Below, piece after piece: positions 1-38,724 of a stretch of DNA of 38,724 nucleotides; within the stretch, counting starts at the first letter, position 1; every line of letters starts with the position of its first letter. Below the pieces are notes generated by a model. The model was not told the origin of the DNA, searched no databases, and saw nothing but the letters and a program-made list of their open reading frames with translations. Where the stretch lies: NCBI GenBank assembly GCA_030613575.1, contig JAUWLP010000002.1:1-38724 (forward strand), given 5' to 3'. This DNA is from Desulfobacteraceae bacterium (lineage in GTDB: Bacteria > Desulfobacterota > Desulfobacteria > Desulfobacterales > UBA11574). The translations under genes were made by a program, and so were the position numbers.

Positions 1-1
1 T

Positions 2-1177
2 GAGACCTATGGAATGGAAGTCCCTGTTCTTTCTCAGGAGACCCAGGAAAAGATGAAACCCTTTTTACTTCAAGGTATGCCGGCCAGTAACCCCATTGAT
101 TACGGGGGGACTGCCGAAGAGAATCCTCACATGATCACCGAGTGCGTAAAGGTATGCATGGAAGATGATCAGGTGGATGGCATATACATCACAGGCTTTT
201 TTGGCGGCTTTAAGGATATTATTGCTCCCCATGTGGCCGAATTAGAGGAGCAGACATCACGGGATCTTGTTGATTTAGTGAAAGAACACAAGAAACCGCG
301 TGTTATGCATACGAGGTTTGCAAGAGGACAACTAAAATCCCTTGACATACTGAAGGCGGCCGGCGTTCCGGTTATGGAATCATCTGACCGATCTACCCAG
401 TGTATGAGCGCACTCATGAAGTTTGCCATCAATCGGGAGAAGATCAGCCGGATGCATATTCCAGATGGGGAACCCAAAACACGGCCCGCGGTGAAGGCGA
501 TCTTTAAGAAGGCTCAGGGTGAAAACAGGTCTAATCTTCTCGACACAGACTCGAGAGACCTGCTCAAAGAATATGGTATTCCATTGCCAGAAGCAGAGTT
601 AGCATGTGATTGTGAAAAAGCAGTAGAGGTAGCACGCAAGATTTCTTGCCCCCTGGCAATGAAGGTGATGAGCCCTGACATTATCCACAAGTCCGATGCG
701 GGAGGTATCAAGTTAGACCTCAAAAACGAAAAGGATGTGGAGAAAGCCTTTGGAGAAATCGTTGAAAATGCCTGCAAATTGACCACAAAAGAACGGGTCA
801 TTGGAACACTTATTTCACCAATGGTGGCCAAAGGTCAAGAGTGCATTATTGGGATGATTCGGGATCCCCAGTTTGGTCCTGTGATCATGTTTGGCCTGGG
901 CGGCATATTTGTTGAGGTCTTGAAAGATGTCTCTTTCAGGGTCGCTCCACTGGCTGAGGAAGATATTGATCAAATGATCATGGATATAAAGGGCTACAAA
1001 GTTTTAACCGGGATCAGAGGGGAAGCGCCAAAGGATATTGAGGCCATTAAGGGTATCCTTTCAAAAATCTCTGAGATCGCCATTGACAATCCTGAGATTA
1101 ATGAGATCGACTTGAATCCGGTCATAGCCCATGAAAAAGGAATTTCCATTGTGGATTCACGTGTGATTCTCGGTTGA
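2..1177 (+). CDS. ADP-forming acetyl-CoA synthetase / acetate--CoA ligase family protein, C-terminal ATP-grasp part (5' partial)
   Basis: Frame is open from nt 2 to the window edge. Family-typical blocks are present: MKVMSPDIIHKSDAGGIKLDL, IGMIRDPQFGPVIMFGLGGIFVEVLKD, GIRGEAPKD, EIDLNPV. Confidence 0.8.
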   Translation, partial: ETYGMEVPVLSQETQEKMKPFLLQGMPASNPIDYGGTAEENPHMITECVKVCMEDDQVDGIYITGFFGGFKDIIAPHVAELEEQTSRDLVDLVKEHKKPRVMHTRFARGQLKSLDILKAAGVPVMESSDRSTQCMSALMKFAINREKISRMHIPDGEPKTRPAVKAIFKKAQGENRSNLLDTDSRDLLKEYGIPLPEAELACDCEKAVEVARKISCPLAMKVMSPDIIHKSDAGGIKLDLKNEKDVEKAFGEIVENACKLTTKERVIGTLISPMVAKGQECIIGMIRDPQFGPVIMFGLGGIFVEVLKDVSFRVAPLAEEDIDQMIMDIKGYKVLTGIRGEAPKDIEAIKGILSKISEIAIDNPEINEIDLNPVIAHEKGISIVDSRVILG

Positions 1178-1382
1178 TTCATACTAACAAAATCCCAGCG
1201 TACTTTGCATCTTGCGGTGAACTGTTTTTGCAGAAGTTCAGATGTCTATTTTCTTACAAGATTCATCCCGCTTACAGCGGGACTCAACCCACCCTACGAC
1301 ATGATAAATTTCAGTGAGTTACATCTAACCGCACAGGTCGAAAAAATTTACTCCGGATAAAGGCCTTGAGCGAATGATAATG

Positions 1383-1539
1383 GTTCTATAGCCTTTCAGA
1401 GTTTAGGCGTCCCGCCAGGCGGGATAAAATCCTTACGGCCCGCCCTCCCCGTCCCGAGACCGGGACGGGATCGGGAGGCGCGACATCCCGGGATGTAGCT
1501 ATTATCGCTGCAATATTTACAAAGCTGAAGTTATAGAAC
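1383..1539. repeat. GC-rich multi-hairpin element bounded by an imperfect inverted repeat
   Basis: Arms are GTTCTATAGCCTTTCAG (1383-1399) and CTGAAGTTATAGAAC (1525-1539). Inside are hairpins TCCCGC-CAG-GCGGGA (1410-1424) and CCGTCCCG-AGAC-CGGGACGG (1449-1468, extendable to 1444-1478), plus the palindrome CATCCCGGGATG (1484-1495). A similar TCCCGC/GCGGGA hairpin sits at 1266-1282. Confidence 0.45.
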
Positions 1540-1706
1540 ATATGCATTGCGAATCAGGTCTGGGCCAGGGATAAACTCCACCGGAATTTATTGAGAAGTT
1601 GCCTCTAACGCTCGTAACTTACTAATATTACGGCCTGTTAATTCAACTTTTTTTGTATTTTGTGGCTTTTTGCGGCTATATCAACTTTCGAAAGGAGATA
1701 AAAGAA

Positions 1707-2693
1707 ATGATGCAAATTAAAAGATTTTTCAGATTGAGTTCCATTGTTGTAGTTGTACTTTTTATTTTGAATGGATCAGGTTTTGCGGCTGAAAAGGTGA
1801 GTAAAGTTATTCTCACAAGCCCTTTCTCACCCCTTGCCATGCCCATGGCCTATATCGTTGAAAACAATCTGCTTAAAAATGTGGCTAAAGATGTTGAACT
1901 GGTCATATGGAACACGCCGGACCAGTTAAGGGCCATGATAACGAAAGGCCAGGCGCATTTTGTTTCCATCCCCAGTAATGTTGCAAGCATCTTTTACAAT
2001 AAAGGTGTGCCGCTCAATCTGGTAAGGATCTCAATCTGGGGGGTATTTTATGTTATCAGCAGTGATACTTCTGTTAAATCCCTGTATGACCTGAAAGGTC
2101 AGGAGATCTATATCCCCTTTCGCGGGGACCAGCCCGATCTTATGTTTCAGACTGTGTGCCGGGCCCAGGGGCTGGATCCGTTTAAGGATTTTCATATACA
2201 GTATGTGAGCTCGCCCCTTGATATTACCATGAGCCTTTTGGCAGGCAAGATAAATAATGCATTTATGATAGAGCCGGGAGCTGCCATGGCCATTATGAAG
2301 GCAAAAAGGAAAGGGATGACGTTTAAGAGGGTCATCGATATTCAAAAAGAATGGGGCAGGGCAACAGGAGGGAGTCCGAGGTTCCCCAATGCCGGGGTTG
2401 TGGCCCTTCCTAATGTGCTGAAAAGCCCTGCGGTTGTGGATGCATTTCTGAAAGCCTATGATGCAGGCGTAAAATGGACCAACAAGAATCCCGGAGATGC
2501 CGCAATCCTGGCGGCGAAACATGTAAAAGGAGTAAATGCCGCGGCCTTTGAAGACGCATTAAAATATACGATTTTTGAATCTGTAAGCGGAAGGGATTCC
2601 AGAAAGGCGCTTGAAGTGATGTTCTCCAAATTCATGAAGCTGAACCCCAAATCTGTTGGCGGTAAGCTCCCTGATAAAGGGTTTTATTATTAG
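1707..2693 (+). CDS. ABC transporter substrate-binding protein, NMT1/THI5-like (NitT/TauT family), secreted (copy 1)
   Basis: AAAGGAG RBS lies 7-8 nt before ATG 1707; the track's TTG at 1653 is rejected. It has a signal peptide (MMQIKRFFRLSSIVVVVLFILNGSGFA). It is paralogous to 9776-10759, e.g. the shared C-terminus NPKSVGGKLPD. Confidence 0.85.
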   Translation: MMQIKRFFRLSSIVVVVLFILNGSGFAAEKVSKVILTSPFSPLAMPMAYIVENNLLKNVAKDVELVIWNTPDQLRAMITKGQAHFVSIPSNVASIFYNKGVPLNLVRISIWGVFYVISSDTSVKSLYDLKGQEIYIPFRGDQPDLMFQTVCRAQGLDPFKDFHIQYVSSPLDITMSLLAGKINNAFMIEPGAAMAIMKAKRKGMTFKRVIDIQKEWGRATGGSPRFPNAGVVALPNVLKSPAVVDAFLKAYDAGVKWTNKNPGDAAILAAKHVKGVNAAAFEDALKYTIFESVSGRDSRKALEVMFSKFMKLNPKSVGGKLPDKGFYY

Positions 2694-2706
2694 AATCGGC
2701 ATATCA

Positions 2707-3471
2707 ATGCCTGCCGTGAACTTACTAAATACCAAGACCCGTTATGGTCTTATGGGTGTATGCCTTTTTTTCTTGGCCTGGCAGGCGTTATCCACCATCT
2801 TTCATGAGATTATCATAGCTTCTCCAGCCGACACCCTTCTCAGCCTGATTGAGATGGTTCAGACGGTGGATTTCTGGAAGAATGTCGGAATCACCATTGG
2901 AAGATTCGGGTTGAGTCTCTTGTTTGGCAGCCTGGTTGGGTTTGTGCTGGGACTGGTAGCCGGTCTGAATAAAAAAATGAGATGGCTGTTTGAGCCCTTC
3001 CGCTGGTCCCTTATGACGATGCCCCCCGTTGTTCTTGTGGTGGTGAGCATGATCTGGTTCGGCATGGGAAGCATTCAGACCATCTTTGTCACCGCGCTTT
3101 TAATCATCCCCATTATATATGTAAATACCATTGAGGGGATAGAGGCGGTGGACGCAAGTATTCTGGAGATGGGAAGGGTCTACAAGGCCAATTCCCGGAT
3201 GCTTTTAAAAGAGATTTATCTTCCGGGAATCGGTGGGCCGGTACTTGCCGGTCTCACTCTTTCCGCAGGCCTGGGCATTAGAATAGTTGTTTTAGCGGAA
3301 CTTCTCGGGGCTTACAGCGGCATAGGGTATGAATTTTCTCTTGCAAGGACGAATCTGGACACGCCCGCTCTTTTTGCCTGGATCATGGTCTGCCTTTTTC
3401 TCGGTGGATTTGTTGATTTAGGTATCCTGAACCCCATAAGGAACCATATTATGAGATGGAAAGCAGAATGA
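2707..3471 (+). CDS. ABC transporter permease, NitT/TauT family (copy 1)
   Basis: Polytopic hydrophobic protein that aligns along its length with 10759-11541 (FEPFRWSLMTMPPVVLVVVSMIWFGMGS vs LEPFRWIMLSIPPVVVVVLAMLWFGMGS). ATG 2707 was chosen by alignment with the paralog N-terminus; the RBS is weak. Confidence 0.8.
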   Translation: MPAVNLLNTKTRYGLMGVCLFFLAWQALSTIFHEIIIASPADTLLSLIEMVQTVDFWKNVGITIGRFGLSLLFGSLVGFVLGLVAGLNKKMRWLFEPFRWSLMTMPPVVLVVVSMIWFGMGSIQTIFVTALLIIPIIYVNTIEGIEAVDASILEMGRVYKANSRMLLKEIYLPGIGGPVLAGLTLSAGLGIRIVVLAELLGAYSGIGYEFSLARTNLDTPALFAWIMVCLFLGGFVDLGILNPIRNHIMRWKAE

Positions 3472-4157
3472 TTGAGTTTGTAAGTGTATACAAGGCCTTT
3501 AACGGAAGACCAGTATTCAATCAAACGTCATTTCGCGTTCAGAAAAATGAGGTTGTTGGCTTGTTAGGGCGATCCGGAGTTGGCAAATCCACCATACTCA
3601 GGATGATCAGCGGCCTTACCAGCCCTGACTCCGGAACCGTGAAGGTTAACAGTTCAAGGATCGGATATATCTTCCAGGAACCCCGTTTAATTCCCTGGAA
3701 AACGGCGCGGGAAAACATATGTTTTGGTTTAAAAGCAATGGGGGTTAACTCTAAAGATGCAAAAGACATTGCCCTGGAATATATCGAGAAACTGGATTTA
3801 AAAGGCTTTGAAAATCATTATCCCAACCAGTTGAGTGGAGGAATGAGCCAAAGGGTGTCCATAGGCAGGGCCTTTGCGATTGGTCCTGATATTCTTCTTA
3901 TGGATGAACCTTTCAGCGCCCTTGACCTCGGGCTAAAAGATGCCCTGCTTGGAATCGTTCAAGAGATGCTGGCCCATCATCAATCCATGACCGTGCTTTA
4001 TGTCTCACACGATCCCGAAGAAGTTTCAAGGCTGGCAAAGCGGTTTTTGCTCTTAATCGACGGTGGTGTCATTCAGGAGTTTTCGCCAGGCCCGGACAGA
4101 TCATTTAAAAGAATGTTGCGTAAAAGATTTCGCAATAGAAATTTTAAGAACAGGTAA
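3468..4157 (+). CDS. ABC transporter ATP-binding protein (copy 1)
   Basis: ATGA start/stop overlap with the permease at 3468-3471. Motifs: Walker A GRSGVGKST, signature LSGGMSQRV, Walker B LLMDEPFSALD, H-loop VSHD. Confidence 0.9.
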   Translation: MIEFVSVYKAFNGRPVFNQTSFRVQKNEVVGLLGRSGVGKSTILRMISGLTSPDSGTVKVNSSRIGYIFQEPRLIPWKTARENICFGLKAMGVNSKDAKDIALEYIEKLDLKGFENHYPNQLSGGMSQRVSIGRAFAIGPDILLMDEPFSALDLGLKDALLGIVQEMLAHHQSMTVLYVSHDPEEVSRLAKRFLLLIDGGVIQEFSPGPDRSFKRMLRKRFRNRNFKNR

Positions 4158-4320
4158 CCGTTCATGGGTTCACGGTTCAGGGGTTCAGGGTTAGACTGAT
4201 GAAGGAAGGATTCGATTCTTACAATACATCAAACGAGCTTGCACTGAAGTTAAAAGTAAAAAGATGAAAATCGTGAAGTAATTAACCTCTGAACCGTGAA
4301 CCTTTGAACCGTGAACGGTT
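4156..4320. repeat. Inverted pair of 38-nt GTTCA-pentamer arrays flanking an 89-nt spacer
   Basis: Left arm is AACCGTTCATGGGTTCACGGTTCAGGGGTTCAGGGTTA (4156-4193). Right arm is TAACCTCTGAACCGTGAACCTTTGAACCGTGAACGGTT (4283-4320). Each arm has four GTTCA/TGAAC units separated by 2-3 nt. The element lies between the ATPase stop and the GTPase RBS. Confidence 0.6.
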
Positions 4321-4339
4321 TTGAGAACAGGAGGCAGAT

Positions 4340-5050
4340 ATGAAATTCATAACAGTGGCAGGTCCCCCTTCCTCTGGGAAGACCCTTGTGATAATCCATC
4401 TTATCAGGCTTTTGAAGGATGATTATTTAAAGGTGGTTGTGGGCAAGATTGACTGCCATGAAACAGCAGACGGAACACTCTTTAAGGAAAGGCTGAGGAT
4501 ACCGGTAGTAGTCGGGCGAAGTGATTATGTGTGCCCTGATCACTATGGTGTAGTGAATGCGGAAGAGATATTTAAATTTGGTGAATCACATGATGCGGAC
4601 ATAACTATCGTGGAAACTGCCGGCCTTTGTCACAGATGTGCACCGGCCATTATAGGCTGTATGGCTATCGCTGTTGTCGATAATGTCAGCGGCATTGATA
4701 CACCCAGAAAGATAGGTCCCATGCTTACAACAGCCGATGTGGTTGTAATAACCAAAGGGGATATGGTGTCCCAGGCAGAGCGGGAAGTTTTCAGAAGTAA
4801 TGTGCTGGAAGTTAATCCGGATGCAAAGACGGTTGAGCTAAACGGCCTGACAGGGATGGGTTCGCTTAACCTTAAACGAGTGGTACTGGATGCGCCGGAT
4901 ATAGATACCCTCACGGGCATGGAACTCAGACACGATATGCCTGCTGCCGTGTGTTCATACTGTGAAGGGGAAACTAAGATCGGTTCGGATTATCAAATGG
5001 GCAATATCATAAAAATGGATGTTAAAGAGGTTGAAAATGGATATCAATGA
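4340..5050 (+). CDS. G3E-family P-loop GTPase, HypB/UreG-like putative metallochaperone (copy 1)
   Basis: AGGAGG RBS precedes the start. Motifs: Walker A GPPSSGKT, G3E-type ExxG (VETAGL), NKxD-like ITKGD. Cys/His motifs are conserved with the paralog 7999-8682: IDC, CPDH, AGLCHRCAP, CSYCEGE. Confidence 0.75.
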   Translation: MKFITVAGPPSSGKTLVIIHLIRLLKDDYLKVVVGKIDCHETADGTLFKERLRIPVVVGRSDYVCPDHYGVVNAEEIFKFGESHDADITIVETAGLCHRCAPAIIGCMAIAVVDNVSGIDTPRKIGPMLTTADVVVITKGDMVSQAEREVFRSNVLEVNPDAKTVELNGLTGMGSLNLKRVVLDAPDIDTLTGMELRHDMPAAVCSYCEGETKIGSDYQMGNIIKMDVKEVENGYQ

Positions 5051-5828
5051 AATAAAAATTGTATCCGGCACTGATAAAAACGGCAATTCTGAATCCGTAG
5101 AAGAATTAACAATCAGAAAAGGAGATATTTTAGTCTTAGCCGGTCCTACAGGTTCAGGGAAAAGCCTGCTCTTATCTGACATAGAGCAACTGGCCAACGG
5201 TGATTCCCCATCCGGAAGGAGGGTGCTTGTTGACAATAAGGTCATGGACCCTTTCAGTATGCGAATAACCGCATGTCTATCACAGAACATGCATTTTGTG
5301 ATGGATCTTGATGTGGGCAGTTTTATAGGTCTACATGCTAAAAGCAGGAAAATTGAGACTAACAATACGGTAGAAAAGGTCCTGAAACAGGCAAATGACC
5401 TGGCAGGAGAACCTTTATCAGCAGATATGCATCTTGCGTCATTAAGTGGTGGGCAGTCAAGGGCCCTCATGATATCTGATGCCGCCCTTATCAGTAACGC
5501 GCCTGTGGTATTGATAGATGAGATTGAGAATGCCGGAATCAATAAAACCATGGGTATTCAGTTGCTTTCCACAGAGGGCAAGATGGTCTTAATTGCCACC
5601 CATGATCCCACCTTAATGCTTACTGCACAAAAGAGAATCATCATGAAGAACGGAGCCATGTTCAGGCTTATTCAATCGGATGACGTCGAGCGGAAGCACC
5701 TAAAATATTTTCTTGAAATAGACAGGGTCCTTGAAGGCTTCAGACACAGCTTGAGACATGGGAACAGGCTGGATGAAGAGACTTTAAAGAGATTAGTTGA
5801 ATTGGAGGGAGCTAATCATGAACAGTAA
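5037..5828 (+). CDS. Stand-alone ABC-type ATPase with no transmembrane partner domain (copy 1)
   Basis: AGAGG RBS before ATG 5037, which overlaps the GTPase stop by 14 nt. Motifs: Walker A GPTGSGKS, Q-loop LSQNMHF, signature LSGGQSRAL, Walker B VVLIDEIENAG, H-loop IATHDP. Confidence 0.8.
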   Translation: MDINEIKIVSGTDKNGNSESVEELTIRKGDILVLAGPTGSGKSLLLSDIEQLANGDSPSGRRVLVDNKVMDPFSMRITACLSQNMHFVMDLDVGSFIGLHAKSRKIETNNTVEKVLKQANDLAGEPLSADMHLASLSGGQSRALMISDAALISNAPVVLIDEIENAGINKTMGIQLLSTEGKMVLIATHDPTLMLTAQKRIIMKNGAMFRLIQSDDVERKHLKYFLEIDRVLEGFRHSLRHGNRLDEETLKRLVELEGANHEQ

Positions 5829-6690
5829 AAACAAAGTGTATATTTCCGTTCCGGTTAACATTGCCAGGAATATAACTATGGGCATAAAGGAAATCTGTCC
5901 GGATTCTGAGGTTTTTTCATCTTCTAAGAAATATTATGCCGATGATCTGGTATTTCTGGAAAACATAAAGGCAGGTAAATTAGAGGAAGTGCCGGATATC
6001 ATCGTCACAATCCGCCCAGAGATATTATGGGAGAAAAACTACCTGATTGAATCAGGATTCTTTGACAGCCAATACAGGTATAAGGTGGATAGTTTTATCG
6101 AATCTAAAGGCTTTTTAGATGAAAAGTGGATCTTAAAACCTGTCTTTATAATGCCGCTTATCATTTTTTTTAACAAAGGTGTCAAAAATCCGCCGGAGTC
6201 ATGGGAATCCCTCATGAAAGCCCGCTTTAAGGGAAAGATTCTCTGTACAAATGAAAACACTCCTCCCGCTTCTCTTTTCAGGCAATTTTATACCCATCAT
6301 TTTGGAGATGAAGGAAAGGATTTTGTGGATAACAGTGTTAATTACAGGGGGCTGCCCATAGACGTGAATATTGCGGTTGGAAAAGGGGAGTATGACATCG
6401 GAATTATGCCCATATCATTTGCTAAATTTTCAAGAGACAACAGCGCCGCTTTTTGCTGGCCACCTGAGGGCGCCCTTCCCCTTATGCAGGTGATGATAAT
6501 GAAAAATGGCTTTAGCGATGATTCCATGAAAGCAGCCGATTTTTTAATTTCAGAAAATGTGCAGCAGGTATTCAGCAAGAATGCAGGCTTTATACCGGTA
6601 ATCCCGAATGTTGCGCCGCCAGAAGAGTTCAAAAAAAACAATATGAACCTGTTATGGAAAGGCTGGGACTCCTTTATTGATATGGCGTAA
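5818..6690 (+). CDS. Signal-less protein tentatively of the type-2 periplasmic-binding-protein fold (copy 1)
   Basis: GGAGGGAG RBS before ATG 5818, with an 11-nt overlap with the upstream ATPase. There is no signal peptide. The C-terminal two thirds align by eye with 6750-7982 (WPPEGALPLMQVMIM vs WPEDGAIVSPIYML; LWKGWDSF vs QWIGWEFL). The CDS call is confident; the fold assignment is tentative. Confidence 0.55.
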   Translation: MNSKNKVYISVPVNIARNITMGIKEICPDSEVFSSSKKYYADDLVFLENIKAGKLEEVPDIIVTIRPEILWEKNYLIESGFFDSQYRYKVDSFIESKGFLDEKWILKPVFIMPLIIFFNKGVKNPPESWESLMKARFKGKILCTNENTPPASLFRQFYTHHFGDEGKDFVDNSVNYRGLPIDVNIAVGKGEYDIGIMPISFAKFSRDNSAAFCWPPEGALPLMQVMIMKNGFSDDSMKAADFLISENVQQVFSKNAGFIPVIPNVAPPEEFKKNNMNLLWKGWDSFIDMA

Positions 6691-6704
6691 CTACCTATGT
6701 TGTC

Positions 6705-6732
6705 AGGTTCAAAGTTCACGGTTCAGGGGTTA
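6705..6732. repeat. Single GTTCA-pentamer array sharing an identical 18-mer with 4168-4185
   Basis: Sequence is AGGTTCAAAGTTCACGGTTCAGGGGTTA. GTTCACGGTTCAGGGGTT at 6714-6731 equals 4168-4185 in the same orientation. It lies immediately upstream of the RBS of the 6750 gene. Confidence 0.55.
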
Positions 6733-6749
6733 AAGGAAAGGAGATAAAA

Positions 6750-7982
6750 ATGATTGAGGTGACTATGACTATTCGTTCGATCATCGAGCAGTACCCGGAA
6801 ACACGGGCTGTGTTTATTGCGAATGGACTCGATGATCTGGTCGACAAAAGAAATCTTGAAAAAGTCGGTGCTTTCCTGACCATTGAGTCCGCACTGAAGA
6901 TGAAGGAGAAGGATCTTGTGGCGTTTATGAATATGCTCTCAGAGCAAATTAGTTCAAACCACGATCGTATCGATATAACACTTGCGGAAGAAAAAAATGA
7001 GCAATTGGATGTAATCGGTCTTTTGCCGGTTTCGGTGCGTTTGCAGGTTTTGGAGACATTCGAAGCTCTTCGAGTTCGATTGCAGAAGGAAGAAGGCCTT
7101 TCTTTAGCCGGAAGATTCGCCGCAGCCCAGGAAGGCACTGACTGGGTTGCTGAGGCTTACGGCCAGGTTGAGGAGCCCCGAATGCTACCGGATATCTGTT
7201 TTTCAGCCGGTTTCGATTTCTTCTTTGCAAAGCCATTTACCGATCGGTTCATCAAATCAGGTGTTTTTAGAAAGCTTATGCCATGGACTGAAAATGAAGA
7301 TTTCCAGGGTCTCGGACTTCAGGATCCAAAAAGTAGATACTGTATTATAAGTGTTGTTCCAGCAGTATTTGTTGTTGACGAGCCAGCGCTTGAGGGTCGG
7401 TCTGTACCGCGAACCTGGGAAGATCTGCTTGGTAGTAGTTATGAAAGATCAATTGCAATGCCCGAGCGCAGTCTGGACATCCCAAGATCAATTCTGCTCA
7501 CCTTATATGCACGTTTTGGTGAAGAAGGAGTACGGTCTCTTGGCCGAAACACTGCAAGCCAGCTGCATCCTGCCCAGATGGTCAAGCAGATAAAATCAGC
7601 TGTAAAAGGTCGTCCAGCTGTGTCGGTGATGCCTTACTTTTTTTCAAGGACAGTAAACGAGGCAGAGGGAATAACTGTGATCTGGCCGGAAGACGGTGCC
7701 ATTGTCAGCCCAATCTACATGCTTGCAAAGTCTGATCCCGGGTTTTGCAGGGCCGACCCGCGTGTGGTCGAACGCGCTGCCGAACTTTTTTCAAGCCAGC
7801 AGATGGGAACAATTTTCACTAAAGGATACTTTCCTTCGCTTCATCCAAAGGTAAACAATGCCTTGCCGGATGAGGCCTCGTTTCAATGGATCGGCTGGGA
7901 ATTCTTAGAGGGGATGGATTCCGGGATTATACTCCCGCAGGTCTACAACCTGTTTGATGAAGAAATAGCCAGGACGGAATAG
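6750..7982 (+). CDS. Signal-less protein with a DUF1858-like N-terminal domain and a binding-protein-like body (copy 2)
   Basis: AAAGGAG RBS. The N-terminus IRSIIEQYPETRAVFIANGL...LTIESALKMKEKDL resembles the DUF1858/ScdA_N-type helical domain but lacks Cys. The remainder is paralogous to 5818-6690. No signal peptide. Confidence 0.55.
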   Translation: MIEVTMTIRSIIEQYPETRAVFIANGLDDLVDKRNLEKVGAFLTIESALKMKEKDLVAFMNMLSEQISSNHDRIDITLAEEKNEQLDVIGLLPVSVRLQVLETFEALRVRLQKEEGLSLAGRFAAAQEGTDWVAEAYGQVEEPRMLPDICFSAGFDFFFAKPFTDRFIKSGVFRKLMPWTENEDFQGLGLQDPKSRYCIISVVPAVFVVDEPALEGRSVPRTWEDLLGSSYERSIAMPERSLDIPRSILLTLYARFGEEGVRSLGRNTASQLHPAQMVKQIKSAVKGRPAVSVMPYFFSRTVNEAEGITVIWPEDGAIVSPIYMLAKSDPGFCRADPRVVERAAELFSSQQMGTIFTKGYFPSLHPKVNNALPDEASFQWIGWEFLEGMDSGIILPQVYNLFDEEIARTE

Positions 7983-7998
7983 CAAGGAGCAACAGAAA

Positions 7999-8682
7999 AT
8001 GAGACTGATAACGGTTTCCGGCCCGCCCTCTTCGGGCAAAACAGCGGTTATTTGCAGGGTGATCGAGGCCCTGCGCCAGCAAGCGGTCAAGGTAGGCGTG
8101 GTGAAATTTGACTGTTTGTCCACGGAAGACGATGAGCGGTATAAAAGCATGGGTGTTTTGGTGCGTAAGGGACTCTCAGGTGCGCTTTGCCCGGACCATT
8201 TTTTTGTAAGCAATATTGAGGCCTGTTTTCATTGGGGTCTTGATGAAGGTATCGATATCCTGATCAGCGAAAGTGCAGGGTTGTGCAACCGGTGCTCCCC
8301 ACACATCAAGGATGTCATGTCTGTTTGTGTCATCGACAATCTGAGTGGCCAGAACACCCCGAAAAAGATTGGTCCAATGCTAAAATCTGCTGATATCGTG
8401 GTCATTACAAAGGGGGATATTGTAAGCCAGGCCGAGCGGGAGGTCTTTTCATTTCGCGTAAAGAACGTTAATCCCAGATCAACTACCATGCATGTCAACG
8501 GGCTTACCGGCCAGGGCGCTGAAGAACTGGCCAGGTTGTTCGCAGAAAGTTCGGATGTAGGAGGACTTGGTGAAAGGCAGTTGCGATTTGCCATGCCAAC
8601 CGCGCTGTGTTCTTACTGCCTGGGCGAAAAACGTATCGGAGAGGAATACCAAAAGGGAAATATCCGGAAAATGGATATTTGA
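7999..8682 (+). CDS. G3E-family P-loop GTPase, HypB/UreG-like putative metallochaperone (copy 2)
   Basis: AAGGAG RBS. Motifs: GPPSSGKT, ExxG (SESAGL), ITKGD. It carries the same Cys/His set as copy 1 (FDC, CPDH, AGLCNRCSP, CSYCLGE). Confidence 0.75.
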   Translation: MRLITVSGPPSSGKTAVICRVIEALRQQAVKVGVVKFDCLSTEDDERYKSMGVLVRKGLSGALCPDHFFVSNIEACFHWGLDEGIDILISESAGLCNRCSPHIKDVMSVCVIDNLSGQNTPKKIGPMLKSADIVVITKGDIVSQAEREVFSFRVKNVNPRSTTMHVNGLTGQGAEELARLFAESSDVGGLGERQLRFAMPTALCSYCLGEKRIGEEYQKGNIRKMDI

Positions 8683-8692
8683 GGTAAGAATA

Positions 8693-9733
8693 TTGGAAGC
8701 AATTCGGTTTAATAACAACATTATCCGTCGTGAGGAAATCCTGAACATGGATACAGGCTCACTTCGGCAACGCCTTCCGGCCATAAACGATTTTTTTTCC
8801 TCCTTCGGGCTGACGGCGCCTGAAGATGGAACGACCATCAGTCATTTTTTACTTGAGCTTGATGCGGAGATCCTCAACGATATCGGTATGGAACGTGAGG
8901 CAATAAATGAGGTTTTTTTAGACTTTATAGAAGGAATGCTGGAAATACAAAAAACCTCTGGTTTCAAACTTGTCGAACTGACAATCATTGGGGGTCGTAA
9001 TAAGGACGGTAAGTCGGAAGAATTGAACCTTGAATTGCGTCCGAGTCAGATTATTTGCCTTGTGGGCCATACCGGTTCAGGAAAGAGCAGATTGCTTGCC
9101 GACATTGAATGGATGGCCAGGGGGGACACGCCAACTGGGCGGAGGATTTTGATCAACGGTGATATTCCTCCATCCTCATGGCGCCATTCCCATGAGCACC
9201 GGTTGGTGGCCCAGTTAACACAAAATATGAACTTTGTCATGGACGTTGCTGTAGATGAGTTTGTCAGGTTGCATGCGGAAAGCAGACTTGTCCAAAATGT
9301 GGAGGCAAAGACAAATCAGATTCTTTTAAAGGCAAACGATCTTGCAGGTGAGCCTTTTGCACCGGATACACCGGTGACCAGCCTGTCCGGTGGGCAGTCC
9401 CGTGCCTTGATGATTGCGGATATAGCCCTTTTGAGCGCCTCCCCCATTGTCCTCATTGACGAGATAGAAAATGCAGGCATCGACCGGAAGCGCGCCCTTG
9501 AATTACTTATAGACGAGGAGAAAATCGTTCTTATCGCCACCCATGATCCCATCCTGGCCTTAATGGGTGAAAAACGATTGATCCTGCGTAACGGCGGGGT
9601 TCACAAAATTATCAATACAACCCCTGTGGAAAGAAGAAATTTATCTAAGATTGAGGAATTGGATAAAAACTTTCTTGGTTTACGCAATCGTATACGAAAT
9701 GGAGAACTTATCGACTTTGAAATCGGATTGTAA
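8693..9733 (+). CDS. Stand-alone ABC-type ATPase with an N-terminal extension of about 100 aa (copy 2)
   Basis: Motifs: Walker A GHTGSGKS, LTQNMNF, LSGGQSRAL, IVLIDEIENAG, IATHDP. The start is uncertain. TTG 8693 has GAGG 8 nt upstream; the alternative is ATG 8747. The track start at 8567 overlaps the GTPase by 116 nt and is rejected. Confidence 0.7.
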   Translation: MEAIRFNNNIIRREEILNMDTGSLRQRLPAINDFFSSFGLTAPEDGTTISHFLLELDAEILNDIGMEREAINEVFLDFIEGMLEIQKTSGFKLVELTIIGGRNKDGKSEELNLELRPSQIICLVGHTGSGKSRLLADIEWMARGDTPTGRRILINGDIPPSSWRHSHEHRLVAQLTQNMNFVMDVAVDEFVRLHAESRLVQNVEAKTNQILLKANDLAGEPFAPDTPVTSLSGGQSRALMIADIALLSASPIVLIDEIENAGIDRKRALELLIDEEKIVLIATHDPILALMGEKRLILRNGGVHKIINTTPVERRNLSKIEELDKNFLGLRNRIRNGELIDFEIGL

Positions 9734-9775
9734 ATCGTATCTTTATTGAAAAAATTTTAGAAAGGAGAAAATGTC

Positions 9776-10759
9776 ATGAAAAAAATTTATCTAATTGTTG
9801 CTTTTCTACTCATGTTTTCCGTTCCTGTTTTGGCGCAGTCCAAAATGGAGAAACTGGTTTTAGCGGGCCCGAAATCGAGTGTGACTCACCCAATGGCGTA
9901 CATAATCGAGGCCGGCCTTATCAAAGATGTAGCCAAAGAGGTAAAGCTCATTATCTGGGATAATCCTGATCAGCTTCGCTCGCTTGTTGCCGGCGGTCAG
10001 GCCCATTTCTCAGCCGTGCCCAGTTACGTGGCGGCGAATTTTTATAATAAAGGGGTCCATGTCCGGCTATTGAATATATCGGCATGGGGCATTCTGTGGA
10101 TTGTCTCTTCCGATCCTGACGTCAAAACCATTGCCGATCTGAAAGGCGAAGAAATCGTCCTGACTTATCGGAGGGATATGCCTGATCTGGTACTTTCCAG
10201 CCTGGCACTGAAACAGGGCCTTGATCCGACCAGGGATTTTAAATTGCGTTATCTGCCGAACTTTCCGGCCGTATCCCAGGAAGTTGTAAGCGGCAGGGCC
10301 AAACACGCCCTTTTAGCCGAACCCCTTGTCTCGGTGTCCCTTCTAAAATCTTCCAGGATGAAAGGCAAAGCTCCGAAACTCTATCGGGCTGTTGATATTC
10401 AAAAAGAGTGGGGGCGGGTCTATAATACCGATTCTAAAATCCCCCAGGCCGGCATATGCGCCATGCCGGAGGTAGCTAAACAGCCTGAAACGGTAAAGGC
10501 GTTTCAGAATGCTTACAGGGACGCTATCGACTGGTGCAACAAGAACCCGAAAGAGGCCGGCAAGATCGTGGCTAAGTATATTCCAGGCCTAAAACCTGGT
10601 CCGGTTGCCACCGCGCTGAAAAACGCCGGCCTCGAATTCATCTCCGCCCATGACGCAAAGCCGGAGATCGAGCAATTTTATAATGTGCTAAAGTCTCTTA
10701 ACCCCGCAAAGATTGGCGGGAAACTGCCAGATGATTACTTTTACTGGAGTGACCGCTGA
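9776..10759 (+). CDS. ABC transporter substrate-binding protein, NMT1/THI5-like, secreted (copy 2)
   Basis: AAAGGAG RBS and signal peptide MKKIYLIVAFLLMFSVPVLA. Paralogous to 1707-2693. Confidence 0.85.
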   Translation: MKKIYLIVAFLLMFSVPVLAQSKMEKLVLAGPKSSVTHPMAYIIEAGLIKDVAKEVKLIIWDNPDQLRSLVAGGQAHFSAVPSYVAANFYNKGVHVRLLNISAWGILWIVSSDPDVKTIADLKGEEIVLTYRRDMPDLVLSSLALKQGLDPTRDFKLRYLPNFPAVSQEVVSGRAKHALLAEPLVSVSLLKSSRMKGKAPKLYRAVDIQKEWGRVYNTDSKIPQAGICAMPEVAKQPETVKAFQNAYRDAIDWCNKNPKEAGKIVAKYIPGLKPGPVATALKNAGLEFISAHDAKPEIEQFYNVLKSLNPAKIGGKLPDDYFYWSDR

Positions 10760-11541
10760 TGTCTTTATTCCATTGGCTGCGGAAAAAGCTGCTTTTTTTG
10801 ACCCGCGCAAATCTGTTTATCGCCATTGGTTTTATGCTGCTGCTGGCAGGATGGCAGGTGCTTTCCTTTTATACGCACGAAATTTTACTCGCATCTCCGG
10901 CCCAGGCGGCTTGCGCGCTATGGGGAATAATCGGAACTTCATATTTTAACGAGAATTTTCTTATAACGTTATGGCGTCTTTTCTTCGGCATCGTATCGGG
11001 CGGGCTAATTGGGTTTGTTCTCGGGACCGCGGCAGGGCTTAATGAAGATATAAAGAATATTTTAGAACCTTTTCGCTGGATAATGTTGAGCATCCCGCCG
11101 GTGGTTGTGGTAGTGCTGGCCATGCTCTGGTTCGGCATGGGATCTAAAATGGTGGCCTTTATCACATCCGTACTGGTAGCCCCGATTGTGTATGTCAACA
11201 CCGTCAAGGGGATTGAAATGGTTGATGAAAAACTGGTGGAAATGGCGCGTCTGTACAAATTCGGTTTTGTGATGCGCATAAAAGACGTCTATACACCGGC
11301 GATCATCGGGCCGCTTGGCGCGGCCATGGTGCTGATAACCTGCATGGGCGCACGAGTGGTTATACTGGCGGAACTTATGGGCGCCAACGACGGTATCGGA
11401 TACGCCCTGGGCGTGACCCGGTCCAATCTGGACGTTCCCCAGCTTTTCGCATGGGTGCTGGTCACTCTCGGCATTGTGTCGGTGTTTGAGTTTATACTTC
11501 TTCGTCCCGTAGAAAAACATTTCATACGGTGGAAGTTATGA
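10759..11541 (+). CDS. ABC transporter permease, NitT/TauT family (copy 2)
   Basis: TGATG stop/start overlap at 10757-10761. Polytopic protein paralogous to 2707-3471. Confidence 0.85.
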   Translation: MSLFHWLRKKLLFLTRANLFIAIGFMLLLAGWQVLSFYTHEILLASPAQAACALWGIIGTSYFNENFLITLWRLFFGIVSGGLIGFVLGTAAGLNEDIKNILEPFRWIMLSIPPVVVVVLAMLWFGMGSKMVAFITSVLVAPIVYVNTVKGIEMVDEKLVEMARLYKFGFVMRIKDVYTPAIIGPLGAAMVLITCMGARVVILAELMGANDGIGYALGVTRSNLDVPQLFAWVLVTLGIVSVFEFILLRPVEKHFIRWKL

Positions 11542-12239
11542 GTCCGGTGATTTCTTTTGAAAACGTAGTGAAAGAATACGGCGGGCGGAAGGTGATTTCC
11601 GGTCTTTCATTTCAGATTCACAGCCGGGAGGTTGTAGGGTTGCTGGGACAAAGCGGCATGGGAAAGACCACCATTTTAAAAATTATCGCCGGCCTTGAAA
11701 TGCCAAGTGACGGAGATATCAAGGTGATCGCAGAACGTGTCGGTTATGTCTTCCAGGAACCCAGGCTCTTACCCTGGAGGACAGCGCTGGAAAACGTGAT
11801 GCTGCCCATGATAGCGCTTGGGATGAATAAAAAACAGGCCGGAGAAAAGGCCAATCACTTTCTTGGTGAAATGGAACTTTCTGAATTCACCCATTATTAT
11901 CCGTCGCAATTGTCCGGCGGGATGATGCAAAGGGTTTCCCTTGCCAGGGCCTTTGCCACTGAACCTGAAGTGTTGCTTCTCGATGAACCGTTCAGTGCCC
12001 TGGATCTTCAAATGAAAGATGCGATTTTGTCAATGATTGAAGAACGGCTTTTGGTTCAGCCAATGACAGTTTTGTATGTCTCTCATTCACAGGAAGAGGT
12101 AATGCGGATTTCAAACAGGATTTTCATGATGTCTTCCGGGAGCAAACTGGATGAATTGCCGATACAGCACTGCCGGGCGTTCAGGGCTGGATGTAAAAAA
12201 GCGTTTTTAAAATGGACAAAACAAATCGGATCAAATTAG
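11538..12239 (+). CDS. ABC transporter ATP-binding protein (copy 2)
   Basis: ATGA overlap at 11538-11541, the same junction geometry as copy 1. Motifs: GQSGMGKTT, LSGGMMQRV, LLLDEPFSALD, VSHS. Confidence 0.9.
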   Translation: MSPVISFENVVKEYGGRKVISGLSFQIHSREVVGLLGQSGMGKTTILKIIAGLEMPSDGDIKVIAERVGYVFQEPRLLPWRTALENVMLPMIALGMNKKQAGEKANHFLGEMELSEFTHYYPSQLSGGMMQRVSLARAFATEPEVLLLDEPFSALDLQMKDAILSMIEERLLVQPMTVLYVSHSQEEVMRISNRIFMMSSGSKLDELPIQHCRAFRAGCKKAFLKWTKQIGSN

Positions 12240-12416
12240 GATGTAGCAAATTATGGAAGGGAAATAGGGGGAAATTCAAAGCACGGGAAAAACACGGAAA
12301 CAGGGTAAAAAAATAATTAGCTTGTAAACTATTTTAATTAATTATAGTTTGTAATTTCTATTAAAATAAGGTATGTCTTACGACCTTCGACCGTTCACCG
12401 GGGCGGAGGCAGTGAA

Positions 12417-12462
12417 GGCGTAACCCAAGGCATCCGAAAATGCCGGGTTGCGCCTTTTTTTT
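12417..12462 (+). terminator. Rho-independent terminator
   Basis: GGCGTAACCC (12417-12426) pairs with GGGTTGCGCC (12445-12454), with one G-U pair and an inner GGCAT/ATGCC helix. A run of eight T follows (12455-12462). Confidence 0.7.
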
Positions 12463-12630
12463 GGAATTGGAAGGAGGTGATGATAATGATTTTAATGCCA
12501 TAGGCCGAATTGGTTCAGATTACTGAAAAGCGCGAAGAAAACAGTAAAGGTATTTACCAAGATCAAATTTGATGATCTCGTAAAAGGTGAAATTAGAAAT
12601 TGCGCCACAATATCAAGGAGGAGTTTAGCA

Positions 12631-13635
12631 ATGACATTATCAAGATGGTATAAGTTGACGCCGGCTGCGCCGGGAAGGTTTTTTCTTATTCTGCTTGCAT
12701 TTATTTTTCTGGCTTTCCCTGCAAATGCCGAGCAAAAAGGTAAAAAAATAAAGGGACCAAAGCCTGTGGGCGCTGTAAATTCCAGCAATGGCAGCGTATT
12801 TCCAAAAGGTAAATACGGAGCTATCTTCAAATATGTTTATTTCAAACAGGACCAGCTTTACGACGGCAGCGACGAGGTAGATTTCACCCGGCCTCGAAAG
12901 GGACAGAAACCCGGGAAAAAATGCTACGAAAGATCAATGGAAAAATATCAGCTTACCTTGCGCACTGGTATTTTTGAAAATTTCGATGCCCGCCTGATCA
13001 TCCCTTATTTCGATAAGGAAATGAAGAGAAAGTCCTTTAAGGAAGATTTTACTGATAGCAATTCCGGGATCGGTGATATCAAGTTAATCAGCCGGTACCG
13101 GATTTTGTCCCAGAAAGAAAAGGACCCGTTCAACCTTGCCTTCGGAGCGGGGTTGAAAATGCCCACTGGAAAATCAGATGATAAGGAAAACGGAAAGACA
13201 CTGCCCGGGTTTTTACAGACTGGCTCAGGTTCATGGGACCCCATCATTGAGATAGGCGCCCACAAGGTCATGGGACGGCATTGGCTGTCCAGCTATTTGA
13301 TGTATCTGATGACCACCGAAGGCGAACTGGGGGACCGAGATTTTGAGAGACCCGACGTCTTTAAATACAACTTTGCCTATGCCTATGCGCTGACTAATCT
13401 GTTTGATCTGGGGCTTGAGTTAAATGGCGTGATCAAGGGAAAGGCGGAATTGGACGGGAAAAAACTGGATAATACCGGAGGGCACACCGTTTATCTTACT
13501 CCCGGCGTGCATTTTAAATTTTATAAAGGGATGCATTTTGACGTGTGTGTCCCGATTCCTGTTTACCGCGATCTGAACGGCACGCAATTGTCCGAGGATT
13601 ATCGCATAGTGGCCAAACTCGCTATGACATTTTAG
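12631..13635 (+). CDS. Outer-membrane beta-barrel protein (MetA-pathway/phenol-degradation-like transporter family)
   Basis: AAGGAGG RBS. Signal peptide ends in FPANA-EQ. It has the GIGDIKL motif, an alternating beta-strand pattern and a C-terminal Phe (AKLAMTF). Family name is from memory. Confidence 0.65.
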   Translation: MTLSRWYKLTPAAPGRFFLILLAFIFLAFPANAEQKGKKIKGPKPVGAVNSSNGSVFPKGKYGAIFKYVYFKQDQLYDGSDEVDFTRPRKGQKPGKKCYERSMEKYQLTLRTGIFENFDARLIIPYFDKEMKRKSFKEDFTDSNSGIGDIKLISRYRILSQKEKDPFNLAFGAGLKMPTGKSDDKENGKTLPGFLQTGSGSWDPIIEIGAHKVMGRHWLSSYLMYLMTTEGELGDRDFERPDVFKYNFAYAYALTNLFDLGLELNGVIKGKAELDGKKLDNTGGHTVYLTPGVHFKFYKGMHFDVCVPIPVYRDLNGTQLSEDYRIVAKLAMTF

Positions 13636-13666
13636 ACAATACATTGACTTATAAAGGAGGTACGGC

Positions 13667-14662
13667 ATGATGAATAAACAATTTATTAAACAAACAGTTT
13701 CAAACGGGATAGTTGCTTTAACCGTGATTATTCTTGGCGCTTTTTTTATGTTTACCGAGCCTGCGAATGCTCAAAAAGGAATGAAGGCGCCACCGCCGGA
13801 AAAAATTAAAGCCATCATAATTGGTGATCGGGTGGTCGATATTGCATACAATCTTGGCGTTCTTCCTGAAGCAATGTCAGTGCGCGGTTGCATGTGGCCA
13901 TTAGCCAAACAGCTTAAGACCGCCAGCCAGATACTGGGTTGCCCCAAGTGTATAGTTGATAAAAAACCAACAATAGTTCCTGATACGGCAAAAAAACGAG
14001 GCATTAAGCGAATCATAATCGAAAAGCATCCTAATTTTTGTATTTACAAACCCAAGGTTAAGCCGGCCAACGTAGTTCCCCTGTTGGAGGGAAAAGGCCT
14101 GACCATCGAGTATGTGGACTTCTCACAGGGCATTGAATCGGCCATCCGTCAAACGGCCAGATTACTTAACCGGGAATCCATGGCAAAGCCTCTAATCGCG
14201 CGTTACAAAAAGGCAATGGCTAAGGCAAAATCAATTTTGCCAAAGGTCAAGCTGGGTAAACAGGTGCTTATCATCAATGGGACGTTCCAGCGCTCCACAG
14301 ACAAGTCATTTCTCAGAATCGAGGCAGCAGGAGGGTATTCAGACCAGTATTTGCTCGAACCACTCGGCTGTATCAATGTAGGTGATGTTCTTAAAACGGA
14401 AAACAAAAAGGTAAACAAAGGCCACTTTTCAATCAGAAAGCTGGACGCCCTGGCAAAGGCAAAACCTGATGTCATTGTGATGACCGGAAATCCCTTTGCG
14501 GTGCAAAAGGCTCTTAGTGCAGCAGTTAAAAAAAACCCGGCTTTGGCCCAGGTGCCGGCCATCAAAGACCTGGCCATATATAGTCTGCCCTTCTATGCAG
14601 ATTCAAGTGTAATTGAGTATCCTGCAATCTTAAGGCAGTGGGCTGCAGCCCTGAACGATTGA
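13667..14662 (+). CDS. Class III (BtuF/FhuD-like) periplasmic binding protein, Cys-rich
   Basis: AAAGGAGG RBS and a signal peptide ending in PANA-QK. Layout is typical of Peripla_BP_2 proteins (IIGDRVVDIAYNLGV..., KPDVIVMTGNP..., AIYSLP). It has the unusual conserved Cys motifs RGC, GCPKC, NFC and GCI. A paralog lies at 34394-35374 on the minus strand. Confidence 0.7.
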   Translation: MMNKQFIKQTVSNGIVALTVIILGAFFMFTEPANAQKGMKAPPPEKIKAIIIGDRVVDIAYNLGVLPEAMSVRGCMWPLAKQLKTASQILGCPKCIVDKKPTIVPDTAKKRGIKRIIIEKHPNFCIYKPKVKPANVVPLLEGKGLTIEYVDFSQGIESAIRQTARLLNRESMAKPLIARYKKAMAKAKSILPKVKLGKQVLIINGTFQRSTDKSFLRIEAAGGYSDQYLLEPLGCINVGDVLKTENKKVNKGHFSIRKLDALAKAKPDVIVMTGNPFAVQKALSAAVKKNPALAQVPAIKDLAIYSLPFYADSSVIEYPAILRQWAAALND

Positions 14663-14776
14663 ATTTACGAAAAATGTAGTGCCATAAAAACAAAGCATAT
14701 GTGCAATATGCTGTGATTGTTAAACGATAAAAATAGACCTGCAAAGATGGGTTATATGCGATTTACTTGACCTATA

Positions 14777-14859
14777 GCCCGTTAAGCGGCGCCCCGCGCC
14801 GCTTAACGGGCGCGAAACGATACGCAATCGAGTGTCAGTTAGGCGGCCCGCGCCGCCTA
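14777..14859. repeat. Two GC-rich REP-like hairpins
   Basis: Hairpin 1 is a 15-bp perfect stem, GCCCGTTAAGCGGCG/CGCCGCTTAACGGGC (14777-14811), with a 5-nt loop. Hairpin 2 is TAGGCGGC-CCGC-GCCGCCTA (14840-14859). No T-run follows either. Confidence 0.55.
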
Positions 14860-14968
14860 GCCCTCAATGGAGCTGCAGAACCGCCGCATAATACATGCTT
14901 CGGTATGATTATACAGCGAACCTGCAGTTCATCTCTCGCGCATTAGCTGGAAGAAAGGAATCAACGTT

Positions 14969-15766
14969 ATGGAAGAACAATTAAGCGGTATTCCGGAAAC
15001 CTTGCTTATACCTCTCTGGGCAAGAGCTGTTGAAACAAAACGCTCTACACCCATCATTAATGATATTAGAGCAGTGGAGATGGTAGAGCGCATTGAGTAT
15101 GACTTTTCAAAATTTGACAAGGCATGGATGTCGCAGGTTGGCGTTGCCATTAGAACCAAACTCTTAGATGAGGCGACAATGGCCTTTATTAACAAATACC
15201 CTGATTCGGTAATTATTAATATTGGAGCTGGTCTTGATACACGCTTTTTTAGGGTGGATAACGATAGAATCCGTTGGTATGAATTAGACTTGCCTGAATC
15301 AATTCACATCAGAAAAAAATTCTTCAATGAAACTGATAGATACAGAATGATTGCTAAATCTGTGTTTGATTATTCCTGGATTAAGCAGATTGATACCTTT
15401 ACCGATTCAGTTTTAATCATTGCAGAAGGCGTATTGATGTACTTTGAAGAAGATGATATTAAAAGCCTGATGGCCAGGATGGTTGTTGCATTCCCACATG
15501 CAGAGATGCTTTTTGAAATGATGACACCTACATTAGCAAAAAGGAGTAAACAGCATGATGCTGTTAGTAAAACTGATGCTGAGTTCAGATGGGGAATTAC
15601 CAGTGGAAAAGAGATGGAAGCCTTAAGCACTAAAATCAAGTATATTGAAGAATGGAATTACTTTGATTATCATCAGGATAGATGGCGTTGGGTGCGCTGG
15701 TTGGCTTTGATTCCAGCGTTTAAGAATCGCTTTAATAATAGAATTGTTCATTTATGCTTTATCTGA
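14969..15766 (+). CDS. Class I SAM-dependent O-methyltransferase (leucine carboxyl methyltransferase/TcmP-like family)
   Basis: N-terminal IPETLLIPLWARA and the SAM-binding motif INIGAGLDTRFFR are typical of this family. Confidence 0.75.
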   Translation: MEEQLSGIPETLLIPLWARAVETKRSTPIINDIRAVEMVERIEYDFSKFDKAWMSQVGVAIRTKLLDEATMAFINKYPDSVIINIGAGLDTRFFRVDNDRIRWYELDLPESIHIRKKFFNETDRYRMIAKSVFDYSWIKQIDTFTDSVLIIAEGVLMYFEEDDIKSLMARMVVAFPHAEMLFEMMTPTLAKRSKQHDAVSKTDAEFRWGITSGKEMEALSTKIKYIEEWNYFDYHQDRWRWVRWLALIPAFKNRFNNRIVHLCFI

Positions 15767-16032
15767 AGTATCTATCGCAATCAAAAGCCGGCTATAGCTT
15801 TCAAGAAAAAGTTTTTGGTGTAATCTGACATACGATCTTTATAGAGGTTATGTCGCTATTGCTGAGAGAAACTTGAAACTGGAAACTCGATAACCCCAGA
15901 AAATGTCTATGTGTCTCAAAGTTTCAAGTTTCAGTCGTACCGAACGCCTTATGCTTTATATAATGAAGGAAATAATAACTCCAAAATTTTTTTTCTATAT
16001 GTGTATATTAACAGCTTTGGCACGGGCTCATT

Positions 16033-16596
16033 ATGCCTAATTTTTTTACCAATCCATTTTTATGGATAAGCGTCTATTTAATCGGATTTATCATAGCGAT
16101 AATAATACTCTGTCTACCACGACTATTTACCGGGGTCGAAAAGAAATTACCGAAAGTGCTTTTAAAGGTATATATCCTGTCTGTATTTATAGCCCCTCCA
16201 ATGGCTTTACCGTTTACTAAAGGGCCTAAAATAGCGATTCCAGCATATGTTTCACTGAGTTTAGGGATATTTCTGCTGGTGATGAATTTTGTTATCAAGA
16301 TGTTGGCTCAAAAGGAAATTGGTGCGCTTCCGGGCATAAAAAGAAAAGCGAAACTGATTACAACAGGCATTTACGGAATTGTGAGAAATCCTTTATATAT
16401 GAGTAATGGTTTGTTAGCAATCGGAATGGCTGTTCTTTTAAAATCAATGTATGCCCTTATTTTTTCGGTTCCTTATTCTCTCTCTTATCTGCTCATTATA
16501 TATTTTGAAGAAAAGGATCTTATGAAAAAATATGGAAACGAATATCAGGAGTATATGAAGAAGGTTCCTTACAGAATTATTCCCAGGCTATTTTAA
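16033..16596 (+). CDS. Isoprenylcysteine carboxyl / phospholipid methyltransferase-family membrane protein
   Basis: Multi-pass membrane protein with GIYGIVRNPLYMSNGLLAIG and the C-terminal EEKDLMKKYGNEYQEYMKKVP block. Confidence 0.75.
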   Translation: MPNFFTNPFLWISVYLIGFIIAIIILCLPRLFTGVEKKLPKVLLKVYILSVFIAPPMALPFTKGPKIAIPAYVSLSLGIFLLVMNFVIKMLAQKEIGALPGIKRKAKLITTGIYGIVRNPLYMSNGLLAIGMAVLLKSMYALIFSVPYSLSYLLIIYFEEKDLMKKYGNEYQEYMKKVPYRIIPRLF

Positions 16597-16741
16597 TCGC
16601 TAATTTTCCTTTTTCATCCCCTCCCAAACAGTCCGTCCGGGCTCACTCCGAGGCCCGTCCTTTGTCAAAGATCCTGATTATATCGGGGAAGGAGAAGGGT
16701 AGGGTGAGGGGCTAAAATGATCGCTATGATTCAAACATATC

Positions 16742-16927
16742 TTGATAGAATGGAATCATCTGATCAGAGTTGAGCATGAAACTGATAAAAGGTGCAAATA
16801 TACTGATCAGGTTGAAATTAAGGCAGGTCTGTTTACTCCAGTTGTGTGGGGATATGCACATGTTTTTTACCGGTACAGGCATTATCGATGGAAAAAGTTG
16901 ATCCGAAAAATTTTGTATCCTTTTTGA
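16742..16927 (+). pseudogene. C-terminal remnant of an SRPBCC (COG4276-like ligand-binding) protein
   Basis: WNHLIRVEHETDKRCKYTDQVEI...VFYRYRHYRWKKLI matches the WHHxHxF...D.V.Y...F.YRH...L tail of that family. An in-frame stop lies just upstream and no N-terminal half is present. Confidence 0.45.
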
Positions 16928-17081
16928 TCCCTTCTTCACTATGTACTGCTTCTAAAGAATTTTCAATAGAACATGGCTCACAGGAAATTGCCCTCTGACC
17001 ACAGCTAGAGGCACAAGATCCGCATTCACACCCAGAAGGCTTAAAAATAGAAGTAGTTATGTAGTTGCTTATGTTATACAC
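16833..17081 (-). CDS. Hypothetical Cys-rich small protein (doubtful)
   Basis: GTG start and no clear RBS. It contains SGCECGSCASSCGQRAISCEPC. Its 3' half overlaps the SRPBCC remnant on the other strand. It is divergent from feoA. Confidence 0.2.
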   Translation of the reverse strand: MYNISNYITTSIFKPSGCECGSCASSCGQRAISCEPCSIENSLEAVHSEEGIKKDTKFFGSTFSIDNACTGKKHVHIPTQLE

Positions 17082-17114
17082 CTACAAAAATGTTCGAAAG
17101 TCCTAATTTATGTC

Positions 17115-17143
17115 TTGACAATCGATTTCAAGCCCGTTATCAT
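17115..17143 (+). promoter_or_regulatory. Sigma70-like promoter upstream of feoA
   Basis: TTGACA (17115-17120), a 17-nt spacer, then TATCAT (17138-17143). AT-rich Fur-box-like hexamers (CATTAT, AATGAT, GATAAAT) lie downstream at ~17155-17240. Confidence 0.4.
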
Positions 17144-17303
17144 AAAAAGAACATTGTTCATTATTGGTAAATAGAAATGATTTAAAATATTTATTAATCG
17201 ATACAAGTTATCCTGATAAATACGAATTATTTGTGCGAAAAACATTTCCGGCTCATGGCAGCCCCTTTGCTGCGGAAGAATTAAAATAAACGAGGAGAAA
17301 AAA

Positions 17304-17534
17304 ATGATACCTTTAGGTTTACTCGAAGTCGGAGAAGTGGGAGTGGTTCAAGATATTACAGGCGGAATTGGTTTTATCAGTCGGATATCGGCCACCGGTT
17401 TTACTCAAAACGCCGAAATTACCATGTTACGGAATTGGAAACGGGGACCCGTGCTGGTATTTATCCGGGATACCCAAATGGCGCTGGGTCGCGGCGAAGC
17501 TGAAAAAATCATCGTAAGGAGAAAAAAAATATGA
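17304..17534 (+). CDS. feoA: Ferrous iron transport protein A
   Basis: GAGGAG RBS. It is a 76-aa SH3-like FeoA (LLEVGEVGVVQDITGG). ATGA overlap with feoB. Confidence 0.9.
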   Translation: MIPLGLLEVGEVGVVQDITGGIGFISRISATGFTQNAEITMLRNWKRGPVLVFIRDTQMALGRGEAEKIIVRRKKI

Positions 17535-19585
17535 ACAAGTCAACATTGAAATCAGTACAAAATGCCAATACTGTCGCCCTGGCAGGACAGCCCAATACCG
17601 GGAAATCCACCATTTTTAACAGGCTTACCGGATCGAAGCAACATGTTGGAAATTGGCCTGGCAAAACAGTAGAGAAAAAAGAAGGCGCCTTTAAATATAG
17701 CGGTCAATCTTATAAACTGGTTGATTTACCCGGAACTTACAGTCTAACCGCGAACTCGCTTGAGGAGATAATCTCCAGGGATTTTATCATCAAAGAACAG
17801 CCCGATGTTTTAATTGTAGTAGTTGATGCTTCGCAGTTAGAACGTACTCTCTATCTTGTGGCTGAGACTGCCATGTTGTGGACTAAAATAATTGTCGCTT
17901 TAAATATGATGGATATTGCCGAAAGACAAGGCCGAGCGCTTATTACTGAAACCATGGGGAAAAAGATGGGCGTAAAGGTTGTTCCCATGATCGCGTCAAA
18001 AAATAAGGGAATTCCGGAGCTTCTTGAGGCAATTAAAGAATGTGCCGATAGCGGCAAACCAGAGAGAAAACCAGCGCAACAGATACTTGAAGGAGATGCT
18101 CTCGCGCTGGTAAAAAAGGTCAAGCTAATAATCAAAGGCTGTGTTCCTTCACCTTATTTAGAGGAATGGACAGCGCTTAAGCTTCTGGAAGGTGATGAAG
18201 AAATTAGCGGAATAATGAGAAACAGGTTGGAACCTGCCAAGTGGCAGGAAATAGATAGTTTGGTAAATGATAACAGTGTGTTACTAGTGACTGGTTCGAA
18301 GTATGAATGGATTCAAAAAATCATATCTTCAAGCAAGCAACAGCCTGGTAGAGAAAAAACACTGGCCAGACAGAACAAGTTTGACAAAATCGCTACTCAT
18401 CCTGTGTTAGGAAAGTTTGCTGCCTTAGGAATACTGTTGTTCGCGATAATCGCTGCCATGATCGTTGGTTTCCCTCCTGCGATGGCGGTTATGAAGGTAA
18501 TGCCCAAAGTTGCCGAAGGAACACGGACCCTGCTGGTATCCACTCCCGTCTGGTTTAGCTCTATGCTGGCTGATGGAGTTATTATTGGGGTTGGTATAGC
18601 AACAGCGCTCTTTTTCTTTTTAATGGCGGTGTTTTTAGTGGTGGGATTTTTAGAAGACGTGGGATATTTACCGCGTCTGGCTTATGTTTTCGATCCTTTT
18701 ATGCAGCGTTTGGGGTTGTATGGAAAATCATTTATGCCTTTTTTAATGAGCCTTTCCTGTAATATTGCGGGGGTATTGGGAACCCGTGTTGTCGATTCCT
18801 GGAGGCAGCGTTTTATTACTTTGGTAATGTCTCCTATTATCCCCTGTTTGGCTATTTGGGGTGTCGTCGCTTTTATTGGCACTGTTTTCTTTGGAGCAAA
18901 GACTCCACTGGTTGTTGTGGCCCTTCTGATAGTGATAGTATTTCATCTGATTATTACTTCTTTCCTGTTGCGGCATATTGTGGTTAAGGGGGATCGTGCC
19001 GGACTGATTATGGATCTGCCTCCCTATCATAAACCCAACATCAAGACAATCTGGGGTTATGCCTGGATGAATGGAAAAGCCTTTCTAAAAAGGGGCTTTA
19101 CTCTGATTGCCCTGGTATCTTTTGTCGTCTGGCTGCTTTCTTATTTTCCCGATGGTAACATTGAAACCAGCTTTTTAGCTTCAACTGGAAAGTTCTTAAA
19201 TCCGATTGGAGAATTGATGGGCTTTGACTGGAGGTTGATGGTTGCCCTGATTGTGGCCATGGCATCAAAGGAAGCCTCGCTTGCCGCCATTGCCGTTCTT
19301 TTCGGCATCGGGCAAAAGTTCACTTCCGTCACCGGGATGATAGGAGCAACCGGGATTTACAAACAGGAAGCGCTGGGATCGATACTGGTACAGACCATCA
19401 GTCCAGCAGCAGCTTTGGCATTTATATTTGCTTTAACTTTCTCCATTCCCTGCATAGGAACGATGGGAGCGTTTTATTCCGAGACAAAGTCGCTCAAATG
19501 GACGGCCGGTGCTTCGGTATATTACACAGTATCCAGCCTGGTTGCCGGGATTCTTGTTTACAATATCAGCTTGTTATTTTTTTAG
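17531..19585 (+). CDS. feoB: Ferrous iron transport protein B
   Basis: N-terminal G domain (VALAGQPNTGKSTIFNRLTG, DLPGTYSL, NMMD) followed by a polytopic membrane domain. Confidence 0.95.
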   Translation: MNKSTLKSVQNANTVALAGQPNTGKSTIFNRLTGSKQHVGNWPGKTVEKKEGAFKYSGQSYKLVDLPGTYSLTANSLEEIISRDFIIKEQPDVLIVVVDASQLERTLYLVAETAMLWTKIIVALNMMDIAERQGRALITETMGKKMGVKVVPMIASKNKGIPELLEAIKECADSGKPERKPAQQILEGDALALVKKVKLIIKGCVPSPYLEEWTALKLLEGDEEISGIMRNRLEPAKWQEIDSLVNDNSVLLVTGSKYEWIQKIISSSKQQPGREKTLARQNKFDKIATHPVLGKFAALGILLFAIIAAMIVGFPPAMAVMKVMPKVAEGTRTLLVSTPVWFSSMLADGVIIGVGIATALFFFLMAVFLVVGFLEDVGYLPRLAYVFDPFMQRLGLYGKSFMPFLMSLSCNIAGVLGTRVVDSWRQRFITLVMSPIIPCLAIWGVVAFIGTVFFGAKTPLVVVALLIVIVFHLIITSFLLRHIVVKGDRAGLIMDLPPYHKPNIKTIWGYAWMNGKAFLKRGFTLIALVSFVVWLLSYFPDGNIETSFLASTGKFLNPIGELMGFDWRLMVALIVAMASKEASLAAIAVLFGIGQKFTSVTGMIGATGIYKQEALGSILVQTISPAAALAFIFALTFSIPCIGTMGAFYSETKSLKWTAGASVYYTVSSLVAGILVYNISLLFF

Positions 19586-19659
19586 AGTATAGTATTTACT
19601 CACATTTTGGAGTGAGCCCTTAGCACGTCTAATATTAAAATCCAATAGAAGGTTTAATA

Positions 19660-20145
19660 ATGAAAACAAAATCTATGATATCAACATTTCTTCTTTTGAA
19701 TCCATTTAAAAGAGGGATGTTTGAATGGATTATTCTTGTAGGAACAGGAATTTGTGGATTGAAATTATCTTGGCATAATTTTTCTATTTTTCCAGTTTCA
19801 AATATTTTTGGTGGTTTTCTAGTACTTTTTGCGTTCCTATTTCACTGGTGGGCAGAAAAAGATCATAAGCAAGCTCATGAACGATCAGATAGTATTGAAA
19901 TGATTGTAAACTCTGGTGTCTATTCAAAGATCCGCCATCCTCTATATCTTAGCCTTATTGTTTTAAATCTTGGAATTGCTCTTTCATTTGGTGTGCTGAT
20001 TACCTTAATATTAGCGCTGTTAACAGTAATTCACTGGGGTGCCACTTCATATAAAGAAGAGCAATTACTGCTGCAAAGATTTCAGGATGAATACACACAA
20101 TACAAAGAATCAGTTCGATGGCGGATGATTCCAGGTATATTCTAA
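19660..20145 (+). CDS. Isoprenylcysteine carboxyl / phospholipid methyltransferase-family membrane protein (second copy)
   Basis: Contains GVYSKIRHPLYLSLIVLNLGIAL and the C-terminal EEQLLLQRFQDEYTQYKESV block. Confidence 0.75.
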   Translation: MKTKSMISTFLLLNPFKRGMFEWIILVGTGICGLKLSWHNFSIFPVSNIFGGFLVLFAFLFHWWAEKDHKQAHERSDSIEMIVNSGVYSKIRHPLYLSLIVLNLGIALSFGVLITLILALLTVIHWGATSYKEEQLLLQRFQDEYTQYKESVRWRMIPGIF

Positions 20146-20198
20146 AGCTGAAGCTCTTTATTTACGGATAAAATCATCTGTTTTTTCGGAGAAACATC

Positions 20199-20471
20199 AT
20201 GTTGAGTAATTTGATTAATTTACTTGCAAAAAACGAGACCTATTTAAACAGCATGATTGCCGACAAGCTGGGTGTTGATGAGAGAATGGCAAAGCAGATG
20301 CTTCATGAGCTTGCCCGTTTTGGATATGTGGAGAATATTGATTTCTCTCTCCATGCCAGCCAATGTAAAAAATGTTCGAATCAATGTCATTCAAGGGATT
20401 TTGCCAAAGGTCGAAGTACCGTCTGGATCCTGACTGAAAAAGGCAGAAAAGTGGTAGGAAAAACTTTTTAA
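20199..20471 (+). CDS. FeoC-like winged-helix protein
   Basis: Its N-terminal winged-helix region (LINLLAKNETYLNSMIADKLGVDERMAKQMLHELARFGYV) is followed by a Cys cluster (CKKCSNQC), as in FeoC. Confidence 0.6.
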   Translation: MLSNLINLLAKNETYLNSMIADKLGVDERMAKQMLHELARFGYVENIDFSLHASQCKKCSNQCHSRDFAKGRSTVWILTEKGRKVVGKTF

Positions 20472-20492
20472 ACCCTTCCAAGCTCCAAGTTT

Positions 20493-20846
20493 ATGAAAAT
20501 GAATCCTAAATCCGTGGGCGGAAACCTGCCTGACCAGAGTTTTTCCGGGGCAAGTTTATTTAATTTCAGAATATTCATAGCCCTGCTTCCTGCCATGCCA
20601 CTTACGTTTATGGGTATGACATTTTTCCCTGCCATTAATAATGCAAAACCTGCAGCCATTATGGGAATTGCCCGTCAGCTCATTTTCTACGTACCTGTGA
20701 TGCTTATTTTACCCAGGTTTTTTGGAATACAATGGGTCTATTGGGGGTCTGCCGCCATAGATTTTATTATAACACTATGGGTTGCTTTCCTGTTGATAAA
20801 GGAATTTCATACCCTGAAAATGCGGAAGTATTCTGCAGTTTGCTGA
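20493..20846 (+). pseudogene. Chimeric remnant: 3' end of an NMT1-like SBP gene fused to the C-terminal segment of a MATE-type efflux protein
   Basis: The first ~17 codons (MKMNPKSVGGNLPDQSF) match the C-terminus of 1707-2693 (MKLNPKSVGGKLPDKGF). The rest (FPAINNAKPAAIMGIARQLIFYVPVMLILPRFFGIQWVYW...) looks like the last helices of a MATE transporter. Confidence 0.55.
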
Positions 20847-20894
20847 AATAGGTAAAGATTTCATTAATAAATTTACAAAACAAAGGAGTAAGAT

Positions 20895-22724
20895 ATGTCC
20901 GAATTATCTGTTTATGAAAAACAGTTAAAGAAAAAACAAAAAACCGGAATAGCCCGGTTAATTGAGATTGCCGGCACCAAATCGGTTTATCTGGTGATGA
21001 CAGTATTATTAAGTATAGTTGCTGTAATTGCCCAGATTACACCCTTTGTTACAGTCTATCTGCTGGTTAAAGAGCTTGTTGCCAATATTTCGAATATTCA
21101 GGCCATCAACACAGCTTATGTGTGGCAGTTGGGATGGATTACCGTTGCCGGGATTGGGGTTTTCGGCGTTTTTACCTATGCAGCCCTCATGTTTTCTCAT
21201 GTGGCGGCGTTCAATATTCTTTATGAGATTCGGGTCGGGCTGGCGGGAAAACTGACCCGTATGCCTATGGGGTATTTTACCTCGAAAACAAACGGCAGTA
21301 TTAAGAAAATATTGCATGAGGATGTGGAGCGTATTGAGTTATTTGTGGCCCATCATATTATGGATATTGTTCAGGCCGTGGTACTGCCTATTATCTCCCT
21401 GGTATTTCTATTTTTTATTGATTGGCGTCTTGCTATCGGCGTGTTAATCCCCCTGCCGTTGGCCATGGTCGCTCAGTCGTCCATGTACGGTTCCACGGGT
21501 ATGAAGCTGTATACAGAGTGGCAGAAAAAACTGGCGGCCATGAATGGCACTATAGTGGAGTACGTTCGGGGAATGCCGGTTGTCAAGATTTTCAACCAGA
21601 CAGTGAACGCGTTTAAGCGTTTTTCCGATGATGTTTATGCCTATCGGGATTTAACCCTGTTCTGGGTAAAGACATCAGCAACATCTTTTACGGCCCTTAT
21701 AGTGCTTATAAGTTCCAGCGCCGTCTTTGTTCTGCCAATCGCCATATACCTGCTTTATTCTGTTCCATCCGTGGATTACGGGACCATGGTTTCTACTGTA
21801 TTTCTATTCCTGTTCGTTGGAATGGGGATATCTCTTCCCCTTTATAAACTGCTGTATATGGCATCTTCCCTGACCCAGATAAAAACTGGACTTGAGGAAA
21901 TCGACGGTATACTGAACAGTAAGGAAATATTTGAACCTGAAATGGCTAAAGAGCCTGATGATTTGTCAGTGGAATTCAATAAAGTCAGCTTTTCCTATGG
22001 CACTCAAACTGTTTTAAAGGATGTTTCCTTTTCAGCCGCCCCTGGGACCGTTACTGCCCTTGTCGGTCCTTCCGGGGGCGGGAAAAGTACTATTGCCAAC
22101 CTGATAGGCCGGTTCTGGGATGTAGAGACCGGAGAGGTTTGCATTGGAGGAATCAATATTAAGGATATGCCTGTAGAGAATCTGAATAATATGGTGTCCA
22201 CGGTTTTTCAGGATGTATTCCTTTTTTTTGATACCATTGAGGAAAATATCCGGATGGGGAATAAAGAAGCTTCCTTTGAAGAGGTTGTATCTGCTGCAAA
22301 AGCCGCGCAGATTCATGATTTTATCGACACCCTTCCGGCAGGATATAAGACCCTTATCGGGGAAAGCGGGACCTACCTGTCCGGAGGAGAGCAGCAGAGA
22401 GTCGCCATGGCCAGAATAATACTGAAAGATTCACCCATTATCGTTCTTGATGAGGCCACAGCCTATGCGGACCCGGAAAATGAGGCTCGGATTCAGGATG
22501 CCCTGTCGGTAGTCCTTAAGGATAAAACAGTTATTGTGATAGCCCATCGGCTCTACACCATAACCGATGCCGATCTGATTCTGGTGGTGAATGAGGGTCG
22601 GATAGAAGAAACGGGAACTCACCGGGAACTTTTGGAGAAGAAAGGATTATACGGTTTTCTCTGGGATATTCATACCAAGGCCAGAGACTGGAATATTGAC
22701 ACCGATAAGGAGGAGTTTTTATGA
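20895..22724 (+). CDS. ABC exporter, fused permease/ATPase half-transporter (subunit 1)
   Basis: Six-helix transmembrane domain plus a nucleotide-binding domain (GPSGGGKST, LSGGEQQRVAMARI, IVLDEATA, IAHR). Confidence 0.9.
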   Translation: MSELSVYEKQLKKKQKTGIARLIEIAGTKSVYLVMTVLLSIVAVIAQITPFVTVYLLVKELVANISNIQAINTAYVWQLGWITVAGIGVFGVFTYAALMFSHVAAFNILYEIRVGLAGKLTRMPMGYFTSKTNGSIKKILHEDVERIELFVAHHIMDIVQAVVLPIISLVFLFFIDWRLAIGVLIPLPLAMVAQSSMYGSTGMKLYTEWQKKLAAMNGTIVEYVRGMPVVKIFNQTVNAFKRFSDDVYAYRDLTLFWVKTSATSFTALIVLISSSAVFVLPIAIYLLYSVPSVDYGTMVSTVFLFLFVGMGISLPLYKLLYMASSLTQIKTGLEEIDGILNSKEIFEPEMAKEPDDLSVEFNKVSFSYGTQTVLKDVSFSAAPGTVTALVGPSGGGKSTIANLIGRFWDVETGEVCIGGINIKDMPVENLNNMVSTVFQDVFLFFDTIEENIRMGNKEASFEEVVSAAKAAQIHDFIDTLPAGYKTLIGESGTYLSGGEQQRVAMARIILKDSPIIVLDEATAYADPENEARIQDALSVVLKDKTVIVIAHRLYTITDADLILVVNEGRIEETGTHRELLEKKGLYGFLWDIHTKARDWNIDTDKEEFL

Positions 22725-24487
22725 AAAAGCTTTTAAATGTAATAACCAATAACGACCCCGGAGTATTGAAAAAGCCGGTACTGCTCGAGATCCTTAAATC
22801 CATGCTTCAGGGGCAGCCCTACTTTGTTATCCTGCTTGTAATGTTGGAACTGCTGAAACCTCTTGAAAGCCCCGGAACAGGAATCGATTTTACCCAGCTT
22901 ACTATTTTAACCATATGGCTGGCAGCCTCCCTGGTTCTGTTATTTATTATTGGAAGGTACTTTTACGAAGTTGAAAATGGTGTAGCCTTTGGGGTTGTTA
23001 CAGAGGGACGGCTCTCCCTGGGAGAACATCTTAGAAAACTTTCCATGGGGTTTTTCAGGGGCCGTGATCCCGGTGACATTACCGCTTTGATGCTGCAGGA
23101 TTATTCGAATATCGAAATGCTGGTCAGCCGCCTGTTGATGGAGGTTGTGGGCGCGGTCACTCTTCCGCTTGTATTTTCCTGTTTTCTGATTTTCTTTGAC
23201 TGGCGGATGACCCTGATTTTACTGGCACCTGTGCCGGTGGCAATTCTGGCCGCGGTTATTACAAGAATGATCATTCTTCGGACCGGAACAAAACATATTA
23301 AGGCCAAGAACACAGCTTCCTCCCGTATGCTGGAGTACCTTGACGGTATAAAAAATATTAAGGCCTTCAATCTGCACGGAAAGAAATTTGTCCGGCTGGA
23401 AAAGGCCTTTCAGAATCTGAAGAAGCTGAGTATAAAACAGGAGGCTGTCGCCGGACCTTCCGTGCTTCTGGGGATCTGGTTTCTTAACGTGGGGATTGCT
23501 CTTATTATGCTGACCGGGGTTTATTTTATTATTGCGGGAACTCTGTCGATTCCCTACTTCTTGTTTTTTCTGATAATCGGGACAAGGATGTACGATCCTT
23601 TGAGCAGGGCTCTAGTGAGTTTTATTGAGCTGAGCTATTATGCAATTTCAGCAAATCGAATAAAAGAGGTCTTTGACATAAAACCGCTGCCGGAACCGGC
23701 TGTTTCGGAAAAGCTCTCCAGCCATAATGTCGAGTTTAAAAAGGTCTGGTTCCGCTATCATAAAACAGATGTGCTGAAAGATGTCAGTTTTTCCCTGCCC
23801 GAAAACTCCATGACAGCCTTGGTAGGCCCTTCCGGCTCGGGAAAGTCCACCATTACCAGGCTGCTTGCCCGTTTCTGGGATGTCAGACGGGGTGAGATAA
23901 TGATAGGCTGCCGGCCTATTAAAAAATTAAAAAATTCGGATCTGCTTTCCAATATCAGCATGGTCTTCCAGGATGTCTACCTTTTTAACGACACCATTTT
24001 GAATAATATTAAGGTTGGGAAGGCCGATGCCTCCATGGAGGAGGTGTTTGCAGCAGCCAAAAAGGCCAGATGCCATGGGTTTATAGAAAAACTTCCTGAG
24101 GGCTACGAAACGATGGTGGGAGAAGGCGGAGCAACCCTGTCGGGAGGTGAAAAACAGCGTGTTTCCATTGCCCGGGCAATCCTTAAAGACGCTCCTGTTA
24201 TTCTGCTTGATGAAGCCACCGCCTCTCTTGACCCGGAGAATGAATTGTATATTCAGGAAGCGATAGGAGAGCTGATTAAAAGCAGAACCCTTATTGTCAT
24301 AGCTCACAGATTAAGCACCATAACCCAAGCAAGTCAAATTCTTGTTTTAAAAGAGGGGGAAATTGTGGAACGAGGAACCCATCAGGAACTGTTAGCAAAA
24401 GACATAGGCCTTTATCAGGGCATGTGGAACGAACAGAGAAGAGCTCATGGATGGAAAATTAAATCTAAAGAAGCCGTTATGGTATGA
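22721..24487 (+). CDS. ABC exporter, fused permease/ATPase half-transporter (subunit 2)
   Basis: ATGA overlap with subunit 1. Motifs: [35 protein letters not shown]. Confidence 0.9.
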
Positions 24488-24577
24488 AGTCCATTTATCT
24501 ATGGGATATGGGCGCCTTTGAAAATTGGTACGGTCTGGTTTAATATTGGCGCGGTGATTACAATAGCAGGTTTCATT

Positions 24578-24678
24578 TTGTGTGGGGATATGCACATATT
24601 TTTTGCCGGTACCGGCATTATCGATGGAAAAAGTTGATCCGAAGGGCAGAAAGATTCAGACAGGGACAACAAACGTAA
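24578..24678 (+). pseudogene. Second, shorter remnant of the SRPBCC gene 3' end
   Basis: 24578-24643 repeats 16842-16907 (66 nt, 3 mismatches, same orientation). In frame it reads VWGYAHIFCRYRHYRWKKLIR... and ends at TAA 24676-24678. Confidence 0.4.
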
Positions 24679-24714
24679 TTCCAATATTAATAATGATTCA
24701 AGGAGGCAAAGAAA

Positions 24715-25086
24715 ATGACAAAGGAGTTAATGATTGCAAGCATCGGGATGTCACTATTTATTATCTGCCCGAGGATGGCCGGCATGGTTCATATTATATC
24801 AAAGAACTCAAATGTTAGTCTATATGCCACAGCTCTATATGGAACCATTATTGCTATCCCTTTAGTTCTGGTTATGGTCTGGGTATTCTCCAAAAGCGGT
24901 GCACTATGGGGGCCTCAAAACGCCGTTTGGGGAGCACTTGTCTTCTGTGTCCTGACCGACATCCTTTCAGCGCTTTTTATGAAAGAGATAAGTATTAAGG
25001 CTGGGGTGGAAACCATTATAATAGCCATATTCGTTATAATTGGCGTCAAGGTTGCGCCCTATGTTACTGGTTTATTTGTGAGATGA
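24715..25086 (+). CDS. Hypothetical small membrane protein
   Basis: AAGGAGG RBS. About four hydrophobic helices. No family recognised. Confidence 0.5.
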   Translation: MTKELMIASIGMSLFIICPRMAGMVHIISKNSNVSLYATALYGTIIAIPLVLVMVWVFSKSGALWGPQNAVWGALVFCVLTDILSALFMKEISIKAGVETIIIAIFVIIGVKVAPYVTGLFVR

Positions 25087-25193
25087 GGCGTAAAGGTCCT
25101 TATCCATCATCATTTGACTATTCAAAAGATTGCGTGGCAGTGGCCGGCAGGATTAATAGGAAATTCATTGATGCAACCCGGATTAAATTGTTA

Positions 25194-25221
25194 TTGACTT
25201 TCATAATTATCGGACTATAAT
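25194..25221 (+). promoter_or_regulatory. Near-consensus sigma70 promoter
   Basis: TTGACT (25194-25199), a 16-nt spacer, then TATAAT (25216-25221). It ends 6 nt before ATG 25228. Confidence 0.4.
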
Positions 25222-25227
25222 GCAACC

Positions 25228-25419
25228 ATGATTGAAAGAAAGCTTTTTTCAGACCTGCTAACCCATCTCTTCCAAAAAGAGATAAGTTTAATCATAGGAC
25301 CTCGCCAGTCCGGCAAAACGGCCCTCATGGATCTGCTGAGGGAACACCTTGATGAAAAAGGTGAGCGAACGCTATATCTAAACCTTGATATTGAATATAC
25401 TATAAGTCGATTTTATTAG
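25228..25419 (+). pseudogene. N-terminal fragment of an AAA ATPase of the DUF4143 group
   Basis: The 63 codons carry Walker A (IIGPRQSGKTAL) and then stop. The full-length family member at 31650-33014 is 454 aa. Confidence 0.6.
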
Positions 25420-25500
25420 TATTTTTTATTAACCTAAAAGAGACCTTTTCGTCAACCTTTTTTCATTTTTTTAAGACCCACCTGGTCACTTTTGACAATT

Positions 25501-26676
25501 TCAGGTGGGGCTTAGGCTTTCTTGCGTATTGTTGTCATGTGTCTGGGGTGAGGAGGGCTTATGGCCACAGGCTTCATTATGGGCATGATGGGCATGGTGA
25601 TGGCTTGACTTGTTGAAGAGGCCGTTTAGTTTCCCGTAAATCGGCCTGACCGACAATGCGAGTAAAATGATGGTACCCGCCAGTTGGCCCTGGAAAGGAA
25701 TGAGTTCAGCCGCCTGGCCGGCCACGGCCCGGGCTGACAACTCCAACCCTGCGTATATCTGATCCAGGACCAATCCACAAAACACGGCAAAGACGGCCAG
25801 AGTAAGCAGGTAGATGGCAGTAGCCCTCTTTCCAAGGAGTCCAAAAAGAACGGATAACGAGGTAATATTGGTGGCCGGGCCAACAAGCAAAAAAACCAGA
25901 GCGGCACCCGGGCTCACTCCCTTGAGAATGAAGGCTGCTGCGATAGGGGTCGAGGCTGTCGCACATATATAGAGCGGGATGCCCATGGCCAGCATAATCA
26001 TCATGGACGACAAGCCACCCCCAAGATAGTGGACAAAAAGCTGTGAAGGGACCAGCGCAGAAATCAATCCGGCCAGAAGGATTCCTGTAAAAAACCATCC
26101 TGCAAGATCTCCCCATATATCGGTTATTGCAAACTTGAGGCCTGCCTGTAATTTTTCAACAAAGGAGTGATGGCGTTTATGTTCATCCGGAGAACAGTCA
26201 ATCCCGTCACAGCATCCATCTACCGGGCAGCTTAAATCCGCCTTTATGTTGTCTTTATCGTTCACGCTATGAAACAGATTTTCAGTTACACCGGCAGCAA
26301 CGGCGGTGAGAAATGCCGCTACCGGTCGGGCCACTGTCATGAGCGGGTCGAGCAAGGCGTAGGTAATAGCCATGGAGTCCACCCCGGATTCCGGTGTTGA
26401 GATCAGAAAAGCGGTGGTAGCGCCGTTGTTGGCCCCCTGCTTTTTTAATGCTGCTGCCGCCGGCAGCACTCCACAGGAACATAAGGGGATGGGTATTCCG
26501 AAGATGGCGGCCTTAAATACAGAGGTAAAGCGTCCTTGCCCAAGATGTTTGGCCACAGTTGCCGGACTGAGAAAGACCTTCAACAAACCGCCCACCAGAA
26601 TACCAAAAAGAATATATACTGCTGCTTCTAATAATAGATGCCAGGACTGTAGAAAAATGTTGACTAAGGTGTTCAT
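25501..26676 (-). CDS. SO_0444-type putative metal efflux permease (ArsP/DUF318 permease family) with a His-rich tail
   Basis: Polytopic protein with the GIPIPLCSCGVLP motif, a Cys-rich loop (CPVDGCCDGIDC) and the C-terminal SSHHHAHHAHNEACGH. Confidence 0.8.
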   Translation of the reverse strand: MNTLVNIFLQSWHLLLEAAVYILFGILVGGLLKVFLSPATVAKHLGQGRFTSVFKAAIFGIPIPLCSCGVLPAAAALKKQGANNGATTAFLISTPESGVDSMAITYALLDPLMTVARPVAAFLTAVAAGVTENLFHSVNDKDNIKADLSCPVDGCCDGIDCSPDEHKRHHSFVEKLQAGLKFAITDIWGDLAGWFFTGILLAGLISALVPSQLFVHYLGGGLSSMMIMLAMGIPLYICATASTPIAAAFILKGVSPGAALVFLLVGPATNITSLSVLFGLLGKRATAIYLLTLAVFAVFCGLVLDQIYAGLELSARAVAGQAAELIPFQGQLAGTIILLALSVRPIYGKLNGLFNKSSHHHAHHAHNEACGHKPSSPQTHDNNTQESLSPT

Positions 26677-26768
26677 AAGTTTCCTTGTTTAAATTTCCAC
26701 CCAATGTTTAAATCAATAAACCACCTGATGCGTTCAAAAAGTCGATATCAGGTAAAAGGCGAATAGAT

Positions 26769-27191
26769 TCACAAAAGACCGACAAGTTTTTCCATGTAAG
26801 TGTAAAGCTGCTTTGCTTCATCCTCACTCAATGAAGATGTGATTTCCCGGGTTAGTCCAAGGTGCAGTTTATGGTGTTCTTTAAAATATTTTTGACCCTT
26901 TTTCGTGAGGACAAGAAAGATGGAACGTCGATCGTTCTCATTAGGCCTGCGCGAAATCAAACCATTTTGTTCCAGCCGGTCGGTCATAACCGTGAGAGTT
27001 CCTGTAGTTACACCAAGCTTTTGGGCTAACTCCTTCATTCTCAGGCTCTCCTGGTGGCCCATAATTTCGATGGCATGCATCTGGGCCGGGGTAAGACCGC
27101 TTTCCTTAACCACGGCATGTTCCCAGGAAGACATCTTTTCGTAAAGCTCGATTAAAATTGAAGAAAGTTTTTCTATGTCGGTATGGTGCAT
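26769..27191 (-). CDS. MarR-family transcriptional regulator
   Basis: ATG 27191 has GAGG upstream; the track's GTG at 27272 is rejected. Winged-helix core MKELAQKLGVTTGTLTVMTDRLEQNGLISRRPNENDRRS. It also has a His cluster, KEHHKLH. Confidence 0.85.
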   Translation of the reverse strand: MHHTDIEKLSSILIELYEKMSSWEHAVVKESGLTPAQMHAIEIMGHQESLRMKELAQKLGVTTGTLTVMTDRLEQNGLISRRPNENDRRSIFLVLTKKGQKYFKEHHKLHLGLTREITSSLSEDEAKQLYTYMEKLVGLL

Positions 27192-27247
27192 GGTACCTCG
27201 CTTAATTGTTTTGGGCGTATATACTCTTCTCTCCCAAACGGATTTAT

Positions 27248-27615
27248 TTTTAGACAGGATAACAGGATACACAAGATATTTTATTTCCTGTTAATCAATC
27301 CCGCGGAACGCGAGACCTAAATCCTGGAAATATACAATTAAATACTGATTCGATCAGGCTTTAGAAAAGCGCTTCATCAAAAATTATTTTTTGGATTTAA
27401 ATAATAATTGGTATTAAGGTTCGTCTTCTTTGCTATTATGCATTCAATACTCATTTTGCCGTGGGAGAGGCATCCTGCCTCAAAAACCGTGGCTGAAAGG
27501 CATTCCCACAGGTTTGAAATGAAAAGCTATTTCCAGGATACGGATTTATGATATACAAGATTTGCATTAACTCTTTTTTTATAAAATCAAGTCAATCCTG
27601 TAATCCTGTCTAAAA
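27248..27615. repeat. Nested inverted-repeat (MITE-like) element between the P-type ATPase and marR
   Basis: The outer arms are TTTTAGACAGGATAACAGGATAC (27248-27270) and GTCAATCCTGTAATCCTGTCTAAAA (27591-27615). The inner perfect 12-mers are ATCCTGGAAATA (27321-27332) and TATTTCCAGGAT (27528-27539). Confidence 0.45.
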
Positions 27616-27658
27616 TATTTATCATTTCTCAGGAGATGAGAGTAACCGCACCTAATTC

Positions 27659-29587
27659 TTATTCTCTGGTGAAAGCTATGCTGGCAGAGCAAAGCACAAC
27701 TATAACAGACCCGATATTGTGTACGACTGCCCCCATGATCGGACTTAACAAACCTCCGCCGCTTGCCAGCACGGCCGTTGCATTAAATATCAATCCGAAC
27801 GCTATATTTAATTTAATAATCCTGTTCATCCTGCGACCGAGGCTTATCAAAAAGGGTATTTTTGAAATATCATCATTCATAAGGGCTATATCTGCCGTAT
27901 CCAGGGCCACATCTGTTCCTAAGGCTCCCATGGCTATTCCCACATCGGCAGAAGCCAGTGCCGGAGCATCGTTGATTCCATCACCTATAAACATTACCAC
28001 ATTTCCCGATGCCTGAAAATCCTTTATTATGTTAAGTTTGTCCTGGGGTTTCATTTCTGACCATACATCTTTCACACCGACAGATCCGGCCACTATCCTG
28101 ACGGATTTTTCATGGTCTCCGGAAAGAACTCCCACCTGTCTTATACCGAGATCCTTAAGCATTCTGACTGTTTTTGCAGATGAAGACCGCACCTGATCTG
28201 AAACGCTGATTATTCCCATTGGTTGCCGATCCCGGTACACCACTAAAGGGGTTGCCCCTCTTTCCTTTATGCTATCCAGCGATCTGCGCAGCTCAACGGG
28301 AAGACTCATAGTGCCTCCGCCGCCTATATAGGCGCTTCCAATTTGAATTTGTTTTCCACCAACCCATGCCTGAACACCGAGTCCGATACTGGTGTACACC
28401 CCTTCAGCTTTGATGAGTGTAACCCTGGCATAATGAGCGGCTTTTAAAACGGCGCGGGCAAACGGATGTGTGCTGTTCTTTTCAACAGATGCTGCCAGCG
28501 TCAAGACTTCTTTGTCATCAACCCCTGCGGCCGGGATAATATTATCAACTCGCGGACTCCCCTGTGTAAGGGTTCCGGTTTTATCAAAGAGTACAACATC
28601 CGCCCTGGCGCTTTCCTCAATAAATTGTCCTTGCTTTATCAGGATGCCTGCCCTTGCAGCCCGGCCGATAGTGGCTACCGTAGCAGTCGGGGCTGCCAGA
28701 ACCAGGGCGCATGGGCAGCCCACAATAAGTACTGTTATGGCCCGGTCCACATCTCCTGTGGCCAGCCAGGCGAGCCCTGCACAGGATAAAATTACGGGTG
28801 TGAACCAGCGTGCATAACGATCGACAAGTCTTACAGCCTGCGGCCTGTGTGCCTCTGCTTCCGATACAAGCTTGATAACCTTTCCGAGGGTGGTGTTTTC
28901 GCCAACTTCTGTTGTCTCAATTTCAACAACACCGTTCTGGTTTAATGTACCGGCATAAACTTTGTCGCCTATAGTTTTTTCGCTAGGGATCGGTTCACCG
29001 GTTATTGAAGATTCGTCCACCGCACTGCTTCCCTTCCTTACCACAGCATCAACAGGGATACGCTCGCCAGGTTTGACAAGAAGAATTTCTCCAACTTTAA
29101 CTTCACTAATCGGTTTTGTGGTCGCCCGGCCATTAACAAGCACTGTGGCTGTTTGCGGTGCGATACCAATGAGAGATTGAATCGACTTTCGTGCTGAATT
29201 ACTGGCTGCCTCTTCTATTAAAGCTCCCATCATCATGACAAAGCTGACAAAAGCTGCCTCCAGAAACTCCCCACGGACGAGGCAAGCTATGATTGCAAGA
29301 CTTACGAGTTCATCCACATTGAGTTTGCGTTGTACAAGGCCTTTGATACCACCCCAGATTATGGGAAGTCCGTTGATAGCCACAGATGCCAGGGCAAGTC
29401 CCATTGCCATTGCAGCAACTGCATCTCCAGACAGGTTCAACGCGAGCTTGATTGCCGACGCAGGATATATTCCTTTATCCAGAAGAAGGCTCAGCAGGGC
29501 AAAGATCCCTGCAAAAATGACCTTTAAAAATCCTCCCTGTTGCAGCAGTTCACGATAGACTCCAGGGCGGGAAAAACGACCGATCAT
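27659..29587 (-). CDS. Heavy-metal translocating P1B-type ATPase without an N-terminal metal-binding domain
   Basis: AGAGG RBS. Motifs: ITGEP, CPC (VGCPCALVLAAP), DKTGTLT, GDGINDAPAL, and the last-helix VHNIGSVIVV. There is no CxxC/HMA domain before the first helix. Confidence 0.95.
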   Translation of the reverse strand: MIGRFSRPGVYRELLQQGGFLKVIFAGIFALLSLLLDKGIYPASAIKLALNLSGDAVAAMAMGLALASVAINGLPIIWGGIKGLVQRKLNVDELVSLAIIACLVRGEFLEAAFVSFVMMMGALIEEAASNSARKSIQSLIGIAPQTATVLVNGRATTKPISEVKVGEILLVKPGERIPVDAVVRKGSSAVDESSITGEPIPSEKTIGDKVYAGTLNQNGVVEIETTEVGENTTLGKVIKLVSEAEAHRPQAVRLVDRYARWFTPVILSCAGLAWLATGDVDRAITVLIVGCPCALVLAAPTATVATIGRAARAGILIKQGQFIEESARADVVLFDKTGTLTQGSPRVDNIIPAAGVDDKEVLTLAASVEKNSTHPFARAVLKAAHYARVTLIKAEGVYTSIGLGVQAWVGGKQIQIGSAYIGGGGTMSLPVELRRSLDSIKERGATPLVVYRDRQPMGIISVSDQVRSSSAKTVRMLKDLGIRQVGVLSGDHEKSVRIVAGSVGVKDVWSEMKPQDKLNIIKDFQASGNVVMFIGDGINDAPALASADVGIAMGALGTDVALDTADIALMNDDISKIPFLISLGRRMNRIIKLNIAFGLIFNATAVLASGGGLLSPIMGAVVHNIGSVIVVLCSASIAFTRE

Positions 29588-29635
29588 GCCTTACCTCTTT
29601 TTAGAAAAACTGGACTGAATAAATATTGAAAAAAG

Positions 29636-29688
29636 CAAGTTAACTTGAGCTTCAAAATATTTGAACATAAAATATCTTGAAAGTCAAG
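29636..29688. promoter_or_regulatory. Two palindromes in the ATPase/phd divergent promoter region (candidate operators)
   Basis: CAAGTTAACTTG (29636-29647) is a perfect 12-bp palindrome. CTTGA-AAG-TCAAG lies at 29676-29688. Confidence 0.3.
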
Positions 29689-29817
29689 CTAATTATAACT
29701 TTTTTCAATTCAGAGAGGGATTTTCTTTTGGGTTGATATTTGTCTGCCCATTTATCCTTGACACGCTGATCTGAAGTGATTACTATGGAGTTCAAGTAAC
29801 TACTCGGAGGGGGTTTT

Positions 29818-30081
29818 ATGAGCACAGTAACTGCCAAACAATTGAAACAAAAAACAGGAGAAATCATCAGGAGGGTCAGGTCGGGTGAACGATTAACTGT
29901 CACCTATCGGGGAAAACCGGTGGCAGTCATAGCTCCACCTGCTCAGGATGAGAAAAAAACCCTTGAGGAATTGAGGCCATTCAATGACGCCTGGAGGGAT
30001 ATAGAAGAGACTTTGCAAAAGACAGGACCTGAATTTAAAGGATGGAAAGAGGCTACAGAGTGGATACGAAGCAGGACTTAG
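29818..30081 (+). CDS. Type II antitoxin, Phd/YefM family
   Basis: GGAGGGGG RBS. The N-terminus TVTAKQLKQKTGEIIRRVRSGERLTVTYRGKPVAVIAP is typical. It overlaps the downstream PIN gene. Confidence 0.85.
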   Translation: MSTVTAKQLKQKTGEIIRRVRSGERLTVTYRGKPVAVIAPPAQDEKKTLEELRPFNDAWRDIEETLQKTGPEFKGWKEATEWIRSRT

Positions 30082-30533
30082 TTTTAATCGATACAAATAT
30101 CTTCGTGATTGATCTCCGGTACAAAAGAGATGTTTATTACAAGATAAACCGGTCGTTTCTTGCTCATATAGCCAAAAAGAGGACAGGTTTTACAACTATT
30201 GTCAATCTGCTGGAACTTTGCGGCATTCTCTCATTTAATCTCAACGAAAAGCAGTTGACAGAACTATGGTTCTACTTTCAAGATAGATATCAGGTCACTG
30301 TTCTGCCTGTCCCCGATTTGGAGACTAACTTTCCAACCACAAGAATCAAGGAGATTTTTAATCAACTTAAGAGCAGAACCTCACTGGGTGATGCTCTGAT
30401 GATGGTTGTGGCAAGAAAACATTTGCCCTTCATTTCAACAATGATCACCTGGGATAAGGTACATTTCGAAAATATTTTTCCTGGCATTGTTTTGACCCCT
30501 GAGGAATTCTTGCAATCTCCTGATGTTGGATAA
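30042..30533 (+). CDS. PIN-domain (VapC-like) toxin
   Basis: Acidic PIN residues occur in LIDTNIF, LLELCG, GDALMM and TWD. The start is ATG 30042 or GTG 30060. Confidence 0.8.
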   Translation: MERGYRVDTKQDLVLIDTNIFVIDLRYKRDVYYKINRSFLAHIAKKRTGFTTIVNLLELCGILSFNLNEKQLTELWFYFQDRYQVTVLPVPDLETNFPTTRIKEIFNQLKSRTSLGDALMMVVARKHLPFISTMITWDKVHFENIFPGIVLTPEEFLQSPDVG

Positions 30534-30936
30534 CAAAGGAATTTTCCGTTGTTAAATCGAGTATCCAGGATCCAGCATCCAGCAGCTCGCCCTATAAGCA
30601 GTCACTCTTTCGCTTCCCGCTAAGGGCCACATCTTCTGAACGTTGACTTGGGAGATGCTTAAAAACCATACCTCAATCTGAAATAGATCATATCATTATG
30701 GCTGAACTATCTTAGTCAGGAACCTTCGGGGCTTGCATAGTGCGGGTCTTGCAGAAACCACTTTTTTACAGGCAGTTCCCTCGCTGCCAGGCGGTGGAAA
30801 AAAAGGTCTGTTTTCTCTGAAGAGTGGGCTGATAAGTTTGGTATAGTTTGTGTGCCCATAATATGTCCCTATTTGTTACCCTTGACATTGGGGTAGCATT
30901 TTGACAAAATAAGAAAAAAATGGGAGGGCATATGAT

Positions 30937-31179
30937 ATGCTGGTTCAGACCAAAGTACAGATTGACGCAAAAGATCATGATTTCATCAAGAAGACGTATA
31001 AGGACTTTCGCTACAGAAGCCTTAGTGAGTATATGCGAGAGGCTATCAACGCCAAGGTGAAAGAAGACCGCAAAAGGCTTCGTGAACTTAAAAGGGTAAA
31101 AGCCATGGAGATGATCGGCAGGACACAATATGATAACCTTTTTGAATCGATAGAAGGGGAAGATTTTGAAAACCGGTGA
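30937..31179 (+). CDS. Ribbon-helix-helix (CopG-like) antitoxin
   Basis: GGGAGGG RBS. An N-terminal beta strand is followed by the helix SLSEYMREAINAKV. It overlaps the MazF-like gene by 14 nt. Confidence 0.6.
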   Translation: MLVQTKVQIDAKDHDFIKKTYKDFRYRSLSEYMREAINAKVKEDRKRLRELKRVKAMEMIGRTQYDNLFESIEGEDFENR

Positions 31180-31531
31180 AATCTATTGGGTAAGTCTTGA
31201 TCCAGCCATTGGTGATGAAATCAAAAAAAAACGTCCGGTGCTCGTCTTGAACGCTGGGCATGACAAACATCTCAAACTTGCCATTGTTTTACCTATTACT
31301 GTCTGGAACCCGTATTGGAAGGGAAATCCTTTTTTCGTTTCTCTGGAACCTGACGCAAACAATGGCCTTCAGAAAAAATCGGTAGTTGACTGTTTTCAGA
31401 TCAGAGCCATCAGCCACAGGAGATTTGCGGAAAAGATCGGAAACATCTCAAACGATGAAATCAGCCTTGTAAAAAAGTCGATTGCCCTGATTCTTGACAT
31501 TGAGCCGGAACATTGCGAGTTGGATGACTAG
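31166..31531 (+). CDS. MazF/PemK-family endoribonuclease toxin
   Basis: TTG start. GEIYWVSLDPAIGDEIKKKRPVLVLN is the family's N-terminal signature. Confidence 0.85.
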   Translation: MKTGEIYWVSLDPAIGDEIKKKRPVLVLNAGHDKHLKLAIVLPITVWNPYWKGNPFFVSLEPDANNGLQKKSVVDCFQIRAISHRRFAEKIGNISNDEISLVKKSIALILDIEPEHCELDD

Positions 31532-31649
31532 GACTGCTCCTCCCTTCTAAAAAGCTGCGACGCAACATGCTTCCGTACAAGATATACCCTTACAAAACGA
31601 TATCTTTTGTCTATTTATACCCTTACAAATAAACAAAAAGGGGAATGCT

Positions 31650-33014
31650 ATGCTGAAAAGATCCGCGTTGCAATATCTCGAAAACTGGAAAGACAAAAAG
31701 ATAAGAAAACCGCTCGTCATCAGAGGAGCACGTCAGGTGGGTAAATCATATCTTGTTCGCATATTTGCCAAAGAAGCAGGATTAGATCTCATGGAAATCA
31801 ACCTTGAGCTCAGTGACGATTATGCGGATTGTTTCACCTCAAAAGATCCCAACCAGATTATTACACTGCTTGAGTTAAAAACTTCCCGGAGAATAACGCC
31901 CGGCAAGACCCTTCTTTTTCTTGATGAAATCCAGGTCACACCGCAAATTCTGGCTTCCCTGCGCTATTTTTATGAATTGATGCCCAGGCTGCATGTTATT
32001 GCCGCAGGTTCTCTGCTGGAATTTGTCCTGGAAGAACATACATTTTCAATGCCGGTGGGAAGAATAGAATACCTGCACCTGGGGCCGATGACCTTTAAAG
32101 AGTTTCTGACCGGAACCGGCAGAGAGCAACTGAGAGAATTTATTGAGCAGTTCCAGATACATGATAAATATCCATTGGTTATCCATGCTGAGCTCATGAA
32201 GATGTTCAGGGTTTATTGTGCCATTGGCGGTATGCCGGAAGCCATTCAGACATATCAAGATAGCGGCTCCATGCTTGACGTGGATACCATTAAGCAGTCA
32301 ATACTTCTCACCTATCGAGATGATTTCAGTAAATATGGCAAACGTGTCAAGCATATCCGGCTCCAGAGAGTTTTTCAAAAACTGCCCCTGCAGGTGGGAC
32401 AAAAGCTTAAATATGTCAACCTGGACCGAAACGAGAAAAGTTCCGAACTGAAAAAATCATTACATCTGCTGGCCCTGGCCAGGGTATATGCGCCGGTTTA
32501 CCATAGCGGGGCAAACGGGGTGCCGTTAAGGGCTGAAAGCAACGAAAAGGTGCAAAAGCCGTTATTTCTGGATGTTGGGCTGCTCGCGACAGCCTGGGGA
32601 ATGAGCTATGCTGATATTGCAAGCGCGGATAAAGTTAAGCTGGTTAATTCCGGTCCTATCTGTGAGCAGTTTATTGGCCAGCATCTTCTCTACGCCCGGC
32701 AATATTATGAAGAGCCGGAACTTTTTTACTGGTGCCGGGAAAAACGACAGGCATCATCCGAGGTTGATTTTGTGCAGGCTTGCCGCAGTATGATCTTTCC
32801 GGTGGAGGTGAAAGCGGGAAAAACCGGAACTCTGAAATCTCTCCAGGTATTTATTAAAGAAAAGGGAGTTAAATTGGGAGTCCGCTTCAATGCCGACCTG
32901 CCGGCCCTCCATGATGCAAATTTTTCTTTGCCAGGATCGTCCGGCACATTCAAATTGCTCTCTCTTCCCCTTTACATGGTTGAGGAACTGCAAAGAATTC
33001 TTGGCAGCATGTAA
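31650..33014 (+). CDS. AAA-family ATPase with a DUF4143-type C-terminal domain
   Basis: Walker A RGARQVGKSYL and Walker B LLFLDEIQ. The long C-terminal region ends in a PD-(D/E)xK-like EVDFV...VEVK segment. Confidence 0.85.
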   Translation: MLKRSALQYLENWKDKKIRKPLVIRGARQVGKSYLVRIFAKEAGLDLMEINLELSDDYADCFTSKDPNQIITLLELKTSRRITPGKTLLFLDEIQVTPQILASLRYFYELMPRLHVIAAGSLLEFVLEEHTFSMPVGRIEYLHLGPMTFKEFLTGTGREQLREFIEQFQIHDKYPLVIHAELMKMFRVYCAIGGMPEAIQTYQDSGSMLDVDTIKQSILLTYRDDFSKYGKRVKHIRLQRVFQKLPLQVGQKLKYVNLDRNEKSSELKKSLHLLALARVYAPVYHSGANGVPLRAESNEKVQKPLFLDVGLLATAWGMSYADIASADKVKLVNSGPICEQFIGQHLLYARQYYEEPELFYWCREKRQASSEVDFVQACRSMIFPVEVKAGKTGTLKSLQVFIKEKGVKLGVRFNADLPALHDANFSLPGSSGTFKLLSLPLYMVEELQRILGSM

Positions 33015-33108
33015 CTGTTGGTGGCGGGTGGTGTTGTAAATCCGTTGTTGTGTGAGTCGAAATCCTCAGAGACGTATGAAAAGAATAGATATATGAGTCT
33101 GTTTTTTT

Positions 33109-33354
33109 ATGATAAGACTAAATATACATGAAGCAAAAACACATCTTTCCCGATATCTTAAAGAACTGGCCAAAGACAAAACTATCATCTTATGCAAAAG
33201 AAATATCCCGATTGTTGAAATCAGGTCGATTCGCCCGAACAGGGAGTATCAACGCCCCATAGGATTAGCTAAAGGTGAATTTGAAGTTACCTCTGTTTTT
33301 TTTGAGCCCCTGCCGAAGGAAGTGCTTGCCGCTTTCAATGGGGATAATGCATGA
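33109..33354 (+). CDS. Type II antitoxin, Phd/YefM family (orphan)
   Basis: The sequence MIRLNIHEAKTHLSRYLKELAKDKTIILCKRNIPIVEI is typical of the family. Confidence 0.75.
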   Translation: MIRLNIHEAKTHLSRYLKELAKDKTIILCKRNIPIVEIRSIRPNREYQRPIGLAKGEFEVTSVFFEPLPKEVLAAFNGDNA

Positions 33355-33386
33355 AAATACTTTTAGATACCTGCACTTTTCTCTGA
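33351..33386 (+). pseudogene. Decapitated VapC/PIN toxin (first 11 codons only)
   Basis: ATGA overlap with the antitoxin stop. It reads MKILLDTCTFL then TGA, and no PIN continuation appears in any frame downstream. Confidence 0.5.
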
Positions 33387-33490
33387 AGAGTTAATCTTGC
33401 CAAAAAATAGCCAGGTTAACTTTGCTTCAGCCTTCGGTCTTTTAACTGAATCCCTGACTAATTACTATTTCTTGAGCATTAAAACAATTG

Positions 33491-34300
33491 CTATTCAACC
33501 TCGAATGTCAAGGTGGCTGTGTAGTGGAGTTGTCTGCACTTGTCCTTTAATTCAGCCGGTGCAGGCATCTTGATGTCAGCCTTGATAAGCCATGGCCCGT
33601 GATGCAGAATCCTGATTCTTGTCATGCCCTTTGCATTGGTTCCTGTGGCGTATGCAAAGTCATCATCAGTGGAAAAACCGCTGTATGTTGCGTACACTTT
33701 AAAGTACCTGGCCGGCTTGCCGTCAAACAGAACTTTAAGATCAAGAAAATCGCCTGTTCTCAGTTTGGCCGGGTTTTGCATCGGAATTATCTCCACCTTG
33801 TGACCCAGGGGAGTTAAATAGAAAGTGTCATCCGTTTCTCCAACACTGATAAGGGCCTTTGCATATCTTTCATGATAGAGACCTGTGATGACCCCTTCCA
33901 GTCCTGTCATGGGGCCAATATTATGACAAACCTTTCCTTTGTCTATGTACATTGTGTAAAATCCCGGCTCCACTGCCGCAGACACCATGTAAATGCCGGG
34001 CTTTTTCAACTCAATGGGAGTTGCAAGAAAACCTCCGGAACCTGGTTTGAGGTCTTTCCATTTGTTTTCTGATCCGGTACAGCGAAATTCAGTCAGGCGT
34101 TCCGACTTTATGAAATCGTGGACCGGATACTTGTGCCCGTAGCCAAAATAGACCTTTGTCCTGGCGCCAAATCTTTCATGAAAAGTCGGGGTGTAATCCG
34201 TAGCGTTTATCCAGACTAAGTGGGCAAAGGCCACTTGCGGGACAAACAGAAAAGTAGCCAGTAAAAAGGCTCTTAACACATGTGATTGAATCCTTTTCAT
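33491..34300 (-). CDS. DUF4198 periplasmic protein (COG5266, Ni/Co-uptake-associated type)
   Basis: ATG 34300 has a GGAGG RBS; the track start at 34351 is rejected. Signal peptide ends in VAFA-HLVW. Family assignment is from overall sequence pattern (HxxW start, GFYTMY...). Confidence 0.75.
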   Translation of the reverse strand: MKRIQSHVLRAFLLATFLFVPQVAFAHLVWINATDYTPTFHERFGARTKVYFGYGHKYPVHDFIKSERLTEFRCTGSENKWKDLKPGSGGFLATPIELKKPGIYMVSAAVEPGFYTMYIDKGKVCHNIGPMTGLEGVITGLYHERYAKALISVGETDDTFYLTPLGHKVEIIPMQNPAKLRTGDFLDLKVLFDGKPARYFKVYATYSGFSTDDDFAYATGTNAKGMTRIRILHHGPWLIKADIKMPAPAELKDKCRQLHYTATLTFEVE

Positions 34301-34393
34301 TACATTCCTCCTTGAGACCTCTGCAAAACGTTTCTTTTTGCCCGATTGCATTATAAAGAGACTTGAGCTTATACCTGCTGTGTGTCTCAGTTT

Positions 34394-35374
34394 TTAGTTC
34401 GACAAGGCGTCGGTCCACTGCCGCAGAATAGCCGGATATTCGATCACGCTTGAATCTGCATAAAAGGGCAAGCTGTAAATGGCCGTGTTTTTGATGGCCG
34501 GTACATTCGCCAGGGCCGGATTGTTTTTCATCGCGGTAGCAAGAGCCTTTTGCACTGCAAAGGGTTTTCCGGTCATGATAATGACATCAGGTTTCGCTAT
34601 AGTCAGGGCATCCAGCTTTCTAATAGAAAAATGCCCCTTATTCACTTTCTTGTTTGGGGATTTAAGAACATCTCCCACATTGATGCAGCCGAGCGGTTCG
34701 AGCAGGAAGCGATCAGAGTAACCACCAGGCATCTCGACCCTTAGAAAAGTCTTCCCCGTCGCACTCTGGTAAGTGCCATTGATAATGACCACCTTTTTAC
34801 CCAGTCCTGCCTTGGGTAAACCTTTTTTGGCCTTTGCCAGTGCTTTGTTATAGCGATCGATCAAGGCATCGGCTTTAGACTGACATCCCAGCAATTTGGC
34901 CGTCTGGCGGATGGCCGACTCTAAGCCATTAGAAAAATCTACATACTCAATGGTCAAGCCTTTTCCTTCCAGCAGGGGAACGACGTTGGCCGGTTTGACT
35001 TTGGGTTTGTAAATACAAAAATTTGGATGCTTCTCAATGATGATTCGCTTGATGCCTCGTTTTTTTGCCGTGTTTGGAACGATGGATGGGTTTTTGTTGA
35101 CTATGCATTTTGGGCAGCCCAGCACCTGGGAGGTGTTCAAGAGCTGCTTGCACATGGGCCACAAGGAGCAGCGCACAGACATGGCCTCGGGGAGAACGCC
35201 CAGGTTAAAAGCTACATCTACCAATCGATCGCCAATCATAATAACCTTAATTTTCTCTGGAGCTGTCTTGGGCTTAGCCTCAGCCGGCTGGGAGAATAGA
35301 AGAAACAATCCCAGACCTATGATGGGTAAAAAAACCAGTGCCTTTTTGTTGATGTTTTTAATATGGTAATTCAT
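34394..35374 (-). CDS. Class III (BtuF/FhuD-like) periplasmic binding protein, Cys-rich (paralog of 13667-14662)
   Basis: AAAGGAGA RBS and a signal peptide. It shares long identical stretches with the paralog (GIKRIIIEKHPNFCIYKPKVKPANVVPLLEGKGLTIEYVDFS; SLPFYADSSVIEYPAILRQW). The nucleotide differences are mostly synonymous. Confidence 0.7.
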   Translation of the reverse strand: MNYHIKNINKKALVFLPIIGLGLFLLFSQPAEAKPKTAPEKIKVIMIGDRLVDVAFNLGVLPEAMSVRCSLWPMCKQLLNTSQVLGCPKCIVNKNPSIVPNTAKKRGIKRIIIEKHPNFCIYKPKVKPANVVPLLEGKGLTIEYVDFSNGLESAIRQTAKLLGCQSKADALIDRYNKALAKAKKGLPKAGLGKKVVIINGTYQSATGKTFLRVEMPGGYSDRFLLEPLGCINVGDVLKSPNKKVNKGHFSIRKLDALTIAKPDVIIMTGKPFAVQKALATAMKNNPALANVPAIKNTAIYSLPFYADSSVIEYPAILRQWTDALSN

Positions 35375-35429
35375 AATTCGAATCTCCTTTCTCTGTTCCT
35401 TAGAATTGATGCTAATCGGTCCTTATTAT

Positions 35430-35588
35430 TTATACACGGCATCCGATCCAGGCTGGCGGCAGATAAACCCGGCCACTTTTGCCACTCTGGGTCACTATTT
35501 TTTCAAACATCTCTTCGCCGTACACCTCAAACTTGACGTTTCCCCAATATCTTAAGGGGTTGGGATCTTCTTTATTTGTTGATTTCAT
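35430..35588 (-). CDS. Small (52 aa) AbrB/SpoVT- or DUF2080-like protein, below the ORF-track cutoff
   Basis: Hand translation gives MKSTNKEDPNPLRYWGNVKFEVYGEEMFEKIVTQSGKSGRVYLPPAWIGCRV. The EK.V...G.SGRVYLP..WIG..V pattern recalls swapped-hairpin small proteins. The RBS is weak. Confidence 0.3.
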   Translation of the reverse strand: MKSTNKEDPNPLRYWGNVKFEVYGEEMFEKIVTQSGKSGRVYLPPAWIGCRV

Positions 35589-35739
35589 TATTGATATGCT
35601 CTCTGATTTGTTCGCTCAGGCTATCAGCGAAATTTATACGAGATTCGAAGTTGATGAGCCCAACGCATTTCAAGTTTCTTATTTTCTTGTTTGCGGGTGA
35701 CAATATCTTAGCGATTTGATCCAGTTTCGTTTGTTTCAT
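35572..35739 (-). CDS. Hypothetical small protein (55 aa)
   Basis: GGAGGAG RBS lies 5 nt before ATG 35739. It overlaps the end of the upstream 274-aa gene. No family recognised. Confidence 0.35.
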   Translation of the reverse strand: MKQTKLDQIAKILSPANKKIRNLKCVGLINFESRINFADSLSEQIREHINNEINK

Positions 35740-36532
35740 GAACTCCTCCTTCTGCATTTTCATGTTTGAGCAGATGCCAGGCTTCCCTGAATTGCGTATA
35801 TTTACTTTCAAGCGGTCCTGCCTGGGGAATCAAGTAAACACCGCCTGCTGGCATGGCATCACTTGGAATAACATAAAAGATGCTTTTTTCTCGCGATTGA
35901 CAGAGACAGATGAAAAAATCACATTCAAAATTAGTGGAACTTTTTGTGCTGATGCGGAAATATTGCTTTCTGCCCTTTTTCCTCGGTCTCGAACTGCTTC
36001 TCAGAGAAAGCCTGTAACCGTTCACTAAAATCATATAGCCATATTTTTTCTTTGTAATATGAGATGAAAGTCCCATGGATTCCATTTTTTCTTTAACCTT
36101 AACAATTTTAGCAAGGGTCTTTGATTTCCTCTGGGGAGCATGGTTTTTCTGTTTTATAACCGCCGCTTTTCTTTTATAAGTCTCAGTGTAAGGGCATCCA
36201 TAAATCTTTTTGAAAACCAGCCAGGCGTTTTGCCTGGAAAATCCGAAACAGCTGCCAACATCGGCAAGCGAGTTATCCGGATCTTCTATCAATCCCTTGA
36301 ATTTCTCCACGGCACCAAGGCCATAAGTACGTTCAAATCGTCTTGAGAATCCGTTTGATCTGTTAATCCCAATGGATGAACGCAACTTAACAAAAAGTGA
36401 TGGTTTTACGTTTAATAAGCTGGCAATTTCGTAATCATAAAGGGACTCCTCCTCTACAATGTTCTTTATAAAGGCATGTAAGCCCATACCGAACTGCTCT
36501 TTTACAGAAGCTTCTAATTGCTTAGTTATCAT
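35708..36532 (-). CDS. Hypothetical protein with HTH-like N-terminal segments and a possible PD-(D/E)xK-like C-terminal segment
   Basis: ATG 36532 has GAGG 8 nt upstream. There are two HTH-like stretches (YEIASLLNVKPSLFVKL; LADVGSCFGFSRQNAWLVFKK). The C-terminus YGYMILVNGYRLSL...CDFFICLC...IFYVIPS resembles small nuclease folds. The assignment is tentative. Confidence 0.45.
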   Translation of the reverse strand: MITKQLEASVKEQFGMGLHAFIKNIVEEESLYDYEIASLLNVKPSLFVKLRSSIGINRSNGFSRRFERTYGLGAVEKFKGLIEDPDNSLADVGSCFGFSRQNAWLVFKKIYGCPYTETYKRKAAVIKQKNHAPQRKSKTLAKIVKVKEKMESMGLSSHITKKKYGYMILVNGYRLSLRSSSRPRKKGRKQYFRISTKSSTNFECDFFICLCQSREKSIFYVIPSDAMPAGGVYLIPQAGPLESKYTQFREAWHLLKHENAEGGVHETNETGSNR

Positions 36533-36674
36533 TTTTAACCTCATTCTTTGAGGGGTAATTCAATTCTGTGGGTAGATATTTTGAAGTTAGATGCCATGGT
36601 GGAAATTGTACTTTTTTTTACCTTTTTGCCTGCCCTGTGGAATCCCGAAGAGCTATTTCTCTGGGGCGGCTATA

Positions 36675-36758
36675 TCAAATAAGCAACACAAACAAAGAGA
36701 AAACCGCCATTGCCATTACACTGCTGATGTACATGACCCACCCAATCTTTGTTTCCAT
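36675..36758 (-). CDS. Candidate 27-aa hydrophobic peptide
   Basis: AAGGAG lies 6 nt before ATG 36758. It reads METKIGWVMYISSVMAMAVFSLFVLLI and lies 80 nt downstream of flavodoxin on the same strand. Confidence 0.3.
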   Translation of the reverse strand: METKIGWVMYISSVMAMAVFSLFVLLI

Positions 36759-36837
36759 TTGCCACTCCTTTTGTGAAGCGGTTAAGTGTTGAGTAGTTGA
36801 ATGGTTGAGTAGTAACAAAATACTAAAGATCTTTCCT

Positions 36838-37287
36838 TTATCCGGTCTTATTGAATTTTGCAGCTATTTGTTTGGCCCATTCCCGTGCATCGTCATCGTC
36901 CGGATCACCATCTATCCTTAAGCCCTCGTCAAGAAGGGTAGCCCCAATCTGTTCAAGTCGTTCTTCTAATAAATCAACAGCTCCACAAAAATGGGTGTAA
37001 TCGCTGTCTCCGCACCCAAAGGCCGCTGCCGGCTTGCCTGATAGATCAGCGCCCTCGAGATCATCATAAAAATCAACCATATCAGCCTGAAGCTCTTTTT
37101 CTTCCTCGCCCCAGGTGGATGAACCGAGAAGGATGAGATCATAGTCTGAAAGATCTCCCACCGAAGCCTGGGTCACCTCTTTTAACGTCACATCAAAATC
37201 CGCAGCTTTCAGTGCCGAAGCTATTTCCTCTGCCACTGACTCTGTGTTGCCTGTTTCTGAACCGTAAACGATAATTGTCTTAGTCAT
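36838..37287 (-). CDS. Short-chain flavodoxin
   Basis: The FMN-binding start MTKTIIVYGSETGNTE, the LLGSSTWG block and an acidic composition fit short-chain flavodoxin. Confidence 0.9.
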   Translation of the reverse strand: MTKTIIVYGSETGNTESVAEEIASALKAADFDVTLKEVTQASVGDLSDYDLILLGSSTWGEEEKELQADMVDFYDDLEGADLSGKPAAAFGCGDSDYTHFCGAVDLLEERLEQIGATLLDEGLRIDGDPDDDDAREWAKQIAAKFNKTG

Positions 37288-37304
37288 GATGAATTTCTCC
37301 TTTT

Positions 37305-37532
37305 CTAGTGTTTTATTAATAGCAGATGATCTTTTTTGGCTTCTGCATTTTCAGGCCTGTATAAATCCTTATTCGCCTTTGCCTCCAAAATCATCTGTGC
37401 TAAACGATCAAAGTCGTTTTCATTCAGCCGGACTGAAACCCCCGGCAGATGAATATGATATTGACCGCAAGTGCAGCTTGATATGCCTCCAAAGCCTTTG
37501 TAGAATGCTAAGTGTGTTTGCTCACATGCCAT
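37305..37532 (-). CDS. Hypothetical small Cys/His protein
   Basis: GGAGGA RBS lies 8 nt upstream. It carries C3, C20-x-C22 and H26/H28 (SSCTCGQYHIH). It sits between the DUF2325 gene and flavodoxin. Confidence 0.5.
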   Translation of the reverse strand: MACEQTHLAFYKGFGGISSCTCGQYHIHLPGVSVRLNENDFDRLAQMILEAKANKDLYRPENAEAKKDHLLLIKH

Positions 37533-37566
37533 TGACTCGATTCCTCCTTCAAATTTCCACTTTTTC

Positions 37567-38724
37567 TTACTGAATACTTATATGTTTGTGATGCTCCAAA
37601 AGTGTTTGGGATATGCTGTTCAAACTGGAACTGGCAAGCATTTGAACAGGCGTGCTGTGTTTTTTGCCGAGTCGTTTGACCGCCAAACATGCACCGTGGC
37701 TATTGCAATTTGTGGGGCAGAGCACCATGTCTGCCCGTTTGACCCGGTTCTCAAGGCCTTTTATGCCACCTTTCATATAGCCATCATGGTAGTCAAATGT
37801 CCCGCCATTGTCCTCAATCAACTGACGATAGAGGGCCTCCATCTTAGTTATCCCGCCTACTATAAGGATGCGTTTCTGGCAAAGATCAAAGGACGGACAG
37901 CTCTCATCACACCGGTTTAAAGCGAAGATCTGTGCGGTGCCCCTTTCTATCTCTATTCTCAAATGGCTGTTCAGGTCACGCTGTCTGTCGAGTTTGGACA
38001 ATAGTTGAGCGTTTTGGTCTTGAAGAGCATTAAGTCGTTGTTTGTAAGCCTTTATCTCTCCTGGTAATTTCCATAGCTCGGCCTGCAAATGCTGATTTTT
38101 TGTCCGGAGGCGGGCAATCAGACCGTGCTCCCGGGATTTCGACAGTTCATGTTCCAGTGTTTCGTTTCTTTTTTTTAAAAAACTGTAAGCCTTATTTCTA
38201 TCAGATAGTTGCTTTTCCAATTTTTCATTTTGTTTTTTTAATGCTCTCCTTGCCCCGATTGCCTCATTGAGCCTTTGAGCCAGTCTCTTATTCTCTTCCT
38301 GTGAATTGGCTAAACACTGCCTTGCTTTCCTGTTCTGGCTGGCGCTTAGGTGCATCTGCATATGAATGTCGCTAAAGACATCCATCCTTGCTTCTTTTGA
38401 CAGGTCAGGTCGCGTGGCAGCAATCCAAAAAATGCCGTCAATTTTTCCATTCTTATTGTGTTCCTTCCAACGCAGGATGAACTCGCATTCTTCAAGGTGG
38501 AAAAATTCCGCAATCTCCTTTTTGAATTTCTGATTGAGCCTGCATTCCACTTTGCGGGAGATGAGATTCTCGTCTTCTGATTTTCCCACAAGGATTTCAT
38601 GTATTTCAAATGGGGTCTTTTTTTTGAAGCTAATCCTTGTCTTTTTGAGGATTTGCTTTTGCTCGTTAATGTCGAGGCATGTACCGATAACAGGACATTT
38701 GAAGAAGCACTCGATCTCCCAGAA
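37567..38724 (-). CDS. DUF2325-domain protein with a central coiled coil (5' partial; frame open to window end)
   Basis: The C-terminus ILIVGG...YHDG...ADMVLCPTNCNSHGA is DUF2325-like. The central ~130 aa is heptad-rich. The frame continues upstream of the track's GTG 38589 to nt 38724 (FWEIECFFKCPVIGTCLDINE...). Confidence 0.75.
   Translation of the reverse strand, partial: FWEIECFFKCPVIGTCLDINEQKQILKKTRISFKKKTPFEIHEILVGKSEDENLISRKVECRLNQKFKKEIAEFFHLEECEFILRWKEHNKNGKIDGIFWIAATRPDLSKEARMDVFSDIHMQMHLSASQNRKARQCLANSQEENKRLAQRLNEAIGARRALKKQNEKLEKQLSDRNKAYSFLKKRNETLEHELSKSREHGLIARLRTKNQHLQAELWKLPGEIKAYKQRLNALQDQNAQLLSKLDRQRDLNSHLRIEIERGTAQIFALNRCDESCPSFDLCQKRILIVGGITKMEALYRQLIEDNGGTFDYHDGYMKGGIKGLENRVKRADMVLCPTNCNSHGACLAVKRLGKKHSTPVQMLASSSLNSISQTLLEHHKHISIQ

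Follow-up and report, generated by a model that had tools for sequence, protein, structure and literature searches.

A predicted cytoplasmic module built around a HypB/UreG-like G3E GTPase, with two members in one Desulfobacteraceae gene block

A block of twelve genes in the 38.7-kb window (the whole 38,724-nucleotide stretch of DNA that was analysed) is best read as carrying two members of an uncharacterised, widespread cytoplasmic system organized around a HypB/UreG-like G3E GTPase. The three core proteins are a GTPase that has a Cys-His plus Cys metal site and whose C-terminal CxxC tail is flexible, an ABC-type ATPase that lacks a membrane domain, and a signal-less protein with the fold of periplasmic ferric-ion-binding proteins. 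We found no paper or solved structure on this three-protein module. Literature, PDB and family searches likewise returned no characterised system, solved structure or curated family that matches the triad, in agreement with the earlier note, which knew of no system of this composition. Composition, conservation, gene order, motifs, folds, neighbourhoods and operator-like sites were observed directly. Tentatively, the module may be a new metallochaperone system of the G3E type, serving to load or repair a metal centre, under NO-stress regulation in most lineages and here fed by dedicated uptake; we give this reading slightly less than an even chance.

The twelve plus-strand open reading frames described in the earlier note were confirmed by inspection of reading frames and motifs, and the overlaps between them were read directly (ATGA at 3468 and 11538, TGATG at 10757, 14 nt at 5037 and 11 nt at 5818). 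Importer 1 comprises a periplasmic NMT1-type substrate-binding protein with a hydrophobic N-terminal signal sequence (SBP1, 1707..2693; Pfam NMT1, 1.7e-8, and Phosphonate-bd), a permease with six TM-like segments (PERM1, 2707..3471; Pfam BPD_transp_1, 8.5e-20) and an ATPase (ATP1, 3456..4157; Pfam ABC_tran, 8e-32, 111 bits). The alternative ATP1 start at 3468 gives the ATGA overlap, and Walker A, LSGGM, Walker B and the H-loop were all found. The spacer that follows (4150..4320, unstranded) contains a 36-nt imperfect inverted repeat made of GGTTCA heptads and is predicted to fold as RNA at -58.9 kcal/mol (z -4.47). The repeat is missing in relatives: the corresponding position in L084 and L089 is a 33-nt gap or an overlap. 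Triad 1, which we call type B, consists of a G3E GTPase (GTP1, 4340..5050; Pfam cobW, 1e-10) with the motifs GPPSSGKT, CPDH, ETAGLCHRC, TKGD and a C-terminal CSYCEGE, a 263-aa soluble ABC ATPase (ABCs1, 5037..5828; ABC_tran, 8e-14) and a 290-aa cytoplasmic SBP-fold protein (PBPc1, 5818..6690; SBP_bac_6, 6.7e-20). ABCs1 has Walker A, LSGGQ, Walker B and THD, and lacks both an N-terminal domain and a TM-like segment. Neither a signal sequence nor DUF1858 was identified in PBPc1 by N-terminal inspection and Pfam.

A second run of GGTTCA heptads (6706..6732, unstranded) lies in the 59-nt spacer separating the two triads. Triad 2, on the plus strand like the rest of the block, is referred to as type A. 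Its binding protein (PBPc2, 6750..7982) has an N-terminal DUF1858 domain (Pfam, 1e-9) ahead of an FbpA-fold SBP_bac_6 domain (7e-66) and no signal sequence. It is followed by a G3E GTPase (GTP2, 7999..8682; Pfam cobW) and by a soluble ABC ATPase with an N-terminal DUF1858-like domain (ABCs2, 8747..9733; ABC_tran, 8.5e-15). The TTG at 8693, given earlier as the start of ABCs2, is probably too early; ATG 8747 is most likely the start, because GAGGAA lies 9 nt upstream and the resulting N-terminus aligns with homologues. The single TM-like 19-mer of ABCs2, at residue 237, falls inside the ABC ATPase fold near the LSGGQ signature (231-235). Both soluble ATPases score 53-56 bits against Pfam ABC_tran. 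Importer 2 comprises a periplasmic NMT1-type substrate-binding protein with a signal sequence (SBP2, 9776..10759; Pfam NMT1 / Phosphonate-bd), a permease (PERM2, 10759..11541) and an ATPase (ATP2, 11529..12239; alternative start at 11538, giving the ATGA overlap). The Pfam scan took in all proteins of the block except PERM2 and ATP2. PERM2 was called a permease from its 45% identity to PERM1 over 237 aa (E 1.5e-75) and its six TM-like segments, and ATP2 an ABC ATPase from its 48% identity to ATP1 and its Walker A, LSGGM and Walker B motifs.

The block had been taken for one module duplicated into diverged copies that are about half identical. Five pairs agree with that figure, at 40-51% (SBPs 40%, permeases 45%, importer ATPases 48%, GTPases ~51-52%, and 48% for ABCs1 against the ATPase core of ABCs2), with E values of ~1e-75 or lower, far beyond chance. 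The binding-protein pair does not, sharing only 23% identity (E 2e-8). Triad 1 also lacks the ~90-aa N-terminal DUF1858-like domain that triad 2 has on both its binding protein and its ABC ATPase. The idea of a single duplicated module fails, as GTP1 and GTP2 each have closer relatives elsewhere: GTP1 is 78-86% identical to type B GTPases in L102, L103 and L104 (Desulfoplanes and a Vibrio), and GTP2 is 57-85% identical to the compared type A and other non-type-B relatives (67-85% to canonical type A). Because each half has orthologues in other organisms that are closer than its partner in the window, the halves belong to two old groups of orthologues and did not arise by copying within this genome. 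A recent tandem duplication or rearrangement that left one copy redundant or decaying is suggested by the single strand, the symmetric order and the paralogous pairs, but it is hardly credible: the closer orthologues contradict it, all 12 reading frames are intact with catalytic motifs, and in L104 types A and B stand side by side in a different orientation.

Type A, as far as domain predictions go, is the form in which the binding protein and the ABC ATPase each carry a DUF1858-like N-domain. Searching with the GTPase profile gave matches to this family in the genomes of at least 591 species, spread over more than 10 phyla, across which the GTPase identity is 66-74%. The genome survey called for in the earlier note showed the triad to be a real, conserved, co-localised unit: of 81 loci, which come from more than 10 phyla, 79 keep the order binding protein, GTPase, ABC ATPase. 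The importer, in contrast, is not a general part of the module. Only two of the 81 type A loci, L040 and L081, have an NMT1-type importer near the triad (a permease with an ATPase, the SBP being seen only in L081), and 79 have no permease nearby. The ABC ATPase thus lacks a membrane partner in most genomes, as had been supposed, and a cytoplasmic location of the binding protein is supported by the lack of a signal sequence in PBPc1 and PBPc2. In 48 of the 81 loci the ABC gene is followed by a gene for an 80-aa Cys-rich zinc-ribbon protein with invariant H2, C5, CxxC, CxxC and C65. This protein matches Pfam HypA in 27 of 39 members, a likeness that covers only the zinc ribbon (18.9 bits, the cut-off being 88), and a PDB profile search with it did not recover HypA. 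The N-domain of ABCs2 matches the DUF1858 of the binding protein (hhalign, 92.6%, E 4.6e-7). DUF1858 is weakly similar to ScdA_N in 3 of 36 pieces and weakly matches TIGR03980, the 'hybrid cluster protein-associated redox disulfide domain'; in the literature it appears as an NnrR-regulon member and also fused to SufT.

The earlier note was correct that no regulator or client is encoded in the block, and did not anticipate the nitrosative-stress context found elsewhere. There, the strongest associations are with hcp, HcpR-type Crp/Fnr regulators and their operator sites, Rrf2, YgbA_NO and NnrS. Within two genes of the triad we identified 20 Prismane (hcp), 8 Crp/Fnr, 5 Rrf2 and 8 YgbA_NO genes. 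Of the 81 loci, 23 have an hcp gene next to the triad (identity confirmed by NF003658, 856 bits). Two independent arrangements occur: in Desulfuromonadales the gene is divergent, and in Clostridia, Tissierellia and Cloacimonadota it lies downstream in the same direction. HcpR/FNR-type palindromes were found upstream in 45 of 79 loci. TTGAC-N4-GTCAA occurs in 25 (1.25 per kb against a background of 0.061) and GTAAC-N4-GTTAC in 17 (0.62 against 0.036 per kb), and two control palindromes were found in 0-1 loci. The first two sequences are the consensus sites published for HcpR1 and HcpR2 (PMC1274295). Nearly all sites lie at -36 to -146, with a few second sites or outliers at -14 to -322. From this context we infer induction by NO, although the palindromes could serve FNR-type anaerobic regulators instead of NO sensors. 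For the window locus NO regulation is unproven, because the 38.7 kb contain no hcp, Crp/Fnr gene, HcpR-type site or 80-aa partner.

Alignment and structure comparison upheld that the GTPase belongs to the G3E proteins and has a metal site of the HypB/UreG type. It has the Walker A, ExxG and TKGD motifs, and six Cys plus H67 are invariant (GTP2 C39, C64-P-D-H67, C96xxC99 and C204xxC207). In the alignment, the CPH motif of UreG corresponds to C64/P65 and the CH motif of HypB to C64/H67. The predicted structure of GTP2 has HypB and then UreG as its best Foldseek matches (TMt 0.63-0.69), and its tail (199-227), which bears the CxxC, has low pLDDT. The AF2 model of PBPc2 (pLDDT 89) is closest to ferric-binding proteins at 11-16% identity, with PLP-, sugar-phosphate- and polyamine-binding proteins also among its structural neighbours. 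Conservation analysis of the binding protein did not recover the invariant tyrosines of the Fe3+-binding FbpA/FutA; its invariant residues (H273, D315, several Trp and Phe) would also suit an organic ligand. We know of no NMT1-type binding proteins that bind metals.

Several known systems resemble the module in part. The HypA/HypB system for nickel insertion into [NiFe]-hydrogenase likewise has a G3E GTPase (HypB, the best structural match) in which a Cys-His motif is combined with a Cys following Walker B. In the 48 loci above, the small partner resembles HypA in its CxxC...CxxC zinc ribbon and N-terminal Met-His. However, the module GTPases score 39-60 bits against the TIGR00073 cut-off of 121 and add the invariant C39, C99 and C204xxC207; the 80-aa partner matches HypA over the ribbon only; hydrogenase genes are not adjacent; and the obligatory soluble ABC ATPase and SBP-fold protein have no Hyp counterpart. 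UreG, of UreDEFG urease maturation, has the CPH nickel site with which CP(D)H aligns and is the best PDB sequence match of the GTPase (1e-7), but module GTPases reach 36-38 bits against a TIGR00101 cut-off of 204, and urease or UreDEF genes are lacking. The GTPase also fails the membership test for COG0523 (CobW, ZigA/ZNG1, YjiA, Nha3), with which it shares the Pfam domain cobW (PF02492). Some COG0523 genes adjoin TonB-dependent and ABC uptake genes. The module GTPase differs in lacking the GCxCC motif and the CobW_C domain, in its length of only 227-236 aa and in a predicted fold nearest HypB and UreG. SufC of SufBC2D is a cytoplasmic ABC-type ATPase that assembles Fe-S clusters without a transporter. 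It is a functional analogue only, as no SufC family is among the best 25 NCBIfam matches, no SufB/SufD homologue is adjacent, and the module's ATPase is instead partnered by a GTPase and an SBP-fold protein. Cyanobacterial NrtC/CmpC, of the same NitT/TauT transporter family, provide a precedent for an intracellular SBP-fold domain with an ABC ATPase, and CmpC is the top PDB match of ABCs2; in the module, however, the proteins are separate, the SBP fold is FbpA-like, not NrtA-like, and most loci lack any permease. YtfE/RIC/ScdA and stand-alone DUF1858 proteins belong to the same nitrosative-stress regulons (PMC1274295, PMC6710368), but the module lacks the hemerythrin-like di-iron domain of the former, and its DUF1858 is an N-terminal appendage on two larger proteins. 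SaoABP of the selenocysteine-assisted organometallic (SAO) system belong to the same NitT/TauT-like transporter group, and SaoP is the top NCBIfam match of PERM1. The score of 108 bits against a cut-off of 295 indicates that this is not an SAO system; SaoL, SaoE, SaoT, SaoC and SaoD genes are also absent, and neither CobW nor any GTPase is mentioned in the paper on SAO.

The prominence of hcp raises the possibility that the module is dedicated to maturing or reactivating the hybrid [4Fe-2S-2O] cluster of Hcp. The GTPase and the small Cys-rich protein would then (re)insert iron while the ABC ATPase opens the enzyme. The gene is the commonest neighbour, sometimes overlapping or starting 25 nt after the ABC gene, operator sites are common to triad and hcp, and the TIGR03980 match, if weak, fits. 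We consider this unlikely, as 58 of 81 loci have no hcp within ~10 kb, the window and the type B loci have none, and in C. kluyveri the triad adjoins nitrogenase-like genes instead. E. coli makes active Hcp and, to our knowledge, lacks the triad.

NrtC/CmpC ATPases have a cytoplasmic solute-binding domain that senses substrate, and the soluble ATPase and binding protein could by analogy be accessory or regulatory subunits of a NitT/TauT-type importer for a non-metal anion (nitrate, nitrite or sulfonate), with the GTPase as regulator. The best PDB sequence matches of ABCs2 (CmpC, CmpD and NrtD, 1e-9 to 1e-7), the placement of the triad between SBP and permease genes in L082 and L083, and the compatibility of a nitrogen-oxide cargo with the HcpR context all point this way. 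So does the sole PDB match of SBP2 (3hn0, 1.4e-15), deposited as a 'nitrate transport protein', although that name comes from structural genomics, not an assay. The CmpC score, though, is barely above those of generic ABC ATPase domains (41 against 35 bits), each importer already has its own ATPase, permeases are missing near nearly all type A triads, and the invariant six-Cys plus His G3E protein is left unexplained, making such a role decidedly improbable. Traffic of an organic or organometallic cofactor instead of a bare metal ion, with the FbpA-fold protein as carrier, seems rather unlikely. MeaB is a G3E precedent for trafficking a cofactor (cobalamin), and the Trp/Phe-rich conserved residues without a Tyr cluster, the ligands of the structural neighbours, the SaoP match, nearby methyltransferase and ArsP genes, and a TonB-dependent receptor with NMT1-type SBPs, which suggest a larger organic cargo, are all consistent with it. 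Set against these are the low SaoP score, the lack of any consistently adjacent gene for cofactor biosynthesis or a cofactor-dependent enzyme, and a GTPase site of the HypB/UreG metal-ion type, not MeaB-like.

On the metallochaperone reading, by analogy with every studied G3E protein, the dimer interface of the GTPase would hold a metal ion or a small metal centre, to be released upon GTP hydrolysis. The ABC ATPase might provide an ATP-driven clamp or release step, the binding protein may be the cytoplasmic receiver or donor of the cargo, and the DUF1858 domains on the two partners could be docking modules; metal handling and the order of hand-off are what we infer from these parts. In most anaerobes type A, usually with the 80-aa protein and often adjoining hcp, would be part of the HcpR/NO-stress response, where it would probably load or rebuild a metal centre that nitrosative stress damages or that is needed while such stress lasts.

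Type B, predicted to lack both DUF1858 domains, is rare. The PBPc1 family has only 26 clusters, always adjoining cobW and ABC_tran genes. Every type B locus long enough to show its surroundings is linked to an importer and also has an outer-membrane channel or a TonB-dependent receptor, in most cases together with a Crp/Fnr regulator; hcp was not found in type B loci. Across the two types, linkage to an importer recurs with differing gene orders (L082, L083, L084-L097, L102-L104); in L082 and L083 it is type A that is nested within importer 2. Type B has the order SBP-permease-ATPase-GTPase-ABC-PBP in L084-L097, L102 and L104. In L091 the triad lies between ExbBD-TonB and a TonB-dependent receptor plus importer, and the Vibrio locus L103 has near-perfect FNR boxes and encodes, besides the triad and an importer, NnrS, Crp/Fnr, an outer-membrane channel and a DUF2249-DUF1858 protein. 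The proposal of uptake plus cytoplasmic delivery thus fits type B and the window's lineage, where types A and B are both joined to NMT1-type importers and an outer-membrane channel and the cargo is probably imported and then handed to the cytoplasmic module; it does not extend to type A in general. Also present in the window, and probably associated with the block, are plus-strand genes for an outer-membrane channel (Phenol_MetA_deg family by Pfam, 12631-13635) and a Peripla_BP_2 protein (Pfam, 13667-14662). The methyltransferase and ArsP genes are nearby. The channel also flanks the module in L082, L102 and L103, and is followed by a Peripla_BP_2 gene in L082 and by a gene for a 337-aa protein without a Pfam match in L102.

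The twelve intact, tightly packed reading frames described in the earlier note are present on the + strand between 1707 and 12239, and every start/stop overlap it named was found again in the sequence. A Pfam domain scan returned the same domain identities. The two importers (1707-4157 and 9776-12239) include SBP1 and SBP2, NMT1/Phosphonate-bd binding proteins that carry signal sequences, a BPD_transp_1 permease (PERM1) and a strongly scoring ABC_tran ATPase (ATP1). The second permease (PERM2) is assigned from 45% identity to PERM1 and six TM-like segments, and the second importer ATPase (ATP2) from 48% identity to ATP1 and its ABC motifs. Between them, each of two triads encodes a GTPase with a cobW domain (GTP1, GTP2), a weaker-scoring ABC_tran protein without membrane partners (ABCs1, ABCs2) and an SBP_bac_6 protein without a signal sequence, as judged from Pfam and the N-terminus (PBPc1, PBPc2). 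The ABCs2 start, previously placed at TTG 8693, is most likely ATG 8747. The paralogues had appeared about half identical; this holds for the SBPs (40%), permeases (45%), importer ATPases (48%), GTPases (51%) and soluble ABC proteins (48%), but not for the cytoplasmic binding proteins (23%).

Relatives of GTP2 number 6410 proteins at E ≤ 1e-10, every one titled just 'GTP-binding protein' or 'hypothetical'. When one genome per species was scanned, GTPase matches occurred in at least 591 species genomes. The best 80 of these include Desulfuromonadales/Geobacterales, Deferribacterales, Clostridia/Tissierellia, Fusobacteriales, Spirochaetes, Bacteroidales, Fibrobacteres, Acidobacteriota, Gemmatimonadota, Cloacimonadota and others, and host-associated genera (Fusobacterium, Leptotrichia, Treponema and Peptostreptococcus) are among the GTPase-positive species. 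Co-localization of the triad, suggested for checking by the earlier note, proved strongly conserved: in 79 of 81 surveyed loci a binding protein (DUF1858 plus SBP_bac_6), the GTPase and the ABC ATPase follow each other in that order on one strand. We define loci with this order, which is that of triad 2, as type A. One exception is Acetobacterium paludosum (L046, 9009-17439), where two GTPase-ABC pairs are arranged as ABC-GTPase ... PBP ... GTPase-ABC; at the other (L009) a binding-protein homologue was not detected upstream of the GTPase.

Triad 1 represents a much smaller group, type B (GTP1, ABCs1, PBPc1), and relatives of PBPc1 form 26 clusters only. Metagenome contigs (L084-L097), Desulfoplanes sp. 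PS50 (L102) and a further locus, L104, share the order SBP-permease-ATPase-GTPase-ABC-PBP. In a Vibrio sp. (L103) GTPase-ABC-PBP is retained, with importer genes a few kb upstream. By identity matrix and tree, GTP1 is 78-86% identical to type B GTPases, GTP2 is 57-85% identical to type A and the other non-type-B relatives compared (67-85% for canonical type A), and the GTPases of types A and B differ by 47-53%. Therefore, the window does not hold two diverged copies of one duplicated module, as had been proposed, and instead contains one member each of two old, distinct orthologous groups. The same matrix and tree rule out a recent or simple duplication of the triad. Types A and B also lie side by side, in divergent orientation, in L104. 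The type B proteins of Vibrio sp. JC009 (L103; CP092107.1, 1503514-1522233) are 78-82% identical to those of Desulfobacterota, a level of sequence identity that suggests recent horizontal transfer.

G3E GTPases are the main nucleotide-dependent metallochaperones. This superfamily is recognized by Walker A GxxxxGK[ST], an ExxG Walker B and [NT]KxD, with Cys/His between Walker A and B and Cys after Walker B. Both GTPases have GPPSSGKT, E(T/S)AG and TKGD, which are invariant among 14 homologues, and they score 42-47.5 bits with Pfam cobW against a gathering score of 20.7. Other invariant residues are C39, C64-P-D-H67, C96xxC99 and C204xxC207. The Cys/His site is thus of G3E type, with C64-P-D-H67 between Walker A and B and C96 after ExxG. 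HMMER alignments place C64-P65 on the CPH nickel motif of UreG and C64/H67 on the CH motif of HypB. The assignment to G3E made from the first reading is borne out by superfamily motifs, cobW score and metal-site motif. The structures nearest to an AF2 model of the GTPase (pLDDT 75.5) are HypB and then UreG (TMt 0.63-0.69, 20-24% identity). Prediction confidence is low for its C-terminal CxxC tail, as would be expected of a flexible metal-shuttling tail.

HypB identity was rejected, as TIGR00073 gives 38.9 bits (GTP1) and 60.1 bits (GTP2) against a cut-off of 121.2, as was UreG identity (TIGR00101, 35.7 and 38.4 bits against 204.2). Identity with COG0523/CobW was also rejected: the GCxCC motif is absent from the alignment, there is no CobW_C match and the proteins are just 227-236 aa long. 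Neither neighbour census (80 loci) has a hydrogenase or hyp family among its 25 commonest Pfam families, and none was found in the window ORFs scanned. Because the curated HypB and UreG scores fail and the COG0523 motif and C-terminal domain are absent, the GTPase is, by these sequence criteria, a G3E protein outside the four groups (HypB, UreG, MeaB, COG0523) of a 2024 review (PMC11672702).

The soluble ABC ATPases ABCs1 and ABCs2 have a full catalytic set, G(P/H)TGSGKS, LSGGQ, (V/I)VLIDE and THD, and score 53-56 bits with ABC_tran (cut-off 25). In triad 2, both the ABC ATPase and the binding protein have an extra N-terminal domain, identified as DUF1858 in the latter; triad 1 has neither. 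Profile-profile comparison matches the ABC N-domain to DUF1858 (92.6% probability, E 4.6e-7), and at a relaxed threshold DUF1858 was directly detected in 6 of 18 ABC N-termini. The AF2 model of PBPc2 (pLDDT 89) consists of the helical DUF1858 domain and a two-lobe class II SBP fold (SBP_bac_6, 7e-66). No export or lipoprotein signal was found in either cytoplasmic binding protein; both are without a hydrophobic N-terminus, and PBPc2 begins with the folded DUF1858 domain.

A fourth protein often accompanies type A. Directly after the ABC gene in 48 of the 81 loci (e.g., L066, 11730-11972) is a gene for an 80-aa protein that starts with MH(D/E/Q)GC and has invariant H2, C5, C37xxC40, C53xxC56, C65 and GVTPCHA. 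Its resemblance to Pfam HypA (27 of 39 members) is weak (best 2e-5) and confined to the zinc ribbon. With TIGR00100 it scores 18.9 bits over positions 67-94 only (cut-off 88.1), and a PDB profile search recovered generic zinc fingers only, without HypA. We rejected HypA identity given this subthreshold, ribbon-only likeness, and refer to the protein only as a HypA-like ribbon. Neither this partner nor a stand-alone DUF1858 gene was found in the window by tblastn and HMM search, and the 80-aa protein was not found in the window's closest relatives either.

The gene for hybrid cluster protein (hcp), which is linked to nitric-oxide stress, adjoins the triad at 23 of the 81 loci. Two independent arrangements occur: in Desulfuromonadales hcp lies upstream and divergent, and in Clostridia, Tissierellia and Cloacimonadota it lies downstream in the same direction. 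Among the two nearest genes on either side of the triad, a Pfam census counted 20 Prismane, 8 Crp/Fnr, 5 Rrf2 and 8 YgbA_NO genes ('nitrous oxide-stimulated promoter'), along with 14 PilZ genes, neighbours that reflect lineage synteny. HcpR, a Crp/Fnr-family regulator, has the published consensus TTGACnnnnGTCAA in delta-proteobacteria and GTAACnnnnGTTAC in Clostridia, Bacteroides and Treponema (PMC1274295). In each operon, the 350 nt preceding the first gene were scanned for the published palindromes, with at most one mismatch allowed. TTGAC-N4-GTCAA occurs in 25 of 79 loci (1.25 per kb upstream, 0.061 per kb background) and GTAAC-N4-GTTAC in 17 of 79 (0.62 and 0.036 per kb); two control palindromes occur in 0-1 loci. 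Each HcpR palindrome type occurs in the taxa expected for it. Nearly all lie at -36 to -146, with a few second sites and outliers from -14 to -322. Counting HcpR1-, HcpR2- or FNR-type sites, 45 of 79 type A loci have one upstream, about 17-20-fold over background. More than half of the site-bearing loci are without an adjacent hcp; therefore, the predicted sites serve the triad operon itself. We predict from these sites that the type A operon is under NO- or anaerobiosis-responsive control.

The triad is not listed in the 2005 HcpR regulon tables (PMC1274295); one ambiguous entry there, a Desulfuromonas 'ABC transporter ATPase component' whose site is at -251, may or may not be the triad operon. 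We found no report in the literature of HcpR-dependent induction of the triad by NO or nitrite. The window itself has no NO-type regulator or operator, and palindrome scans of its block found no site of HcpR, FNR or NnrR type. In L104, matching palindromes TTGCGCCAGAGCAA and TTGCTCTGGCGCAA (3863 and 5922) are present in both intergenic regions around an embedded Crp/Fnr gene and are candidate sites for that regulator; no similar palindrome was found in the window.

The second context is uptake. Type B is importer-linked in all loci long enough to display their surroundings, often with a Crp/Fnr gene between SBP and permease (L102, L104). In the window's own lineage the importer link is recurrent and kept through rearrangement: two relatives (L082 and L083, whose GTPases are 81% and 76% identical) share SBP2-[PBP-GTPase-ABC]-permease. 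In L083 the importer ATPase comes next, and the L082 contig stops inside the permease gene. A Phenol_MetA_deg outer-membrane channel often accompanies type B (window 12631-13635, L102, L103) and is also found beside the type A module of L082. In four importer-linked loci with this channel (window 12631-14662; L082, 1-1860; L102, 35-2093; L103, 5340-6257), a Peripla_BP_2-like protein is usually next. The Vibrio neighbourhood (L103) comprises the importer, NnrS, the outer-membrane channel, Crp/Fnr, the triad and a DUF2249-DUF1858 protein. Three FNR boxes occur there, two perfect and one with a single mismatch. At a more distant type B locus (L091), the triad has ExbB-ExbD-TonB on one side and, on the other, a TonB-dependent receptor and then SBP-permease-ATPase. 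Together these make up a full envelope-spanning uptake route, of a type that serves scarce metal complexes and cofactors. The proposal of an uptake plus cytoplasmic delivery system is partly supported: it fits the window's lineage and type B, but the module in general is importer-independent and linked to nitrosative stress. Membership in the SAO system was rejected. PERM1 has SaoP as best match but falls far under the cut-off (108.5 against 295 bits), SaoA scores 138.6 against 360, the other Sao genes are absent and the SAO paper names no GTPase.

These data describe a conserved cytoplasmic unit of three, often four, proteins around a HypB/UreG-like GTPase with an intact metal-site motif, found in two recurring contexts, a nitrosative-stress regulon and dedicated uptake. 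As we picture it, a GTPase dimer would carry a metal ion or small metal centre and release it on GTP hydrolysis, with the small Cys-rich protein, where present, acting as a HypA-like adaptor. The ABC ATPase might supply an ATP-driven conformational step, by analogy with SufC, a soluble ABC ATPase that acts in Fe-S assembly, and the FbpA-fold protein may receive or donate the cargo. The paired DUF1858 domains could be docking modules, gained and lost together and provided as a separate protein in Vibrio. In the window, cargo would enter via the outer-membrane channel and the two NMT1-type importers and be handed to the two cytoplasmic modules. We give this mechanism as a whole slightly less than an even chance.

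Three other explanations seem less probable. The triad could be an NrtC-like regulatory appendage of an importer, which we regard as very unlikely. The soluble ATPases of most genomes are permease-less: among the 81 type A loci, a NitT/TauT-type permease homologue with its ATPase is near the triad only in L040 and L081, and an SBP only in L081. Each of the window's two permeases is already paired with an ATPase of its own, and ABCs1 and ABCs2 do not qualify as parts of a complete ABC transporter. A role as a dedicated maturation factor for Hcp is improbable, if slightly less so; the adjacency to hcp may also bear on the servicing of Hcp itself. It is also unlikely, to a lesser degree, that the unit serves as a chaperone for a cofactor and not for a metal. 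Foldseek matches PBPc2 to FbpA and FutA (E 1e-13 to 1e-12), followed by PLP-, sugar-phosphate- and polyamine-binding proteins, at 11-16% identity. FbpA and FutA bind Fe3+ through conserved Tyr (plus His/Glu). An alignment of 41 PBPc2 homologues has invariant H273, D315, W223, W312 and W383, also Phe, and no invariant Tyr.

No curated family, close solved structure or paper was found for the triad combination, in line with the earlier remark that no characterized system of this composition is known. Database names are generic, sequence searches of solved structures gave nothing close to any triad protein, and literature on DUF1858, HcpR, G3E/CobW, Hcp/nitrosative stress and the accessions yielded no description of it. 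The triad is best filed as a G3E metallochaperone system with two partner classes used by no known member, and with a predicted place in the HcpR regulon. It adds a further G3E group, in at least 591 species of anaerobes, with two types of partner new to metallochaperone systems. A broader proposal, possible but distinctly tentative, is that a fifth, so far unrecognised branch of G3E metallochaperones works with an ABC ATPase without a membrane domain and a cytoplasmic binding protein of 'periplasmic type' as a nucleotide-driven machine, which would rebuild or re-metallate metal centres under nitrosative stress in anaerobes. In some lineages, including the window's, this machine would be plumbed directly to an outer-membrane channel and ABC importer. 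If true, this would be a complete supply chain from the cell exterior to the client protein. Classic NO repair proteins are missing in most strict anaerobes, and the HcpR-type regulon and hcp adjacency offer a handle on how these organisms restore metal centres after nitric-oxide damage. The importer-linked versions in the window provide a natural experiment on the hand-over of imported cargo to a cytoplasmic chaperone.

Several other neighbourhoods were observed. Clostridium kluyveri (L100; CP018335.1, 8001-16984) encodes a DUF1858-less PBP-GTPase-ABC triad, after which come genes for an ABC_trans_CmpB membrane protein, a NifX-like protein and a PALP enzyme, and three of Oxidored_nitro (nitrogenase-like) type. 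Near the triad of Deferribacter desulfuricans (L001, 7227-7628 and 17870-20687) are NifX-like (Nitro_FeMo-Co) proteins, DUF5320, DUF134 and a pair of MinD/ParA-type ATPases that carry ferredoxin domains; these make up a further uncharacterised metal-cluster gene set. The same locus has an ArsP-thioredoxin-ArsR set upstream of the triad. Elsewhere in the window (14969-20145 and 25501-29587) are genes for one LCM-type and two ICMT/PEMT-type methyltransferases, FeoB, two ABC exporters, an ArsP permease with a MarR regulator and a P-type ATPase. A link of these ArsP and methyltransferase neighbours to methylated or organometallic compounds is possible.

No riboswitch or known RNA was found upstream of or inside the block at the Rfam gathering score (one chance sRNA match, E 0.37). 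Both internal spacers (4150-4320 and 6706-6732) contain runs of GGTTCA(N) heptads, which in the first form a 36-nt imperfect inverted repeat, 98 nt apart (RNA fold z -4.47). The first heptad spacer is missing in relatives L084 and L089. Within the window, GGTTCANGGTTCA has 13 matches, against 3.5 expected. Either a REP-like insertion or an array of operators could account for the heptad runs.

Follow-up and report, generated by a model that had tools for sequence, protein, structure and literature searches.

Two paralogous GTPases of a distinct G3E clade, each encoded with a dedicated soluble ABC-type ATPase, in one Desulfobacteraceae window

The window, meaning the whole stretch of 38,724 nucleotides that was analysed (contig JAUWLP010000002.1 of assembly GCA_030613575.1, Desulfobacteraceae bacterium), encodes two G3E P-loop GTPases, GTP1 and GTP2, which sit on the forward strand in two related gene modules referred to as type 1 and type 2. 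Both module types are present in this one window, together with two importers and several repeat arrays:

1653..4157, forward strand: NitT/TauT-type ABC importer preceding the type 1 module (Pfam NMT1/Phosphonate-bd), with an NMT1-like SBP (1653-2693), a permease (2656-3471) and an ATPase (3456-4157)
4156..4320, no strand: intergenic element upstream of GTP1 with two inverted GGTTCA heptad arrays (4156-4193 and 4283-4320)
4340..5050, forward strand: GTP1, GTPase of the type 1 module and of the new G3E clade (ORF of 236 aa; PF02492, 41.9 bits; below the HypB, UreG and MeaB cut-offs)
5037..5828, forward strand: soluble ABC-type ATPase partner of GTP1 (263 aa; PF00005 only, no permease domain)
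5818..6690, forward strand: SBP_bac_6 protein, short and cytoplasmic, belonging to the type 1 module (gene call, 290 aa; no signal peptide; PF13343, 71.9 bits)
6703..6733, forward strand: GGTTCA heptad array immediately preceding the type 2 module
6750..7982, forward strand: DUF1858 and SBP_bac_6 fusion, whose gene opens the type 2 module (410 aa; PF08984, 38.7 bits; PF13343, 222.5 bits)
7999..8682, forward strand: GTP2, GTPase of the type 2 module and of the new G3E clade (ORF of 227 aa; PF02492, 47.5 bits)
8747..9733, forward strand: ABC-type ATPase paired with GTP2, soluble and long (328 aa; PF00005; N-terminal extension of ~80 aa)
9776..12239, forward strand: another NitT/TauT-type ABC importer, following the type 2 module (ORFs; Pfam NMT1/Phosphonate-bd), with an SBP (9776-10759), a permease (10759-11541) and an ATPase (11529-12239)

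The ATPase gene behind GTP1, for which the gene call of the source contig starts at 5037, overlaps the GTP1 stop by 14 nt, and the ATG at 8747 of the corresponding partner of GTP2 is preceded by GAGGAAA. The two arrays upstream of GTP1 form an inverted repeat of 38-44 nt that is 71-88% complementary, and GTTCACGGTTCA occurs 5 times in the window, where 0.16 occurrences are expected. The importer upstream of the type 1 module gave SsuA-family and SaoP/SsuC-like NCBIfam matches, all of them below cut-off. The window also encodes feoAB; hcp is absent from it, and no Rfam RNA elements, riboswitches included, were found in it.

GTP1 and GTP2 are 51% identical across 228 residues (BLASTP), and both exceed the PF02492 (CobW/HypB/UreG) cut-off of 20.7 bits; the remaining Pfam matches of GTP2 were weak, generic P-loop matches below their own cut-offs. 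In GTP1, the motifs are GPPSSGKT (residues 8-15), IDC (37-39), CPDH (65-68), VETAGLCHRCAP (91-102), ITKGD (137-141), and CSYCEGE (205-211), and GTP2 has FDC, SESAGLCNRCSP, and CSYCLGE at the equivalent positions and the other motifs unchanged. Walker A, GxxxxGK[ST], reads GPPSSGKT in both proteins; among homologs G8, G13, and K14 are kept in 100% and T/S15 in nearly 100%. The Glu-type G3 motif ExxG is fully conserved at both positions in close members, and E92 and G95 are found in 28/28 and 27/28 distant members. The G4 motif [NT]KxD takes the variant form TKGD with practically no exceptions among close members; of the 28 distant ones, 26 have T138, 24 have D141, and 20 have K139, which is replaced by R in 5 others. 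Orthologs of GTP2 scored 320-372 bits across about 50 loci. An AF2 model of GTP1 reached a pLDDT of 85.4 overall, with moderate confidence (pLDDT 53-74) for the C-terminal tail at residues 201-236. The nearest solved folds are those of HypB (2hf8, 2wsm, 4lps) and UreG (4hi0, 5xkt) at 19-23% identity, and a PDB search returned no structure closer to the GTPase than these.

Membership of the known families was assessed with equivalog models, and GTP1 and GTP2 scored far below cut-off for HypB (TIGR00073, 38.9 and 60.1 bits against 121.2), UreG (TIGR00101, 35.7 and 38.4 bits against 204.2), and MeaB (TIGR00750, 16.5 and 20.3 bits against 240.75). The hallmarks of COG0523, the GCxCC motif and the CobW_C domain, were found in neither protein by alignment and Pfam. 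In a crude neighbour-joining tree (11 references, capped distances, no ML method), the GTPases were monophyletic with 95% bootstrap support and stood apart from HypB (100%), UreG (82%), and COG0523 (100%), and a grouping of HypB with the new clade appeared in only 10% of the replicates. An earlier note on this DNA, made from its letters, had described two GTPases with the motifs given above and moderate identity, and had proposed a separate G3E subfamily; both ORFs are found, and the proposal is borne out by the sub-cut-off scores, the tree, the low identity to the nearest structures, and a gene neighbourhood of its own. GTP1 and GTP2 are paralogs, and the clade of G3E P-loop GTPases to which they belong is distinct, widespread, and without a name.

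Four G3E metallochaperone families are known, namely UreG, HypB, MeaB, and COG0523 (2024 review, PMC11672702), and the clade is a fifth lineage beside them. It matched 5374 clusters at 90% identity (E<=1e-5), an upper figure as weak HypB and UreG matches were not screened out. At least 582 species carry relatives; the majority are anaerobes, some are archaea, and they come from the Campylobacterota, Firmicutes, Desulfobacterota, Cloacimonadota, Spirochaetes, Deferribacteres, and the methanogens; carriers include Fusobacterium, Treponema, relatives of Clostridium, methanogens, and sulfate reducers. Database names of members are 'GTP-binding protein', 'hypothetical', or generic COG text, and no description of the clade or its module was found in the literature searched.

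Each GTPase is part of a fixed soluble module with a dedicated, permease-free ABC-type ATPase, and this gene neighbourhood is unique to the clade. The GTPase gene was followed by an ortholog of the ATPase in 77/77 testable loci (27/27 of type 1 and 50/50 of type 2), the two are sometimes fused (proteins P0123 and P0126), and members of this ATPase family (170-212 bits) also adjoin GTPases of distant branches, one archaeal included. In both of the bacterial/methanogen types present in the window, a cytoplasmic SBP-fold protein is also part of the module: an SBP_bac_6 protein adjoined the GTPase in all 72 testable loci (23/23 for type 1), and the DUF1858-SBP fusion lay upstream of the GTPase in all 49 testable type 2 loci. 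Archaeal and other deep-branch pairs of GTPase and ATPase come without an SBP and without an importer. Genes of the classical maturation systems were searched for in 84 loci (L001-L084, up to 10 kb on each side) and in the window: HypA, HypC, and HypD queries from E. coli gave no phmmer match, no homologs of UreC, UreD, or UreF were found with queries that were partial and therefore limited in sensitivity, and no homolog of methylmalonyl-CoA mutase, the neighbour of MeaB, was present.

The partner proteins have few informative relatives. For the ATPases, the PDB yielded generic ABC ATPases only (CmpC, 41 bits), and the best NCBIfam matches were generic transporter ATPases at 42-47 bits. SufC is likewise a soluble ABC ATPase, acting in Fe-S assembly as the partner ATPase may do; yet the two are not orthologs, and the SufB/D partners are missing. 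Four Trp residues are conserved in the SBP proteins of both types. The short SBP keeps Trp, Pro, Ser, and Gln residues and no classic metal ligands, and its ligand may therefore be organic. The DUF1858-SBP fusion had no match in the PDB in a single-sequence search, and a profile search gave weak relatives only (PhnS-like, cFbpA, PotD, P5PA), which bind 2-AEP, Fe3+, polyamine, and PLP and thus do not discriminate between ligands.

Conservation of the Cys and His residues was evaluated in three sets, of close homologs (118), genome-derived homologs (84), and full-length distant representatives at 29-50% identity (28), and it lies far above chance. C65, C97, and C205 were present in 100% of all three sets, C100 and C208 in 27/28, and H68 in 24/28 distant representatives. 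C39 of the IDC motif is not universal (109/118 close, 79/84 genome-derived, and 18/28 distant homologs), and C107 is found in GTP1 but not in GTP2 and varies among homologs. The robust set therefore consists of five Cys and one His, and the count of six Cys and one His in the earlier note stands for C65, H68, C97, C100, C205, and C208 but not for C39.

In the alignment, C65 shares its column with the CH motif of HypB, the CPH motif of UreG, and the CxCC motif of COG0523, so that CPDH does lie in the metal-site segment of HypB and UreG, as had been thought. C97 and C100 flank the column of the third-ligand Cys of HypB (LVCP); the idea that a Cys after ExxG is foreign to HypB had to be dropped, since ENVGNLVCP of HypB contains one that is straddled by C97xxC100. 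The companion idea, that the C-terminal CSYCxGE is no feature of HypB, UreG, or CobW, held up: the C205xxC208 tail was absent from every HypB, UreG, and COG0523 reference aligned and is, going by these sequences, specific to the clade.

HypB, which delivers Ni to [NiFe]-hydrogenase, resembles the clade in its G3E fold (TMq 0.62-0.65), Walker A and ExxG motifs, similar G-domain length, one Cys at the CH position, and another in switch II close behind ExxG. It differs from the clade in that the latter has CPDH in place of CH, with the His three residues after C65, an extra switch-II Cys (giving CxxC), a 45-residue C-terminal tail with another CxxC, TKGD instead of NKxD, an obligatory ABC ATPase partner, and no hypA/C/D neighbours. 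UreG, the Ni donor of urease, shares the G3E fold and shows the highest pairwise identity (about 25%), and the Cys-Pro of its CPH motif aligns with C65-P66 of CPDH, the clade His being shifted by one residue; in contrast to the clade, UreG lacks both the Cys after ExxG and the C-terminal CxxC, and the partial Ure queries found no ure genes near the clade.

The near-invariant residues, together with PF04060 Fe-S domains in or beside some distant members (fused in P0135 and P0166, and on the gene adjoining P0131), are consistent with a multi-Cys site for a metal or an Fe-S cluster; such a site would fit Zn, Ni, Co, or Cu(I) equally. Radical SAM genes adjoin two further distant members, P0142 and P0143. 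Many GTPase fragments in the databases start at ExxG or stop near the Cys motifs; selenocysteine variants through in-frame UGA were considered and rejected here, as the fragments resemble ordinary alternative starts or frameshifted assemblies.

The best reading of these data, to which I would give an even chance and in which both the metal and its client are inferred, is that this fifth G3E clade handles iron or Fe-S clusters. The gene contexts of the two module types bear on this reading in different ways. Of 25 type 1 operons, 5 (in Vibrio, Sulfurimonas, Arcobacteraceae, Peptococcaceae, and Syntrophomonas) are preceded by a Fur box scoring at least 16/19, as against 0/45 type 2 operons; ~1% of background regions reach 15/19. 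The window itself has no Fur-like site better than 13/19 (1370-1388), a score that does not rise above background; the host may use another Fur motif. Neighbours of type 1 modules include TonB-dependent receptors, FecCD/Peripla_BP_2 genes, and NMT1-type importers, and an importer of the NitT/TauT kind lies next to the module in 9/14 loci with wide flanks. Type 1 modules, with GTP1, may thus be importer-linked iron-starvation genes that pass imported or scarce iron to clients.

The closest functional analogy is the re-allocation of scarce metal by COG0523 proteins (CobW, YjiA, YeiR, ZigA, ZNG1), which are also G3E GTPases with a Cys motif at the equal position and are tied to Zur as type 1 modules are to Fur boxes, a metal-starvation regulator in both cases. 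The clade could accordingly serve zinc, cobalt, or another non-iron metal in the manner of ZigA, ZNG1, or CobW, and several neighbourhoods fit this: behind the Fusobacterium module come DUF6162, two ZnuA genes, and an ABC ATPase, the Vibrio module lies near CbiMQ and TP_methylase genes and a cobalamin riboswitch, and the Desulfosarcina cluster contains Peripla_BP_2/FecCD genes of the corrinoid type. The ZnuA-type and CbiMQ/cobalamin neighbours mean that other metals may be involved, Zn suits all-Cys sites, and the superfamily logic is identical. The riboswitch, which was the single Rfam match across seven related loci, precedes Vibrio cbiM and not the module. COG0523 also differs from the clade in its regulator and partners and forms a separate clade at ~18% identity, and the CxCC motif and CobW_C domain are missing here. 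No Zur or NikR boxes above background were found upstream of 70 operons, in contrast to the enriched Fur boxes, and iron is favoured by the association with Hcp, Rrf2, Fe-S domains, and radical SAM genes, which makes a non-iron metal unlikely.

For type 2 modules, an iron or Fe-S role is suggested by a different context. Their operons run on one strand in the order [Rrf2 or Crp]-(cupin)-DUF1858SBP-GTPase-ATPase-(80-aa Cys protein)-Hcp, with a regulator upstream in 17/42 loci (Rrf2/HcpR-like) and Hcp downstream in 12/36, i.e. about one third. The HcpR2 operator motif GTAACnnnnGTTAC (taken from PMC1274295) was matched at 9/10 or better in 6/48 type 2 upstream regions, compared to 0.73% of background regions; no HcpR motif was found in the 60 nt before 6750, ahead of the type 2 module of the window. 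None of 27 type 2 modules had NMT1 and permease genes nearby. RIC/YtfE/ScdA proteins are likewise found with Hcp and NO-responsive regulators, and DUF1858 is reported to be related to the ScdA_N domain of these di-iron repair proteins; type 2 modules, on the other hand, lack the hemerythrin di-iron domain. Type 2 modules, with GTP2, may be part of the NO/Hcp response and supply or repair iron centres, possibly the hybrid cluster of Hcp.

In a narrower version of this, type 2 modules would be a maturation or repair machine for the [4Fe-2S-2O] cluster of Hcp, comparable to CooC for the related CO dehydrogenase (CODH), and the type 1 paralog would have been recruited to another client. The co-directional position directly upstream of hcp in Cloacimonadota and Clostridia and the HcpR2-type sites agree with it, as does the fact that Hcp and CODH have the Prismane fold in common and that CODH maturation needs a P-loop NTPase (PMC6006190). 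Such a dedicated machine is nevertheless improbable given that Hcp adjoins only a third of the type 2 loci and none in the window, and that archaeal and other deep branches occur in contexts without Hcp. Active Hcp is made by E. coli, which is not known to have G3E genes beyond the four classical ones, and this would also argue against it.

If the cysteines form a purely structural zinc site, the module would be a regulatory or transport-coupling pair of NTPases, e.g. for importer gating or SBP ligand sensing, rather than a device for metal transfer. Two CxxC pairs such as C97xxC100 and C205xxC208 are typical of Zn(Cys)4 sites, the SBP-fold partner keeps an aromatic cage and not metal ligands, and importers are often found beside the modules. 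The position of C65/H68 is exactly that of the transferable metal in HypB and UreG, however, type 2 modules usually have no importer near them, and the archaeal and deep-branch pairs do without SBP and importer alike; this explanation is therefore doubtful. Least of all are the proteins likely to be ordinary nickel chaperones, i.e. divergent HypB or UreG orthologs for hydrogenase or urease: in spite of JGI/NCBI names such as 'Urease accessory protein UreG' or 'Ni2+-binding GTPase involved in maturation of urease and hydrogenase', of HypB and UreG being the nearest families and folds, and of the similarity of CPDH to the UreG CPH motif, they score 2-6 times under the equivalog cut-offs, form a separate clade in the tree, have an ABC ATPase and an SBP protein as partners instead of HypA or UreEFD, and gave no NikR boxes upstream of the 70 operons and no HypA/C/D or UreC/D/F homologs (the latter with partial queries) in the 84 loci searched or the window.

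For the preferred iron or Fe-S reading, a mechanism can be sketched from homology. The GTPase would dimerise on GTP as HypB and UreG do, and a metal could be held at the subunit interface by C65/H68, at the CH/CPH position, and by the switch-II cysteines C97/C100. The C205xxC208 tail might complete a tetra-Cys or Fe-S site or serve as a hand-over arm, and uptake or release of the cargo would be driven by GTP hydrolysis coupled to the ATPase; judged from context, the cargo would most likely be iron or an Fe-S cluster. NifH, Nbp35/ApbC/Mrp, and CooC are dimeric SIMIBI NTPases in which cysteines in or beside switch II hold a metal or a bridging [4Fe-4S] cluster at the interface, coupled to the nucleotide state. 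The proposed use of C97/C100 would be analogous, although these are MinD/Mrp-type ATPases and not G3E proteins, and no sequence relationship to the clade was detected here outside the P-loop. The most specific form of the proposal, which I put forward tentatively, is a dedicated iron or Fe-S G3E metallochaperone: a machine of GTPase and ABC ATPase, with an SBP-fold adaptor in bacteria, that would load or repair iron centres in clients such as the Hcp hybrid cluster and radical SAM enzymes and would be induced by iron starvation (Fur) or NO damage (HcpR/Rrf2).

A fifth widespread clade with its own invariant ligands and an obligatory ABC-ATPase partner would extend the four-family picture of G3E proteins, and it corrects misleading automatic names such as 'UreG' or 'Ni2+-binding GTPase for urease and hydrogenase'. 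The pairing of GTPase and ATPase points to an unrecognised two-NTPase mechanism of metal delivery, and the spread of the clade gives it medical and environmental reach. If the specific proposal is true, a G3E family would for the first time be assigned an iron or Fe-S role, and the modules would do for iron what the Zur-regulated COG0523 chaperones do for zinc, in organisms ranging from archaea to Vibrio. With iron or an Fe-S cluster as the cargo, the allocation of scarce iron in anaerobes, the rebuilding of iron centres after NO damage, and the maturation or repair of the Hcp hybrid cluster would become testable.

Both GTPases picked out in the earlier note were recovered with matching coordinates and motifs (residue numbers follow GTP1 throughout):

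4340-5050, + strand: GTP1, GTPase ORF of 236 aa, with GPPSSGKT (8-15), IDC (37-39), CPDH (65-68), VETAGLCHRCAP (91-102), ITKGD (137-141) and CSYCEGE (205-211)
7999-8682, + strand: GTP2, GTPase ORF of 227 aa, with the motifs of GTP1 except for FDC, SESAGLCNRCSP and CSYCLGE

The two proteins were 51% identical, and the generic PF02492 (CobW/HypB/UreG) was the sole Pfam domain above cut-off in both. The family profile served to align three sets of relatives, comprising 118 close homologs, 84 taken from genome loci, and 28 distant members, which were full-length representatives of 50%-identity clusters and 29-50% identical to GTP1. C65, C97, and C205 were invariant across all three sets, C100 and C208 were retained in 27/28 distant members and H68 in 24/28, and P66, D67, R99, and P102 were likewise near-invariant. 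C39 was retained in 109/118 close homologs and 79/84 homologs from loci, but in just 18/28 distant members, and C107 was not constant across the family. Because C39 and C107 vary while C65, H68, C97, C100, C205, and C208 hold, the core consists of five Cys and one His; the claim of six conserved Cys and one His thus stood for H68 and five of the Cys and fell for C39.

In the reference alignment, C65 shared a column with the Cys of HypB CH, UreG CPH, and COG0523 CxCC, the canonical G3E metal motif, which bears out the placement of CPDH in the HypB/UreG metal-motif segment. C97 and C100 lay 2 and 5 residues beyond the ExxG glycine, on either side of the third-ligand column of HypB. Since HypB has a Cys there (ENVGNLVCP), the earlier view that Cys after ExxG are foreign to HypB was only partly right: it failed for one Cys, whereas the doubling to CxxC is new relative to HypB. 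The last ~45 residues, with C205-S-Y-C208-x-G-E, had no counterpart in any reference (HypB, UreG, COG0523, ArgK) and were modelled by AlphaFold2 at lower confidence (pLDDT 53-74). Judged by these residues, a multi-Cys metal or Fe-S site is plausible, with support from gene context.

GTP1 and GTP2 scored 38.9 and 60.1 bits for HypB, 35.7 and 38.4 for UreG, and 16.5 and 20.3 for MeaB, all far under the NCBIfam equivalog cut-offs of 121.2, 204.2, and 240.75 bits. A bootstrapped neighbour-joining tree with references from annotated records (HypB, YjiA, YeiR, and ArgK of E. coli; from plasmids, three HypB and four UreG sequences) recovered the family as monophyletic in 95% of replicates and gave separate clades for HypB (100%), UreG (82%), and COG0523 (100%), with the branching order among clades unresolved. 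Scores and tree support the separate G3E subfamily proposed from the sequence. The top solved folds for the AlphaFold2 model of GTP1 (pLDDT 85.4, pTM 0.87) were HypB (2hf8, 2wsm, 4lps) and UreG (4hi0, 5xkt), at TMq 0.62-0.65 and 19-23% identity, with no nearer solved fold. Databases name family members 'GTP-binding protein', 'hypothetical protein', by generic COG text, and once 'UreG'. The known G3E metallochaperones in a 2024 review are UreG, HypB, MeaB, and COG0523 (PMC11672702), and no description of the GTP1/GTP2 clade turned up in the literature searched.

The family forms a G3E clade of its own, in which the set of five Cys and one His is near-invariant and a soluble ABC ATPase is the obligatory partner. 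A search with the window proteins through ORFs from 81 non-redundant loci yielded two orthologous three-gene modules, type 1 with the order GTPase, short soluble ABC ATPase (~265 aa), and short SBP_bac_6 protein (~290 aa), and type 2 with the order DUF1858+SBP_bac_6 fusion, GTPase, and long ABC ATPase (~335 aa). Where flanks were sufficient, the ATPase gene lay 3' of the GTPase in 77/77 loci and a gene for the substrate-binding-protein (SBP) fold adjoined in 72/72. Module genes abut or overlap (by 14 nt and 11 nt in the window), and GTPase-ATPase fusions exist in databases (P0123, 613 aa; P0126, 509 aa). The SBP proteins were without signal peptide and the ATPases without permease; in the window, both module types sat side by side, each with a flanking NitT/TauT-type ABC importer. 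Four Trp of the SBP-fold protein were conserved in both types and the short form had no classic metal ligands, so it may be an organic-ligand binder or adaptor. DUF1858 is presumably related to the N-terminal domain of RIC/YtfE iron-repair proteins.

Deep members (31-40% identity) were still paired with the same ATPase family, and these ATPases scored 170-212 bits against the window soluble ATPases versus 14-18 bits against its transporter ATPases, while the SBP was missing; the conserved core is therefore the GTPase-ABC ATPase pair. Deep branches were accompanied by Fe-S domains or radical SAM genes: an ABC ATPase preceded a GTPase carrying a fused PF04060 Fe-S domain on an archaeal contig (P0166) and a GTPase followed by a PF04060-domain protein on another (P0131), and the orders GTPase, radical SAM, GTPase, ABC ATPase (P0142) and GTPase, radical SAM (P0143) were also found. 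At L098:3806-7233 and L105:182-2177, distant members were clustered in the order cobW, radical SAM gene, cobW, ABC ATPase; the radical SAM protein (~440 aa) is uncharacterised and matched HxsC4 and MoaA best, far under cut-off.

Type 1 modules were linked to importers and Fur, and type 2 modules to Hcp and HcpR/Rrf2 regulators. Among the 14 type 1 loci with wide flanks, NMT1-type importers (9/14), Peripla_BP_2/FecCD (5/14), and a SAM methyltransferase (7/14) recurred, TonB-dependent receptors lay nearby in Vibrio and Desulfosarcina, and Hcp was adjacent in 0/22. Fur boxes matching at least 16/19 of the 19-mer consensus preceded 5/25 type 1 operons (Vibrio, Sulfurimonas, Arcobacteraceae, Peptococcaceae, Syntrophomonas) and 0/45 type 2 operons, whereas 15/19 is attained by only ~1% of random regions. 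The same upstream regions showed neither Zur nor NikR boxes in either type, and no HypA/C/D, UreC/D/F, or methylmalonyl-CoA mutase homologs were seen in any searched locus or the window. In Desulfosarcina variabilis, a radical SAM (AmmeMemoRadiSam-like)-Peripla_BP_2 fusion (L001:8158-9984) lay directly 5' of the type 1 GTPase; the same cluster held genes for a TonB-dependent receptor, DUF364/DUF4213, and an O-methyltransferase.

Recurrent type 2 neighbours were Hcp (Prismane, 570 bits), an Rrf2 regulator, a Crp/Fnr-type regulator, a small cupin, and an 80-aa Cys-rich protein without Pfam family, usually on a single strand in the order [Rrf2 or Crp]-(cupin)-DUF1858SBP-GTPase-ATPase-(80-aa protein)-Hcp. 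In 12/36 loci, Hcp followed the module at no more than 4.5 kb, and in 17/42 a regulator lay upstream. The HcpR2 operator GTAACnnnnGTTAC, as defined by Rodionov et al. (PMC1274295), was matched at 9/10 or better in 6/48 upstream regions, three perfectly and all six in Clostridia, with a background of 0.73% per region. The 80-aa protein, with two CxxC pairs and a CH and likewise no NCBIfam family, lay directly 3' of the long ATPase in 24 type 2 loci (L030:8245-8487 and 23 others), often just 5' of hcp; it was missing from the window's module region, where the gap at 9733-9776 is too short. In Fusobacterium vincentii (NZ_CP084075.1), the genes after the type 2 module encoded DUF6162, two ZnuA proteins, and an ABC ATPase; the 2.1 Mb 'plasmid' pSB055A carrying it, near-unannotated in PLSDB, is evidently a chromosome.

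The window is a metal-handling island, with further metal genes for two Peripla_BP_2 proteins, a P-type ATPase, DUF4198, an ArsP-type permease, and a MarR regulator:

17304-19585: feoA and feoB
14969-15766, 16033-16596, 17304-19585, 19660-20145: feoAB with methyltransferase-like companions
25501-29587 and 33491-35374, - strand: ArsP-type permease, MarR, P-type ATPase, DUF4198 and second Peripla_BP_2
24715-25086 and 35708-36544: two ORFs without family match

feoA-feoB lay between two small membrane methyltransferase-like genes (PEMT/ICMT/DUF1295 family), with an LCM-type methyltransferase upstream, an unusual set of companions for a ferrous iron transporter. At 2656-4157, the permease and ATPase of the importer had SaoP/SaoA as best or strong NCBIfam match, under cut-off. 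Scanning the window gave no convincing Fur site; the top one (GCGAATGATAATGGTTCTA, 1370-1388, 13/19), upstream of the first NitT/TauT importer, scored within background and so is no evidence by itself, and no HcpR site was found upstream of the window modules. GGTTCA heptad arrays lay in both intergenic regions ahead of the modules (4156-4193, 4283-4320, 6703-6733), the second being an inverted copy of the first ~90 nt away, and GTTCACGGTTCA occurred 5 times in the window versus 0.16 expected; the arrays may act as an operator that both modules share and that is specific to the lineage, or they may simply be a small repeat element. Heptad repeats also occurred at 37258-37269.

HypB and UreG biochemistry is the established model for GTP-dependent dimerisation with an interface metal. 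By analogy, dimerisation would put C65/H68 and the switch-II Cys at the subunit interface, where a metal would be held and let go upon hydrolysis. Gene context suggests that the cargo could be iron or an Fe-S cluster, that the C-terminal CxxC might join C97/C100 to complete a tetra-Cys or Fe-S site, or else serve as a transfer arm, and that the ABC ATPase might supply a second nucleotide-driven step. A role as Zn or Co chaperones stays in contention, as ZnuA genes adjoin the Fusobacterium module and CbiMQ and corrinoid genes lie near other modules. For type 2, a maturase dedicated to Hcp is an attractive reading, but it leaves type 1 and the archaeal pairs unexplained, and two-thirds of type 2 loci are without adjacent hcp. 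That the Cys form a Zn site of purely structural role, within an NTPase that is regulatory, is a less likely reading. Plain Ni chaperones orthologous to HypB/UreG are contradicted by scores, tree, neighbours, and operators. I regard a distinct G3E metal-handling module as very probable and iron or Fe-S as its cargo as a tentative proposal, while the statement combining both is evenly balanced.

Matches to GTP1 at E<=1e-5 comprised 5374 clusters (90% identity), an upper figure that may include weak HypB/UreG matches. Among 1.84 billion 50%-identity representatives, searched exhaustively, 192 reached E<=1e-10, and many of these were fragments. With one genome per species, relatives occurred in at least 582 species. 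Carriers included Sulfurimonas, Arcobacteraceae, Vibrio, Peptococcaceae, Syntrophomonas, Clostridium, Peptostreptococcus, Desulfosarcina, Geobacter, Desulfuromonas, Cloacimonadota, Fermentibacteria, Spirochaetes, Deferribacteres, Methanospirillum, Methanolliviera, and Fusobacterium. The window itself is metagenomic DNA. The closest relatives of GTP1 included Sulfurimonas, Arcobacteraceae, and Vibrio proteins at 81-83% identity. This is a widespread family without prior characterisation, and its partner set and regulatory logic are previously undescribed.
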